Origin: an uncultured Anaerolineales bacterium
GTDB lineage: Bacteria > Planctomycetota > Phycisphaerae > FEN-1346
Reading direction: 5' to 3'
Assembly (NCBI GenBank): GCA_964577175.1
Contig: CAZNYC010000004.1
Coordinates: 15,804-69,232 of the forward strand
Length of the DNA: 53,429 nucleotides
Shown here one piece after another: positions 1 to 53,429 of the stretch; within the stretch, counting starts at the first letter, position 1, and every line of letters starts with the position of its first letter. Below the pieces are notes generated by a model, which was given only the letters and a program-made list of their open reading frames with translations, was not told the DNA's origin and did no database searches. The translations under genes and the position numbers were made by a program.

Positions 1-1
1 G

Positions 2-871
2 TCAGTCCAGCCGAATGCCCCGGTCCTCGAGCCAGTCCTTCAGGTCGCCCATCTGGGTTTCGAACATCTCGCTGTCGTACTGGGCTTCCATTTTCTGGAT
101 CATCTCGGCGAGGTCGTCCTTCTCGGCGATGGCCTCGTTGACCTTGGCCTCGAAGCCGTCGCTCGTCTGGCGCAGGTCGTCGGTATTGATCTGGATGCCC
201 AGGATGCCGGCGAGCGTGCGTGCCACCGCCTCGATGCACCGGGGGTTGGTGCCCTGGATGTAGGCGGGGATCTCGGCCACCAGCGTGGCCATCTTGATGC
301 CGCGGTCCGCCGCCGCGTGCGTCAGGTACGTGGCGAAATGGGCCGGGCCCTCGTAGTCGGTGAAGCGGAAGCCGTGCGGCTCCAGTTCGGCTTTCATCTC
401 CGGGTCCGAGACCGAGGCGTACAGGCGGGGGTCGCGGGTGTGCGGCACGACGCCGGCGTAGGAGCCGACGAAGTAGACGGTCCGGATGCGAAAGGCCTCG
501 CCCAGGCCGAAGAGGCAGTCGGCAAACGCTTCCCACGCCAGGTTCGGCTCCTTGCCGCGGAACAGGATCAGGCGGTTCCCGTCGTCGTACCGGAACCGGT
601 TGGCGGGCGGGTCGTAGGCGTGGACGATGCCGTCGGTGATCTCGCAGTGGGGGCGGAACAGGGCCGAGATCTCCATCGACCCGGGGAAGTTATAGATGTA
701 GAATCCCCGCGGCTCGATCTCGGCCAGCGGCCGGGCGCCGAGTTTCTCGGACAGGTACTTCACGCAGCCGGTCGAGACGTCGCCCCCGTCCATCCAACCC
801 GAGAAGCCCAGCACCATGCGGGCGCCGTCGATCTCCGGGTAGGCCTTGATGTTCAGGCGGTCGGTCGGCAC
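2..871 (-). CDS. PAC2 family (proteasome assembly chaperone-like) protein
   Basis: GFSGWMDGG, GKEPNLAW, GSYAGVVPHTR, YEGP and EIPAY motifs fit PAC2. Start moved to GTG 871, behind an AGGAG RBS. Confidence 0.85.
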   Translation of the reverse strand: MPTDRLNIKAYPEIDGARMVLGFSGWMDGGDVSTGCVKYLSEKLGARPLAEIEPRGFYIYNFPGSMEISALFRPHCEITDGIVHAYDPPANRFRYDDGNRLILFRGKEPNLAWEAFADCLFGLGEAFRIRTVYFVGSYAGVVPHTRDPRLYASVSDPEMKAELEPHGFRFTDYEGPAHFATYLTHAAADRGIKMATLVAEIPAYIQGTNPRCIEAVARTLAGILGIQINTDDLRQTSDGFEAKVNEAIAEKDDLAEMIQKMEAQYDSEMFETQMGDLKDWLEDRGIRLD

Positions 872-1033
872 GGGAGTTTCTCCTGCCGCCGGTGCGCCGC
901 ACCGGCGCCGGTTCACCTATTCAGGGTGCAGGGGATGGGGCACAATGTCAAGGGTCCAGCCAAAGCCCCGTCCTCTCGCGGGAAGCGCTTGCGACCCGCG
1001 GCCCGACTCCTACAATCAGGAGCCGGACCCGAA

Positions 1034-1109
1034 GGTGCCACTGGCGGCTTGCCCGCCCGTGCGCTCCGACCGCCGGGGGAACACTGGCTGACAAGCAGCC
1101 CGTGGCACC
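1034..1109. repeat. REP-like family B inverted pair (GGTGCCACTGGC..CTTG..GTGC)
   Basis: Copies at 1034-1062 and 1082-1109 in opposite orientation; the family recurs throughout the window. Confidence 0.8.
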
Positions 1110-1143
1110 CCTGTTCTGACAGGCACTAACGCGAGGGCACTGC

Positions 1144-2835
1144 ATGGCCGCCGCCGACATCGTCTGCCTCGTCCTGTACCTGGTGCTTATCACGGGCCTG
1201 GGCATCTACGCCGCACGCCTCGTCCACCGGATGAGCGACTACTTCATGCCGCGCCGCTTCGGCAAGGTCATGATGATCACGCACGCGTTCGGGACGGGCA
1301 CGCATTCCGACCAGGCGGTGAGCGTGGCCTCGAAGACGTACACGAGCGGCCTGAGCGGTATCTGGTACCAGTGGCTGTGGCTGTTCGCGACGCCGTTCTA
1401 CTGGCTCATCGCGCCGGTGATGCGGCGGTTCCGGGCGATTACGATGGGCGACGTTTTCGCGGCCCGTTACGACCGCAGCACGGCCCGCCTCTTCGCCGTC
1501 GTCGGCATGCTCCAGATGAGTGTGAGCATCGGTGTCATGCTGAAGGGGAGCGGGGCGGTCATCGAGGCCAGCACGGGCATCCCCGCCTGGGGCGCCATTG
1601 CCGCCATGACCGTCATGTTCGTGGCGTACGGCGTGGCGGGCGGGCTGAGCGCCGCGATCGTCACCGATTTCATTCAAGGCATCCTGACGGTCGTCTTTTC
1701 ATTTCTCCTGTTGCCGTTCGTGCTCGACGCGGTGGGCGGCCTGGCGGGGCTGCACGAGCAGATCACGGACCCGAAGATGTTCTCGCTCGTCGCGCCGGGC
1801 GAAATCAATACCTTCTATATCGTGATGATCGCCGTCAACGGACTCGTCGGCATCGTCACCCAGCCGCACACGATGGGGAACTGCGCCGCCGGCAAGACCG
1901 AAATGGAAGGCCGCGTCGGATGGATGGGCGGCAACTTCGTCAAACGCATCTGCACGATGGCGTGGTGCCTGACGGGTCTGGCGGGCGTGGCGTACCTGGC
2001 CGGGACGAAGGTGAATCCGGACGAGGTGTACGGCGTGATGGCGGCCGACTTCCTGCCGCGCATCCTGCCCGGCCTGCTGGGCGTGTTTCTGGCGGCGCTG
2101 CTCGCGAGCGTGATGAGTTCGTGCGACTCGTTCATGATCGCCTCGTCGGCCCTCTTCACGGAGAACATCTACAGGCCCCTGAGGCCGGGCAAGGCGGATC
2201 GGCATTACTTGGGCGTCGGCCGCGTCGTGGCTTTGGCCGTTGTCGCGGGCGGCGTGCTGGTGGCGTTCATGCTGCCGAACGTCGTGCGTGGTCTGGAGTG
2301 GTTCTGGAAGATCTCGCCGACCATCGGCATCGCCTTCTGGCTGGGCCTGTTCTGGCGGCGGACGACCACGGCCGGCGCCTGGGCCGCCACGCTCGTCGGC
2401 TTCGCCGTCCTGCTCGTCGTCTCGTACGCCACGGGGCTGATGGAGGCGCTGGAGGGCACGGGCGTGAACCTGACGCTCGGCCTGGTTCGCCGCACGGAGT
2501 CGGGCGTCGCCGAGATGGTCCTGCCGTGGCAGATGGTCGCCTACCTGGGGGCCGGCACGCTGGCGGGCGTCCTCGTCAGCCTGCTGACGCGCCCGGTGCC
2601 GAAGGCCCAACTGGACCACTACTACGCCCTCACGCGGACGCCCGTGGCGCCGGGCGAGGAGGTCGACGAGCCGTGCACGCTGCCCGAGGGTACAACGCCC
2701 GCGCCGCGGCGAGTGCTCGTGGAATGGGGCGGCCTGGAGATTCCCGTGCCGACGCGCACCTCCGTCATCGGTTTCGTGATAGGGTGGGTGCTCGTGGGGG
2801 CAATGATCGGCGGGTTCTACTGGCTGACGCAGTAA
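1144..2835 (+). CDS. Sodium:solute symporter (SSS) family transporter
   Basis: 563 aa with many TM segments. SDYFM, GGLSAAIVTDFIQG and LAALLASVMSSCDS match SSS signatures. Confidence 0.9.
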   Translation: MAAADIVCLVLYLVLITGLGIYAARLVHRMSDYFMPRRFGKVMMITHAFGTGTHSDQAVSVASKTYTSGLSGIWYQWLWLFATPFYWLIAPVMRRFRAITMGDVFAARYDRSTARLFAVVGMLQMSVSIGVMLKGSGAVIEASTGIPAWGAIAAMTVMFVAYGVAGGLSAAIVTDFIQGILTVVFSFLLLPFVLDAVGGLAGLHEQITDPKMFSLVAPGEINTFYIVMIAVNGLVGIVTQPHTMGNCAAGKTEMEGRVGWMGGNFVKRICTMAWCLTGLAGVAYLAGTKVNPDEVYGVMAADFLPRILPGLLGVFLAALLASVMSSCDSFMIASSALFTENIYRPLRPGKADRHYLGVGRVVALAVVAGGVLVAFMLPNVVRGLEWFWKISPTIGIAFWLGLFWRRTTTAGAWAATLVGFAVLLVVSYATGLMEALEGTGVNLTLGLVRRTESGVAEMVLPWQMVAYLGAGTLAGVLVSLLTRPVPKAQLDHYYALTRTPVAPGEEVDEPCTLPEGTTPAPRRVLVEWGGLEIPVPTRTSVIGFVIGWVLVGAMIGGFYWLTQ

Positions 2836-2996
2836 ACGAAGCCGCGGGCTGCGAGCCAACGGCGGCGCGCCCGTCGAGCCCGGCGCTGTTCGAGCCGCGT
2901 GCATAAGCGCGGGGGTATCCTCATCCGCACTGCGAGGATCGCGCCGCCGGCGTGGTTGGTTGGCTTAAAACCTGTGGCCTGCGGCTTGCAGCGTAA

Positions 2997-3145
2997 GAGC
3001 CTATCCGAATCACCCTCTGGCTGCGGCGACCGTAGCCGGCGTCGGGCTGCATCGCCAACCCGGAGACGGGTTGCCTGCTTCGCCCTCCTTGCCTGCGGCC
3101 GCCTCGCTCGGCCTCGGGCCGACGAGGGGTGATTCGGATAGGCTC
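2997..3145. mobile_element. 149-bp MITE, IS5/IS1031-like ends
   Basis: Perfect 19-bp TIRs (GAGCCTATCCGAATCACCC at 2997-3015; GGGTGATTCGGATAGGCTC at 3127-3145), flanked by a TAA direct repeat at 2994-2996 and 3146-3148. Confidence 0.8.
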
Positions 3146-3161
3146 TAAGTCGCGGGGCGAC

Positions 3162-6077
3162 TCACTCCAAGATCGGCTCAACCACCTCGCCGCGGGCCTG
3201 GGCCTCCGTCTTCTCGTAGGCGCCGTAGAACTCGCTGTTCAGGTCCAGCCACAGGGTGACGCGCCGCAGGGCCTCCGGCGGCAGGTCCACGCCGTAATGG
3301 GCCGGGCCGAGGTACTCCAGCAGCCGCGACGCCCGCGCCCCGAACCTGCCCGGCACGGTCCGGCTGCCGCCGTGCGCGCCCGCGTTGATCGACCCGTTGT
3401 AGACGTGGAAGTAGAAGCCGAACGCCTCGGCAAGGTTCGCATACGATCGCGTCCAGCCGTGCTTCGCGCCGGGGGCGCCGGCCAGGTCCAGGGCGTCTTC
3501 CTTTTCGTGGCACGCCACGCAGTGCCGGTCGAGGACGGGCTGGACCAGCCGCACGTAGTTGAACGGGTTGGAGCCCTCGGCCTCCGGCTCGAGCGGCGAG
3601 GGCCCCCGCCGCAGCGCCACGGGCAGCGGGCCGGTGGGCCGGCGCTGCCGCCGTTTCGGCTCGTGGCAGCCCTGGCAGACGAGCCGCTCGCCGGGGTGCA
3701 CATACGTGACGGACCGCATCGACTGGATGGCCATCCCCTTCTCGTCGAGCGCCTGAAAGTAGATGGGCACGCCGACCGGCGCTTCGAAATGGACGCTGCC
3801 GTCCGCCTCGACCGGCACCGTGCCGAGCGACGCCCGCGCGTTGGACTGCCGGGCCACGCCGATGCGGGGTTTGTCCGGCGGCGGGGTGCTCTTGGGCAGA
3901 AGTTGGACGATGCGGAGGCGGTCGACCTTCGCCCCCTCGGGCCACTGGAAATCGCTGTCGTACATGTCCATGACGGCGACGGTGGCCGGGCGCTTGCCGA
4001 ATGTCCGTTTGCCGCGGACCGTCTGCGCGGTCTCGGTCGGGATGACGGGCGGGCGGGGCCGCGGCCGCAGCGGGATCGGGCTCAGCGACGGGACCGACTC
4101 ATGGCGATACAGAAGCGTCCGGTTGCCGAAGGCGTCGGCCAGGTACAGGCCGTGCCGCTTCGCCGCCGGGTCGTAGGCGCAGAGCCAGAAGTCCTCCGAG
4201 AGGGGCCACGGGGTGGCAAAGATCATGTGGCGGCGGATGTCGCCTTCGGCCTCCGGGAAACGGACCTCGGGGGTCAGGCGCGCGAGTTGCGACATCGCCC
4301 GGTCGTCCTCGTGCGACTGGTCGATCAGCACGAGCGACCCGAACGCGTGCCCGTGGTGGGCGCCCGTGGTGGCGATGTACCGGAGCGAGCCGGGCACCGC
4401 CCGGATGCTCATCTCCATCCACGGCCGGCTGCCGCGCTCCAGCGGATAGTTGCCGTGCATCGACCGCGGGTCCCGGCCGTCGGGATAACACGTCCAGATA
4501 TGATGGGCCACGTTCGTGTCGCGGTCCACGTAGTCCCACCGCGTGTAGACGATGCGGCCGAAGCGATCGACGCTCGGGTGCCACTCGTGCGTCTCGTGGT
4601 AGGAGAGCGGGACGATGTCCGAGCCGTCCGGCTCCATCGAGTGCAGGGTGTAGGTGGGGCAGTGCCGGCCGCACCGCAGGTACCCGCCTCGGCGGAGGCT
4701 GATGAAGGCGACCCGTCCGGACGGCAGGACGCACGGGTCGAAGTCGTCCCACGGGCCGTCGGTCAGTTGCCGGAGGTTCGACCCGTCCGCGTTCACCTTG
4801 AAGACGTGGTAGCAGCACTCGGGGGTCCAGGTATATGTTTTCTCGGCCTCGGCCTGGGTCCAGGCGAAGTAGACGGTCCGGCCGTCGAAGGCGAGTTCGG
4901 GGGAGAGGAACGAGCCGCCCTCCAGCCGCCGGCCCTCCAGGCGGCCGTTCTCGACGGTCGCGTCGGCGAGGAGGTTCCGCAGGCGCGGCTCCGGGCCGAA
5001 GGCGTCGTCCAGGACGAACAGCCCGCCGCCCGGGCGGGCGTTGCAGCCGTAATACTGATCGCACATGTGGAACGGCCCGCCGGCGTCGCGGCGCTGGATG
5101 AACAGGATGCGGTCGAAGTCGAGCAGGGGGTTCGCCAGGGCGATGCGCCGCCTCAGGCGCATCGCCTCGTGGAACAGGCGGTACCGTTCGGGCGTTTTGG
5201 CGGGGTCGATGCCGGCCGCGCGGCGCTGCAGGTCGGCGAGTTCGTCGGCGGCTTCCGAAAGGTCCGGCGCCCCCGGCATCTCCCGCAGGCGGTGGAGCAG
5301 GGCGGCCGAACGGCGGAGCAGAACGTCCACGGGGTCGCGGTCGTCCTCACGGATGAGGGCCGCGGGGTGATACGCCTCGCCGCCGATTCGCTTGAACCAC
5401 TTCCGGTCGCCGAGCCCGCGGGCGAGTTCGTGCCAGCGACGGCGTGTCTCGTCGGCCAGGGCCGGCCGCGCCCACGCGCCGCGTTCGGCTTCGTGGGCGT
5501 CCGCCAGGTCCGTCGGCAGGGGAGGGCCTTCGCCGGGACGGGCCGTTGCTTTCGAGAGTCCGCGAATCTCGCGGGCCAGGACGGCCACGCCCCACCGGTT
5601 GCCGGGCGGGACCGTCACCGTTTGGCCGGCCCGGAGGTCCGTGCGGTAGACCGTCCAGTGGTATGTCCGGCCGCCCACCACGCTCACCATCCGGCCGGCC
5701 TCGTCCCATTCGCCGGTCACGTTCAGCGAGGCGGGCGTGGGCCGGGAGGCGGCGTCGCCGGCGTCGCCCTCACCCCAGCAGGCGTAGACGGCCCCGTCGG
5801 TCTCGGCCGTGACGGTCAGCGCCGCCGGGTTCTTGTGCCGGTTGACCGTGACGGCGAGGCCGCGCAGCGCCGCCGGCACGCGGGTGAAGGTGTACGGGCG
5901 GTTGGTGCTGATGCGGCCGCCCTCGCGCAGCGTGGATGTGCGGACGGGCTTGTCGCCCTTGACGGTGACGACGGCGGCGTCGTCGCGCGCCGGCGGTCGG
6001 GCGGTGGCCTGCGGTGCCAAGAGCAGGACGGGCAGCAGGGCGAGGGTCGTCATCGCGGTAGGGCCGGGCCGGGTCAT
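3162..6077 (-). CDS. Secreted HzsA-related beta-propeller protein with two CXXCH heme motifs
   Basis: Signal peptide; TolB-like repeats (NADGSNLRQLTDGPWDDFDP, YTRWDYVDR); GTVPVEADGS..IYFQALD..MRS..PGE HZS-alpha middle domain; CQGCH and CVACH. Start uncertain. Confidence 0.8.
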   Translation of the reverse strand: MTRPGPTAMTTLALLPVLLLAPQATARPPARDDAAVVTVKGDKPVRTSTLREGGRISTNRPYTFTRVPAALRGLAVTVNRHKNPAALTVTAETDGAVYACWGEGDAGDAASRPTPASLNVTGEWDEAGRMVSVVGGRTYHWTVYRTDLRAGQTVTVPPGNRWGVAVLAREIRGLSKATARPGEGPPLPTDLADAHEAERGAWARPALADETRRRWHELARGLGDRKWFKRIGGEAYHPAALIREDDRDPVDVLLRRSAALLHRLREMPGAPDLSEAADELADLQRRAAGIDPAKTPERYRLFHEAMRLRRRIALANPLLDFDRILFIQRRDAGGPFHMCDQYYGCNARPGGGLFVLDDAFGPEPRLRNLLADATVENGRLEGRRLEGGSFLSPELAFDGRTVYFAWTQAEAEKTYTWTPECCYHVFKVNADGSNLRQLTDGPWDDFDPCVLPSGRVAFISLRRGGYLRCGRHCPTYTLHSMEPDGSDIVPLSYHETHEWHPSVDRFGRIVYTRWDYVDRDTNVAHHIWTCYPDGRDPRSMHGNYPLERGSRPWMEMSIRAVPGSLRYIATTGAHHGHAFGSLVLIDQSHEDDRAMSQLARLTPEVRFPEAEGDIRRHMIFATPWPLSEDFWLCAYDPAAKRHGLYLADAFGNRTLLYRHESVPSLSPIPLRPRPRPPVIPTETAQTVRGKRTFGKRPATVAVMDMYDSDFQWPEGAKVDRLRIVQLLPKSTPPPDKPRIGVARQSNARASLGTVPVEADGSVHFEAPVGVPIYFQALDEKGMAIQSMRSVTYVHPGERLVCQGCHEPKRRQRRPTGPLPVALRRGPSPLEPEAEGSNPFNYVRLVQPVLDRHCVACHEKEDALDLAGAPGAKHGWTRSYANLAEAFGFYFHVYNGSINAGAHGGSRTVPGRFGARASRLLEYLGPAHYGVDLPPEALRRVTLWLDLNSEFYGAYEKTEAQARGEVVEPILE

Positions 6078-6096
6078 TGATTGCCTCAGAGATAGT

Positions 6097-6184
6097 GCGC
6101 GGCGGCTCTCCGTACCCGCCGCGCGGTTTTTCCTTCTGCACTCGCGTTCCTGTTCGGCGCGGTGGGTGCGGAGACCCACCGCGC
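6097..6184. repeat. REP-like family A inverted doublet
   Basis: 28-bp palindromes GCGCGGCGGcTCTCCGtACCCGCCGCGC (6097-6124) and an inverted copy (6157-6184). Confidence 0.85.
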
Positions 6185-6213
6185 CCGTTTTGTCGCCGCG
6201 CTTCCCCTGATGC

Positions 6214-7347
6214 CTACTCGGGCAGTTCGATGACGGAGATCGTATGGGGGGCGTCGTACTTGTTGTCGCCGTACGGCAGGTCGATGTTGGAGACGTACAG
6301 CCGCCCGCCCCGGAGGCACACCTCGCTGGGCGTATCGAGTTCGCCGTCGGCGCCGGTCGTGTTGCCGTTCTTCGCCAGGGTCGTGACCTCGCCGGTCTCG
6401 CCGTCGACGCGGTGGACGGCATTGCCGGCGAAGTCGGCCACGTAGATATCGCCGGTCTCGGGGTCGACCTTGATGCCGTCGGTCGACTCCATGCCGCCGC
6501 CCTCGGCGAAGACGGTTTGCGAGGCGACGCCGCCCTCGTCGTTAAACGTGACTTTCAGGATCTGGGCGTCGCCGAAGTTGCAGTAGTACAGGTGGCCGTC
6601 GGCGTCGAACCCCATACCGTTTGCCCCCACGCGCCAGTCGGGGTTTTTCGTCTGGCAGGTGGTCAGGAGATGCGGGTCGTCGCCGCCGGGCTTCAGTTGG
6701 ACCGGATTGGCCGGGTCCAGGTCGGCGATCGCGAAGCGGTACACGCCGCTGACCAGGGGCGTGGCGTCGGGCTTGAGTTTCGTCTCCGTCACGTACACGT
6801 GTCCGTCGTGGACGGAGACGGCGTTGGACTGGACGAACCCCTCGACGAGCGTCTCGCATCGGACGGCCTTGCCGTCGTCCATGACGATGCGCAGCAGGCG
6901 GGAGGAGGGCGTCTCGGCCCAGTCGGCCTGGGTGTCGGCGACGTAGAGGTGTTCCTGGGGGCCGATGGCCACGCCGAGCGGTCCGACGCGTTTCGTCTCG
7001 GGGTGGACGGGCAGGACCATGAGTTCGCTGATCTGGTCGTTCTTGTCGATGCGCAGTATCGCCGCGGGGTAGTCCGGGTTATTGAAGTTCGGGCACGACA
7101 GGATGATGGAGCCGTCCGGGGCCAGCACCATGCCGTCCGGCGTGTTGTACTGCTCGGGGAGTTTGACGGCGATGGTGGGCTGGAGGAGGCCTTCGGCGTC
7201 CGGCTTCGGCGCCTCGGCGGCTTCCGGGCGCTCGCCGGTCTCGGGCGCCGGGGCTTCACCGCAGCCGGCCGCCATCAGGCTGAGCGCCAGGAGCAGCAGG
7301 CCGGCACGGCAGATGGCGAGACGGCGGTGATCGGTCGGGCAGAGCAT
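6214..7347 (-). CDS. SMP-30/gluconolactonase/LRE family beta-propeller lipoprotein
   Basis: Lipobox-like MAAGC; TPDGM, GANGMGFDADGHLY and STDGIKVD..GDIYVADF blades. Confidence 0.8.
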   Translation of the reverse strand: MLCPTDHRRLAICRAGLLLLALSLMAAGCGEAPAPETGERPEAAEAPKPDAEGLLQPTIAVKLPEQYNTPDGMVLAPDGSIILSCPNFNNPDYPAAILRIDKNDQISELMVLPVHPETKRVGPLGVAIGPQEHLYVADTQADWAETPSSRLLRIVMDDGKAVRCETLVEGFVQSNAVSVHDGHVYVTETKLKPDATPLVSGVYRFAIADLDPANPVQLKPGGDDPHLLTTCQTKNPDWRVGANGMGFDADGHLYYCNFGDAQILKVTFNDEGGVASQTVFAEGGGMESTDGIKVDPETGDIYVADFAGNAVHRVDGETGEVTTLAKNGNTTGADGELDTPSEVCLRGGRLYVSNIDLPYGDNKYDAPHTISVIELPE

Positions 7348-7694
7348 CGTGTGCCTCCTTCGGGTTCGAGACGCATAGCGCTACGGTTCGCGTCCGTGGC
7401 GGCCGGGTGGCGCATGGGCCCATGCCGTCTTCCTCGGGGACGATAGCGAAGCACCGCGCCACGTCGCCATTGAAGCACATCGCGTTCCGCAATGCAATGC
7501 CTGGCGGGCATCGGTGGCAGGCGTCGGCGCCCCACCGGAGTGGGGAGAATCAGGTTTCGGGTGGAATTCTGGTCGAGCGGCGCGGTATGGTAAGCGTGTA
7601 CCGGGCGCCGTATGGGATGCCGCGGCGCACGGCGCGGCGTGTGCAAGCCACCGCCGACAAAGGCCGTTATCTCGATGGGGCCAGCATCTGAGCC

Positions 7695-8771
7695 GTGAGC
7701 AAGACCTCGCACAACAAGCAGGTTGAGCCGGCGCCGGCGTCGGAAACGGCGCCCGTTTCGGCCAGCCGCATCACCCGCAGCATGCTCGAGCATGCCGGGA
7801 AAATCGCCGAAGTCTGCCAGGCGGCGGCGGTGTTTGTCTACGCCGACGTGATCCAGGGGACCGACGTCGAGTATCCCGAGGACTTTCCGGCCAAGGTCTA
7901 CCGGGTCACCAGCCGGCCGGACGACCAGAACGTCGAGGTCGTGCCCCACAGCCGCGTCCTCCGCGTGCCGGACGTCCCCCTGACGCGGACGGCCCAGGTG
8001 AAGATGGCGGCGTTCCTGGCGCTGTCGCGCGGACTGGTCCGTCGCGGCGACACGGTGGTCTTCGTGTCGGGGACCTCGTCGAGCGGCACGCTCGACACGA
8101 TCCTGGTGCTCCAGTTGGGCCGCGAGTTCGAGATGTTCGCTACCGGCGGCGAGGACGAAGACGAGGCCGTCCCGGTCGGCATCCAGCCGGAGGTCATCGA
8201 GCGGGTCGTCGATCTCGCCTCCGAACTCAGCAGCGAGGGCCGCGAGGGAAAGCCCGTCGGCACCATGTTCGTCATCGGCGACCCCGACCAGATCCAGCCC
8301 CTTACGCACCAACTCGTGCTGAACCCGTTCCGGGGGTACGATGCGAAGGTCCGCAACATCCTGGACCCGACGCTCGGCGAGACGGTCAAGGAACTGGCGA
8401 GCATCGACGGCGCGTTCATCATCCGCGGCGACGGCATCATCGAATCGTGCGGCACGTACCTGAAGACGGCAAGCCAGGAGGAGTACGAACTGCCGCAGGG
8501 ACTCGGCGCCCGGCACCATGCGGCGGCGGCGATTACGTCCGTCACACCATCGATCGCCGTCACGGTCAGCGAGTCGACCGGCACGATCGGGGTCTTTCGC
8601 GGCGGGCGGATGGTTACGGAGATCGAGAAGCCCCGCGCCTCCATCCGCACGCAGGCGATGTACCGCGGCCAGCGCCTGGAGCGCGGCTCGGGGAAGCGCG
8701 GCCGCAAACGCAGTGACACGTCGGGATTGGCCAAGGCCGGTCCTTCCGGCAGCGAAAAGGGAAACGGATAA
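7695..8771 (+). CDS. Diadenylate cyclase, DacZ-like (DisA_N domain)
   Basis: EGREGKPVGTMFVIGD, LNPF, KELASIDGAFII, GLGARHHAAA and VSESTG DAC motifs. Confidence 0.88.
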   Translation: MSKTSHNKQVEPAPASETAPVSASRITRSMLEHAGKIAEVCQAAAVFVYADVIQGTDVEYPEDFPAKVYRVTSRPDDQNVEVVPHSRVLRVPDVPLTRTAQVKMAAFLALSRGLVRRGDTVVFVSGTSSSGTLDTILVLQLGREFEMFATGGEDEDEAVPVGIQPEVIERVVDLASELSSEGREGKPVGTMFVIGDPDQIQPLTHQLVLNPFRGYDAKVRNILDPTLGETVKELASIDGAFIIRGDGIIESCGTYLKTASQEEYELPQGLGARHHAAAAITSVTPSIAVTVSESTGTIGVFRGGRMVTEIEKPRASIRTQAMYRGQRLERGSGKRGRKRSDTSGLAKAGPSGSEKGNG

Positions 8772-8775
8772 CACT

Positions 8776-10245
8776 ATGGCCAAACCTCGCATCATCCGAT
8801 TCATCGAGCCGAGCGGACGGCCGGGACGGCCGTTCAACGCCTGGATCCGCAAGTGGCCCCTCCTCGGCCCCATCACCCTGGCGTCGGTACTGGAACGGCG
8901 CGGCTACGATGTGGCCGTCTACAACGAGAACCTCTCCGGCCCGGTCCTCGAGAACCCCCGCATCATGGACGACCTCTGCGCCGCGGACGTCGTCGGCATC
9001 AGCATCATGACGCCGACCGCCAACCGCGGGTACCAGATTGCCGACGCCATCCGCGCCCGGTGCCCGGACGTGACGCTGGCGTTCGGCGGGGTTCACGCGA
9101 CGTTTTGTCCGGAGGAGGCGCAGCAGCACGGGGACGTGGTGGTGCAGGGCGAGGCGGAGTCGGTGATCGAGGATATCGCCGCCGGCCGCATTCGACGAGG
9201 CGTGATTCGCGGCGAGCCGGTGGAAGACCTGGACACGCTGCCCACGCTCAATCACAGCCTGATGCACGACTTCGAAAGCCTGCTGGGCGAGTGCCGGCGC
9301 CGCGAGTACTACGAACTGCCCGTCATGACCTCCCGCGGGTGCCCGTTCGGGTGCGAGTATTGCACCGTGACGCGGATGTTCGGCCGGCGGGTCCGCCGCC
9401 AGTCCGTGGGCAAGGTCCATGCAGACATCCAGAAGCACATGGCCCGCGGGTTCCGGCGGATGTTCTTCTACGACGACAACTTCACGACCGACCGGGCCTG
9501 GAGCCGGGACCTCCTGGAACGCCTCGCGCCGATGGACCTGCGGTTCAACGCCCAGGTCCGGGTCGATTTTCACTGGAAGGACCGCCACCGCCGCCGACGC
9601 GACGACGACCTCCTCCGCGCCATGCGCAAGGCGGGCGGCGACGTCTTCTACATCGGCTACGAGACCATTGACGATGCGACCGCCAAGCAGTGGCATAAGG
9701 GATACCAGGGCGACGGGGCGCTGACGACGCGCCTCATGGAAGACACGCACATCCTCCACGACAACGGGTTCTGGATTCACGGCATGTTCGTCCTGGGCCC
9801 GCAGCACACGGAGCGGACGGCCGACCAGATCGTCCGGTTCGCCCATCAAAGCCGGCTCGAGACGCTTCAGATCAGTTGCCTGACGCCGTTCCCCGGCACG
9901 CCGCTGATGGAGCAGTTCCGGCCGCACCTGGCCTTCACGCAGTTTCCCGCCGACTGGGACTACTACGACGGAACGCACTGCGTGTACGACCACGGCTGGC
10001 TGGGGGTCGAGCGCCTCCAGAACGTGCTGCTCGATGCGCATCGGCGGTTTTACCGGTGGAGCGGCCTGGGCGTGCATCGGCTCCGGAAATGCTTCGAGCA
10101 GAAGATCAGCATGGTTGACAAACTCGCCCTGTTCTGGAAGCACGCCCAAATCGCCCGCAACACCCTGAAGGCCTGGAAGACGGAGACGGCGGCGTACCTG
10201 GAGACGTTCCGCGCGAGGTCGCTGCAGCCGGTGGAATCACGTTGA
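8776..10245 (+). CDS. Cobalamin-binding radical SAM protein
   Basis: LGPITLA, GGVHATFCPEE and GEAE B12-binding region; TSRGCPFGCEYC; FYDDNF; LTPFPGTPL. ATG lies 4 nt after the DAC stop. Confidence 0.9.
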   Translation: MAKPRIIRFIEPSGRPGRPFNAWIRKWPLLGPITLASVLERRGYDVAVYNENLSGPVLENPRIMDDLCAADVVGISIMTPTANRGYQIADAIRARCPDVTLAFGGVHATFCPEEAQQHGDVVVQGEAESVIEDIAAGRIRRGVIRGEPVEDLDTLPTLNHSLMHDFESLLGECRRREYYELPVMTSRGCPFGCEYCTVTRMFGRRVRRQSVGKVHADIQKHMARGFRRMFFYDDNFTTDRAWSRDLLERLAPMDLRFNAQVRVDFHWKDRHRRRRDDDLLRAMRKAGGDVFYIGYETIDDATAKQWHKGYQGDGALTTRLMEDTHILHDNGFWIHGMFVLGPQHTERTADQIVRFAHQSRLETLQISCLTPFPGTPLMEQFRPHLAFTQFPADWDYYDGTHCVYDHGWLGVERLQNVLLDAHRRFYRWSGLGVHRLRKCFEQKISMVDKLALFWKHAQIARNTLKAWKTETAAYLETFRARSLQPVESR

Positions 10246-10307
10246 ACGAGATGGAGTCGCCCTGGGATGTGACAGTGGCTTCCTGAGTGCAAAAGGGGGT
10301 GGCTGGC

Positions 10308-11750
10308 ATGGAGATATCGTCTGGAACCTTCCGCGAACGGTTGGCGTATCTGGCCATGAGTGCGGCCGTCAAGGGCGCGGACTGGGGCCTCCAGGTGCCG
10401 CCCGTCCGCGACTTCTTCCTGGACCGCCTGCTCGAGCGGTTGGACCAGTCGCACGCCGAGTGCGAGGACGACAGCGAGAAACTGCTCCACGACCGGTGGT
10501 TCGCCGGGCATCTGCGGCCGTTTCTGGACCGGCTGCTGGCGGAGCGTCCGGCGGCGGCGCGGGCCATCCTCCGCTTCATCGCCGCCTGGAGCCTGGACGT
10601 CTACCGCCGGACGGAGGCGTATACGGAAGGCGCCGCCACCCCCTGCACGGTCGTCATCGAGCCCACCGACCGCTGCAACCTGAACTGTCCCGGCTGTTAC
10701 GCCAAGAGCAGGCGCGACGGGTGCGACATCCCGCAGGAGCAGATGGAGAGCATCGTCGAACAGGTCATCGACATGGGCGTGACGCTCGTGACGATCTCCG
10801 GCGGCGAGCCGTTCCTGCGCGAGAAGGCCGACCGCACCCTCACGCGCCTGGCCGAGCGGTTCCCCGATCGCGGCTTTCTCGTCTACACAAACGGGACGCT
10901 CATCGACGAGGAGATCGCCGACCGCCTGGCGCGCGTGGGCAACGTCTTCCCGGCCATCAGCGTGGAGGGGTTTGAGCACGAGACCGACGCCCGCCGCGGC
11001 GACGGCATCTACGACAAGGACCGCCGGGCCCGGCGCCTGCTGGCGGAGCGCGGCGTGATGTGCGGGTTCTCCGCCACCGTCACGCGGGAGAACTGCGAGT
11101 CGATCTGCTCCGATGCCTTCATCGAGATGCGCATCGACGAGGGCGACATGTTCGGCTGGTTCTTCCTGCTGATGCCGATCGGCCGGTCGCCGCGCGTCGA
11201 CCTCATGGTCCGGCCTGAGCAGCGGGCCCTGCTGCGCGAGACGATCTACCGCTGGCGCGAGGAGGACCGGCCCATTTTCCTCGGCGACTTCTGGAACGAC
11301 GGGCCCCTGGTTGGCGGCTGCATCGCCGGCGGAAAGTACTATTTCCACATCTACGCCAACGGCGACATCAGCCCCTGCGTCTTCTCGCCGGTAGCCTGCG
11401 GCAACATCTTCGACATCGTCGACGGCCGGAGCGACTACGCCAGCCTGAACGACTTCGTGCAGCGGCACCCGGTGTTCGTCACGTTCCGGGAGGAGCAGAC
11501 GAAGATCACGGACCGCGCGCGGCCGTGCCTGCTGGTGGATCACCCGGACGCGTTCCGGCGCGTGGCGCGGCTCCCCGAGTGCCGCCCCGCCAAGAACATG
11601 GCCGACGGGTACCTGGACGGCGACATCGCGGACCACGTCGACGCGACCGCAAAGGCGTGGGCGGACCTGGTGCCGCACCTGCCGCCGCTGCCCGCCGAGC
11701 GCGAGGCGACCCAGGCGGCGGAGGCGAAGCGGCCGGCGGCGTCCGCCTGA
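10308..11750 (+). CDS. Radical SAM protein with SPASM/twitch-like C-terminus
   Basis: CNLNCPGC, SGGEPF, YTNGTLI, GCIAGGKYYFHIYANGDISPCVF and RPC. Confidence 0.9.
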   Translation: MEISSGTFRERLAYLAMSAAVKGADWGLQVPPVRDFFLDRLLERLDQSHAECEDDSEKLLHDRWFAGHLRPFLDRLLAERPAAARAILRFIAAWSLDVYRRTEAYTEGAATPCTVVIEPTDRCNLNCPGCYAKSRRDGCDIPQEQMESIVEQVIDMGVTLVTISGGEPFLREKADRTLTRLAERFPDRGFLVYTNGTLIDEEIADRLARVGNVFPAISVEGFEHETDARRGDGIYDKDRRARRLLAERGVMCGFSATVTRENCESICSDAFIEMRIDEGDMFGWFFLLMPIGRSPRVDLMVRPEQRALLRETIYRWREEDRPIFLGDFWNDGPLVGGCIAGGKYYFHIYANGDISPCVFSPVACGNIFDIVDGRSDYASLNDFVQRHPVFVTFREEQTKITDRARPCLLVDHPDAFRRVARLPECRPAKNMADGYLDGDIADHVDATAKAWADLVPHLPPLPAEREATQAAEAKRPAASA

Positions 11751-11877
11751 GGCGCCGGCCGGCGAGGAGGCTGCCGTGCGGCGACGGTGGACCGGGGCTG
11801 TCCGTGTGCAGGTTCACGCCCGAAGATTTAACGCACACGAAACACTTTCTTCGTCGGCGTTATGCCGGTACCAGCCC

Positions 11878-12007
11878 TTAGTCCGGCAACGCTAAGTCGA
11901 GCGCGGCGCGTCTCCGTGCCCGCCGCGCAGCCCCGAAAAGGCCGTTTTGAGCGCGGTGGGTGCGGAGACCCACCGCGCAGAATACGGACTTAGCGTTGTA
12001 GTGTTAG
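11878..12007. mobile_element. 130-bp MITE carrying a family A REP doublet (left TIR degenerate)
   Basis: Left end TTAgtcCggCAACGCTAAG, right end TTAGCGTTGTAGTGTTAG; REPs at 11901-11928 and 11951-11978. Same length as the 37517-37646 copy. Confidence 0.75.
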
Positions 12008-12051
12008 GCGATGAAGGGCCGCAGCAAAGGGCTGAGGCGCCGACTGCCGGG

Positions 12052-12087
12052 GGATTTCCCTGGAAATTCCTTTTGCGTCCGATATAA
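12052..12087 (+). promoter_or_regulatory. Putative -10 box (TATAAT) and upstream imperfect palindrome of the marR gene
   Basis: TATAAT at 12082-12087; near-palindrome GGATTTCC-CT-GGAAATTCC at 12052-12070. Confidence 0.4.
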
Positions 12088-12095
12088 TGTGGCTT

Positions 12096-12722
12096 ATGGC
12101 CTCGGGTGCTATCGAAGAGAAAGCGGCAAGTTTTGCCGTCGCCGAATCGGTGATGCAGGCCCTGCGGCGCATCAGCCGGGCGATTGAACGGCACTCCCAT
12201 TCGCTCGCCAGCCGCTGTGGCCTGACCGTCCCGCAACTGGCCGTCCTCAAGGAACTCGGTGCCGGCGGCGGACGGAGCATCGGCGAACTCACACGGGCCG
12301 TCCACCTGAGCCAGGCGACGGTCACGGGTATCCTGGACCGCCTCCAGCGGCGGGGATTGATCGAACGTCGGCGCGGCGAGGCCGACAAACGGAAGGTCCA
12401 CGTGTGGCTGACCGGGGAAGGCCGCCAGGCGCTGGACCACTCGCCTCCGCTCCTTCATGAGAGCTTTCTGGAGGCGTTCGGGCGGCTCGAGGAGTGGCAG
12501 CAGACGCAGATTCTTTCCTCGCTCCAGCGGGTGGTGGCGATGATGGAGGCGGAACGGATTGAGGCCGCCCCCATGCTGACGCCCGGCCCGATGAACCGGA
12601 CGCCCGAGGAGACACGGTCGTTTCTCGAAGAAACGGAGAGCGGGCATGGGCCCTCGGACGCCCCGGACAGACCGTCTCAGGCGGCGAACGAAACGGGTCA
12701 GCAGGAGGATTCGACCCATTGA
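12096..12722 (+). CDS. MarR family regulator, EctR-like
   Basis: ALRRISRAIERHS..GLTVPQLAVL..LSQATVTGILDRLQRRGLIERRR..DKRKV..LEEWQQTQILSSLQRVVAMM..AAPML resembles MarR regulators found at ectoine/osmolyte loci. Confidence 0.85.
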   Translation: MASGAIEEKAASFAVAESVMQALRRISRAIERHSHSLASRCGLTVPQLAVLKELGAGGGRSIGELTRAVHLSQATVTGILDRLQRRGLIERRRGEADKRKVHVWLTGEGRQALDHSPPLLHESFLEAFGRLEEWQQTQILSSLQRVVAMMEAERIEAAPMLTPGPMNRTPEETRSFLEETESGHGPSDAPDRPSQAANETGQQEDSTH

Positions 12723-12796
12723 ACGCGGGGGGCCGTTGCCCCCTCCGGCCGTAGCGCCATGCCGATGACGGCACCAGCGGTGCGTGGGAGGCGGGC

Positions 12797-13324
12797 ATGC
12801 TTCTGTTTGTCGACGAAAGGGGCACGTTCACGGCGCCATGCCGTGCGAGGTGCTGGCTGGCGTGGCAATATCAGAGGACCAACTATGGAACCTTGTCAAG
12901 GCGGTGCGCTCGGTGGAACGCGAGTACTTCGGTGACTACCTGTGTAATCTGGGAGACCCCGAGCGCAAAGGCAGGAAACTGCTGAAGCGCAAGCGTTTCC
13001 GTAGTGCTGGCCGTTGCGTCGCGACATCGGAAGACGAGTTACCTCAGTTCGCGCATTGTGCCAAAGCCTTTCTTTGTGCATAGCGAGTTGACGACCGGCG
13101 TCTTCCTTGCGGATCTGGCGGCGTATGTGCTTGGGTGGGGGTGGCGATTGGCGAGCATGACTCAGCTGCGGAGGAATGAACTCCAGCCATTCGCGGACAA
13201 ACTCCACGAAATGCAGTTTCAGGGCGAGAAGCCCCGGCGTGATGGGAAAGGCGTGTGGGACTTTTACGGAATTACGTACCTGGACGATCTGCGGGGAAGG
13301 TTTGACCGCGAGGGCGAGTCCTAG
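12797..13324 (+). pseudogene. DUF3800 (RNase H-like fold) pseudogene
   Basis: GGAGG RBS then MLLFVDE(R)G; frameshift near 12830 into EVLAGVAI..LWNL..KGRKLLKRK; second frame change near 13050 (apparent internal deletion) into IVPKPFFVHSELTTGVFLADLAAY. GC is visibly lower than in the flanks. Confidence 0.75.
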
Positions 13325-13347
13325 GCGCGAGGCCGAGTCCCAGGCGC

Positions 13348-13391
13348 AAAAAAATGAAGGCAATGAGCGGCCGAAGCCACCCAAAGCCTCC
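13348..13391 (-). ncRNA. Putative DUF3800-associated small hairpin RNA (or orphan minus-strand terminator)
   Basis: Minus strand reads GGAGGC-UU-UGGGUGGC-UUCG-GCCGCUCA-UU-GCCUUC-A-U7. A TTGACT -35 lies at 13425-13420 with a weak -10 (AATACA) 17 nt away. Confidence 0.55.
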
Positions 13392-13465
13392 GGTGCTGTA
13401 TTGGCCGATTCGGCCCGGAAGTCAAGCGAAAATGCACACAGCGCGAACTTGTTGAAGGACCGACT

Positions 13466-14947
13466 ATGGCCCAGACAACCGACCGACCGAAACACCTGGA
13501 ACCCGGCCTGCCGTCCACGCTCTACCGTCCGCTGACCGAGGCGGATGCCAAGCGCATGGCGGAGGCGGCGCTGGAGGTCCTCGAGAAGTCCGGCGTCGCC
13601 GCCTACTCCGACACCGCCTACCGCACCCTGACCGAGGCGGGCGGCGAGGGCGACGACGAGACCCGTGTCGTCCGCCTGCCCCGCAGCATGGTCGAGGACG
13701 CCGTCGCCTCCAACCCCTCCTCCGTTACGCTCTACAGCCGCGACGGCGAGTTCGATTGCCGGCTCGAAGGCAGCCGCGTCCACTATGGGACGGGGGGCAC
13801 GGCCATCTACGTGCTCGACCCCGAAACGGGCGCGCGCCGGCCCTCGCGCACCGAGGACGTCGTGTTGAACGCGCGGCTCGTGGATACGCTCGAGAACGTG
13901 CACCTCTTCACGATCAACGTGTTCCCGAACGACATCGAGGAGAAGGACCGCATCGACGTGAACCGGTTCTTCCACGCCTTCGACCACACCCGCAAGCACG
14001 TGATGGGCGGCATCTACTCGATGGCCGGATGCAAACGGGTCGTCGAGATGGCCGAGATGATCGCCGGCAGCCCCGAGGCGCTGCGCGACCGGCCGTTCGT
14101 CTCGTTCATCACCCTCATCATCAGCCCGTTCAAGATCGACAAGGACTACGGCGAGATGTGCTGCTACCTCGCGGGCGAGGGGCTGCCCGTGGTCGTGCCG
14201 ACGGAGCCGATCTGCGGCACGACGTCGCCCGTGACGCTGGCGAGCAACGTCCTGACGCACACGGCCGAGACCCTGGCCGGTATCACCCTGGTGCAGTCGG
14301 TCCGCAAAGGCGCGCCGGCCATCTGCGGCAGCGTGGGGTCGATTACGGACCTCAGGACGATGGACCACCTTGGCGGGCCCATCGAACGGGCCATGATCCA
14401 TGCGGCCGTCTCGCAGATGTCGCAATACTTCGACATTCCGCTCTATTCGACGGGCGGCACGAGCGACGCCAAGGAGGTTGACATCCAGGCCGCCTATGAG
14501 AGCGGCATGTCGAGCCTCCTGGTGGCCATGTCCGGGGCCAACTACATCCACGACATCGCCGGCCTCATGGAGGCCGACCTGACGGTCTCGTACGACAAAC
14601 TCGTCATGGACAACGAGATTCTCGGCATGTGCCAGCGGGTCCTGCGGGGCATCGAGGTGGACGACGACCGCCTGGGCACCGACCTCATCATCGAGAAAGG
14701 CCCGGCCCAGGACTTCCTGGCGGAGGAGCACACCATCCGGTACATGCGGAGCGAGTTCTTCCAGCCGCGCCTCGCGAACCGTGAGAAACGCCAGACCTAC
14801 ACGTCCGGGGACTCTGCCCTGGCGCGGGCGAAGGCACAGGTCCAGGAAATCCGCGCCGCCGAGGCCCTGAGCCGCCTCGACGCAGGCGTCCGCGAGCGCA
14901 TCCTCGGGACGTTCGACGAGATCATCCAGCCGGAGGCGACGGCCTGA
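13466..14947 (+). CDS. Trimethylamine methyltransferase (MttB) family protein, non-pyrrolysine
   Basis: ALEVLEKSG, PSSVTLYSRD, GTTSPVTLA, AETLAGITLVQ..GAP, SDAKEVDIQAAYES, SGANYIHD and SYDKLVMDNE. Thr at the Pyl-equivalent site. Confidence 0.92.
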   Translation: MAQTTDRPKHLEPGLPSTLYRPLTEADAKRMAEAALEVLEKSGVAAYSDTAYRTLTEAGGEGDDETRVVRLPRSMVEDAVASNPSSVTLYSRDGEFDCRLEGSRVHYGTGGTAIYVLDPETGARRPSRTEDVVLNARLVDTLENVHLFTINVFPNDIEEKDRIDVNRFFHAFDHTRKHVMGGIYSMAGCKRVVEMAEMIAGSPEALRDRPFVSFITLIISPFKIDKDYGEMCCYLAGEGLPVVVPTEPICGTTSPVTLASNVLTHTAETLAGITLVQSVRKGAPAICGSVGSITDLRTMDHLGGPIERAMIHAAVSQMSQYFDIPLYSTGGTSDAKEVDIQAAYESGMSSLLVAMSGANYIHDIAGLMEADLTVSYDKLVMDNEILGMCQRVLRGIEVDDDRLGTDLIIEKGPAQDFLAEEHTIRYMRSEFFQPRLANREKRQTYTSGDSALARAKAQVQEIRAAEALSRLDAGVRERILGTFDEIIQPEATA

Positions 14948-14966
14948 GCGGTCCGACATGCGTTTT

Positions 14967-15044
14967 GCGCGGCGGGTCTCCGCACCCGCCGCGCAGCCCC
15001 AAGAAGGGCGTTTCGAGCGCGGTGGGTACGGAGACCCACCGCGC
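14967..15044. repeat. REP-like family A inverted doublet (MITE core without TIRs)
   Basis: Copies at 14967-14994 and 15017-15044; the spacer resembles that at 11929-11950. Confidence 0.85.
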
Positions 15045-15096
15045 CAATACGGGCGCGGCCGCATCACGCCCATCGCCGCACTGAAAGGAGATTGCG

Positions 15097-16611
15097 TTGG
15101 CCAAGACACAGCGACAAGGCGTCCTCGTCAGCCGGCCGCGCGAGCGGCTGTCGGAGGATCAGGTCCGCCTCATTGACGGCACCAGCCGTGATCTGCTCCA
15201 GGACCCCGGCCTCCTGTGCTACAACCGCGAGGCCGCGGACCTGTTCGAGAAGGCCGGCGCCGAGGTCGAATCCGGCGACGACTATGCCCACGTGCGGGTC
15301 CCGCCCGAGATGGTCGACCGGGCCGTCGAGTCCGCCCCGTCCACCATCACCCTCGGGGCGCGGAACCCCGACAACCGCCTGATCCTCGACGCCACCGAGC
15401 CGCGCGCCCGGTTCGTGAGCGGTTCCGAGACCAACATCTGGCTCGACGTGGCGTACGACGGGGCGGGGCCGCCCACGCTTACGCGCGAAGACGGCTCCAT
15501 CGAGCGGCTCTGCCGCTCCGCCCACCTGTGCGACCAACTGGAGCACCTCGATTCGTTCATCCGCAACGTCAACATCCAGGACGAGGCCGTCACGGACGCC
15601 AACAAGGACGTCAACAAGTTCCTGGCGAGCCTGAACAACATCACGAAGCACGTACAGGCCGGGCTGACGACGCTGGAGTCGTTGGACGACGTGGTCCGCC
15701 TCGGCCAGATCGTGGCCGGGGGCGAGGAGGCGTTCGCGGCCGAGCCCGTCGTCTCGTTCATCGCGTGCGTCATCAAGAGCCCGCTCCAGGTGGTGGACGA
15801 CACGGCCGCCAAGGTCATCGCGGTGGCCCGGCGCAAGGTGCCGATCGTCATCTCGAGTTGCCCGATGGCCGGCGCGACCGCCCCGTTCGACGAGTACGGT
15901 ATGGTGGCCCAGATCAACGCCGAACTCCTCGCCGGCGTCACGCTGACGCAACTCGCGCAGGAAGGCGCCCCCGTCCTGTACGGCAGCGTGCCGGTGCGGA
16001 CGCGTCTCGACAACTTGAACGACATGTACGGCGCCCCGGAGTTCAACCATTACAACATCGATTGCGCCCAGATGGCCCGCTTCTACCGCCTGCCGTGCTA
16101 CTCCACCTCCGGCGTGGGCGATACGAGCGAGCCGGGCATCCAGGCCACCGCCGAGAAGATGCTCACCTACATGTCCGTCCCGTTCGCGGGCCCGCAGTAC
16201 ATCCACTATGCGTTCGGGCTGCTCGAGCGGACGAACGTCTTCTGCCCGGAGCAGGCGGTGCTCGACAACGCGCACATCGGCATGGTGAAGTTCGCGATGG
16301 CCGGCCCGGACGGCGTGGCGGCGGACCGCCGCGACGAGATCCTCGCCACCGCCCGCGAGATCATGGAGACCGACCACAAGACCTACATCTACCACCTGCC
16401 GATGCCCACGCGCGAGTCCGTCTACGTGGCCTACCCGATGGAGTCCGACGACGGCGATGCCCTCCGCGCCGCCCACGAGGCATACCACGAGATCCTGGCC
16501 CGCCCGCGCAACCCCCTGCCGGACGACGTCCGGGACGCCATCCGCAAACACGTGCCCGGTGTGCTCGACCCGGCGCTGGCAAGTGCACCCAAAGCAAAGG
16601 AGACATCATGA
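15097..16611 (+). CDS. Trimethylamine methyltransferase (MttB) family protein, non-pyrrolysine (second, divergent)
   Basis: APSTITLGARNP, KSPLQ, PMAGATAP, NAELLAGVTLTQL..GAPVLYG, QMARFYRLP and EQAVLDN. TTG start behind AGGAG. Confidence 0.9.
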   Translation: MAKTQRQGVLVSRPRERLSEDQVRLIDGTSRDLLQDPGLLCYNREAADLFEKAGAEVESGDDYAHVRVPPEMVDRAVESAPSTITLGARNPDNRLILDATEPRARFVSGSETNIWLDVAYDGAGPPTLTREDGSIERLCRSAHLCDQLEHLDSFIRNVNIQDEAVTDANKDVNKFLASLNNITKHVQAGLTTLESLDDVVRLGQIVAGGEEAFAAEPVVSFIACVIKSPLQVVDDTAAKVIAVARRKVPIVISSCPMAGATAPFDEYGMVAQINAELLAGVTLTQLAQEGAPVLYGSVPVRTRLDNLNDMYGAPEFNHYNIDCAQMARFYRLPCYSTSGVGDTSEPGIQATAEKMLTYMSVPFAGPQYIHYAFGLLERTNVFCPEQAVLDNAHIGMVKFAMAGPDGVAADRRDEILATAREIMETDHKTYIYHLPMPTRESVYVAYPMESDDGDALRAAHEAYHEILARPRNPLPDDVRDAIRKHVPGVLDPALASAPKAKETS

Positions 16612-17948
16612 CTATTACGAGAACCGAACGAAGCGGCGTGTCGGAAGACGACCCCCTCGCGCCCGAAGAGCAGATGGAAGCCTATGCCGAGGCCGTCAGC
16701 AGCGGCCTGTACGCCAAGCAGTCCGGCCTGGTCGGCAAGTACGACAACGTCCGCCGATTCTGGGAGGACGAGATCACCCGCATCTACCTGCGGCCTCACC
16801 TGAAGCGGCTCATCGACCGCAGCCAGTCGCTGATGCGGCGGGTGAGGGTGCTCGACCTCGGCTGCGGTTCCGCCGACGGGTACGAACTGCTCGCCGGTGT
16901 CCGCCAGCGGGACTCCGACATTCACTCCAGCGCGGTCAAACTCCTCCAGGACGAGATCCTTGGGGAGTACAAGGGCCTGGACCTTAGCGCCGAACTGCTC
17001 GACCAGGCCCGGAGCATCTACGGCAACCGGCCCAAAATGGTCTTCGATCAGGGCGACTTCACCCAGGGGCTGCCCCTCGGCGAGGACGCGCGGCCGTACG
17101 ACCTCTACTTCACCTCCTACGGCACGATGTCGCATCATAATGACGACGCGACGGCCGTCCGCCTGCTGGCCGACATCGCCCGCCGATGCGAGCACTACTG
17201 CATCATCGTCTGCGACTGGCTCGGCCGCTACTCCTACGAATGGCAGAGCCTTTGGACGAACGAACCCGAGACGTTCCAGAATCTCGATTACGTCGTCTCC
17301 TACATCTACTCGCCGGAAGAGCGCGAGCGGATGCGCGACCAACTCCAACACCTGACGCTCCGCCTCATGAGCCGCCAGGAGGCCGAGAACATCGTCCAGC
17401 GGGCATCGGAGGAGGCGGGCGTCGAGATCCGCCCGCTCCAGTTCTTCGACCGCTCCGTCCTCACGGGCCGCCACCTCGACACCGGCGAGTACAACGCCCA
17501 CGCCCAGCCGCTGCGCCAGGCCGTCAACTCCCTGCACGAGACCGGCGTCCGGACGGAATTGGAGTCGCTCATCTTCAACTACGTGCCGAAGCAGAACTTC
17601 GCCTTCCTCAACGACTACTTCGAGCATCTCCAGATGGCCTGGAACACGCTCATCGAGTACGTGGCGTGCCTGCTGGACGCCTACGACGAGACCGAACGCG
17701 CCTTCATCCCCGGGGCGCCGGAGGTGCCGGCCACGTACCCGGCGCCGCTGCGTGACATGATGGCCCGTATGCGCGTCGTCGTCGATGGCATCGGCTGGCT
17801 GCATTACGGCCTGCCGCGAGAGAACATCATTGAACCCCAACTCGGCTACGCCCTGCGATACCTCATCATGAACCTGCAGCAGGGGCAGGGGTGCGGCCAC
17901 GGACTGGTCGGTATCCTGGAGGTCGACAGGGACGGCCGGCGACAGTAA
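16608..17948 (+). CDS. Class I SAM-dependent methyltransferase (446 aa)
   Basis: VLDLGCGSADG motif I, YKGLDLSAELLDQAR, QGDF and YDLYF. ATGA overlap with the upstream mttB stop. Confidence 0.85.
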   Translation: MTITRTERSGVSEDDPLAPEEQMEAYAEAVSSGLYAKQSGLVGKYDNVRRFWEDEITRIYLRPHLKRLIDRSQSLMRRVRVLDLGCGSADGYELLAGVRQRDSDIHSSAVKLLQDEILGEYKGLDLSAELLDQARSIYGNRPKMVFDQGDFTQGLPLGEDARPYDLYFTSYGTMSHHNDDATAVRLLADIARRCEHYCIIVCDWLGRYSYEWQSLWTNEPETFQNLDYVVSYIYSPEERERMRDQLQHLTLRLMSRQEAENIVQRASEEAGVEIRPLQFFDRSVLTGRHLDTGEYNAHAQPLRQAVNSLHETGVRTELESLIFNYVPKQNFAFLNDYFEHLQMAWNTLIEYVACLLDAYDETERAFIPGAPEVPATYPAPLRDMMARMRVVVDGIGWLHYGLPRENIIEPQLGYALRYLIMNLQQGQGCGHGLVGILEVDRDGRRQ

Positions 17949-18149
17949 GCCGCCGACGCCGCGCAGGAATGACGGGGACGTTTTCGGCGCGAGTGGAGGC
18001 CTGTGTTCGCCGGCCCGCTTGCGGGCCGCGCGCCTTTGCGTTTCGAGGGGGGCAGGAGACGGCCCCCCCGGCACTCGCTTGGAGCGCGGTCGGGCGAGAC
18101 ACGGTCCCGGACCTGATCGGGCGCCAGGGCCGCTGGCAGGAAAGGCACA

Positions 18150-18773
18150 ATGGAAGCGTTCTCCGGGTCGCTGGTCTCGTTCCTGGCGATACTGAACCCG
18201 TTTGCCCTGTGTCTGTACCTGGAGGAGGTGATGGCGAAGTTCGAACGCAAGGGCTTCATCCGCATCCTGGGCAGCGCCTGCGCGTTCTCGCTCGCCGTCT
18301 TCCTGCTCTGCGCCTACGGGGGGGAGCCGTTTCTGCGACGGGTGCTGCGCGTCAAGCCGGAGGCCATGCGCGTCTTCGGCGGCCTGATCTTTCTCATCGT
18401 CGGATACAACTATGCCGTCAAGGGATACCGGACGGCCGAACTGCTTCGCGGGTCGCTGGAGGATCTGCCCGCCGCCATCGCCATGCCGCTCATGATCGGC
18501 GCCGGCACGGTCACCCAGTCGATCCTGATCGGTAAGGCCCTGCCCATGTGGGAGTGGGCGCTGGTGCTGGCCGGTGGGGTGGCGGTGGCGTTTGTCATTG
18601 TCGTGGCGTTCAAGGTGATTCGCGACCACGTGCGGGCACGCCGCGAGGCCCTGTTCGACCGCTACGTCGCCGTTCTGGCCCGCGTCAACGGGCTGGTTAT
18701 CGGTGCAATCTCGGTCAATATGATCGTCACGGGGCTTCACGCCCTGTGGGAGACCAGTGACGGAATGATCTGA
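18150..18773 (+). CDS. MarC family membrane protein
   Basis: AILNPF, FGGLIF, AMPLMIGAGT and RVNGLVIGAISVNMIVTG; about six TM helices. Confidence 0.9.
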   Translation: MEAFSGSLVSFLAILNPFALCLYLEEVMAKFERKGFIRILGSACAFSLAVFLLCAYGGEPFLRRVLRVKPEAMRVFGGLIFLIVGYNYAVKGYRTAELLRGSLEDLPAAIAMPLMIGAGTVTQSILIGKALPMWEWALVLAGGVAVAFVIVVAFKVIRDHVRARREALFDRYVAVLARVNGLVIGAISVNMIVTGLHALWETSDGMI

Positions 18774-19002
18774 CAACCGCACGTCGCCGGTGCCGGCCGC
18801 GCAAGACGTATCCGCATCGGCCGTTGCCGGGACGGCGGTGGAGGCTGCGCGGCCTCCGATACACGCAAGGAAGGACGCAGCCGGCCCGGAGGCCGGGCAG
18901 GCTGCCATAGACCGCGGACCGTGCCGGCGGGGCACGGACCGGTCGCGACCCGTACCAGGAAGCCGCCCCCCGCCCGCACGGAACCGAAAGGAGACGTCAA
19001 CC

Positions 19003-20463
19003 ATGGCCGGCATTGCCGGAGTGTTCGCCACCGAGCCCCAGGACGCCGTCGTCCGCCGCATGCTGGACGCCCTGCGCCACCGCGGCCCGGACACCATGTG
19101 TCTGTTCGAGAGCGCCCACCGGGCGGGAGGCGTGTGCGCGGCCGACCTGTCGGCGGAGCGCGGCGTCGGCTTCGCCCAGCGCGAAGGCGTGACCGTCCTG
19201 TTCGACGGCGACATCTATAACGAGCGGCCCGAAGGGCAGTCCGACGCCGACGTCGTCCTGGGCCTGTACGGCGAGTACGGCCAGGCGTTTCCGGCGTACC
19301 TGGAGGGCGTCTTCGCCTGCGCCGTCTACGACGGCGAAGACCTCCTCCTCGCCCGCGACGCGGTGGGTGTGCGGCCGGTGTATTGCGGCACGCTGAAGGA
19401 GGGGGGCAAGTGCTTCGCCTCCGAGATGAAGGCCCTGGTCGGCGTCGCCGACGACATCTGGGAACTGCCGCCGTCCACGGTCTACTCGGCCTCCTCCAGC
19501 GTATCGCGGTATCGCCCCCGGCTGCCGGACGTGCTCGTCCCGACGGACTTCAACGAGGCGAAGCGGCTGGTGCGGACCCTCCTGACCGACGCCGTCCGAC
19601 GCCGCATGGACGACGGCGCCGCCGGCGCCTGCCTCCTGAGCGGCGGGCTCGATTCCAGCATTATCACGTGCGTGGCGCACGAGTTCGCCCCGGACCTGGC
19701 GGCCGTCACGGTCGGCGTCGAGGGGGCGCCGGACCTGGAGAACGCCCGTCTCGTGGCCGAAAGCCTCGGCATCGAGCACCGCGTCCACCTCTACACGGAA
19801 GAAGAGGCGGAAGCCCTCGTGGCGCAGGCGGTGGTGGCCCTCGAATCGTTCGACGAGGACTGCGTCAGCGGCGCCATCGCCAACATGATGGCCTCGGGCG
19901 TCGCCTCCGGGTTCACGAACTGCATCCTCAGCGGCGAGGGCGGCGACGAACTCTTCGGCGGCTATCACCTGCTGAAGGACCTCGATTCGGGCCTCGAGCG
20001 CCTTGAAATGATGGAGAACCTCATCGACGTGGCGTACAACACCGCCGTCCAGCGCCTGGACCGCGCGATGCTCGCCAACCGGATCCATTACCGCACGCCG
20101 TTCATCGATTCGCAGGTGATGGCCCTGGCGCTGCAACTGCCCGTGCGGTGGAAGATTCACGAGGTCGAGGGCGAACCCGTCGAGAAATACATCCTCCGCG
20201 AGGCGTTCCGCGACGTGTTGCCCGACAAGATCTACAAGCGCCGCAAACTCCGCTTCTCGGCCGGCACCGGGACCGACGGCTTCATGGACCGTGTCGCCGA
20301 GGGCCAGGACCAGGCCGCCGACTACTCCGAGGCGACCCAGCACACCCCCGAGGGCTACACGCTGAACTCGCCCAAGGAACTCTGGTATTACCGCCTGTTC
20401 AAGGAACACTTCCCCGAGCCGGCGTTCGAGCGGCTCGTCGGACGGTGGGACCCCGAAAAATAA
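19003..20463 (+). CDS. Asparagine synthetase-like ATP-dependent amide ligase, glutaminase site degenerate
   Basis: Starts MAGIAG (no Cys nucleophile); DGDIYN replaces NGEIYN; SGGLDSS, SGEGGDELFGGY and EKYILREAF intact. Confidence 0.88.
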   Translation: MAGIAGVFATEPQDAVVRRMLDALRHRGPDTMCLFESAHRAGGVCAADLSAERGVGFAQREGVTVLFDGDIYNERPEGQSDADVVLGLYGEYGQAFPAYLEGVFACAVYDGEDLLLARDAVGVRPVYCGTLKEGGKCFASEMKALVGVADDIWELPPSTVYSASSSVSRYRPRLPDVLVPTDFNEAKRLVRTLLTDAVRRRMDDGAAGACLLSGGLDSSIITCVAHEFAPDLAAVTVGVEGAPDLENARLVAESLGIEHRVHLYTEEEAEALVAQAVVALESFDEDCVSGAIANMMASGVASGFTNCILSGEGGDELFGGYHLLKDLDSGLERLEMMENLIDVAYNTAVQRLDRAMLANRIHYRTPFIDSQVMALALQLPVRWKIHEVEGEPVEKYILREAFRDVLPDKIYKRRKLRFSAGTGTDGFMDRVAEGQDQAADYSEATQHTPEGYTLNSPKELWYYRLFKEHFPEPAFERLVGRWDPEK

Positions 20464-20599
20464 CGTAACCGTACAGAATGCCGCGCGGTGGGCCGGGAGG
20501 CCCACCGCGCTCGCCGGCCGAGGTGCCGGACATCCCTCCAACGCATGGCCACGCACGCCTCCAGGGACACGCCCTCTCCGAGAGAGAGGAGCGCAACCC

Positions 20600-22120
20600 A
20601 TGTGTGGGATCTGTGGCGTATGGGGCAGGACCGGCCTGGAACCCGTCCGGCAGATGATGGGCCGCATGACCCATCGCGGACCGGACGCCGAGGGCATCTA
20701 CGAGGGCGACGCCGGCGTCCTGGGCCATCGGCGGCTCTCCATCATGGACCCGGCGGGCGGGAACCAGCCGATCCGCTCGTCCGACGGCCGCCGGGTCATC
20801 GTCGCCAATGGCGAGATTTACAACTTTCCCGTCCTTCGCGAGGGCCTGGTTCCCCCGCACCGTTTCCGGACGCGCAGCGATACCGAATCCGCCCTCCATC
20901 TGTACGAGGACTTGGCGGAGGAGGCCGCCGGCCGGCTCGACGGCATGTACGCCTTCGCCATCGCCGACGGACCGGACCTCTTCGTCGCCCGCGACCCCGT
21001 GGGCATCAAGCCGCTTTACGTGGGCCGGCGCGGCGGCGACCTGGCGTTCGCCTCCGAACTCAAGGCCCTTGCCGGCGTGGCGGACGAGGTGGAGGAGTTT
21101 CCGCCCGGCACGTTCTACCATACGCGGTTGGGCCGCCGGCGGTTCGGCGCCCTGGCGCAGCGGCAGCCGGAAGCCCTGACCCTCGACGACCATGCCGCAC
21201 GCCTTCGCGAAGGGGTCCGGCGCGCCGTCGTCAAACGCCTCATGAGCGACGTGCCGGTCGGGGCGTTCCTCAGCGGCGGGCTCGACTCCAGCATCATCGC
21301 GGCCCTGGCGAGACGGCACGTGGGGCGCCTGCACACGTTCTCGGTCGGCATCGAGGGCAGCCGCGACCTCGAGGCCGCACGCCGTGTCTCCCGCCACCTC
21401 GGCACCGAGCACCACGAGTACGTCTTCACGGCTGCCGAGGTGCTCGAGCACCTGCCGGAGATTCTCTTCTACCTGGAATCGTTCGACCAGGACCTGGTGC
21501 GCAGCGCCATCCCGTGCTACTTCACCTCGCGCCTCGCGGCCGAGCACGTCAAGGTGATCCTGACCGGGGAGGGGGCCGACGAACTCTTCGCCGGGTACCG
21601 CTACTACACCGGCGTGGCGGAACCCGGCGCCCTGCAGGCCGAACTCCACCGGTCCGTGGCGGCGCTGCACAACGTGAACCTCCAGCGGGTGGACCGGCTC
21701 ACGATGGCCCATTCCATCGAGGGCCGCGTGCCGTTCCTCGACGTCGAGATGATCGACCTCGCGCAGCGGATTCCGGCGGACCTGAAACTCCGCCGCGACG
21801 GCGGCCGGACGGTCGAGAAGTGGATCCTCCGCAAGGCGTTCGAGGACCTCCTGCCCCACGACATCGTCTGGCGCCGCAAGGAGCAGTTCGACGAGGGCAC
21901 CGGCACGGTGGAGGTTCTGTCGGCCGGCCTCGACCGGTTCATGCGGCGCGAGGACGCCCCGGCGTACGTCTCGGCCCACGCCGACGCCCACCTGCGGTCC
22001 GCGGAGGAGGCGGTCTTTCACCGCCTGCTGACCGAGGCGTACGAGGACCCGGACCCCGTCCTGCAGAACGTGGCCCGCTGGGCCGACCGCCCGGACCACG
22101 GGCGGCAAGGGGACGGGTGA
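20600..22120 (+). CDS. asnB: Asparagine synthase (glutamine-hydrolysing) family protein
   Basis: MCGICG, HRGPD, GHRRLSIMD, NGEIYN, SDTE, LSGGLDSS, TGEGADELFAGY and RVPFLD. Confidence 0.9.
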   Translation: MCGICGVWGRTGLEPVRQMMGRMTHRGPDAEGIYEGDAGVLGHRRLSIMDPAGGNQPIRSSDGRRVIVANGEIYNFPVLREGLVPPHRFRTRSDTESALHLYEDLAEEAAGRLDGMYAFAIADGPDLFVARDPVGIKPLYVGRRGGDLAFASELKALAGVADEVEEFPPGTFYHTRLGRRRFGALAQRQPEALTLDDHAARLREGVRRAVVKRLMSDVPVGAFLSGGLDSSIIAALARRHVGRLHTFSVGIEGSRDLEAARRVSRHLGTEHHEYVFTAAEVLEHLPEILFYLESFDQDLVRSAIPCYFTSRLAAEHVKVILTGEGADELFAGYRYYTGVAEPGALQAELHRSVAALHNVNLQRVDRLTMAHSIEGRVPFLDVEMIDLAQRIPADLKLRRDGGRTVEKWILRKAFEDLLPHDIVWRRKEQFDEGTGTVEVLSAGLDRFMRREDAPAYVSAHADAHLRSAEEAVFHRLLTEAYEDPDPVLQNVARWADRPDHGRQGDG

Positions 22121-22207
22121 AACGGCCGGCGCGCGGTCCGCGCGGGAGAGGTAAAACCGGGTGTGCGACGGCGGGTCTTGCCCCGCCGGGATCCGCGCCG
22201 TGAAGCG

Positions 22208-22275
22208 CACGGCCGGACAAGGCCGGCCGTGGCACGTGATATGAGACGCGCGGCGGGTCTCCGCACCCGCCGCGC
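22208..22275. repeat. REP-like family B + family A tandem
   Basis: CACGGCCGGACAAGGCCGGCCGTGGCAC (22208-22235) and GCGCGGCGGGTCTCCGCACCCGCCGCGC (22248-22275), between convergent genes. Confidence 0.85.
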
Positions 22276-22314
22276 GTCACGTGGGTCACCGGCAAGTCGC
22301 CACCGGCACCGGTG

Positions 22315-23127
22315 CTACTCGAACTGGAACTCCTCTTCGCGGTCGCGCATGCTGTCGCGGAGGCGTTCGATGACGGCCGCGTGAATCTGGCAGATGCGGG
22401 TCTCGGAGAGGTCGAGGGCGGCGGCGATTTCCTTCATCGTCATCTCTTCGTAGTAATAGAGGACCAGAACCAGCCGTTCCTTCCTCGACAGGTGCCGCGC
22501 GAGCATGACCTTGAGATCCTCGCGCAGCGCGGCCCGGTCGGGCCCCGTGTCGTCTTCGGGGGCGATCAGGTCGCCCCAGGTGGCCTCGTGCCCTTCCTGT
22601 CCCCCGGGCACGGTGTTGTCGAGACTGGCCGTCTGAATGGGCTCGGCCCGGCAGGCGAAATGGTGGTAGTCGTCGGGGGCCATGTCGAGATGATCGGCCA
22701 TCTCGGCGTCGGTAGGCTGGCGGCCGAGGTGGCTGGCCAGGGTCTGCCGGGCCGAATCGAGTTGCCGGTGTCGGCGGCGGACGCTTCGCGGCACCCAGTC
22801 GGACCGCCGGAGCGAATCGAGAATGGCGCCGTGCACGCGAGGGGCGGCATACGTCTCGAATTTCACGCCGCGGTCCGGATCGAACGATTCGACCGCCCGC
22901 TGCAGACCCAGGATGCCCGCCGCGTACACGTCGTCCGGATCGACTTCGGCCGGCAGGCGGGCGCTGGCGCGGTCGGCCCGGTACTTGACGACCGGCAGAT
23001 AGTATTCCATGAGCAGGTTCCGCAGGTCGTCGGACGGTTGTGCGCCGTACGCGTCCCAGAGCGAGTCCACTTCTTCGTCCGAGAGGCGTTGGCCGGCGGC
23101 GGGGGCGGCGTATGAATGAGCGATCAT
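22315..23127 (-). CDS. fliA: FliA/WhiG family RNA polymerase sigma-28 factor
   Basis: RNLLMEYYLPVVKY, FDPDRGVKFETYA, GAILDSLRRSDWVPRSVR and LYYYEEMTMKEIA..LSETRICQIH. Confidence 0.9.
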   Translation of the reverse strand: MIAHSYAAPAAGQRLSDEEVDSLWDAYGAQPSDDLRNLLMEYYLPVVKYRADRASARLPAEVDPDDVYAAGILGLQRAVESFDPDRGVKFETYAAPRVHGAILDSLRRSDWVPRSVRRRHRQLDSARQTLASHLGRQPTDAEMADHLDMAPDDYHHFACRAEPIQTASLDNTVPGGQEGHEATWGDLIAPEDDTGPDRAALREDLKVMLARHLSRKERLVLVLYYYEEMTMKEIAAALDLSETRICQIHAAVIERLRDSMRDREEEFQFE

Positions 23128-23216
23128 CGTCTTGTCCCTTTCCTGCGCTTTGCAGCGTCGCGGCGCCGCGGACGGCGCCGTCGGCGGCGGGCAGCGCCCG
23201 GCCGCATGGTTTCGCA

Positions 23217-24866
23217 TTACAGCCGCGCCACCGCGGGCGACGCCTCGGTCCCGGCCGTGCGGTCGGCCTCGGCATCGAGGGCCCGGCGGACGGTCTCGGT
23301 CAGGGTCCGGATGTTGAACGGTTTGCTCAGCCAGTCGGCGTCCGGCGGAATCAGGCCCCGCCGCACCAGGAAACACCGCGGGTAGCCCGAGGTGTACATG
23401 ACCCGCAGGTCGGGCCGGCTGCGGCGAAGACGGTGGGCGACTTCGGGCCCCCGCCGGCCGGGCATGACCGTGTCGGCGATGAGCAGATCGATGCGACCCG
23501 TGTATCCGGCCGCCACCTTGGCGGCGTCGTTGCCGTCGCAGGCGGTCAGCACGGTATACCCCTGTTCCTGGAGGAGATCGGCGAGGAGTCGGCGGACTTC
23601 GGTGTCGTCTTCGGCGATCAGGATCGTCTCGGAGCCGCCGGCGCCCGGTCGTTCGCAAGCCGGGCCGGTCTCGTCTACGTGGGGCTCCTGCTCGGGAGCG
23701 GGGCACTCGGGGAAGTACAGTTTGAACGTCGTCCCGTGCCCCGGTTCGCTATACACGTACACGTGTCCGCGGCACTGTTTGACGAAACCGTAGACCATGG
23801 CCAGGCCCAGGCCGGTGCCTTTGCCCTCGGGCTTGGTCGTGAAGAACGGGTCGAAGATGCGCGCCTGCGTCTCGGGGGCCATGCCGTGGCCGGTGTCGGT
23901 CACGGTGAGGACGACGTGGGAGCCGGTCGAGGCGCCGGGATGGCGGGAGGCGTAGTCGGCATCGAGGTCGACGGTGCTGGTCGCGAGGACGATTTCGCCG
24001 CCGTCCGCCATGGCGTCGCGGGCGTTGATGGCCAGGTTCATGAGCGATTGTTCCAGCAGCGCCCGGTCGACCATGGCGAACCGGGGCGCGTCGCTGGTGT
24101 GAACGCGGAGACGGATATCCTCGCCGAGTGTCCGGCGGAGCGTCTTGACGAGGTCGCGGACGACCTCGCCCACCTGCACGGGTTTGCGATCGATCGTCTG
24201 CCGGCGGCTGAAGGCGAGGACGCGGCCGGCCAGGGCGGCGGACCGGTCGGCCGCCTGGTGGATCTTGTCGACGTACGGCCGGCGGTCGTCGTCGGCCGGC
24301 AGTTCCTGGCCCAGACGGTCGCAGTAGCCCTGGATGACCATCAACTGGTTGTTGAAGTCATGGGCCATGCCGCCCGCCAACCGGCCCACCGCCTCCATCT
24401 TCTGGGCCTGCCGCAGTTGCGAGTGCAGGTCCGAGACGTGGGAGCAGTCCTTGACGACGAAGACGGCGCGCGTCACGCGCCCCTCGTCGTCGGTGTGCGG
24501 GACGCCGCTCGTGGTGACCGTGGTTTCACCGCCGCCGGCGGGGACGGTGCCGGGCCGGTCGAAGACGGCCTCGCCCCGGCGCAGCACCTCCGCGAAGACG
24601 GTGTCCTCGGGCGGGACGGGTTGCGAGGTGCCGTCGCACAGGTGCAAGTCCGCGATGGTGCAGGTCCCGGTGTCGAGGCGATCGGCATCGAGGCCGAACA
24701 GGTCGGCCGCCCGGCGGTTGACGGCGGTCAGGCGGCCGTCAGCGTCGGTGAGCAGGACGCCCGATCCTGTGGCTTCCATCAGTTCCCGGACGAGGTCGTC
24801 CGGACGGGGCGAGCGGGTTGTCAGTCGCTCCCCGTTACACGACTCCTTCGTGATAGCGGTACGCAT
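23217..24866 (-). CDS. Hybrid PAS-HisKA-HATPase-REC sensor kinase (CckA-like)
   Basis: [54 protein letters not shown], and C-terminal [13 protein letters not shown]. Confidence 0.92.
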
Positions 24867-24871
24867 GAATG

Positions 24872-24913
24872 GACCCCCTTGGTCCGTCCCCCTTGGTGCG
24901 TCCCCCTTGGTAT
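24872..24913 (-). repeat. Three tandem 14-bp units (ACCAAGGGGG(A/T)C on minus strand) over the RBS of the hybrid kinase
   Basis: Plus strand gacccccttggtcc / gtcccccttggtgc / gtcccccttggtat, ending 5 nt from the ATG at 24866. Confidence 0.8.
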
Positions 24914-25161
24914 AGAGAATGAGCCGCCGGCCGGCCGGTGATTCGATGCAGCCGGTCGGGGCTCGCCCGCCGGGCGTCCGGCCGCAAACGGACGGGCCGG
25001 GTGCCGACGGGTGGTTCAACATGATCGCGGCGCCCGAGGGCGGACACCACCGGAGCAGGGTGGACCGCGCCCGGAGCGGGACGCCGGATCGGATCGACGG
25101 GTTCGGTTGCGCGTCGCACGAGCGTTGCCCTGTTTGACGTGTCGGTTCAGCGCGAAGAAAT

Positions 25162-25455
25162 GCTTCCCAGCGCACACCAAGTATCGCCTTTTTCGTAAGT
25201 TGGGGCTATGGGGGGAATTACGGATTCCGGGCGGCACGCAGGCTGATTCCTGAGGGAAAGAGGAAGGAAGGAAAGCCGTCGCCGGCAAGGGGGGCGGCGC
25301 GGTCCCCTGGAAAAGGGAGCGGGCGACCCTGGGGGGAGAAGCCGCCCGCATCCCAGCGCAAGAGCCTTTTCCCTATATCATGGATGAAGAGCCGGTTGTT
25401 CTGCTATTAGTATCGGATACCGAGGGGGGCGGTGTCCATCAGGTATATTACTGAT
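25162..25455 (-). promoter_or_regulatory. Two similar promoter-like modules (18-bp box + CGATAC + TGCGCTGGGAWGC)
   Basis: Boxes ATGGGGGGAATTACGGAT (25208-25225) and ATCAGGTATATTACTGAT (25438-25455) start 27-28 nt from GTATCG (25181, 25410). GCWTCCCAGCGCA at 25162 and 25348. Confidence 0.4.
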
Positions 25456-25676
25456 ATGCCGAGCCCGTGCGGATGAGTTTCGCCTCGGAAATCCCACGCC
25501 AGCGGCCTGGTAGATTTGCGGTCGCGGCCGTGCGCGCTTCCTGCGGGGGTACACGTACGGCCAGCCTTGCTCCTGCAACGCTGCTTCCCGCCGCGTGTGT
25601 GTGGCCCGGTTGGCTTGTCCAACCGGGACGATATCCCTTCCCGGCGGGACGAGGCGGCCGGGCCACACGCCGGAAC

Positions 25677-25772
25677 GCACTGGCGGGCAAGCCGCCAGTG
25701 GCACCCGGCGCGCAAAGGAGAGCGCGGCGGGTACGGAGACCCGCCGCGCATGAGTTGGCGTTGTCGTGTTAA
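25677..25772. repeat. Family B + family A REPs plus degenerate right end of the 130-bp MITE
   Basis: GCACTGGCGGGCAAGCCGCCAGTGGCACCC at 25677-25706; family A at 25722-25749; then ATGAGTTgGCGTTGTcGTGTTAA. Confidence 0.8.
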
Positions 25773-25778
25773 AATGCT

Positions 25779-26432
25779 CTACGGCTCCAGGTTGGTCAGT
25801 CCCTCGCGGATGGCGTACTTCGTGAGTTCCGCCACGTTGTGGATGTCGAGTTTGTCCATGATGTGCTGGCGGTGGGTGTCGATGGTCTTGGTGCTGACGT
25901 GCAGGCGGTAGGCAATCTGTTTCGTGCCGTGGCCTTCGGTGAGCAGTTGGAGCACCTCTCGTTCGCGCGGCGTGAGGACGGACCCGCTCGGCTCGGCCTC
26001 CGTGGCGGGGGCCCGGACGTGGCTCTCGACGACAGCGTCGGCGACGAGCGGGGACAGGTACGTGTGGCCGTCCATGATGGTGCGGATGCCGCGGACGAGG
26101 TCCTCGAAGGCGGAATCCTTCATCAGGTACCCGCAGGCGCCGGCCTTCAGCATCTCCGTGACGAACCGCCGGTCGGCGTGGACCGAGAGGGCCATGACGC
26201 GCGTGCCGGGGCACCGCCGGCAGACCTGGCGGGTGGCTTCCACGCCGTTGAGGTCCGGCATCGAGATATCCATGACGATAACGTCGGGTCCGAGGTCGCG
26301 TGCGAGGCGGACGGCGTCGCGGCCGTTCTCGGCCTCGGCGACGACGTCCACATCGTCCTGGCGTTCCAGCAGGGCCCGCAGCCCGTCGCGGACGATCTTG
26401 TGGTCGTCGGCCAGCAGCACCGTAATCGGCAT
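25779..26432 (-). CDS. NarL/LuxR family DNA-binding response regulator
   Basis: LLADDHKIVRDGL, MDISMPDLNG, GYLMK and LTPREREVLQL..STKTIDTHRQHIMDKL. Confidence 0.95.
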   Translation of the reverse strand: MPITVLLADDHKIVRDGLRALLERQDDVDVVAEAENGRDAVRLARDLGPDVIVMDISMPDLNGVEATRQVCRRCPGTRVMALSVHADRRFVTEMLKAGACGYLMKDSAFEDLVRGIRTIMDGHTYLSPLVADAVVESHVRAPATEAEPSGSVLTPREREVLQLLTEGHGTKQIAYRLHVSTKTIDTHRQHIMDKLDIHNVAELTKYAIREGLTNLEP

Positions 26433-26455
26433 GGCGGGTTCCCCTTCCAAGCCTG

Positions 26456-28684
26456 TCACCCCGGCGGTTCCAGGGGGGCGGTCAGGGCCACGCGCGTCCC
26501 CTGTTCCGGTATCGACCGAATGTCGACGTGTCCTCCGAGATAATCCAGCCGCTCGCGGATATCGAAGAGGCCGAAGCCCCCGCCCACGCCGCCGCGGTCG
26601 CGGGCCGCCTCCGGGTCGAACCCCACGCCGTCGTCCTCCACGACGATGCGGATATGGTCGTCGGCGCGGCTGACCGAGACGGCCGCCCGGCTGGCGGCGG
26701 CGTGGCGGACGACGTTGTGCAGCAGTTCGCGGGCCGACCGGTAGAGGACGGTCCGGACCTCCTCGCTGAGGGGCATGGCCGGGCCGGAGGCTGCCTCCTC
26801 CAGGGCAATCGGCAGACCGTGCAGTTGCTCGGTGCGGTGCACCAGGGATTCCAAGGCGGCCTCCAGCCCCACCTCCTGCAGGATGGGCGGGCTGAGGTCG
26901 AAGACCGTGCTGCGTGTGTGCTCGACGGCCTCGCCGACGAGTTCGGAGACCTGGCGAAACCTCTTGGCCAGGGCCGGGTTGGCCCGGGCCTGCTGCGCCA
27001 GCCCCTGGAGGGTGAGTTTGGCGCTCGCGAGCGTCTGGCCGACCGAGTCGTGCAGGTTGGTCGCCAGGCGCCGCCGCTCGCGTTCCTCCGCCTGGACGAG
27101 TTCGGCCGCCAGACGCCGCAGGTGTTCATGGTACGCCTCGGACTCGTGCTCGGCCACGATGCGGGCGGTCACGTCCTTGACGTGCTCGATGACGCCGACG
27201 ACCTCGCCGTCGGCATTCCGCAGCGGGAAGGCCGTCAGTTCCAGCCAGCCGGTCGGGTCGTCGATGCAGGGGTACGGCACGACCTCGCTGTGCGTCTCGC
27301 CGGTCTCCATGGCACGAACGGCGGGGCACCAGGGGCAGACGTCGTCGCGGCACTGGAAGACCTCGTAACACTTGTGTCCGACCAGGGGCATGCGGTGGGC
27401 GAAGCGTTCTTCCATCCAGCGATTGACCTTGAGGAGCGTCAGGTCACGGTCGCGGACGGTGATGCCGTCCTGGATGCCGTCGAAAACGGTCTGGAGGAAC
27501 CGCTCGTTCTCGCGGAGCGCCTCCTCGGCGCCCCGGCGTTCCGTCACGTCCTGGGCCGTGCCGAACGCCCGCGCCACCGTGCCGTCCTCTCGCGTCTCGG
27601 TGGTGCCGATGGTGTGCATCCACCGCATCTCGCCGTCGGGGCGGAAGAGGCGAAACTCGATGCCGAACGGCGTGCCGTTCTGGAGGGCCCGGCCGACAGC
27701 GTCGTTCAGGGTGGGCCAGTCGTCCGGGTGGAGGTACCGCTCGTGCTCCTTGAAGGTGGGTTCGGTGCCCTCGGGGTCCAAGCCGAAGATGCGAAAGATC
27801 TCCGGGGACCACCTCGGCCTTCCCTCTTCGGGCACGAGTTCCCAGTGGCCGACGTGGGCCACGCGCTGGGCCTCGGCGTGGAGGTGTTCGCTCCGCCGGA
27901 GGGCCTCCTCGGCCGTCCGGCGCTCGGTGATGTCCGTGACCATCGCCAGGGCGCCCTCGTAGGTGCCGTCGTCGTCCAGGAGCGGGTTCGTCGAGACGAG
28001 CGCCCAGAGAGGCGAGCCGTCCTTGCGGCGGAACCGGAACTCGTGCTGTTCGCGAACGGCCTGCCGCCGCCGCTCCAGGTTGCCCTCGGCCTCGGCCCGG
28101 GCCTCCTCGTCCATGAACTCGAAGAAGTGCCGGCCGAGCATCTCGCCGGGCGTCCAGCCGAGCATGTCGGCCATCTGCTCGTTGACCAGGGTGGTCCGGG
28201 ACTCGGCGTCGATGACCCAGATGCCATCGTTGGCCGTCTCGAACAGCCGCCGGTACCGTTGTTCGCTTTCCTTCAGCGCCTGCTGGGCCTCGCGTCGCTC
28301 GCGGCGGGTCCGGGCTTCCTCCAGTTCGCGCTCCACCGCCGGCGCCAGGCGTGCGAGGTTGTCTTTCAGAATGTAGTCGTCGGCGCCGGCCTTCATCATG
28401 GCGACGGCCGTCTCTTCCCCGATGATGCCGGAGACGATGATGAACGGGACGTCCAGGGCGTGCTGCTGGGCGACGTAGAGCGCCTCCTCGCCGCTGAAGC
28501 GGGGCAGGCGGTAGTCGGCCAGGATGAGGTCCCAGTCCTCGGCATCGAGGGCCTGCGCCATCGCCGCGCTCGTCTCCACGCGTTGCCAGGTGACGTCGAA
28601 GCCGGCCTTTTTCAGTTCGCGCACGCTGAGCAGGGCGTCGTCTTCGGCGTCCTCGACGATGAGCATCCGCAGGGGCTCAGCCAT
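26456..28684 (-). CDS. REC-PAS-PAS-PAS-HisKA_3 sensor histidine kinase
   Basis: N-terminal receiver (VEDAEDD, ADYRLP, DYILK); three PAS domains; EERERRRLATNLHDSVGQ; ELLHNVVRHA; EDDGVGF; GFGL. Confidence 0.92.
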   Translation of the reverse strand: MAEPLRMLIVEDAEDDALLSVRELKKAGFDVTWQRVETSAAMAQALDAEDWDLILADYRLPRFSGEEALYVAQQHALDVPFIIVSGIIGEETAVAMMKAGADDYILKDNLARLAPAVERELEEARTRRERREAQQALKESEQRYRRLFETANDGIWVIDAESRTTLVNEQMADMLGWTPGEMLGRHFFEFMDEEARAEAEGNLERRRQAVREQHEFRFRRKDGSPLWALVSTNPLLDDDGTYEGALAMVTDITERRTAEEALRRSEHLHAEAQRVAHVGHWELVPEEGRPRWSPEIFRIFGLDPEGTEPTFKEHERYLHPDDWPTLNDAVGRALQNGTPFGIEFRLFRPDGEMRWMHTIGTTETREDGTVARAFGTAQDVTERRGAEEALRENERFLQTVFDGIQDGITVRDRDLTLLKVNRWMEERFAHRMPLVGHKCYEVFQCRDDVCPWCPAVRAMETGETHSEVVPYPCIDDPTGWLELTAFPLRNADGEVVGVIEHVKDVTARIVAEHESEAYHEHLRRLAAELVQAEERERRRLATNLHDSVGQTLASAKLTLQGLAQQARANPALAKRFRQVSELVGEAVEHTRSTVFDLSPPILQEVGLEAALESLVHRTEQLHGLPIALEEAASGPAMPLSEEVRTVLYRSARELLHNVVRHAAASRAAVSVSRADDHIRIVVEDDGVGFDPEAARDRGGVGGGFGLFDIRERLDYLGGHVDIRSIPEQGTRVALTAPLEPPG

Positions 28685-29147
28685 CTTGCTCCCTCTGACC
28701 CGGCGGCACGGGCTGGTTCAGCAGCAGCCAGTACAGCCCCAGGTCATGGACCGCCTTCGCGAACTTCTCGAACTTCACCGGCTTGGTGACATAACTGTTG
28801 CAGCCGTTCTTGTACCCTTCAATCATATCGGCTTCTTCGGTGGAGGAGGTGAGGATGACGACGGGGAGGAGCCGGGTCCGCTCGTCGGCCCGGATGGCCT
28901 TCAGGACCTCGTGGCCGTCCACCTTCGGCAGTTTCAGGTCCAGCAGGACGACTTGCGGCAGGTCGTCCGGGTCGCGGTCGGCGTAGTCGCCCCGGCAGAA
29001 GAGGTAATCGAGCGCCTCCGCGCCGTCGGTCGCCACGACGATCTCGTTCCGCAGATTGTTTGATTGGAGAGCCCGGATGGTCAGGTCGCGGTCGTCGGGG
29101 TCGTCCTCGACGAGCAGGATCGTTTTGGTGTCGGGGGTGCCGGACAT
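28677..29147 (-). CDS. Single-domain response regulator (Rcp1-like)
   Basis: ILLVEDDPDD, LLDLKLPKVDG, LTSS, NSYVTKPV and LGLYWLLLN. Confidence 0.93.
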   Translation of the reverse strand: MSGTPDTKTILLVEDDPDDRDLTIRALQSNNLRNEIVVATDGAEALDYLFCRGDYADRDPDDLPQVVLLDLKLPKVDGHEVLKAIRADERTRLLPVVILTSSTEEADMIEGYKNGCNSYVTKPVKFEKFAKAVHDLGLYWLLLNQPVPPGQREQDG

Positions 29148-29167
29148 GGAATGATCTCCTCCGTGGT

Positions 29168-31240
29168 TCAGGTGAGTGTGAAATAGAAGGCGGCGCCTTG
29201 GCCGGGACGGCCTTCGGCCCAGACCTGCCCGCCGTGCCGGTGGACGATCCGCTGGACGGTGGCGAGGCCGACGCCCGTCCCCGGAAACTCCTCCCGTCCG
29301 TGCAGCCGCTGGAACACCCGGAACAACTTGTGCGCGTACGTCGGGTCGAAGCCGACGCCGTTGTCCTCGACGGCGAAGACGGGCCGGCCGTCGGCGCCGG
29401 CGGCCTGGGCCTCTTCGTCGGAGAGGCGGCGGAAGGTGATCCGGGCCGGCCCCGCGGGGCGCGTGAACTTCCAGGCGTTCTCCAGCAGGTTCTGCATCAC
29501 CTGGCCCAGCAGGCGCGGGTCGCCCTCGACCGTCAGGCCGTCCTGGACGTCGGTCTCGACCTCGCGGTCGGGCTCGGTTTCGTGGAGGTGGGTAAGGATT
29601 GCCTGGGTCTCGGCCGACAGGTCCACGGTCTCGTGACGCATCTCGGCGCGCGTGGCGCGGGAGAGGGTCAGCAGGTCGTCGATGAGCGTGCTCATCCGCT
29701 GGGCGCCCGCCCGGATCCGCCCGAGGTAGTCCCGGCCGGTCTCGTCGAGCGCCTCGGCGTACTCGTCGAGCAGGGCTTCGCTGAAGCCGTCCATCGACCG
29801 CAGCGGCGCCCGCAGGTCGTGCGAGACGGAGTAGGCGAACGCCTCGAGTTCCCGGTTTGCGGCCGCCAGTTCCACCGTCCGCCGGCGGACGCGCTCTTCG
29901 AGTTCGGCTGCCAGTTGCCGGACCTCCGCCTCGGCTTCCTTCCGCTGGGTGACGTCGGCCGCCATGCTGATGACGACGCGGCGACCGCCGGGCAGCGGCG
30001 GCAGGGGGGCGCTCGAAAAATCCCAGACCCGCTCCGACCCGTCCCGGCACGTGACCGTGTATTCGCCCTCGTCGAGCGCCCGGTCGAGGTCGTACAGGCG
30101 GTCGATGTCGGCCCGGACGCTTCCCTTCCGCTCGCCGTACGCCTTCTCCGTCCAGTCGGCCATGGTGGGGATGTCGGCCAGGGCGTAGCCGGTGATCTCC
30201 GTCCAGGCCTGGTTGACCGTCAGGACCTCGCCGTCCTCGGCGTGGAGCATGACGGGGTAGGGGGCGTCCGCGATGGCCCGGCGGAACCGTTCCTCGCTCT
30301 CGCGGAGGGCCTGCTCGGCCTCGCGGCGTTCGGTGATGTCCGTGCCGTAGACGTTGACGTAACCGGTGTCGGAGACGGGGGCGAACCGCAGGGCGTACGT
30401 GCGGTCGGCGTGGGCGGCCTCGATGCGGCGGACGTCGCCGGCCGCCAGGGCCTGACGCACCTCCGCCCGCCACGTCTCGGGGGCCGGCCGGTCCGGCCCG
30501 GAATCCAGACCCGCCAGCATCGCCTCGGCCGCCGCGTTGGCGTACAGGACCTTGCCGTCGTCGGCGATGCGGAGGACGGGAGCGGGATTCTCGGCGGGGA
30601 ACCGGGCCAGGCTCTCAATCTGCTGCTCGGCCTCGCGCCGGTCCGTCACATCCAGGGCCGATTCCACCACGCCGATCACCCGCCCTGCGTCGTCTCGCAC
30701 GGGACAGGCCGAGACGGACCACACGCGGCCCTCCGGCGCGGGCACTTCGCCGGTGCAGGGCTCGCCCGTGCGCAGGGCCTCTCGGACGGGGCATTCCCTG
30801 CACGGCTCGGCGAGCCCGTGATGGACCTCGTGGCATCGGCGTCCGAGCAGTTCGGTCCGGCGGGCCTCGGCGTGTTCCATGGCGGCACGGTTCGCCCACC
30901 GGATCACGAGGTCCGTGTCCTGGTAGGTGACAATCTCGGCGAGGCTGTCGAGGATGGAGACCTTCCCGCGTTCCGACGCCTCCAGGGTCTGCTTGCTCCG
31001 GCGGAGGGCGTCCTCCGCCTTCCGGCGCCGCCGGATGTGCCACCCCATTGCCCCACCAACGACCAGGAGGGTCACGAGGATGAGCGACCGCACGTAGAGT
31101 TCGTGCGGGGGGATATCCAGCACCAGGAGGTCGAGGAACGGTGCAGGGTGGAAGAAGTAGAACGTCATCGCAGCGTCGGCCACCCAGAGGGCCAGACCGA
31201 TGCCTGCGAACAACAGGAACAGCCGAGGTCCCGCCTTCAT
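29168..31240 (-). CDS. Membrane-bound multi-PAS sensor histidine kinase
   Basis: Two N-terminal TMs, three PAS domains, ELEAFAYSVSHDLRAPLR, NLLENAWKF, DNGVGF and FQRLH..GTGVGL. Confidence 0.92.
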   Translation of the reverse strand: MKAGPRLFLLFAGIGLALWVADAAMTFYFFHPAPFLDLLVLDIPPHELYVRSLILVTLLVVGGAMGWHIRRRRKAEDALRRSKQTLEASERGKVSILDSLAEIVTYQDTDLVIRWANRAAMEHAEARRTELLGRRCHEVHHGLAEPCRECPVREALRTGEPCTGEVPAPEGRVWSVSACPVRDDAGRVIGVVESALDVTDRREAEQQIESLARFPAENPAPVLRIADDGKVLYANAAAEAMLAGLDSGPDRPAPETWRAEVRQALAAGDVRRIEAAHADRTYALRFAPVSDTGYVNVYGTDITERREAEQALRESEERFRRAIADAPYPVMLHAEDGEVLTVNQAWTEITGYALADIPTMADWTEKAYGERKGSVRADIDRLYDLDRALDEGEYTVTCRDGSERVWDFSSAPLPPLPGGRRVVISMAADVTQRKEAEAEVRQLAAELEERVRRRTVELAAANRELEAFAYSVSHDLRAPLRSMDGFSEALLDEYAEALDETGRDYLGRIRAGAQRMSTLIDDLLTLSRATRAEMRHETVDLSAETQAILTHLHETEPDREVETDVQDGLTVEGDPRLLGQVMQNLLENAWKFTRPAGPARITFRRLSDEEAQAAGADGRPVFAVEDNGVGFDPTYAHKLFRVFQRLHGREEFPGTGVGLATVQRIVHRHGGQVWAEGRPGQGAAFYFTLT

Positions 31241-31490
31241 CGTCCCCACCCCACGGCGGCTGGCGCCGATGTGTTTCCCCCCAGGTGCCAATCAACCGGC
31301 AGTCGCTCGAAGGCCGTCCCCGGCGAAGTGAAGTCGGAACGGCCTTGCTTGTCGGGACAATGTGTATTGCGTCGCAGTTCGAAGCGGGGTTCAGGGCGGC
31401 GCAATCACCCTTTGCATCCACTATAGCATAGACCAGGCGGATTGCAAGGGAATCATCGGGATACCGGCCGAGCCCCGCTCAGTCAAGAAT

Positions 31491-32207
31491 CTACAGGCTG
31501 CCCGCGCCGGGAAGCCTTATCTGACGGACGGCTGCACGTACGTCCTCGCCGACGATGCCCGCCCGGAAGTCCGTGGCCGGGTCCTCCGGCACGAGGCCGA
31601 GGACGGCCGCGCCGGTCACCCGCTGGATTTCATCGGGGTTGGTCAGTTCGGCCACATCTTCGGTGTCGCGGTCGTAGCGGTTGATGAGGATGCCCGCGAC
31701 CTCCAGCCGCCGCGACCGCAGCACCTCCACCGTCATGGCCGTGTGGTTGATGGTCCCGAGCCCCGGCCGCGCCACCACCAGGACGGGCAGGTTGAAGCGG
31801 CGGGCGAGATCGGCCACGGTCTGACGCGGCGTGACGGGGCACAGGGCGCCGCCGATGCCCTCGATGAGCATCACGTCATGCGCCTGCCGAAGACGGTGCC
31901 AGGACGCCCAGACGGGATGGAGGTCGACCTCGCGTCCGGCCCGGGCGGCGGCGACCGTCGGGGCGAGGGGCTCGGCGAACCGGACCGGCGAAATCTCCGC
32001 GAGCGGTTCGGGGGCGTCGGCCACCTTCGCCAGGAACTCCGCGTCCGGCGACACCAGCCCCTCCCGCCGCCGCTCGCACCCCGTGGCGACGGGCTTCATC
32101 ACGCCCACGTCCGTGCCGCGATCGCGCAGGACCGATGCCAGGGCACCCGTCACGACGGTCTTGCCGACGTCGGTGTCCGTCCCCGTGATGAAGTAGCCGG
32201 CGGTCAT
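31491..32207 (-). CDS. bioD: Dethiobiotin synthase
   Basis: FITGTDTDVGKT, KPVATG, IEGIGG and LGTINHT. Confidence 0.95.
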   Translation of the reverse strand: MTAGYFITGTDTDVGKTVVTGALASVLRDRGTDVGVMKPVATGCERRREGLVSPDAEFLAKVADAPEPLAEISPVRFAEPLAPTVAAARAGREVDLHPVWASWHRLRQAHDVMLIEGIGGALCPVTPRQTVADLARRFNLPVLVVARPGLGTINHTAMTVEVLRSRRLEVAGILINRYDRDTEDVAELTNPDEIQRVTGAAVLGLVPEDPATDFRAGIVGEDVRAAVRQIRLPGAGSL

Positions 32208-32231
32208 GGGGTTGGCGTCCTTCGCCTGCCG

Positions 32232-32347
32232 GGTGCCACGGATTGCTCGCAATCCGTGCGCGGCGGGCAGGACTGCCCGCCTCACGGTGCCCACGACTGG
32301 ACACCCCGCTTGTTGGCAGCACCGATTGACAAGCAATCGGTGGCACC
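32232..32347. repeat. REP-like family B inverted pair between bioA and bioD
   Basis: GGTGCCACGGATTGCTCGCAATCCGTGC (32232-32259) and GCACCGATTGACAAGCAATCGGTGGCACC (32319-32347). Confidence 0.8.
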
Positions 32348-32356
32348 TGCGCAGTG

Positions 32357-33724
32357 TTACGTTGCCTCAGCGATGGCGTCCCGCGCGGTGTCGGTCAGGC
32401 GCTCGAGGTCGGCGTCGCTGATGCAGTACGGCGGCATGAGGATGACGACGTCGCCGAGGGGACGAATCCACACACCGCGACGGATCGCCGCTTCGCACGC
32501 CCGCGCCGCTCGCCGTTCGCCGGGCGGATACGGCTCGCGCGTGTCGCGGTCGGCCACCAGTTCGATGCCGACCATGACGCCGCGCCGGCGGACCTCGCCC
32601 ACGTGCGGCAGGGCGGCGACGGGGGCGAGCCCTTCGGCGAGGCGGTCTGCAATGGCCGAGACACGCGCGAGGACGCCGTCCGTCTCGAAGATACCGAGGC
32701 TCGCCACCCCCGCCGCGCACGCCAGCGCGTTGCCCGTGTACGTGTGGCCGTGGAAGAACGTCCGGTGCTCCGTATAATCACCGAGAAACGCATTGTAGAT
32801 GCGTTTCGTGGCCAGGGTGGCGGCCAGGGGCAGGTACCCGCCGCTGATGCCCTTGCCGAGGCAGAGGAGGTCCGGCCGCACGTCCTCGTGTTCGCAGGCG
32901 AAGAAACGCCCCGTCCGGCCGAAGCCGACCGCCACTTCGTCGGCGATGAGCAGCACCCCGCGGCGCCGGCAGGCGTCCGCCACACGCCGCAGGTACCCGT
33001 CCGGATGGGTGATCATCCCGGCCGCGCCCTGGACGAGCGGTTCGAGGATGACGGCGGCCACCCCGTCGCCCTCGTCCTCCAGGAGGTCTTCCATCGCCGC
33101 GGCGCACGCCAGGCCGCACGTTTCCGGCTTCTGGCCCAGCGGGCACCGGTAGCAGTACGGGGCGGGGGCGGCGAGCGTCTCGAAGAGCAGCGGCCCGTAC
33201 GTCTTGTGGAAGAGGTCGATGCCGCCCACGCTCACCGCCCCGAGCGTGTCGCCGTGGTACGCCTCGTCGAGGTGGACGAAACGGGTCCGCTGGGGCTGGG
33301 ACGGGTCGCACTGCTGCCAGTACTGGAACGCCATCTTGAGGGCGATCTCGACGGCCGTGGCGCCGGCGTCGGAGTAGAAGACGCGGGTCAGGTCGCCCGG
33401 CGCCCGCTGCGCCAGGCTCGCCGCCAACTCGACGGACGGCGGCGAGGCCAGGCCCAGCAGCGTCGAGTGGGCGATGCGGTCCAGTTGCCGCCGCACCGCC
33501 TCGTCGATCTCCCGCCGCCGATGCCCGTGCAGGTTGCACCACAGGCTCGAGACGCCGTCGAGGTACCGCCGGCCGTCGGTGTCCTCGAGATACGCGCCCT
33601 CGCCGGCGGCGATGACGATCGGGTCGCCCTGGACCCAGTCCGCCATCTGCGTGAACGGGTGCCACAGGTGGGCGCGGTCGAGGCGGCGGAGGCGGGATGT
33701 GCAGTCGGCGTCGGCGCTGGTCAT
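32357..33724 (-). CDS. bioA: Adenosylmethionine-8-amino-7-oxononanoate aminotransferase
   Basis: LWHPFTQM, DGVSSLWCNLHGH, YHGDT, IADEVAVGFGRTG, KGISGGYLP, HGHTYTGN and RPLG. Confidence 0.95.
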   Translation of the reverse strand: MTSADADCTSRLRRLDRAHLWHPFTQMADWVQGDPIVIAAGEGAYLEDTDGRRYLDGVSSLWCNLHGHRRREIDEAVRRQLDRIAHSTLLGLASPPSVELAASLAQRAPGDLTRVFYSDAGATAVEIALKMAFQYWQQCDPSQPQRTRFVHLDEAYHGDTLGAVSVGGIDLFHKTYGPLLFETLAAPAPYCYRCPLGQKPETCGLACAAAMEDLLEDEGDGVAAVILEPLVQGAAGMITHPDGYLRRVADACRRRGVLLIADEVAVGFGRTGRFFACEHEDVRPDLLCLGKGISGGYLPLAATLATKRIYNAFLGDYTEHRTFFHGHTYTGNALACAAGVASLGIFETDGVLARVSAIADRLAEGLAPVAALPHVGEVRRRGVMVGIELVADRDTREPYPPGERRAARACEAAIRRGVWIRPLGDVVILMPPYCISDADLERLTDTARDAIAEAT

Positions 33725-33731
33725 GGCGGCC

Positions 33732-34547
33732 TCACGGGGCGGGCGGCGGGTGGATGGTGAGGGGCGTGTCGATGCCCGCGCCGAGCCGGACGGCGGCGCT
33801 CTGCTGGTTCACGGCCACCTCGACGAGTCCCGCGCTGCCGATGTAGGCGAGCAGGATGCCGGGCGGCACGTCGCAGTAGGCGCGGCACAGGCCGCGCACA
33901 AGCGCCCCTTCGATGCGGAGTTCCACCTGCGACGGGTCGAGCCGCTCCAGCATCGAGCCGGGGACGTTCGTCACAAGGTTGCCGAACGGGTCCACGTACA
34001 GCACCCGGCCGTGGATGGTCCCGCCGTCGCGCTCCGGCAAGGGGAGGTCGACGCGGTCGAAGTCGTCGATGGCCGGGCCGAGGGACGCCAGGTCCACGCC
34101 GCCCGCCAGGGCCGCCGCCAGCGGGGCGAAGACGTCCCGCCCGTGGAACGTGCTGGAGACGTTCCGGCGGTAATGCCTCTCGTCCTCGACGGCCACGACG
34201 GTGGCGGGGCCGGCGTCCGGGCCGAAGAGCCGGCGGCCCTGGGCCACGAGCGTCAGGATGCCGTTGTCCGGCGCCACGTAGAGGTGCCCGTTGGCCTCGG
34301 CGGCCAGCACGCGCCGGGTTCCGCCGACGCCGGGGTCGACGACCGTCAGGTGGACCGTCCCTTCGGGGAAGGCCGGCACGGCCGCGGCCAGCATGAACGC
34401 CGCCGTCCGCACGTCGTGCGACGGGACGCCGTGGGTCAGGTCCACGAGACGGACGCCGGCCTGCCGTCCGAGGATGACGCCCTTCATCTGCGACGGGTAC
34501 GTGCTCTCGACGCCGAAGTCCGTAAGCAGCGTGATGATTGGGGCCAT
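33732..34547 (-). CDS. SAM hydrolase (DUF62, SAM hydroxide adenosyltransferase family)
   Basis: ITLLTDFG, VVDPGVGGTRR, APDNG, STFHGRDVFAP, DPFGNLVTN and EVAVN. Confidence 0.92.
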   Translation of the reverse strand: MAPIITLLTDFGVESTYPSQMKGVILGRQAGVRLVDLTHGVPSHDVRTAAFMLAAAVPAFPEGTVHLTVVDPGVGGTRRVLAAEANGHLYVAPDNGILTLVAQGRRLFGPDAGPATVVAVEDERHYRRNVSSTFHGRDVFAPLAAALAGGVDLASLGPAIDDFDRVDLPLPERDGGTIHGRVLYVDPFGNLVTNVPGSMLERLDPSQVELRIEGALVRGLCRAYCDVPPGILLAYIGSAGLVEVAVNQQSAAVRLGAGIDTPLTIHPPPAP

Positions 34548-34676
34548 GGGGCACCTCCTTGTGGGGCCCGATTATCGGGGCGGGCCGGGGGCGGGTCAAG
34601 AGAAGGGCGGTCCGCGGCGTTGACCCGGCCGCCGTCCGCCGGTAGCATGGGGCCGCCCGAGAATCGGAGGTGCCCT

Positions 34677-35642
34677 GTGCCGAGACGTGCCTGGTGGGTG
34701 GTGACGGTCGGCGCGATGATGGTCCTTGGCGGCTGCACGGCGCGGCCGCCGGCGCTTGCGCCCGCCGACCTGCCGCCGCCCGGGGCGATGGCGCTTCTCG
34801 CGCCGGCGGGTCCGGCGCCGGTCCCCGAGGCCGAACCCCTGCCGCGCCCCTCGCCCCCGCCGGCCGCCCCGTCCGCGGCAGGGCCCGAGCGGGTCGTCCT
34901 CGGCCGCAGCGTCGAGGGGCGGCCGCTCGTCCTCTATCGGTTCACCCGGTGGGGCGGTGGGCCGCTCGTCATCGGCGGCATCCACGGCAACGAGCCGACC
35001 AGCGCCGAGGTGGCTGAGCGCCTCGTCGCGCGGCTGGCCCGGAGCCCGGACGGCCGGGACGAGGCGCCGGTGGCCGTGCTACCCCGCGCCAATCCCGACG
35101 GTCTGGCGCGCGGCACGCGCGTCAACGCACGGGGCGTGGACCTGAACCGCAACTTCGCGTCGGCGAACTGGCGGCCGCGCCAGGTGGGGCACCCGCGGTT
35201 CGGCGGTCCGCGGCCGGAGAGCGAGCCGGAGACCCGCGCCATCCTCCGCGCCATCGGGATGACCGCGCCGGCGCGGATCGTCTCGATCCATTCCATCGGC
35301 GGCGGGAGGGAGTGCAACAACTTCGACGGACCCGCCGAGTACCTGGCCCGCGCCATGAGCGCCGAGAACGGATACCCGGTTGTGGCGAGCCTGGGCGCCT
35401 GCCGCGGCAGCCTCGGCAACTGGGCCGGCGTGGACCGCGAGGTGCCGATCGTCACCCTCGAATTGCCACGCAACCAACCCGGTCCGGAGGCGTGGGCGCG
35501 GAACCGGTCGGCCCTGATGGCGGTGATCCGGCCGGCACGGACGCCGCCGCGCCTGGCGGCCGATGTGCCCGACGACTCCGAGCGGCCGGCGGACCCCAAC
35601 GAAAAGGCGTCGCCCGTGGCCCGGGGGGCCGGGGGAGAATGA
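34677..35642 (+). CDS. M14 zinc carboxypeptidase, MpaA-like (DUF2817), probable lipoprotein
   Basis: LGGC lipobox, GRSVEGR, GGIHGNE, NPDG, DLNRNF, SEPET, SIHS and TLEL. GTG start behind GGAGG. Confidence 0.85.
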   Translation: MPRRAWWVVTVGAMMVLGGCTARPPALAPADLPPPGAMALLAPAGPAPVPEAEPLPRPSPPPAAPSAAGPERVVLGRSVEGRPLVLYRFTRWGGGPLVIGGIHGNEPTSAEVAERLVARLARSPDGRDEAPVAVLPRANPDGLARGTRVNARGVDLNRNFASANWRPRQVGHPRFGGPRPESEPETRAILRAIGMTAPARIVSIHSIGGGRECNNFDGPAEYLARAMSAENGYPVVASLGACRGSLGNWAGVDREVPIVTLELPRNQPGPEAWARNRSALMAVIRPARTPPRLAADVPDDSERPADPNEKASPVARGAGGE

Positions 35643-35758
35643 CGTGTCGGCGGGGGATGGTTCTCGGCCGACGGTGTGTCCCCCTCGGCCCCTCCCGCTC
35701 CCGTCAAGGGAGAGGACATAGGAATCGACCACGCGACGGAGACGGGCGTGCGAATGGA

Positions 35759-37477
35759 CTACTCACTGACGAGGTCGATCGCCGCCCAGTAGCCCGCCTC
35801 GTACATCCATCCGTCGGCGGCGTTGACGAGTTCCAGGTCGACGGTCTTGCCGGCCATCGGCGAGAGGTCCACCTCCACCGTCCGCCACAGGTCCTTGCAG
35901 GTTTTCCTGCTGATCTTCTGGCGGACGAGTTCCCTGTTATTCGCGCGGACGACGAGCGTCCAGTTGCCGCGCGGGTCGTGCCCGACGAGGAGGCGGAGGG
36001 TGGTCTTCCTGCCCCTGGGCACCTCGACCTCACGGACGAGCGAGCAGCCGACCTTCTCACTCAGCGGATGCGTGACGAGGACCTTCTCCTTGCCGCCCCA
36101 CTCGTCGCGCAGGCCGGGGTCCATGTCGGCGCCGCAGTTGACGGCCTTCCATCCCTTGGCAAAGGCGGCGACGGCGTCGGAAATGTCCTTTTTGGGGCAA
36201 CTGCGCACGGGCGGCGGCGGATGCTTGATCTTCTGCATCTCCGCGTCGGTGAACGTCGAGTTCGCAATCGGGCCGGGGTCGTACGATTTCATGAGGGCGC
36301 TGGGCTCCGGTGTCTCGACGGGGATGACGAAGACCTCCTTGCCGCCCGCCCCCTCGACCTTGCCGCCCATCGTCTTCAGCGCCTCGCGGACGAGGCCCTT
36401 GCATGTATCGATGAGTTTCGGGAAGGTGTACGGCGTGTGACTGAACGTGCCCTTCGGGTTCAGGGCCGAGACGTATTTCTCCGGCAGGTTCTCGAAGCCG
36501 ATGGTGGTGAAAAGGATGCCGGCGGCGTTGGAGGGGTTGCAGTCGGAGTCCTGGCCGCAGCGGGTCGAGATGAGGATCGTCTGGTCGGGGTCCCCCTTGC
36601 CGTAGAGCAGGCCCATCAGGATGTAGGCGCCGTTGAGTTTGGCGTCGATGCTGTAGTCGCCCTTGCCGCCGGGAGGGGAGCACAGGTCGTGCGCGTACGC
36701 CGGGTTCTTGTGGTACTTCTCCTCGATCCACTGCCAGGTCTTCTTCCAGTCATCGGGATTCTTCTCGTACCAGGCGAGGACGTCGCGGACCATCTCGGCG
36801 TACTGGCTCTCGGCGGGGATGCACCCGAGGCCCGCCTTCGCGACGGCGACCATGTCATCCGAGAAGAACGCTTCGGCATACATGCCGCCCACGAACTGGC
36901 CGGCGTAGACGCCGTCGCCGTAGTTCATGAGGCGTCCGAACGTCTCGCCGAGGCGGATGACGAGGTTCGGCATGCCGGGGGCGATGAGGCCCGCGTAATC
37001 GGCCTCGATCTGGTAATCGATGTCGTCGGCGTGCTGGTTGAACTGCGGGTGACCGGAGTCCGGCGGTGCGATGCCGCGCCGCAGGTTCGTCCGCCCCGCG
37101 TTGTTCGCGTGCCACAGCGGATAGCCGGAGTTGGCGAAGTCGATGCCCGCCTGCCGGATGGAACAGTCCAGGCCGTACTCGGCGAGCGTCTGGATGAACG
37201 TCAGTTCCACGTAGATGTCGTCCTGGTGGAACTGGTTGATCATCTCGGATTTCCACCGGGGCATCTCGTTTTCGGGGATGATCTCGCCGCGCTTCCGGAA
37301 CTCGGTGGGCCCGCCCCATCCGACGCCGGCCATCTGGCCGATCCAGCCCGCCTTCATCCGGCTGACGTATTCCTCCACGGGCAGGCGGCGGACCTTGTCC
37401 GCGCCCTCGGCGCCGGCGGCGGCGAGCAGCACGGCCAGGCCGGCAGCCACGAGCATCCATCGAGTAAACATACGCAT
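35759..37477 (-). CDS. Secreted ADP-ribosylglycohydrolase family protein with C-terminal beta-rich domain
   Basis: Signal peptide; GWIGQMAGVGWGGPTEF, QDDIYVE, IDYQIEAD and GQDSDCN. Confidence 0.85.
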   Translation of the reverse strand: MRMFTRWMLVAAGLAVLLAAAGAEGADKVRRLPVEEYVSRMKAGWIGQMAGVGWGGPTEFRKRGEIIPENEMPRWKSEMINQFHQDDIYVELTFIQTLAEYGLDCSIRQAGIDFANSGYPLWHANNAGRTNLRRGIAPPDSGHPQFNQHADDIDYQIEADYAGLIAPGMPNLVIRLGETFGRLMNYGDGVYAGQFVGGMYAEAFFSDDMVAVAKAGLGCIPAESQYAEMVRDVLAWYEKNPDDWKKTWQWIEEKYHKNPAYAHDLCSPPGGKGDYSIDAKLNGAYILMGLLYGKGDPDQTILISTRCGQDSDCNPSNAAGILFTTIGFENLPEKYVSALNPKGTFSHTPYTFPKLIDTCKGLVREALKTMGGKVEGAGGKEVFVIPVETPEPSALMKSYDPGPIANSTFTDAEMQKIKHPPPPVRSCPKKDISDAVAAFAKGWKAVNCGADMDPGLRDEWGGKEKVLVTHPLSEKVGCSLVREVEVPRGRKTTLRLLVGHDPRGNWTLVVRANNRELVRQKISRKTCKDLWRTVEVDLSPMAGKTVDLELVNAADGWMYEAGYWAAIDLVSE

Positions 37478-37516
37478 AGCGAGTCCTTTCTTCTTGCGCG
37501 ACTTGGCATCCACCGG

Positions 37517-37646
37517 TTAACACTACAACGCTAAGTGGGCGTTTTGCGCGGTGGGTCTGTGCACCCACCTCGCTCGAAATGCCTTTTCCAGGTCTGCGCG
37601 GCGGGTGCGGAGACCCGCCGCGCATGAGTTAGCGTTGTAGTGTTAA
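37517..37646. mobile_element. 130-bp MITE with perfect 18-bp inverted ends enclosing a family A REP doublet
   Basis: TTAACACTACAACGCTAA (37517-37534) and TTAGCGTTGTAGTGTTAA (37629-37646); REPs at 37546-37573 and 37596-37623. Confidence 0.85.
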
Positions 37647-38593
37647 TTGCCCGCCTCGTCGGCCGGTTCCGGCGCCGATTCGCGCTCCGCCCGTTTCCGC
37701 CGGGCACGCCGGACGAGCGGCACCACGATCCCGTGGACGTACGCCAGCGCCAGGCCGCCCGCCACCACGCCCGTGACGAACGTCTGGACCCAGTTATCGT
37801 AATCGAAGTGCGGCAGCCAGCGGTACAGTTGACCGAGCCACGTGCTGACGACCACCCACATGCTCACCAGCGCGATGCCCCGCCACCGCGCCGCCGTCGG
37901 CTGCCGGCGCCACAGCAGCATCGCCACCAGCACGACGGGCAGGGCCGCGGCGACCAGGGCCAGGGTGCTCCGCAGCGCGTATCGCAGATGGGCGTCCTCC
38001 CACACCTCGGCGAACGTCTCGCCGACGCCCCAGCCCATTTGGTTGGCGATGTAAGTGGTGACGGTTCGCGGCCAGAGGGAGAAGGGGATGAGGATTCCCA
38101 GGGCGGCGAGTTCGCGTTTCAGCCCGCCGGACGCCTCTTCGGTGGCATCGCCGCGCATCCACCATGCGCTCAGCGCCCCGCACGCGGCGCACACCGCCGC
38201 CAGACCGACGGCGGTGAAGACGGCCACGTCCAGCGTGCCTGGCGACCGGGTCAGGCTTCGCGGCCCCACCAGCAGATTCCCCGCCACGTTGTTGGTGTAG
38301 AGCGCGACGACGGCCCCGACCGCCAGCACGGGCGCCAGGACCGACCACTCCGCCTGCCGCGTCGGAATGTCCGTGTGGTACGCCGTCAGACCAAGCACCG
38401 CCGCCACCACCACCATCGCCACGGCGGGACCGAAGACCGGCACCAAGATGAACAGGGACGGGGCGTTGACGCGGACGACGGCCATGCTCAGCGGCACGAC
38501 CATCACGATGAGACCGACCGGGAAGAGCACGACGGGCAGCAGGTGATGACGGAAGATGTGCATGCGGCCTCCGGGTTCCACCACGGATGCCAT
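37643..38593 (-). CDS. Hypothetical multi-pass membrane protein
   Basis: Many hydrophobic segments, GGAGG-like RBS, co-oriented with its neighbours; no family recognised. Confidence 0.65.
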   Translation of the reverse strand: MASVVEPGGRMHIFRHHLLPVVLFPVGLIVMVVPLSMAVVRVNAPSLFILVPVFGPAVAMVVVAAVLGLTAYHTDIPTRQAEWSVLAPVLAVGAVVALYTNNVAGNLLVGPRSLTRSPGTLDVAVFTAVGLAAVCAACGALSAWWMRGDATEEASGGLKRELAALGILIPFSLWPRTVTTYIANQMGWGVGETFAEVWEDAHLRYALRSTLALVAAALPVVLVAMLLWRRQPTAARWRGIALVSMWVVVSTWLGQLYRWLPHFDYDNWVQTFVTGVVAGGLALAYVHGIVVPLVRRARRKRAERESAPEPADEAGN

Positions 38594-38638
38594 CCCTCTC
38601 CCCTCCAGAAGGAGGGGGGAGGGAGTCGAAAACAACCC

Positions 38639-39742
38639 TTACTCCAGTCCCGGCAGCGGCACCTTGGCCACCTGCGTCAGCACGATGTAGTACGCCACGA
38701 ACAGGCCCACCAGCGGCACGCCGTGCCAGCGCTTGAACGTGGTATCGCTCGTCCATACGTAGATCCGCACCAGCCCCACCGCCAGGAGCATGACCGGAAA
38801 GTGCAGGTAGAAGAAGTACGGCGACACGTCCAGTGGCACCGCGCTGGCCGAAACGCCCGCCACCAGCAGGACGTTCATGATGTCCGACCCGATGACGTTG
38901 CCGACCAGCACCTCCGGGTGCCCCTTCACGATGGACGCGATGGCCGTCGCCAGTTCCGGCAGGCTCGTCCCGAACGCGACCACGATGACCGCCAGAATGT
39001 CCGGGGGGACGCCGTGGCGCGTGCAGAGCATGCTGATCGACCCGACCAGCACCTGTGAGGCGGCCACGATGAGGGCCAACCCCGCCAGGGCCTGGACCAA
39101 ATTCCATCCGACGTTCCACCCGGCGCGCCGGCGGTCGGGCCCCTTCTCGTGTGCCGCGATCTCCTCGGCCAGAACCACCGCCTCGGGGTGCTGCCGCGCC
39201 CACCGCACCGAGTAGATCACGTACAGGACAATCAACATGACGAAACCGATCCCCGCCACGCGCGGGATGACGGCCATCTCGATGCCGCCGAACAGAATGG
39301 CCGTTGTTGTCGCCACCGCCACCAGCAGCACGGCGCTGCCCAAGTGCAGCCACCCGTGGCGGTTCATGACGAAGCGGTCTATGGGCACGCGGGTCAGCAG
39401 GCAACTGATGCCCAGCACCAGGGCCGTGTCGCAAATGGTCGACCCCACCGCGTTGCCGAGGGCGAGGTCCGGCTCCCCCTGGATGGCCGCCATCGCCGAC
39501 ACGAAGATCTCCGGGCTCGTCGTCCCGATGCTGACGACGGTCGCCCCGATGATGACTTTCGACACGCCCAGCGTCGACGCCAGCCGGGCCCCGCCCGCGA
39601 CGACCCGGTCCGCCCCCAGCACGAGGCACACGATGCTGCCGACCGTGTAGAGCCAGAGCAGGGCGTCCGCCTGCTCGAAGAAGGTGTCGGGGATGAGGTT
39701 GGCGAGGATGGGCACCGGGGCGGCTCCGTTGAGCGGCGGCAT
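38639..39742 (-). CDS. Calcium/sodium antiporter (CaCA, YrbG-like)
   Basis: Alpha repeats GATVVSIGTTSPE..GNAVGS and VAFGTSLPEL..GNVIGS. Confidence 0.92.
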   Translation of the reverse strand: MPPLNGAAPVPILANLIPDTFFEQADALLWLYTVGSIVCLVLGADRVVAGGARLASTLGVSKVIIGATVVSIGTTSPEIFVSAMAAIQGEPDLALGNAVGSTICDTALVLGISCLLTRVPIDRFVMNRHGWLHLGSAVLLVAVATTTAILFGGIEMAVIPRVAGIGFVMLIVLYVIYSVRWARQHPEAVVLAEEIAAHEKGPDRRRAGWNVGWNLVQALAGLALIVAASQVLVGSISMLCTRHGVPPDILAVIVVAFGTSLPELATAIASIVKGHPEVLVGNVIGSDIMNVLLVAGVSASAVPLDVSPYFFYLHFPVMLLAVGLVRIYVWTSDTTFKRWHGVPLVGLFVAYYIVLTQVAKVPLPGLE

Positions 39743-39935
39743 GCTCGGCGTACATTATACGGCACCGCGGCCCGGCGCCCAGCGATTCAGCGCAAGGCGG
39801 AAATCGGAAACAGCAACAGTCGCCGCGCCAACGTCGAGGCGGCCTCGCCAACGCGGAGCCGTCCGTGTTCGCCGGCCGGCCCGCCTTCGCCCTTTGGGCT
39901 GCGGCGGGTAAACTTGCGGGCCGCGCGCCGTTGCC

Positions 39936-42713
39936 CTACGCGCCCTGCGCGACGACCCGCCGCACCACTTTCCACGCCTCCATCGCCGCCAGCGGGATGA
40001 CGCACAGGCCCAGCGCCGTCGCCCACTGTCCGGCCGTCAGGTCCACGGTGTGGCACACGCCCTGGGCGGCGGGCACAAGGACGGCCGCCAGCAGGACGCC
40101 GGCCGAGAGCACGCACGCCCCGCCCAGGTACAGGTTCGTCAGCGGGTTGATCCGCCAGACGCTGCGCCGGAAACTCCGCGACGCCGGCGCCCGCACGAGT
40201 TCCGAGATCGCGAGCGTCACGAACGCCATCGTCCGCCCGACCTTCTCGCCGCCGTCCGCGAGGCCCAGCCAGAACGACAGGACGAGCGCCAGGCCGATGA
40301 AGACGGCGTTGAAGGCGATGAACATCATGAGGCCGGGCGTCAGGATGCCCTCGGTCGTCCGCCGCGGCGGGCGGGCCATGATGTCCGGCTCGGGCGGGTC
40401 CATCCCGAGGGCCAGCGCCGGCAGGCCGTCCGTCACCAGGTTGATCAGCAGAATCTGCACCGGCAGCAGCGGCGTGCCCAGGCCGATGAGCACGGGCACG
40501 AGGACGGCCAGGATCTCGCCCAGGTTGCACGCCAGCAGATACGTGACGAACTTGCGGATGTTGTCGAAGATGACGCGGCCCTGGCGGACGGCCTCCACAA
40601 TGGTGGCGAAGTTGTCGTCCGTCAGGACCACGTCGGCCGCGCTGCGCGCGACGTCCGTTCCCCCGCGGCCCATGGCGACGCCGACGTCCGCCTGCTGGAG
40701 GGCGGGGGCGTCGTTGACGCCGTCGCCGGTCATCGCCACCACCTGCCCCTCGCGCTGCAGGGCCCGGACGATCACCAGTTTCTGCTCCGGCCAGACCCGG
40801 GCGAAGACGCGAATCCGCCGGATACGGCCGGCCAGGTGCGACTCCTGCACCTCCGAGAGGGCCGGGCCCGTCAGGCACTCGTCGCCCTCGTCGAGCATCC
40901 CCAGGTTCCGGGCGATCGCTTCCGCCGTCCGCACGTTGTCGCCCGTGACCATGATGGTGCGGATGCCCGCGCCCGCCGCCGCGCGGAGGGCGCCGGCCGC
41001 CTCGGGACGGGCGGCGTCGCGCATTCCCACCAGGCCCACCAGGACGAGGTCCCCCTCGTCCGCCTCGCTCACCGTCCCCGCGCCGTCGAGGTCCTTGAAG
41101 GCGAACGCCAGGACGCGCAGGGCCTCGTCGGCCATGGCGTCGAGCGCCGTCTCGGCCCGGGCGCGGGCGGCCTCGTCGAGGGGGGCGGCCTCGCCGCCCG
41201 TCGCCAGGTGCCGGCTGCACAGCGGCAGCACCACGTCCGGGGCGCCCTTGACGAGCAGCCGCCGCCGGCTGTTGATCGTATGGACCGTGCTCATCCGTTT
41301 GCGGTCGGAGTCGAACGGCACCTCGTCCAGCCGCCCGTGCCGGGTGCGGAGCGCGGCGGCGTCGGCGTCCTCGCGGGCGGCGAAATCCAGCAGCGCCAGT
41401 TCCGTCGGGTCGCCCAGGCGCTCGGTCTCGCCGCCGGCCGTCTCGATGCGGGCATCGTTGCACAGGACCGCCACCTCCAGCAGCCGGTCCAGGGCGGGAC
41501 GGGCGCGGCGGGTCTCCGCACCCGCCGCGCCGGATGCACTGGCGGTCGAGCCGCCAGTGGCACCCGCCGGGATCGGCCCGCCCTCGTCATCGGCGAGCCA
41601 GACCGACGTGACGCCCATCCGGTTCTCGGTCAGCGTGCCGGTCTTGTCCGTGCAGATGGTGGTGGTGCAGCCGAGGGTCTCGACGGCGGGCAGTTCCCGC
41701 ACGATAGCCCGGTGGACGCTCATCCGCCGCACGCCCACCGCCAGGATAACCGTGACGATGGCGGGCAGGCCCTCCGGAATGGCCGCCACCGCCAGGCTGA
41801 CCGCCGCCAGAAACATCTCGAACCATGGCATGCCGCGCACGACGCCCAGGACGAACGTCAAGGCGCAGATGCCGAGCGTGACGACGCCGAGCAGCCGTCC
41901 GAACCGCGCCAGGCGCCGCTGGAGCGGCGTGGCGATTTCCTCGCCCGCCGCCAGCAGCCCGGCGATGCGGCCGATCTCGCGCGCCGCCCCCGTCGCGACC
42001 ACGAGGCCCGTCCCCCGGCCGTAGGCGACCGTCGTCCCGGCGTAGGCCATGGAGGCGCGGGCGGCGAGGGCGGCGTCGGCCGCAACCGGCTCGGCGGTCT
42101 TCGCGACGGCCTCCGATTCGCCCGTCAGGCTCGACTCATCCGTGCGCAGGCTGTGGGCTTCCACGAGGCGCAGGTCCGCCGCCACGTAGTCGCCCTCGCG
42201 GAGGACCACGAGGTCGCCCGGCACGACGGCCTCGCTGCTGACGCGTGCGGCCGCGCCGCCGCGCACGACCTCGCAGTCCGGCACGGTCATCCGCTTCAGG
42301 GCCGCAAGGGCCCGCCCCGCCCGTTTCTCCTGCGACGCCCCGAGCAGGGCGTTCAGCAGGAGGATGGCGGCGATGGCGACGGCGTCGGTCACCTCCCCCA
42401 GGGCCAGCGACACCAGCGCCGCCCCCACCAGCACCAGGACCAGGAAGTCCTTGAACTGCCTGGCGAACATGCCGAGGAAGGTCTGCGGCTTCTCCATGGG
42501 GAGGGCGTTCGGGCCGTAACGGGCAAGACGCGCCGCGGCCTCCTCCGCCGACAGGCCGCGCTCCGGGTCCGTCCCGAGCGCCTCGGCGACCGCGGGCGCG
42601 GGCAGGGCGTGCCAGTCAGGCGCCGACTGGCCAACCGCGGGCGACGGGCCGGACGGATCGGCGGGTGCGGCGCCGTCGGTCTCTTCGGATGGGTTGGGGG
42701 GCGATTCGCTCAC
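39936..42713 (-). CDS. P-type ATPase, Ca2+-type (IIA-like)
   Basis: DESSLTGES, AIPEGLP, DKTGTLT, KGAPD, TGDN, GDGVNDAPAL and NLVTDGLPALAL. Confidence 0.95.
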   Translation of the reverse strand: MSESPPNPSEETDGAAPADPSGPSPAVGQSAPDWHALPAPAVAEALGTDPERGLSAEEAAARLARYGPNALPMEKPQTFLGMFARQFKDFLVLVLVGAALVSLALGEVTDAVAIAAILLLNALLGASQEKRAGRALAALKRMTVPDCEVVRGGAAARVSSEAVVPGDLVVLREGDYVAADLRLVEAHSLRTDESSLTGESEAVAKTAEPVAADAALAARASMAYAGTTVAYGRGTGLVVATGAAREIGRIAGLLAAGEEIATPLQRRLARFGRLLGVVTLGICALTFVLGVVRGMPWFEMFLAAVSLAVAAIPEGLPAIVTVILAVGVRRMSVHRAIVRELPAVETLGCTTTICTDKTGTLTENRMGVTSVWLADDEGGPIPAGATGGSTASASGAAGAETRRARPALDRLLEVAVLCNDARIETAGGETERLGDPTELALLDFAAREDADAAALRTRHGRLDEVPFDSDRKRMSTVHTINSRRRLLVKGAPDVVLPLCSRHLATGGEAAPLDEAARARAETALDAMADEALRVLAFAFKDLDGAGTVSEADEGDLVLVGLVGMRDAARPEAAGALRAAAGAGIRTIMVTGDNVRTAEAIARNLGMLDEGDECLTGPALSEVQESHLAGRIRRIRVFARVWPEQKLVIVRALQREGQVVAMTGDGVNDAPALQQADVGVAMGRGGTDVARSAADVVLTDDNFATIVEAVRQGRVIFDNIRKFVTYLLACNLGEILAVLVPVLIGLGTPLLPVQILLINLVTDGLPALALGMDPPEPDIMARPPRRTTEGILTPGLMMFIAFNAVFIGLALVLSFWLGLADGGEKVGRTMAFVTLAISELVRAPASRSFRRSVWRINPLTNLYLGGACVLSAGVLLAAVLVPAAQGVCHTVDLTAGQWATALGLCVIPLAAMEAWKVVRRVVAQGA
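41503..41565. repeat. Family A + family B REPs inside the P-type ATPase coding sequence
   Basis: 41503-41530 is identical to the intergenic copy at 14967-14994; 41536-41565 differs from 25677-25706 at only 2 of 30 positions. Confidence 0.85.
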
Positions 42714-42798
42714 GCAGCCGTCTCTCCGTGCGACCGGCCTCGGGACGGCCACGTTGTACGCGGCGGGGCGGCGGTTTGCAACAAGATACGGGAGGGCG

Positions 42799-42833
42799 AA
42801 TGCTCAATGTCCAATGCCAAATGCCAAATGCCC
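42799..42833 (+). repeat. Heptamer tandem repeat (AATGYYM) x5
   Basis: AATGCTC AATGTCC AATGCCA AATGCCA AATGCCC. Confidence 0.7.
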
Positions 42834-42899
42834 AAGTAGGCCTGCGGCCTGTGTAAAACGGCGGGCGCACGTGCGTCGTCACGGCCGGGCGGGCAACGA

Positions 42900-42938
42900 T
42901 GTCATTCTGAGGAGGCCTTCAGGCCGACGAAGAATCTC
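42900..42938. repeat. REP-like family C (TGTCATTCTGAGGAGGCC..GGCCGACGAAGAATCTC)
   Basis: Near-identical copy at 48884-48922, differing only in the loop. Confidence 0.85.
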
Positions 42939-43257
42939 GCCGTGGCCGTTCGGTGTCTGGCACTTTATGGTTTGAAAGGTGCCTGAAACCTTTCCGCAGC
43001 CGCCCCTCCGGGGCTCTTGGGGCATTGGGCCGGACGTGATCCCCGCCCGTGCGGGCGGGGCTACTGGCAAGCGCTCCTGACGGGGCTTGGGCGAGGGGAA
43101 AGGGTCGAACGAAGCGCTCCGGTCAGCCTCGACTTTCGCGCTCGAGGCAACCTGGCCCATTTCCCGGCCGGGCCCCGCACAAGCGGCCCCAGCGCGGCGC
43201 GGGGTCCCGGGTTCCCGTTGAGCCGGCGACCGAAGGTCGCCGCGAACCGCAGATTGA

Positions 43258-43332
43258 GTGCGGCGGGTGCGGAGACCCGCCGCGCAACATTTCCGGCCCA
43301 TACGTACGGCCGGACAAGACCGGCCGTGGCAC
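43258..43332. repeat. REP-like family A + B
   Basis: Family A at 43258-43285; ACGGCCGGACAAGACCGGCCGTGGCAC at 43306-43332. Confidence 0.85.
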
Positions 43333-43334
43333 GT

Positions 43335-44720
<1,386 letters not shown>

Positions 44721-44832
44721 GGAAGCCTCCTTGGGAAGGCAGGCATCAGGCAATCGGTATTCGGCATGAGGCAACGGCAACCTCAACAACCATATTCAGC
44801 CGCCGGGTTTGCCCGGTGCGTTCCACACGTCA

Positions 44833-44913
44833 CACGGCCGGACAAGACCGGCCGTGGCACGTGGTGCGCTGCGCCCGCCTTGCGCAGCGCGGCGGTGCGG
44901 AGACCCGCCGCGC
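44833..44913. repeat. REP-like family B + A
   Basis: CACGGCCGGACAAGACCGGCCGTGGCAC at 44833-44860; family A at 44887-44913. Confidence 0.85.
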
Positions 44914-44931
44914 ACCTGTTCACGGTGCAGC

Positions 44932-46470
44932 CTAATGCGTCATGGCGTAGACGAGCACGTTGATGCCCAGGCGGAGGGCGTCGCCGCTCTCGACCCCGCG
45001 GGCGTACGGGTTCGGCGCCCCGGACCAGCCGTTCACCAGGCCGAACGGGCTATAGATGACCCGCAACTGGTTCTCCAGGCTGATGCCCTCCATCGCCGGC
45101 GCCTTCAGTCCCGGATGCTCGTGCAGCACAAGCGGCGTGTATTCCACCTGCCGGATCGGGAACACGCTGCCGTACACCGGATGGTCCGGTGCGATGCGCC
45201 GGAGCGACTTTTCGGGCAGAACCCGCTGGATTTCCCGCCGGAACGCCGTGTCGAACCCCTTCCGGCCGCAGCAGGCGTTGGCCATGAGCACGCCGCCCGC
45301 CGCCAGGTACCGCCTCAGGTTCGTCACCTCTTCGTCCGTCAGGCGGAACGCGTTGTGGCCGGTCATGTAGAGGATCGGGTGCGCGAAGGCGTCCACGCTC
45401 CGCAGGTCCACGTCTTCCTTCTTGAACTGGACCTCCACGGTGGTGTTCTCGGCCAGGTGCTTCAGGAGCGAGGCCAGGCTCGACGGCTGGGTATTCCAGT
45501 CGCCGTCGTGGACGATCTGGGCGATGACCAACTGGTCCCGCGTGGGCTCGCCCTTCTGGTGATACACGCGCTCGCTGGAGAGGAACCGGCCGAGTTCGTA
45601 GGTGGCCAAGCAGTAGGTGATGATGTTGGCGCCGAGTTTGCGCGCGTCGCCCGGCAGCACCCGCTTGCCGCGCTCGTGTGTGTGCCCGTCCCATCCGCAG
45701 GAGCAGTCGTATCCGCCCGTGTAGATGATGGCGGCCCGGCATCCGATGTCCACGGTCTCCAGAGGCGGGGCGTCCTGGTACCGGCCCTTGCCCTCCGCCT
45801 GGTACTGGACCGTCGAGATCGGGTAGAACGACGAATACAGCGGATGGTCCGGTGCGATGGGGCCGAGCGGCCGGTTCGGGAACAGCCGTTTCGCCAGGTC
45901 GCGCAGCGCCGCGTCGAAGTCCTCGATGCCGCAGCAGGCGTCGGCCAGGATCGTCCCGCCGTCCATGCAGAACCGGCGGAGTTCGGGCAGGGCGGCGTCG
46001 GGCACGGTGAAGGCGTCGTGCCCGGTGAAGTACAGGATCGGCAGTTCCGTGGGGTTGTACGAGAAGCGGCGGAGGTCGGCGTCCACCGGCCGGTACCGGA
46101 CGTGCAACTGCTGGTTCGTCCACCGGAGGAGGTTCTTGATGTCGGCCGGGTCGGTCATCCAGTCGCGATAGGCGTACCGCTGGCCGTCCTGGACTTCCCA
46201 CTTCACGTCGCCGAGGATGGTCTTGCCGACGAGCGAGGGCGGGCTGGGCTGCCGCTTCTTCTCGCTCCGCCGAAGCGGCGTGGCGGGCAGGGGCAGGGGC
46301 GGCAGCGATTCGCCGCCCGTCCGGCGCTGCGGTTTCGCCTTGGGCGGGGGGCCGCAGGTGCGGGGTTCGGCCAGCGCTTCGCCGAGCATCAGTTCCAGGC
46401 CCGCACCGCCGCCGGCGACGGTCGCAATCGAGCGAAACATGCCGCGGGTCAGGAAGTCACGCCGTTTCAT
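44932..46470 (-). CDS. Tat-exported tandem DUF4159 domain protein
   Basis: MKRRDFL Tat motif; two repeats of PILY(F/M)TGH..LRR(F/Y)..GG..A(D/N)ACCG..I.PDHP.Y..LG.N; upstream of moxR. Confidence 0.8.
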   Translation of the reverse strand: MKRRDFLTRGMFRSIATVAGGGAGLELMLGEALAEPRTCGPPPKAKPQRRTGGESLPPLPLPATPLRRSEKKRQPSPPSLVGKTILGDVKWEVQDGQRYAYRDWMTDPADIKNLLRWTNQQLHVRYRPVDADLRRFSYNPTELPILYFTGHDAFTVPDAALPELRRFCMDGGTILADACCGIEDFDAALRDLAKRLFPNRPLGPIAPDHPLYSSFYPISTVQYQAEGKGRYQDAPPLETVDIGCRAAIIYTGGYDCSCGWDGHTHERGKRVLPGDARKLGANIITYCLATYELGRFLSSERVYHQKGEPTRDQLVIAQIVHDGDWNTQPSSLASLLKHLAENTTVEVQFKKEDVDLRSVDAFAHPILYMTGHNAFRLTDEEVTNLRRYLAAGGVLMANACCGRKGFDTAFRREIQRVLPEKSLRRIAPDHPVYGSVFPIRQVEYTPLVLHEHPGLKAPAMEGISLENQLRVIYSPFGLVNGWSGAPNPYARGVESGDALRLGINVLVYAMTH

Positions 46471-46973
46471 CGCTTGTCTCCACGAGATGGAATCGGGCGT
46501 TTCCGTGCCGCCAGGGTCGGTCCGTACTCCAACCGCCCCCTGGGCGTGCACATCGGCATCCGGACGGCGTTCAGGGCAGAAAAAGCCCCTCTCGGCCCCC
46601 TCCGTGCCACGTTATTATACTGCTATTCGGGACTTGCGTTGCCAAAAAAGCGGGCGGGCGCTCCGGACGCCGCCCAGCCTTTTGGCCGGTGCAGGAGTGA
46701 GGCCATTCTCTCGTTCGATGTTAACGCAGCGCAGGCAGCGAACCGCGGAGAACGCAGAAGACGACAGCGCAAAGACACGACGGCGAAAGGGCTTTGCTGT
46801 AGACGAGGTCCCGCCTGACGAACCGCACGGATTGGCAAGCCATCCGTGGCACCTGCGTCCCGGTCGGCGCAAAAAATCGGAGCCGGGTCGGCCCCGCGCC
46901 GTCCCGGCTCCCTGCCCGACTGCCAACGTCTGCGAGTCAACCTCCTGCTTGCTGAGGGCGTGCAGCCACGCGG

Positions 46974-47231
46974 CTACAGCCCGAGTTCCTCCAACAGCCG
47001 GCGGACCGTGCCATCGACCCGCTCCGGCGTTTCCAGTTCGCCCTGGGCGATCAGGTCACGCATCCGCTGCACCTTCTCGAAGCGGATGTCGGGCATCCGG
47101 CTGATCTTGTCGAGGAGATGAAGCGTTCCGGCCGGGTCCGGCGGCTCGGCCATCGGCGGGGGCTGGACCTGACCGTACGTCAGGTCGCCCTGCACGTTCT
47201 GTTTCATCAGGTCGCGGTCATGAGTTGCCAT
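46974..47231 (-). CDS. flgM: FlgM-like anti-sigma-28 factor
   Basis: 85 aa; C-terminal MPDIRFEKVQRMRDLIAQGELETPERVDGTVRRLLEEL matches the FlgM C-terminal pattern. Confidence 0.7.
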   Translation of the reverse strand: MATHDRDLMKQNVQGDLTYGQVQPPPMAEPPDPAGTLHLLDKISRMPDIRFEKVQRMRDLIAQGELETPERVDGTVRRLLEELGL

Positions 47232-47358
47232 CGGATGCTCCTGCTGGTTGCAGCGGCGGCCAGGTTCGTCGAGGCGTGGGTCGGTTCGTCGTCGCCCGGT
47301 CGCACCCCCTTGGCTGGTGCTTCCTGCGGCACCGATTGTCGCTTGTGCTTCACTTATG

Positions 47359-47386
47359 CTATCGTCCTCTGGAGGCCGGGTCTTGA
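47359..47386 (-). promoter_or_regulatory. Putative sigma-28 promoter of the flgM-like gene
   Basis: Minus strand TCAA-N16-GACGATAG versus consensus TAAA-N15/16-GCCGATAA. Confidence 0.5.
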
Positions 47387-47529
47387 GAAACGGGACGAGC
47401 GGGCCGGATTCCTCTAAGTCCTTGTTTTGTATTGGTTTACGTCCGTTTTGCGGCGTGCGCGTCGGAGGCATCAGGAGTTTTTTCGGATGCGATTCTCGTC
47501 CAAATCCTTTGCCCGTTTTTCCAAGCCCC

Positions 47530-48846
47530 CTAGTTTAACATTTCGCCCGTTTCGACGCCGCCCGTGTCGACCCTATTCACCTCGCGATGGGCGTACGCGG
47601 CCGGGGCGGGCGCGTCGCCGCCCTCCGTCCCCCGGCCGAGGGCTTTGCGGACGGCTGACCAGAGGTCGCCGGCATCGAACGGACGGGCTGCGGCCCGCAG
47701 AACGGGCACATCCCACGCCAGCAGCCGGACCGTCGCCAACGGGATGGCGCCCCAACGGTCCGCCTGGCCCACGAGCCGTCCTTGCCCGTCGGTGACGACG
47801 AGGCCGACGCCGAATTGCGCGAGCGGCACCCGGCCGTCCGGGGCCGCGCCCGGCACGCCCGCGGGCCAGCCCAGACGGTCCAGCCACGCGAGCGTCTCTC
47901 CCGTGACGGACGCCCCCCGGCGGGCCTCCAAGCGGACGGCCACCCTCGCGGGGGCGGAACCTTCCTGCCGGTACCGGACGGCGAGGTCGGCGGTGCCTTC
48001 GACGGGCCCGCCGGGGGCCGAGGCCGTCCAGGCCGCCAGGTCCAGGCCCCGGACGGTCGCCGAGACCGTCGCCACGTCGGCGCCGGTGTCCGGCCAGTGC
48101 CAGTTCACGGTGACCTGTGCGGTGCCGCCGGGCCCGGCGGCGGGTTTGCCGAGACGGAGGGCCCGGCGGACGGCGTCGGCCGGCACGTCCTTCAGGTCGG
48201 CGTGGAGGCCCGCAAAGACGCCGCCCCCGTCCGTGGGGGCGAGACGCAGGCGGGCGAGCGGCCGGAAGGCCTCCGGGTCCGTTTCTCGGGTCGGGCGGTC
48301 CATCCGGTCGGGGTCGAGCAGAAGGGCCTCCAGGCCTTCACCGCCCGGGAAGAGGGCCAGGCGCGTTTCGGCCTCCACCCGCAGCGGTTCCAGGTCCAGC
48401 GCCAGGGCCAGCCGCTGAACGTAAAGGTAATGGACGGGCAGGCCGGTGGTGACCTGCACGAGCCGCTGGTTGATCGCCGAGAGCGTGGCGGCGGGGTCGG
48501 GCCCGCCAAGGGCGAGGCGTCCTTCCGCCGCCTGGACGGTCCACGAGGTGCCGTCGGGGTTGCGGACGGCCTCGACGTCCTCCAGGTCCAAGGCCAGGCG
48601 GCCGCCGGCCGCCGACCATTCCAGGCGGACCGCGCGGGCGGCGGCCGTGTCGAGGCCCGTCGGTCGGGCACCGCGGACGGTGGCGTCGCATCGCAGACGG
48701 GATTCGAGGGTGGCCTCGACCTGCCGCCCGTACGCTCCGCCGCCGAGATGCACGCCGTAGACGATCAGGCCCAGCGGCACGCCCAGCCCCCCGGCCATCG
48801 CCAGGGCAAACAGGACCCAGCGGACGTGTTGCTTGCGAAGGCGCAT
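47530..48846 (-). CDS. Hypothetical protein, N-terminal membrane anchor, beta-rich
   Basis: 438-aa ORF with an N-terminal TM, co-oriented with aroC/purC; no family recognised. Confidence 0.65.
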   Translation of the reverse strand: MRLRKQHVRWVLFALAMAGGLGVPLGLIVYGVHLGGGAYGRQVEATLESRLRCDATVRGARPTGLDTAAARAVRLEWSAAGGRLALDLEDVEAVRNPDGTSWTVQAAEGRLALGGPDPAATLSAINQRLVQVTTGLPVHYLYVQRLALALDLEPLRVEAETRLALFPGGEGLEALLLDPDRMDRPTRETDPEAFRPLARLRLAPTDGGGVFAGLHADLKDVPADAVRRALRLGKPAAGPGGTAQVTVNWHWPDTGADVATVSATVRGLDLAAWTASAPGGPVEGTADLAVRYRQEGSAPARVAVRLEARRGASVTGETLAWLDRLGWPAGVPGAAPDGRVPLAQFGVGLVVTDGQGRLVGQADRWGAIPLATVRLLAWDVPVLRAAARPFDAGDLWSAVRKALGRGTEGGDAPAPAAYAHREVNRVDTGGVETGEMLN

Positions 48847-48883
48847 GCGGTCTAGGGATCCCGGTGAGGGCGTCGTCCAGGAT

Positions 48884-48977
48884 TGTCATTCTGAGGAGGC
48901 CGAAAGGCCGACGAAGAATCTCGCCTTGGCTTGTGCCGTCTTGCCGTTCGCGCGGCGGATGCGGGGACCCGCCGCGC
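48884..48977. repeat. REP-like family C + family A
   Basis: Family C at 48884-48922; family A at 48950-48977. Confidence 0.8.
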
Positions 48978-48996
48978 ACAATGCAGCGGTGCGTTC

Positions 48997-50148
48997 CTAC
49001 AGGTCCCGCGCCTTCCGGTGCCACGCCTCCTGTGCCGCACGCATCTGGGCGAGGGAATCGCCGCCGAACCGTTCGACCATCGCGCCGGCGAGTTCGGTGG
49101 CCACTACCGCCTCGACGACGACGCTGGCCGCCGGCACGGCGCAGACGTCGCTCCGCTCGTAGGCGGCCTCCTCGGGCTGCCGGGTCGCCAGGTCCACGGA
49201 CGCGAGCGGTGCCTTGAGCGTCGAAATCGGTTTCATGGCGGCCGAGAGGACGAGCGGGGCCCCGTTCGTCATGCCGCCCTCCAGCCCGCCGGCCCGGTTC
49301 GTGGGGCGGACGAACCCCGCCGACGGCCCGTCGCGCACGCTCTCGTCCAGCGCGATGGCGTCGTGCACCTGGCTGCCCGGCCGCTCGGCCACGCCGAAGC
49401 CGAGGCCGATCTCCACGCCCTTGATGGCCTGGATGCTCATGACGGCCCGCGCCAGGCGGCCGTCCAGTTTCCGCGTCCATTGCGTGTGGCTGCCCAGGCC
49501 GGGCGGCACGCCGGTCGCCATGCACCGGATGCGGCCGCCGAGCGTGTCGCCGGCGTCGCGGGCCTCGTCGATGGCGGCCGTCATGGCTGCGGAGGCGTCG
49601 GCGTCCGGGCAGTAGACCTCGCTCTCGTCGCGGAGGCGGACGCAGGCCTCCAGGTCGGCGGGCACGTCGTCCGGTGCCGCCGCGGGGCCGATGCGCGTGA
49701 CCCAGGCGGCGACGCGGATGCCGAACTCCGCGAGGAGCGCCTTGGCCAGGCCGCCGGCGGCGACGCGGCCGGCCGTCTCGCGGGCGCTGGCCCGTTCCAG
49801 GACGTTCCGCACATCCGGGTCGAGGTATTTCAGTGCCCCCGCCAGGTCGGCGTGGCCGGGCCGAGGACGGGTGACGGCCGGGGCCTCCTCCAGCCGCGAG
49901 TCGCGGTTCCGGACGAGCAGGGCGACGGGGCCGGGCATCGTCCGGCCGCCGCGGACGCCGGCCAGGACCTCGACCCGGTCGGACTCGATTCTCTGCCGGC
50001 CGCCGCGCCCGTAGCCGCCCTGGCGGCGGGCCAGGTCGGCGTCGATGCGGTCGGTGTCGACGGGCACGCCGGCCGGGAAGCCCTCGATGAGGGCCAGGAT
50101 GGCCGGGCCGTGCGATTCGCCGGCGGTTCGGACTAGAAGATCGGCCAT
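48997..50148 (-). CDS. aroC: Chorismate synthase
   Basis: [46 protein letters not shown] and ERSDVCAVP. Confidence 0.97.
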
Positions 50149-50213
50149 GGGAGCCTCGTGGGCGGACGGGCCCGTTGCCGTTTGAGCCGGCCGAACGCCT
50201 GGGCGCGCGCCGT

Positions 50214-50308
50214 TTGAGCCGGCTGCGGAAGCAGCCGGGCATCGTCATCGGCGGTGGCACGTGCCACGGCGGACGTCGATGACCCGCCGCTCCCGCGGCG
50301 GGCTCGAA
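50214..50308. repeat. Large imperfect palindrome (family D arms around GTGGCACGTGCCAC)
   Basis: Perfect 14-bp centre at 50254-50267; arms are related to 53343-53397 and 2888-2928. Confidence 0.7.
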
Positions 50309-50343
50309 AGGCAGCCCGCTCGAACGGCGCAGCTCGAACGCCC

Positions 50344-51231
50344 CTACGCGAACGTCTGCCCGGTGAGCCGCTCGTACGCCTCCACGTACTTCTCGCGGGT
50401 CTGGGCGACGATGTCGTCGGGCAGGTCCGGGCCGGGCGGCGTCTTGTCCCAATCGAGCGTATCGAGATAGTTTCGGACGAATTGCTTGTCGAAACTCGCC
50501 TGGTCGCGGCCGGGCTCGTAGTCGTCGGCCGGCCAGAAGCGGGAGGAGTCCGGCGTCAGGACCTCGTCGATGAGGATGATCTCGTCGCCGGCGCGGCCCC
50601 ACTCGAACTTGGTGTCGGCGATCAGGATGCCGCGCTCCCGCGCGTAGTCCGCCGCCTTCTTGTACAGGGCGATGCTGCGGTCACGGAGGGTGGCGGCCAC
50701 GTCGTCGCCGACGATCTCGGCCGCCTGCTCCGGCGAGATGTTCTCGTCGTGGCCCGACTCGGCCTTCGTGGCCGGCGTGAAGATCGGCTCGGGCAGGGCG
50801 TCGCACTGCGCGAGGCCCTCCGGCAACTCGATGCCGCACACCGTGCCCCGGTCGCGGTACTCCCGCCAGCCGGACCCTGCCAGGTACCCGCGGACGACAC
50901 ACTCGACCGGGTACACCTCGGCCTTGCGGCAGAGCATGCTCCGGCCGGCGAGGGCGTCGGCGTGGCCCCGGAGTTCGGCCGGCATCTCCGCCACCTCGGC
51001 CGTCACCAGGTGGTTCGGCGTCACGTCCGACAGGAAGTCGAACCACCACACGCTGAGGCCGGTGAGGATGCGGCCCTTGTCGGGAATGCCCGTCGGCATG
51101 ACGACGTCGTAGGCGCTGATGCGGTCCGTGGCGACGATGAGCAGGTGCTCGCCCAGGTCGTAGATGTCGCGGACCTTGCCGCGGCGCACGTCGAGGCCCG
51201 GGAGTTTCGTTTCGCGGACGACGGTATTCAT
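50344..51231 (-). CDS. purC: Phosphoribosylaminoimidazolesuccinocarboxamide synthase
   Basis: [47 protein letters not shown] and DKQFVR. Confidence 0.97.
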
Positions 51232-51578
51232 GGTGCGTCCCCCATCCGGGTTCAGGTTCCCCGGAGCGTACTGTAGCCGGGCCGCGGCGGCGGCGTCAAG
51301 CGTTATTCGGTTTTAGGCCTATGTACCTGACGCCACCGACCGCAACCCGTGGGGCACTGTCCGAGGGCGCCGATCAACCCCGTGGGCTTGGTGGCGTGAA
51401 CGGAATAGCCCTATTCGGTTTTGGCGGCGAAAGCGAACGGCCGGAAGCCGATGAAGAGCCGGGCTCGCCCCGGATTTCCGTTGAGCACCGGCGGGCGGAC
51501 CCTATAATCGCCCGTGCAACCGAAACCGAGCCACCGCCGCGGTTCCCCGCGGCCGTCCCCGTAACGGAAAGCGTGCCC

Positions 51579-53132
51579 GTGTTAGCATTCGACGTGCTCG
51601 TCGACGGCCAGCCGCCCGCCGACCTCGATCTGGACCGCATGTATCTGACGAGCCAGGAGGGGCAGCCGATCCGCGCCCGCTTCCGGTACAACGCCGAGAT
51701 CGGCCGCCTCTTCTGCGACCGGTCCGGCCAGGGACTGGCGGCGCTGAACCTGTTCTGGACGGTCCGCAGCGGGTCGCGGCTCATGCTGCGGACCGCGCTG
51801 CTCCAGGACAGCGAGGAGCCGTACCTCCTGACGCTGGAACTCGCCCGCGGCCGGTTGGCCGACGTGTGGCGCAAACGCGACGACTGGGGCTACGTCTTCG
51901 GCGGCCCCACGCCGGCGGTGGAGGAGGAGTTCCAGGAAATCCGCCTGTTGCTGGCCAAGGCCCAGACGGTCCGCAGCACGGCCCGGGCGGCGGGCGACCT
52001 GGCCCAGGAGGCCCTCAGCCGTGCCGTGGCCCTCGGCGAGACGATGGCCGGCGAGGACGCCCGACAGGGCATCGCCATCCGCCGGCGGGAGGGCGGCCTG
52101 CCCACCGTCGACTTCGGCTGCCATTGGGACCTCGCCGACGCCTCCGACGAGCCCCGCCGCCAGTTCGGCAAGACGTTCAACTACGCCAGCCTGCCGTTTA
52201 CCTGGCGCCGCATCGAGCCCCGCGAGCAGGAGTATCAGTGGGACTGGCACGATGCCTGCGTCGAGTGGCTCGAGGGCACCGGCATCGTCATCAAGGGCGC
52301 CTCGCCCGTCCGGTTCACCGAGACGGCACTGCCCGACTGGGTCTGGATCTGGGAAAACGACTTCGAGACCGTCCGCGACCTCGTCTTCGACCACGTCGAA
52401 CGGTGCGTGCAGCGGTACCGCGGCCGCATCGACCACTGGGACGCCGTCACCGGCCTGCACGTCGAGAACTGCCTGAAGTTCTCGCTCGACCGGATCATCG
52501 AGATGACGCGCATCTGCGCCCACGCCGTCAAGCGGACGGACCCGTCGGCGACGGTCATGCTGAACCTGATCTACCCGTGGGGCGAGTATTACGCCACCAA
52601 CCAGCGCTCCATCTGGCCGTACCATTATGCCGAAATGTGCATGAACGCCGGCGTCACGTTCGACGCCGTGGGTCTGGAGGTCTACTTCGGCGCCGACGAC
52701 CTCGGTTACGCCGTCCGCGACATGCTGGCCGTCTCGAACCAGTTGGACCGCTTCAGCGGGCTGGGCAAACCCGTCCACGTGACCGCGTGCGGGGTGCCGT
52801 CGGCGACCGACCCCGATCCCCAGGCCGCCGTCGGCGATGCCGAGACCCGCGCCGATGTGGCGGGCGTGTGGCGAAAACCGTGGGACGAGGTCGTCCAGTC
52901 CGACTGGATCGACGCCTTCTACCGCGTCGCCATCTCCAAGCCGTTCGTCCGCGCCATCTCGTGGCGTGATTTCAGCGACGCCGAGCCGCACTACTTCCCG
53001 CACGCCGGCCTGATGCGGCCGGACGGCAAACCGAAGATCGCCTTCCAGCGTCTGGGGGCCCTGCGGCAGGAGATCTGGCCCGGCGCCGGACCCGTCGGCG
53101 GCGGCGACGCCAACGTCGTCTTTCCCGAGTAA
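51579..53132 (+). CDS. GH10-like TIM-barrel protein, catalytic glutamates absent
   Basis: FNYASLPFTWRRIEP, LPDWV, VQRYRGRIDHWDAV, FDAVGLE, GKPVHVT and GLMRPDGKPKIAF. Start uncertain. Confidence 0.8.
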   Translation: MLAFDVLVDGQPPADLDLDRMYLTSQEGQPIRARFRYNAEIGRLFCDRSGQGLAALNLFWTVRSGSRLMLRTALLQDSEEPYLLTLELARGRLADVWRKRDDWGYVFGGPTPAVEEEFQEIRLLLAKAQTVRSTARAAGDLAQEALSRAVALGETMAGEDARQGIAIRRREGGLPTVDFGCHWDLADASDEPRRQFGKTFNYASLPFTWRRIEPREQEYQWDWHDACVEWLEGTGIVIKGASPVRFTETALPDWVWIWENDFETVRDLVFDHVERCVQRYRGRIDHWDAVTGLHVENCLKFSLDRIIEMTRICAHAVKRTDPSATVMLNLIYPWGEYYATNQRSIWPYHYAEMCMNAGVTFDAVGLEVYFGADDLGYAVRDMLAVSNQLDRFSGLGKPVHVTACGVPSATDPDPQAAVGDAETRADVAGVWRKPWDEVVQSDWIDAFYRVAISKPFVRAISWRDFSDAEPHYFPHAGLMRPDGKPKIAFQRLGALRQEIWPGAGPVGGGDANVVFPE

Positions 53133-53158
53133 CACCGCCCCGAGAGATACGGCATTGA

Positions 53159-53429
53159 GCGCGGCGGGTCTCCGCACCCCCCGCGCGCCAAGTGCCACGG
53201 CCGGCCTTGGCCGGCCGTGCGATGGAGTGGCCGGGGCCGTGCGTTTCGGGGACCGGGAGCACGGCGGGGCAAGACCCGCCGTGGCACATGCGCTTCCAGC
53301 CCCCTGCCACGGCCGGCCTAGGCCGGCTATCTCTATCCGCCGTGGCACGTGCCAGGCCGGATGAGGATGACCCGCTGCTTCCGCAGCGGGTTCGAACGCC
53401 GGCCGGCTCGAAAAACGGGTCTCGAACGG
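53159..53429. repeat. Cluster of REP-like families A, B and D
   Basis: Family A at 53159-53186; family B pair at 53192-53220 and 53259-53287; TGGCACGTGCCA at 53343-53354 followed by a family D arm. Confidence 0.8.

Follow-up and report, generated by a model that had tools for sequence, protein, structure and literature searches.

Seven co-oriented genes occupy positions 12087-22120 on the plus strand of the window, the whole 53,429-nucleotide stretch of DNA analysed here: they encode a MarR-family regulator, MttB1, MttB2, a SAM methyltransferase, MarC, AsnB1 and AsnB2 (Table 1). All of the co-oriented genes that a sequence-only reading had listed downstream of MarR are there, on that strand and at or close to the positions it had given them. 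The ATGA coupling that it proposed was likewise seen, in that the ATG of the methyltransferase overlaps the TGA of MttB2. This is the sole overlap, and the packing is not tight (intergenic gaps of 150, 200, 230 and 137 bp). A consensus scan of the plus strand placed no terminator-like site in 12722-22120, with total counts at chance (5 found vs. 4.9 expected). Its conservation across loci shows the arrangement to be more than chance.

Table 1. Features of the locus, in window coordinates.
Feature	Position	Strand	Basis
MarR-family regulator, 211 aa	12087..12722	+	Pfam MarR, E 6.9e-15
Lower-GC insert, no recognisable gene	12723..13465		GC 0.59-0.60 vs. ~0.69 for the window
MttB1, MttB-superfamily TIM-barrel methyltransferase, 493 aa	13466..14947	+	PF06253, E 5.7e-91
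MttB2, divergent MttB paralogue, 504 aa	15097..16611	+	PF06253, E 4.5e-57
Class I SAM methyltransferase, new family, 446 aa	16608..17948	+	Weak Methyltransf_25, E 1.9e-6
MarC/NAAT-family membrane protein, 207 aa	18150..18773	+	PF01914, E 3.9e-14
AsnB1, asparagine-synthetase-like, Cys1->Ala, 486 aa	19003..20463	+	Asn_synthase, E 1.5e-53
AsnB2, glutamine-dependent asparagine-synthetase-type, 506 aa	20600..22120	+	NCBIfam PRK09431

The regulator had been called EctR-like, an assignment that is unsupported: it matched generic MarR models and no EctR-specific model, and its best NCBIfam match, the Saro_0803 family, reached 51 bits (cut-off 200). The lower-GC insert that had been described is present, and the drop in GC falls in the stretch separating MarR from MttB1. 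Its ORFs at 12784-13083, 13004-13324 and 13176-13535 (99-119 aa) had no Pfam match. The insert is single-copy in the genome and is missing from the same-genus loci L010 and L016, where ~50 bp separate MarR from MttB1 (tblastn coordinates).

Conservation was examined in a sample of 80 main loci from at least eight phyla, including by their sequence records Planctomycetota, Spirochaetota, Latescibacterota, Hydrogenedentota, Kiritimatiellae, Lentisphaerae, Fibrobacterota and others. MttB2 lies immediately 5' of the methyltransferase in 77 of the 80, the remaining three having at most 215 bp of upstream sequence, and MttB1 was found in 61. The invariant core is MttB2 followed by a SAM methyltransferase of a new family, usually with MttB1. 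This core travels with an OpuA-type ABC transporter and one of two ATP-dependent nitrogen-handling modules, either AsnB-type or a ProA paired with a GCS2-like carboxylate-amine ligase. The betaine transporter (its ABC ATPase) follows the methyltransferase in 52/80 loci, which ties the gene set to compatible-solute biology as had been proposed; there is none at the window's locus, and the genome's only one is on another contig. An AsnB-type gene, recruited from three different subfamilies, sits beside the core in 36/80 loci and the ProA/GCS2-like pair in 25/80, with both together in none; ProA clears the threshold of its NCBIfam equivalog model (530 vs. 289). MscS is present in four loci and MarC homologues in 14/80 (NCBIfam NAAT family transporter models match the window's MarC below cut-off), while MarR homologues flank the module, in either orientation, in 13/80 and are also found in the further loci L195, L196 and L198.

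Far from lacking co-localisation elsewhere, the gene set thus recurs extensively across the 80 loci, as the claim of a conserved set would have it. It also appears to be new, as had been suspected, since full-text searches turned up no description of the module. We conclude that the locus belongs to a widespread, undescribed type of module, found in many anaerobic bacteria, that probably makes or turns over a methylated salt-protectant.

The methyltransferase is conserved at 60-89% identity across phyla, and its family numbers 299 representatives at E <= 1e-3 (1.84 billion searched). When its predicted model (pLDDT 92.4) was submitted to Foldseek, the Rossmann core alone was matched (TMq <= 0.33), with N-methyltransferases of small molecules as the top structural hits: TylM1, CcbJ, CalS10, DesVI, GNMT and a putative SDMT (2o57). 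The family profile had no sequence-level match to solved structures at E <= 0.01. Residues D83, G85, G87, D125 and D150, which we take to be SAM-motif residues, show little or no variation across 63 sequences ranging down to 24% identity. The GSMT/SDMT route of glycine betaine synthesis offers one point of comparison: it shares the class I SAM methyltransferase core and the osmolyte context, and GNMT and the putative SDMT are among the structural matches. GSMT and SDMT are ~270-290 aa long, whereas the module's enzyme has ~200 extra C-terminal residues, reaches only the low TMq given above and is paired with MttB2 in every testable main locus.

Gene fusions bear on the partners of this enzyme. 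AsnB–methyltransferase fusions occur in three representative clusters (P0158, P0159 and P0245, the first two of the AsnB2 type), and P0185 is a Usp–methyltransferase fusion. Two loci, L198 and L199, combine the methyltransferase with an AsnB2-like protein and the OpuA ABC transporter and contain no MttB of any kind, which suggests that the methyltransferase can do without MttB.

The closest solved relative of MttB1 is MtgB of Desulfitobacterium hafniense (2qne/9yce; E 2.5e-59). MttB2 is ~30% identical to MttB1 and covers only positions 29-423 of the 500 in the PF06253 profile. According to the available part of one report, glycine betaine binding in MtgB is defined by two cation-pi and two carboxylate-binding residues (PMC13080624); in pairwise alignments read by hand, in which the Y97 position is uncertain, both module proteins are without these residues. 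MttB1 has G111 (a doubtful placement), Y327, D363 and D371 at the four positions, and MttB2 has S, Y335, Y371 and T379. Across 16 MttB1 orthologues Y327, D363 and D371 do not vary, giving an invariant Asp at two of the four positions.

A Cys-less asnB-like gene and an intact asnB had both been claimed, and both are found. The AsnB1 ORF opens at GTG 18790 and homology to AsnB begins only at residue 72; an ATG at 19003, preceded by AAGGAG, gives the N-terminus MAGIAG, so that Ala stands in place of the nucleophilic Cys, as it does in 17/17 AsnB1-type members. AsnB2 begins MCGICG, with the Cys kept in 14/14 members of its type. SGGLDS and GEGxDE stretches are kept in both. AsnB2 passes the "asparagine synthase B" model PRK09431 (540.5 bits, cut-off 499), in keeping with E. 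coli AsnB (1ct9), and it may simply make asparagine. AsnB1, which departs from that enzyme at the nucleophile, aligns with 1ct9 at E 5.5e-48 and with beta-lactam synthetase (1jgt) at 9.8e-22. Among the glutaminase-dead or related enzymes compared, AsnO of NAGGN synthesis is a poor counterpart, both proteins scoring far under the NAGGN amidotransferase cut-off (125 and 271 vs. 570). Linkage and fusion to a methyltransferase further set the module's AsnB proteins apart from asparagine synthetase B and its relatives.

The inclusion of AsnB in the module stands in part. Of 40 relatives, exactly the 6 whose genomes carry the methyltransferase have an AsnB2 orthologue (65-91% identity), in two of them on another contig. 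The 34 relatives without an orthologous (at least 65% identical) methyltransferase have no AsnB2, bar one 48% partial match, so AsnB2 does not serve this clade as a housekeeping enzyme; AsnB1 orthologues are confined to 5/6 of the relatives with the module. This distribution and the fusions support membership, but AsnB is not obligatory, given the 25 loci of the ProA type. A comparison of AsnB-type with ProA-type loci yielded 0 group-specific positions in any of the three proteins methyltransferase, MttB2 and MttB1. What the core acts on is thus probably not set by its partner modules, and this weakens the idea that AsnB supplies the skeleton. It could be argued that MttB2 and the methyltransferase are the only unit, with AsnB1, AsnB2 and MarC independently serving ordinary asparagine synthesis and amino-acid transport under shared salt-related selection or regulation. 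The AsnB2 equivalog score, the 137-230 bp gaps, the ProA-type loci (an AsnB2 orthologue was found in 0/5 of such genomes tested) and the uniform core residues would agree with this. We nevertheless consider it very unlikely, in view of the fusions in three clusters, the three AsnB subfamilies recruited next to the core and the absence of AsnB2 from relatives without the methyltransferase.

The core is tied to corrinoid chemistry, as divergent versions have the reductive activase RACo, a corrinoid protein and a methyltransferase that binds pterin (methyl-THF) encoded in the operon. In L195 and L196 a corrinoid protein adjoins the methyltransferase together with Pterin_bind, and L196 has RACo as well; in L043 and L063 the corrinoid protein follows MttB1. 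Genes for a corrinoid protein, MT2 or activase are absent in cis from 78/80 main loci. In the window's genome such parts are encoded in trans, by two RACo genes, a small gene of the pterin-binding type and a gene for a corrinoid protein. Orthologues of this corrinoid protein are present in 41/41 genomes searched, whether these carry the module or not.

These parts invite comparison with MtgB/MtgC/MtgA of D. hafniense, MthB/C/A/K of Eubacterium limosum and MtgBCD of Ruegeria pomeroyi. Shared with them are the TIM-barrel MttB proteins (MttB1 being nearest MtgB), the corrinoid protein, pterin-binding methyltransferase and RACo (in cis in divergent versions, in trans here) and the neighbouring betaine-type ABC transporter; a shared housekeeping corrinoid protein, if used by the module, would match the Ruegeria model as outlined in the available part of its report (PMC12478193). 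Unlike these systems, the module has two distinct MttB paralogues, an obligatory new-family SAM methyltransferase and AsnB or ProA/GCS2 partners, lacks the four betaine-binding residues of MtgB, and in most loci has no corrinoid genes in cis.

We infer that the module acts on the N-methyl groups of a compatible solute of the betaine type; the product suggested by the sequence-only reading, an N-methylated amino-acid amide or lactam, is speculative. The module might act by harvesting methyl groups: a quaternary amine imported by the OpuA-type transporter or MarC would be demethylated by MttB1/MttB2, passing methyls through the corrinoid protein to THF as in MtgBCA and MthBCA, while the SAM methyltransferase and AsnB or GCS2 enzymes would modify the substrate first or process the product. 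In the available portions of the reports, the characterised MttB-family enzymes are all catabolic, demethylating quaternary amines (PMC13080624; PMC12155760; PMC12478193), and the choline kinase MthK, by supplying MthB with phosphocholine, sets a precedent for ATP-dependent activation before demethylation (PMC12155760). L195 and L196 repeat MT1, corrinoid protein and pterin-binding MT2 in one operon, the importer adjoins in 52 loci, and an Asp in MttB1 at an MtgB carboxylate-binding position would fit an amidated carboxylate better than a free one. Yet it is not obvious what a SAM-consuming methylation, encoded at 100% of testable loci, would do in a route for demethylation; the AsnB–methyltransferase fusions and MttB-less modules work without a demethylase; the partners ProA, Usp and MscS speak for a role in stress protection and not for substrate use; and the cation-pi residues are not conserved. 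We regard this account as rather unlikely.

Alternatively, the SAM methyltransferase, with AsnB, may build the solute, and MttB1/MttB2 and the housekeeping corrinoid protein may return its methyls to the THF/methionine pool when it is unneeded. Every enzyme would then keep its known chemistry, the MttB-less modules show that the methyltransferase/AsnB pair can stand alone, and a corrinoid protein in all 41 genomes is expected of a shared split-methionine-synthase part, following the model in the available part of PMC12478193. This too seems unlikely: MttB2 and the methyltransferase are translationally coupled and universally adjacent, which implies that opposing activities are co-expressed in a SAM-costing futile cycle, and two different MttB proteins are left without a reason.

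We tentatively prefer, at something short of even odds, a hybrid corrinoid- and SAM-dependent biosynthesis of a betaine-type solute. MttB1 and MttB2 would perform the early N-methylations of an amine, using methyl-corrinoid charged from methyl-THF in a presumed biosynthetic role; the SAM enzyme would carry out the final quaternisation, by our own argument the thermodynamically hard step; AsnB1/AsnB2 would supply or amidate the amino-acid skeleton; and MarC and, in other genomes, OpuA would move the solute. We count in favour of biosynthesis the conservation, the corrinoid parts, the fusions, L198/L199, ProA, MscS, the AsnB2 distribution, the conserved SAM-motif residues, the N-methyltransferase structural neighbours and the absence of the MtgB betaine-binding residues. 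Against it, the demethylating precedents weigh directly, and amine methylation is known for no characterised MttB-family enzyme in the available portions of the same three reports (PMC13080624; PMC12155760; PMC12478193). An importer with MttB, corrinoid protein, Pterin_bind and RACo is exactly the architecture of a catabolic system. Also counted against biosynthesis are L198/L199 once more, the 0 group-specific core positions, the missing OpuA-type transporter at the window's locus and the ordinary asparagine synthetase B score of AsnB2.

Formally, two substrate barrels, a B12 module and a SAM-binding module make the same parts list as the four-module logic of MetH, and the module family includes a B12-domain–methyltransferase fusion (P0171). 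The likeness is an analogy only, as the module's barrels are of the MttB type and its SAM module is a Rossmann methyltransferase rather than the MetH activation domain. In L196, RACo lies beside the methyltransferase, and MetH-like SAM-based reactivation is therefore not needed there.

Frame-specific GC3 analysis and family scans of the window, whose GC content is 69%, identified seven co-oriented genes in the order MarR, MttB1, MttB2, a class I SAM methyltransferase of 446 aa, MarC, AsnB1 and AsnB2. This is the array proposed in the sequence-only reading, with every gene named there recovered. That reading also placed only the decayed lower-GC insert between the genes; the order and orientation stand, but the genes are separated by 137-230 bp, with the sole exception of the methyltransferase ATG, which overlaps the MttB2 stop as ATGA, and we regard the array as a putative single transcription unit. 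The lower-GC insert between MarR and MttB1 holds only short ORFs, with no Pfam match and no recognisable gene, and is absent from same-genus loci. As for the proposal that the MarR protein is EctR-like, no such model was present among its Pfam or NCBIfam matches, its NCBIfam scores all lay far under cut-off, and there were no ect genes among the window ORFs scanned with family libraries.

Coordinates of the array, its flanking genes and related features elsewhere (G, genome, G000 being that of the window; C, contig; L, locus)
Feature	Location	Strand	Remarks
1130-aa protein	window 3162-6554	-	hydrazine-synthase-alpha middle domain (PF18582, E 1.6e-21)
NHL/SGL-repeat protein	window 6214-7380		adjoins the 1130-aa protein
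DacZ-like diadenylate cyclase	window 7692-8771	+	just upstream of the array; Pfam DAC E 4e-20, DacZ_P sensor domain; NCBIfam DacZ 116 bits, under cut-off
B12-binding radical SAM protein	window 8518-10245	+	upstream of MarR, co-oriented
Radical SAM/SPASM-like protein	window 10287-11750	+	upstream of MarR, co-oriented
Seven-gene array	window 12087-22120	+	MarR to AsnB2
Lower-GC insert	window 12723-13465		743 bp; single-copy in the genome
AsnB1 start codon	window 19003	+	best start, ATG (MAGIAG)
Sigma-70-family gene	window 22315-23706	-	converges on AsnB2, end of the array
PAS-rich hybrid histidine kinases, LuxR-type response regulator	window 23217-31291	-	run of genes downstream of the array
Third MttB	G000:C20:20967-22352 (L097 7788-9380)		PF06253 E 2e-114, nearer the family profile than MttB1 and MttB2; stands alone, a ribonucleotide reductase gene adjoining on the opposite strand
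Corrinoid-protein orthologue	G022:C16:37015-37644		same genus; one in-frame TGA
Corrinoid-protein orthologue	G025:C113:78148-78777		same genus; one in-frame TGA
Region in which genes separate MttB1 and MttB2	L043 2305-8424		corrinoid protein, VTT/DedA-type membrane protein, DUF362/4Fe-4S protein; also NMO-type flavoprotein, DUF547 protein
Region in which genes separate MttB1 and MttB2	L063 4624-8402		corrinoid protein, VTT/DedA-type membrane protein, DUF362/4Fe-4S protein

We compared the window's genome (4.28 Mb in 256 contigs, 91% complete) with 40 relatives. The methyltransferase is present in six of them at 65-88% identity and in one more at 29%; MttB1–MttB2–methyltransferase is intact in all six, and AsnB1 and AsnB2 then follow in four. 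Scanning a single genome for each species yielded 275 methyltransferase-encoding stretches, of which we took the best 80 (60-88% identical). MttB2 lies immediately 5' of the methyltransferase in 77 of these best 80, full-length in 72, and the other three loci stop within 215 bp of the methyltransferase. MttB1 is found in 61 of the best 80, and five loci that extend 5 kb or more upstream are without it. Because the adjacency of MttB2 is near-universal and MttB1 is sometimes missing, the invariant core is MttB2 plus the methyltransferase. Titles of the best 80 stretches name Phycisphaerae, Brocadiia, Pirellulales, Thermoguttaceae, Spirochaetota, Latescibacterota, Hydrogenedentota, Kiritimatiellae, Lentisphaerae, Victivallales and Fibrobacterota, among others. 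The module spans at least eight phyla and was detected in 14 of 300 other, evenly sampled genomes of this phylum.

The methyltransferase half of the conserved core constitutes a new SAM-dependent family. It scores as a class I SAM methyltransferase (Methyltransf_25, E 1.9e-6, 28.9 bits against a cut-off of 27), and the family conserves D83, G85, G87, D125 and D150, which we take to be the SAM motifs (glycine-rich loop and acidic ribose/adenine contacts). Of 1.84 billion representatives searched exhaustively, 299 and no more are relatives at E <= 1e-3. The protein atlas gave unnamed class I methyltransferase clusters and nothing else. Solved structures gave just two chance-level matches to the family profile (E 0.027 and 0.036), and a CpcM-like asparagine methyltransferase was set aside as a candidate, with no named relative in the clusters examined or in NCBIfam. 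A structural model from 20 close sequences was unusable (pLDDT 60), whereas 63 diverse sequences gave a pLDDT of 92.4 and a pTM of 0.91. With this model, Foldseek matched the Rossmann core alone, to many SAM methyltransferases (TMq <= 0.33), and found no solved counterpart for the approximately 200 C-terminal residues. The best matches are small-molecule N-methyltransferases (TylM1, CcbJ, CalS10, DesVI, GNMT and a putative SDMT), but because the top matches all fall within one order of magnitude in E-value, the predicted likeness is a hint only. A complex prediction for MttB2 with the methyltransferase scored 0.00 ("no answer"), which speaks neither for nor against binding.

MttB1 and MttB2 both belong to the MttB superfamily (PF06253; 305 and 194 bits against a cut-off of 25). 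Unlike the pyrrolysine-type trimethylamine (TMA) methyltransferase MttB, they are encoded by open frames with no in-frame stop, UAG included, and they score 396 and 257 bits against the TIGR02369 cut-off of 525; the position of X in 7xcl is T332 in MttB1 and V340 in MttB2 in hand-read alignments. The closest solved relative of MttB1 is the glycine betaine enzyme MtgB, in which, according to PMC13080624, Y97 and F356 make cation-pi contacts to glycine betaine and R312 and H348 bind its carboxylate. At Y97, R312, H348 and F356, hand-read pairwise alignments to 9yce/2qne place G111(?), Y327, D363 and D371 in MttB1, and S, Y335, Y371 and T379 in MttB2; across 16 MttB1 orthologues, Y327, D363 and D371 do not vary. 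Because the four betaine-binding residues are kept in neither protein, neither is an MtgB orthologue.

Two divergent loci place corrinoid machinery directly beside the core. The first, L195, reads MarR, ProA, GCS2-like, DUF362-ferredoxin, MttB1, pterin-binding methyltransferase, MttB2, corrinoid protein, methyltransferase and ABC transporter. The second, L196, reads MarR, ABC transporter, AsnB (of a third type, described below), pterin-binding methyltransferase, MttB2, corrinoid protein, methyltransferase, corrinoid protein, RACo activase, an unnamed gene and MttB1. The core has ties with a corrinoid protein, with methyl-THF and with an activase, for putative use by MttB1 and MttB2. Among the main loci (best 80 of 275), a corrinoid protein lies directly 3' of MttB1 in two and a pterin-binding or RACo homologue in none; corrinoid protein, MT2 and activase were found neither at the window's locus nor in 78 of the 80. 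Elsewhere, the window's genome encodes one 211-aa corrinoid protein on contig C64, two RACo genes, a small pterin-binding gene and a third MttB. We rejected this corrinoid protein as module-specific, since every one of the 41 genomes searched has an orthologue, whether or not it carries the module; the distribution fits a shared housekeeping corrinoid part, as described for Ruegeria in PMC12478193. The in-frame TGA in two same-genus orthologues may encode selenocysteine, or it may reflect a sequencing error or a pseudogene.

The architecture of L195 and L196 is consistent with a catabolic module in which the MttB proteins harvest methyl groups, as is the chemistry of every known MttB enzyme, and ATP-driven activation of the substrate has a precedent in phosphocholine, as PMC12155760 describes it. 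Such harvest leaves the SAM enzyme unexplained, and we consider it rather unlikely. A further candidate, the SAM methyltransferase as a MetH-like reactivation module, was prompted by the flanking corrinoid genes and by a fragment among the 299 relatives that joins a B12-binding domain to the methyltransferase (P0171); we ranked it low because RACo lies in the same operon in L196 and because of fusions to AsnB.

To survey the partners of the core, all ORFs of the best 80 of 275 loci were clustered and representatives were scanned against family libraries. An OpuA-type betaine ABC transporter (ATPase, with permease and OpuAC binding protein alongside) directly follows the methyltransferase in 52 of these 80. 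An AsnB-type gene accompanies 36, and ProA (530 against an NCBIfam equivalog cut-off of 289) with a 470-aa GCS2-like carboxylate-amine ligase accompanies 25; these two settings are mutually exclusive, with both in none of the 80 and neither in 19, most of which are short contigs. MarC (14 loci), MarR (13), a DUF362 protein with two 4Fe-4S motifs (12) and MscS (4) are less frequent. No AsnB2 orthologue was found in five ProA-type genomes at E <= 1e-60. No alignment position in the methyltransferase, MttB2 or MttB1 tells the two types of locus apart, and the substrate of the core is therefore probably identical in the two settings. The window's locus is itself without an OpuA transporter, and the sole OpuAC gene of the genome is on another contig. 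The core is thus connected with betaine transport, with amide-forming or proline-pathway enzymes and with stress proteins, which include a universal-stress-protein–methyltransferase fusion (P0185, among the 299 relatives). We infer that the module acts on the N-methyl groups of a compatible solute of the betaine type.

AsnB2 begins MCGICG and passes the NCBIfam equivalog for asparagine synthase B (540.5 against a cut-off of 499); AsnB1, in which the nucleophilic Cys is Ala, reaches 308.6. Both fall short of the NAGGN amidotransferase AsnO (TIGR03104; AsnB1 125 and AsnB2 271 bits against an equivalog cut-off of 570). Three AsnB subfamilies have been recruited beside the core: all 17 members of the AsnB1 type carry Ala in place of the Cys, all 14 of the AsnB2 type retain Cys, and a third type, about 35% identical, has Ser in 11 and Ala in 1. 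Orthologues of AsnB2 (65-91% identical) occur in exactly the six of 40 relatives with an orthologous (65-88%) methyltransferase, twice on a different contig, and the sole match in the remaining 34, which include the relative with the 29% methyltransferase match (G006), is partial and 48% identical (in G013); because the relatives are non-independent, we give this co-occurrence as a pattern and attach no statistic. AsnB1 orthologues are present in five of the six. The genome has four further long AsnB-family genes (open frames of 668-944 aa), three on contig C23 and one on C78.

Among the 299 relatives, AsnB is fused to the methyltransferase in full in P0158 (which starts MCGI) and P0159, and as a fragment in P0245. 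In two further loci, L198 and L199, a distant methyltransferase subfamily (31-32% identical) adjoins genes for an AsnB2-like protein, an OpuA-type transporter and a MarR; no MttB gene occurs within 12 kb. In a metagenome scan with P0158, generic AsnB dominated the patterns, and none of 80 loci had a methyltransferase, MttB or MarC homologue. Given the fusions, it is very unlikely that AsnB and MarC are simply unrelated neighbours; AsnB is functionally tied to the methyltransferase, despite the existence of ProA-type loci.

We tentatively prefer a hybrid biosynthesis, in which MttB1 and MttB2 would take methyl groups from methyl-corrinoid and transfer them to an amine, which the SAM methyltransferase would then quaternise. 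Three methylations by three enzymes would explain why a constant SAM enzyme goes with two MttB proteins, and both the lost cation-pi residues and the anabolic partners would be accounted for, but hybrid biosynthesis is without biochemical precedent. It is possible, if doubtful, that MttB works in the methylating direction towards a betaine-type osmolyte with an amidated amino-acid skeleton from the AsnB-type enzymes, a solute not yet described; two cheap methyls would then come from methyl-THF via the corrinoid protein, and the last one from SAM. If true, the hybrid route would lower the cost of osmolytes for energy-poor anaerobes of saline sediments. A module that both makes and recycles a methylated solute would let every enzyme keep its known chemistry, but opposing activities would be co-expressed, and we think this unlikely.

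Full-text literature searches, supplementary gene-neighbourhood tables excluded, found no description of MttB paired with this methyltransferase or with an asparagine synthase, and among the papers listed, none with MttB in its text also mentions asparagine synthase. In saline and anoxic habitats, betaines are a central currency: they act as osmolytes, donate methyl groups and feed methane formation. Because the module joins MttB-type corrinoid chemistry, a new SAM methyltransferase family and amide-forming enzymes, it suggests that a methylated solute or a route of methyl flow has so far gone unrecognised. Should the MttB steps be biosynthetic, non-pyrrolysine MttB proteins would no longer count as demethylases only and a cheaper betaine synthesis would exist; if they are catabolic, there is a new substrate class with a new activation step. 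MttB counts in metagenomes are now interpreted as "TMA or glycine betaine use", and in either direction the module would invalidate this for a sizeable group.

The window's DNA was found only in metagenomes labelled as microbial mat, one of which is possibly its source; a second run of the same study contains 0.87 of the window's words. Many related records are MAGs, with isolate names that suggest sediment, lake or mat samples.

Upstream of the array, the DacZ-like cyclase has a 74% identical homologue upstream in the same-genus locus L011, and none was found in L010. Cyclic di-AMP is an osmoregulatory messenger in other bacteria, and a link of the cyclase to the module is conceivable. The two radical SAM genes were rejected as pathway members, their synteny being limited to the genus (L010, L011 and L016). 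Four spirochaete loci (L055, L059, L079 and L080) have a 35-37% identical radical SAM gene upstream of MttB2, and L027 contains a 59% identical B12-radical SAM gene.
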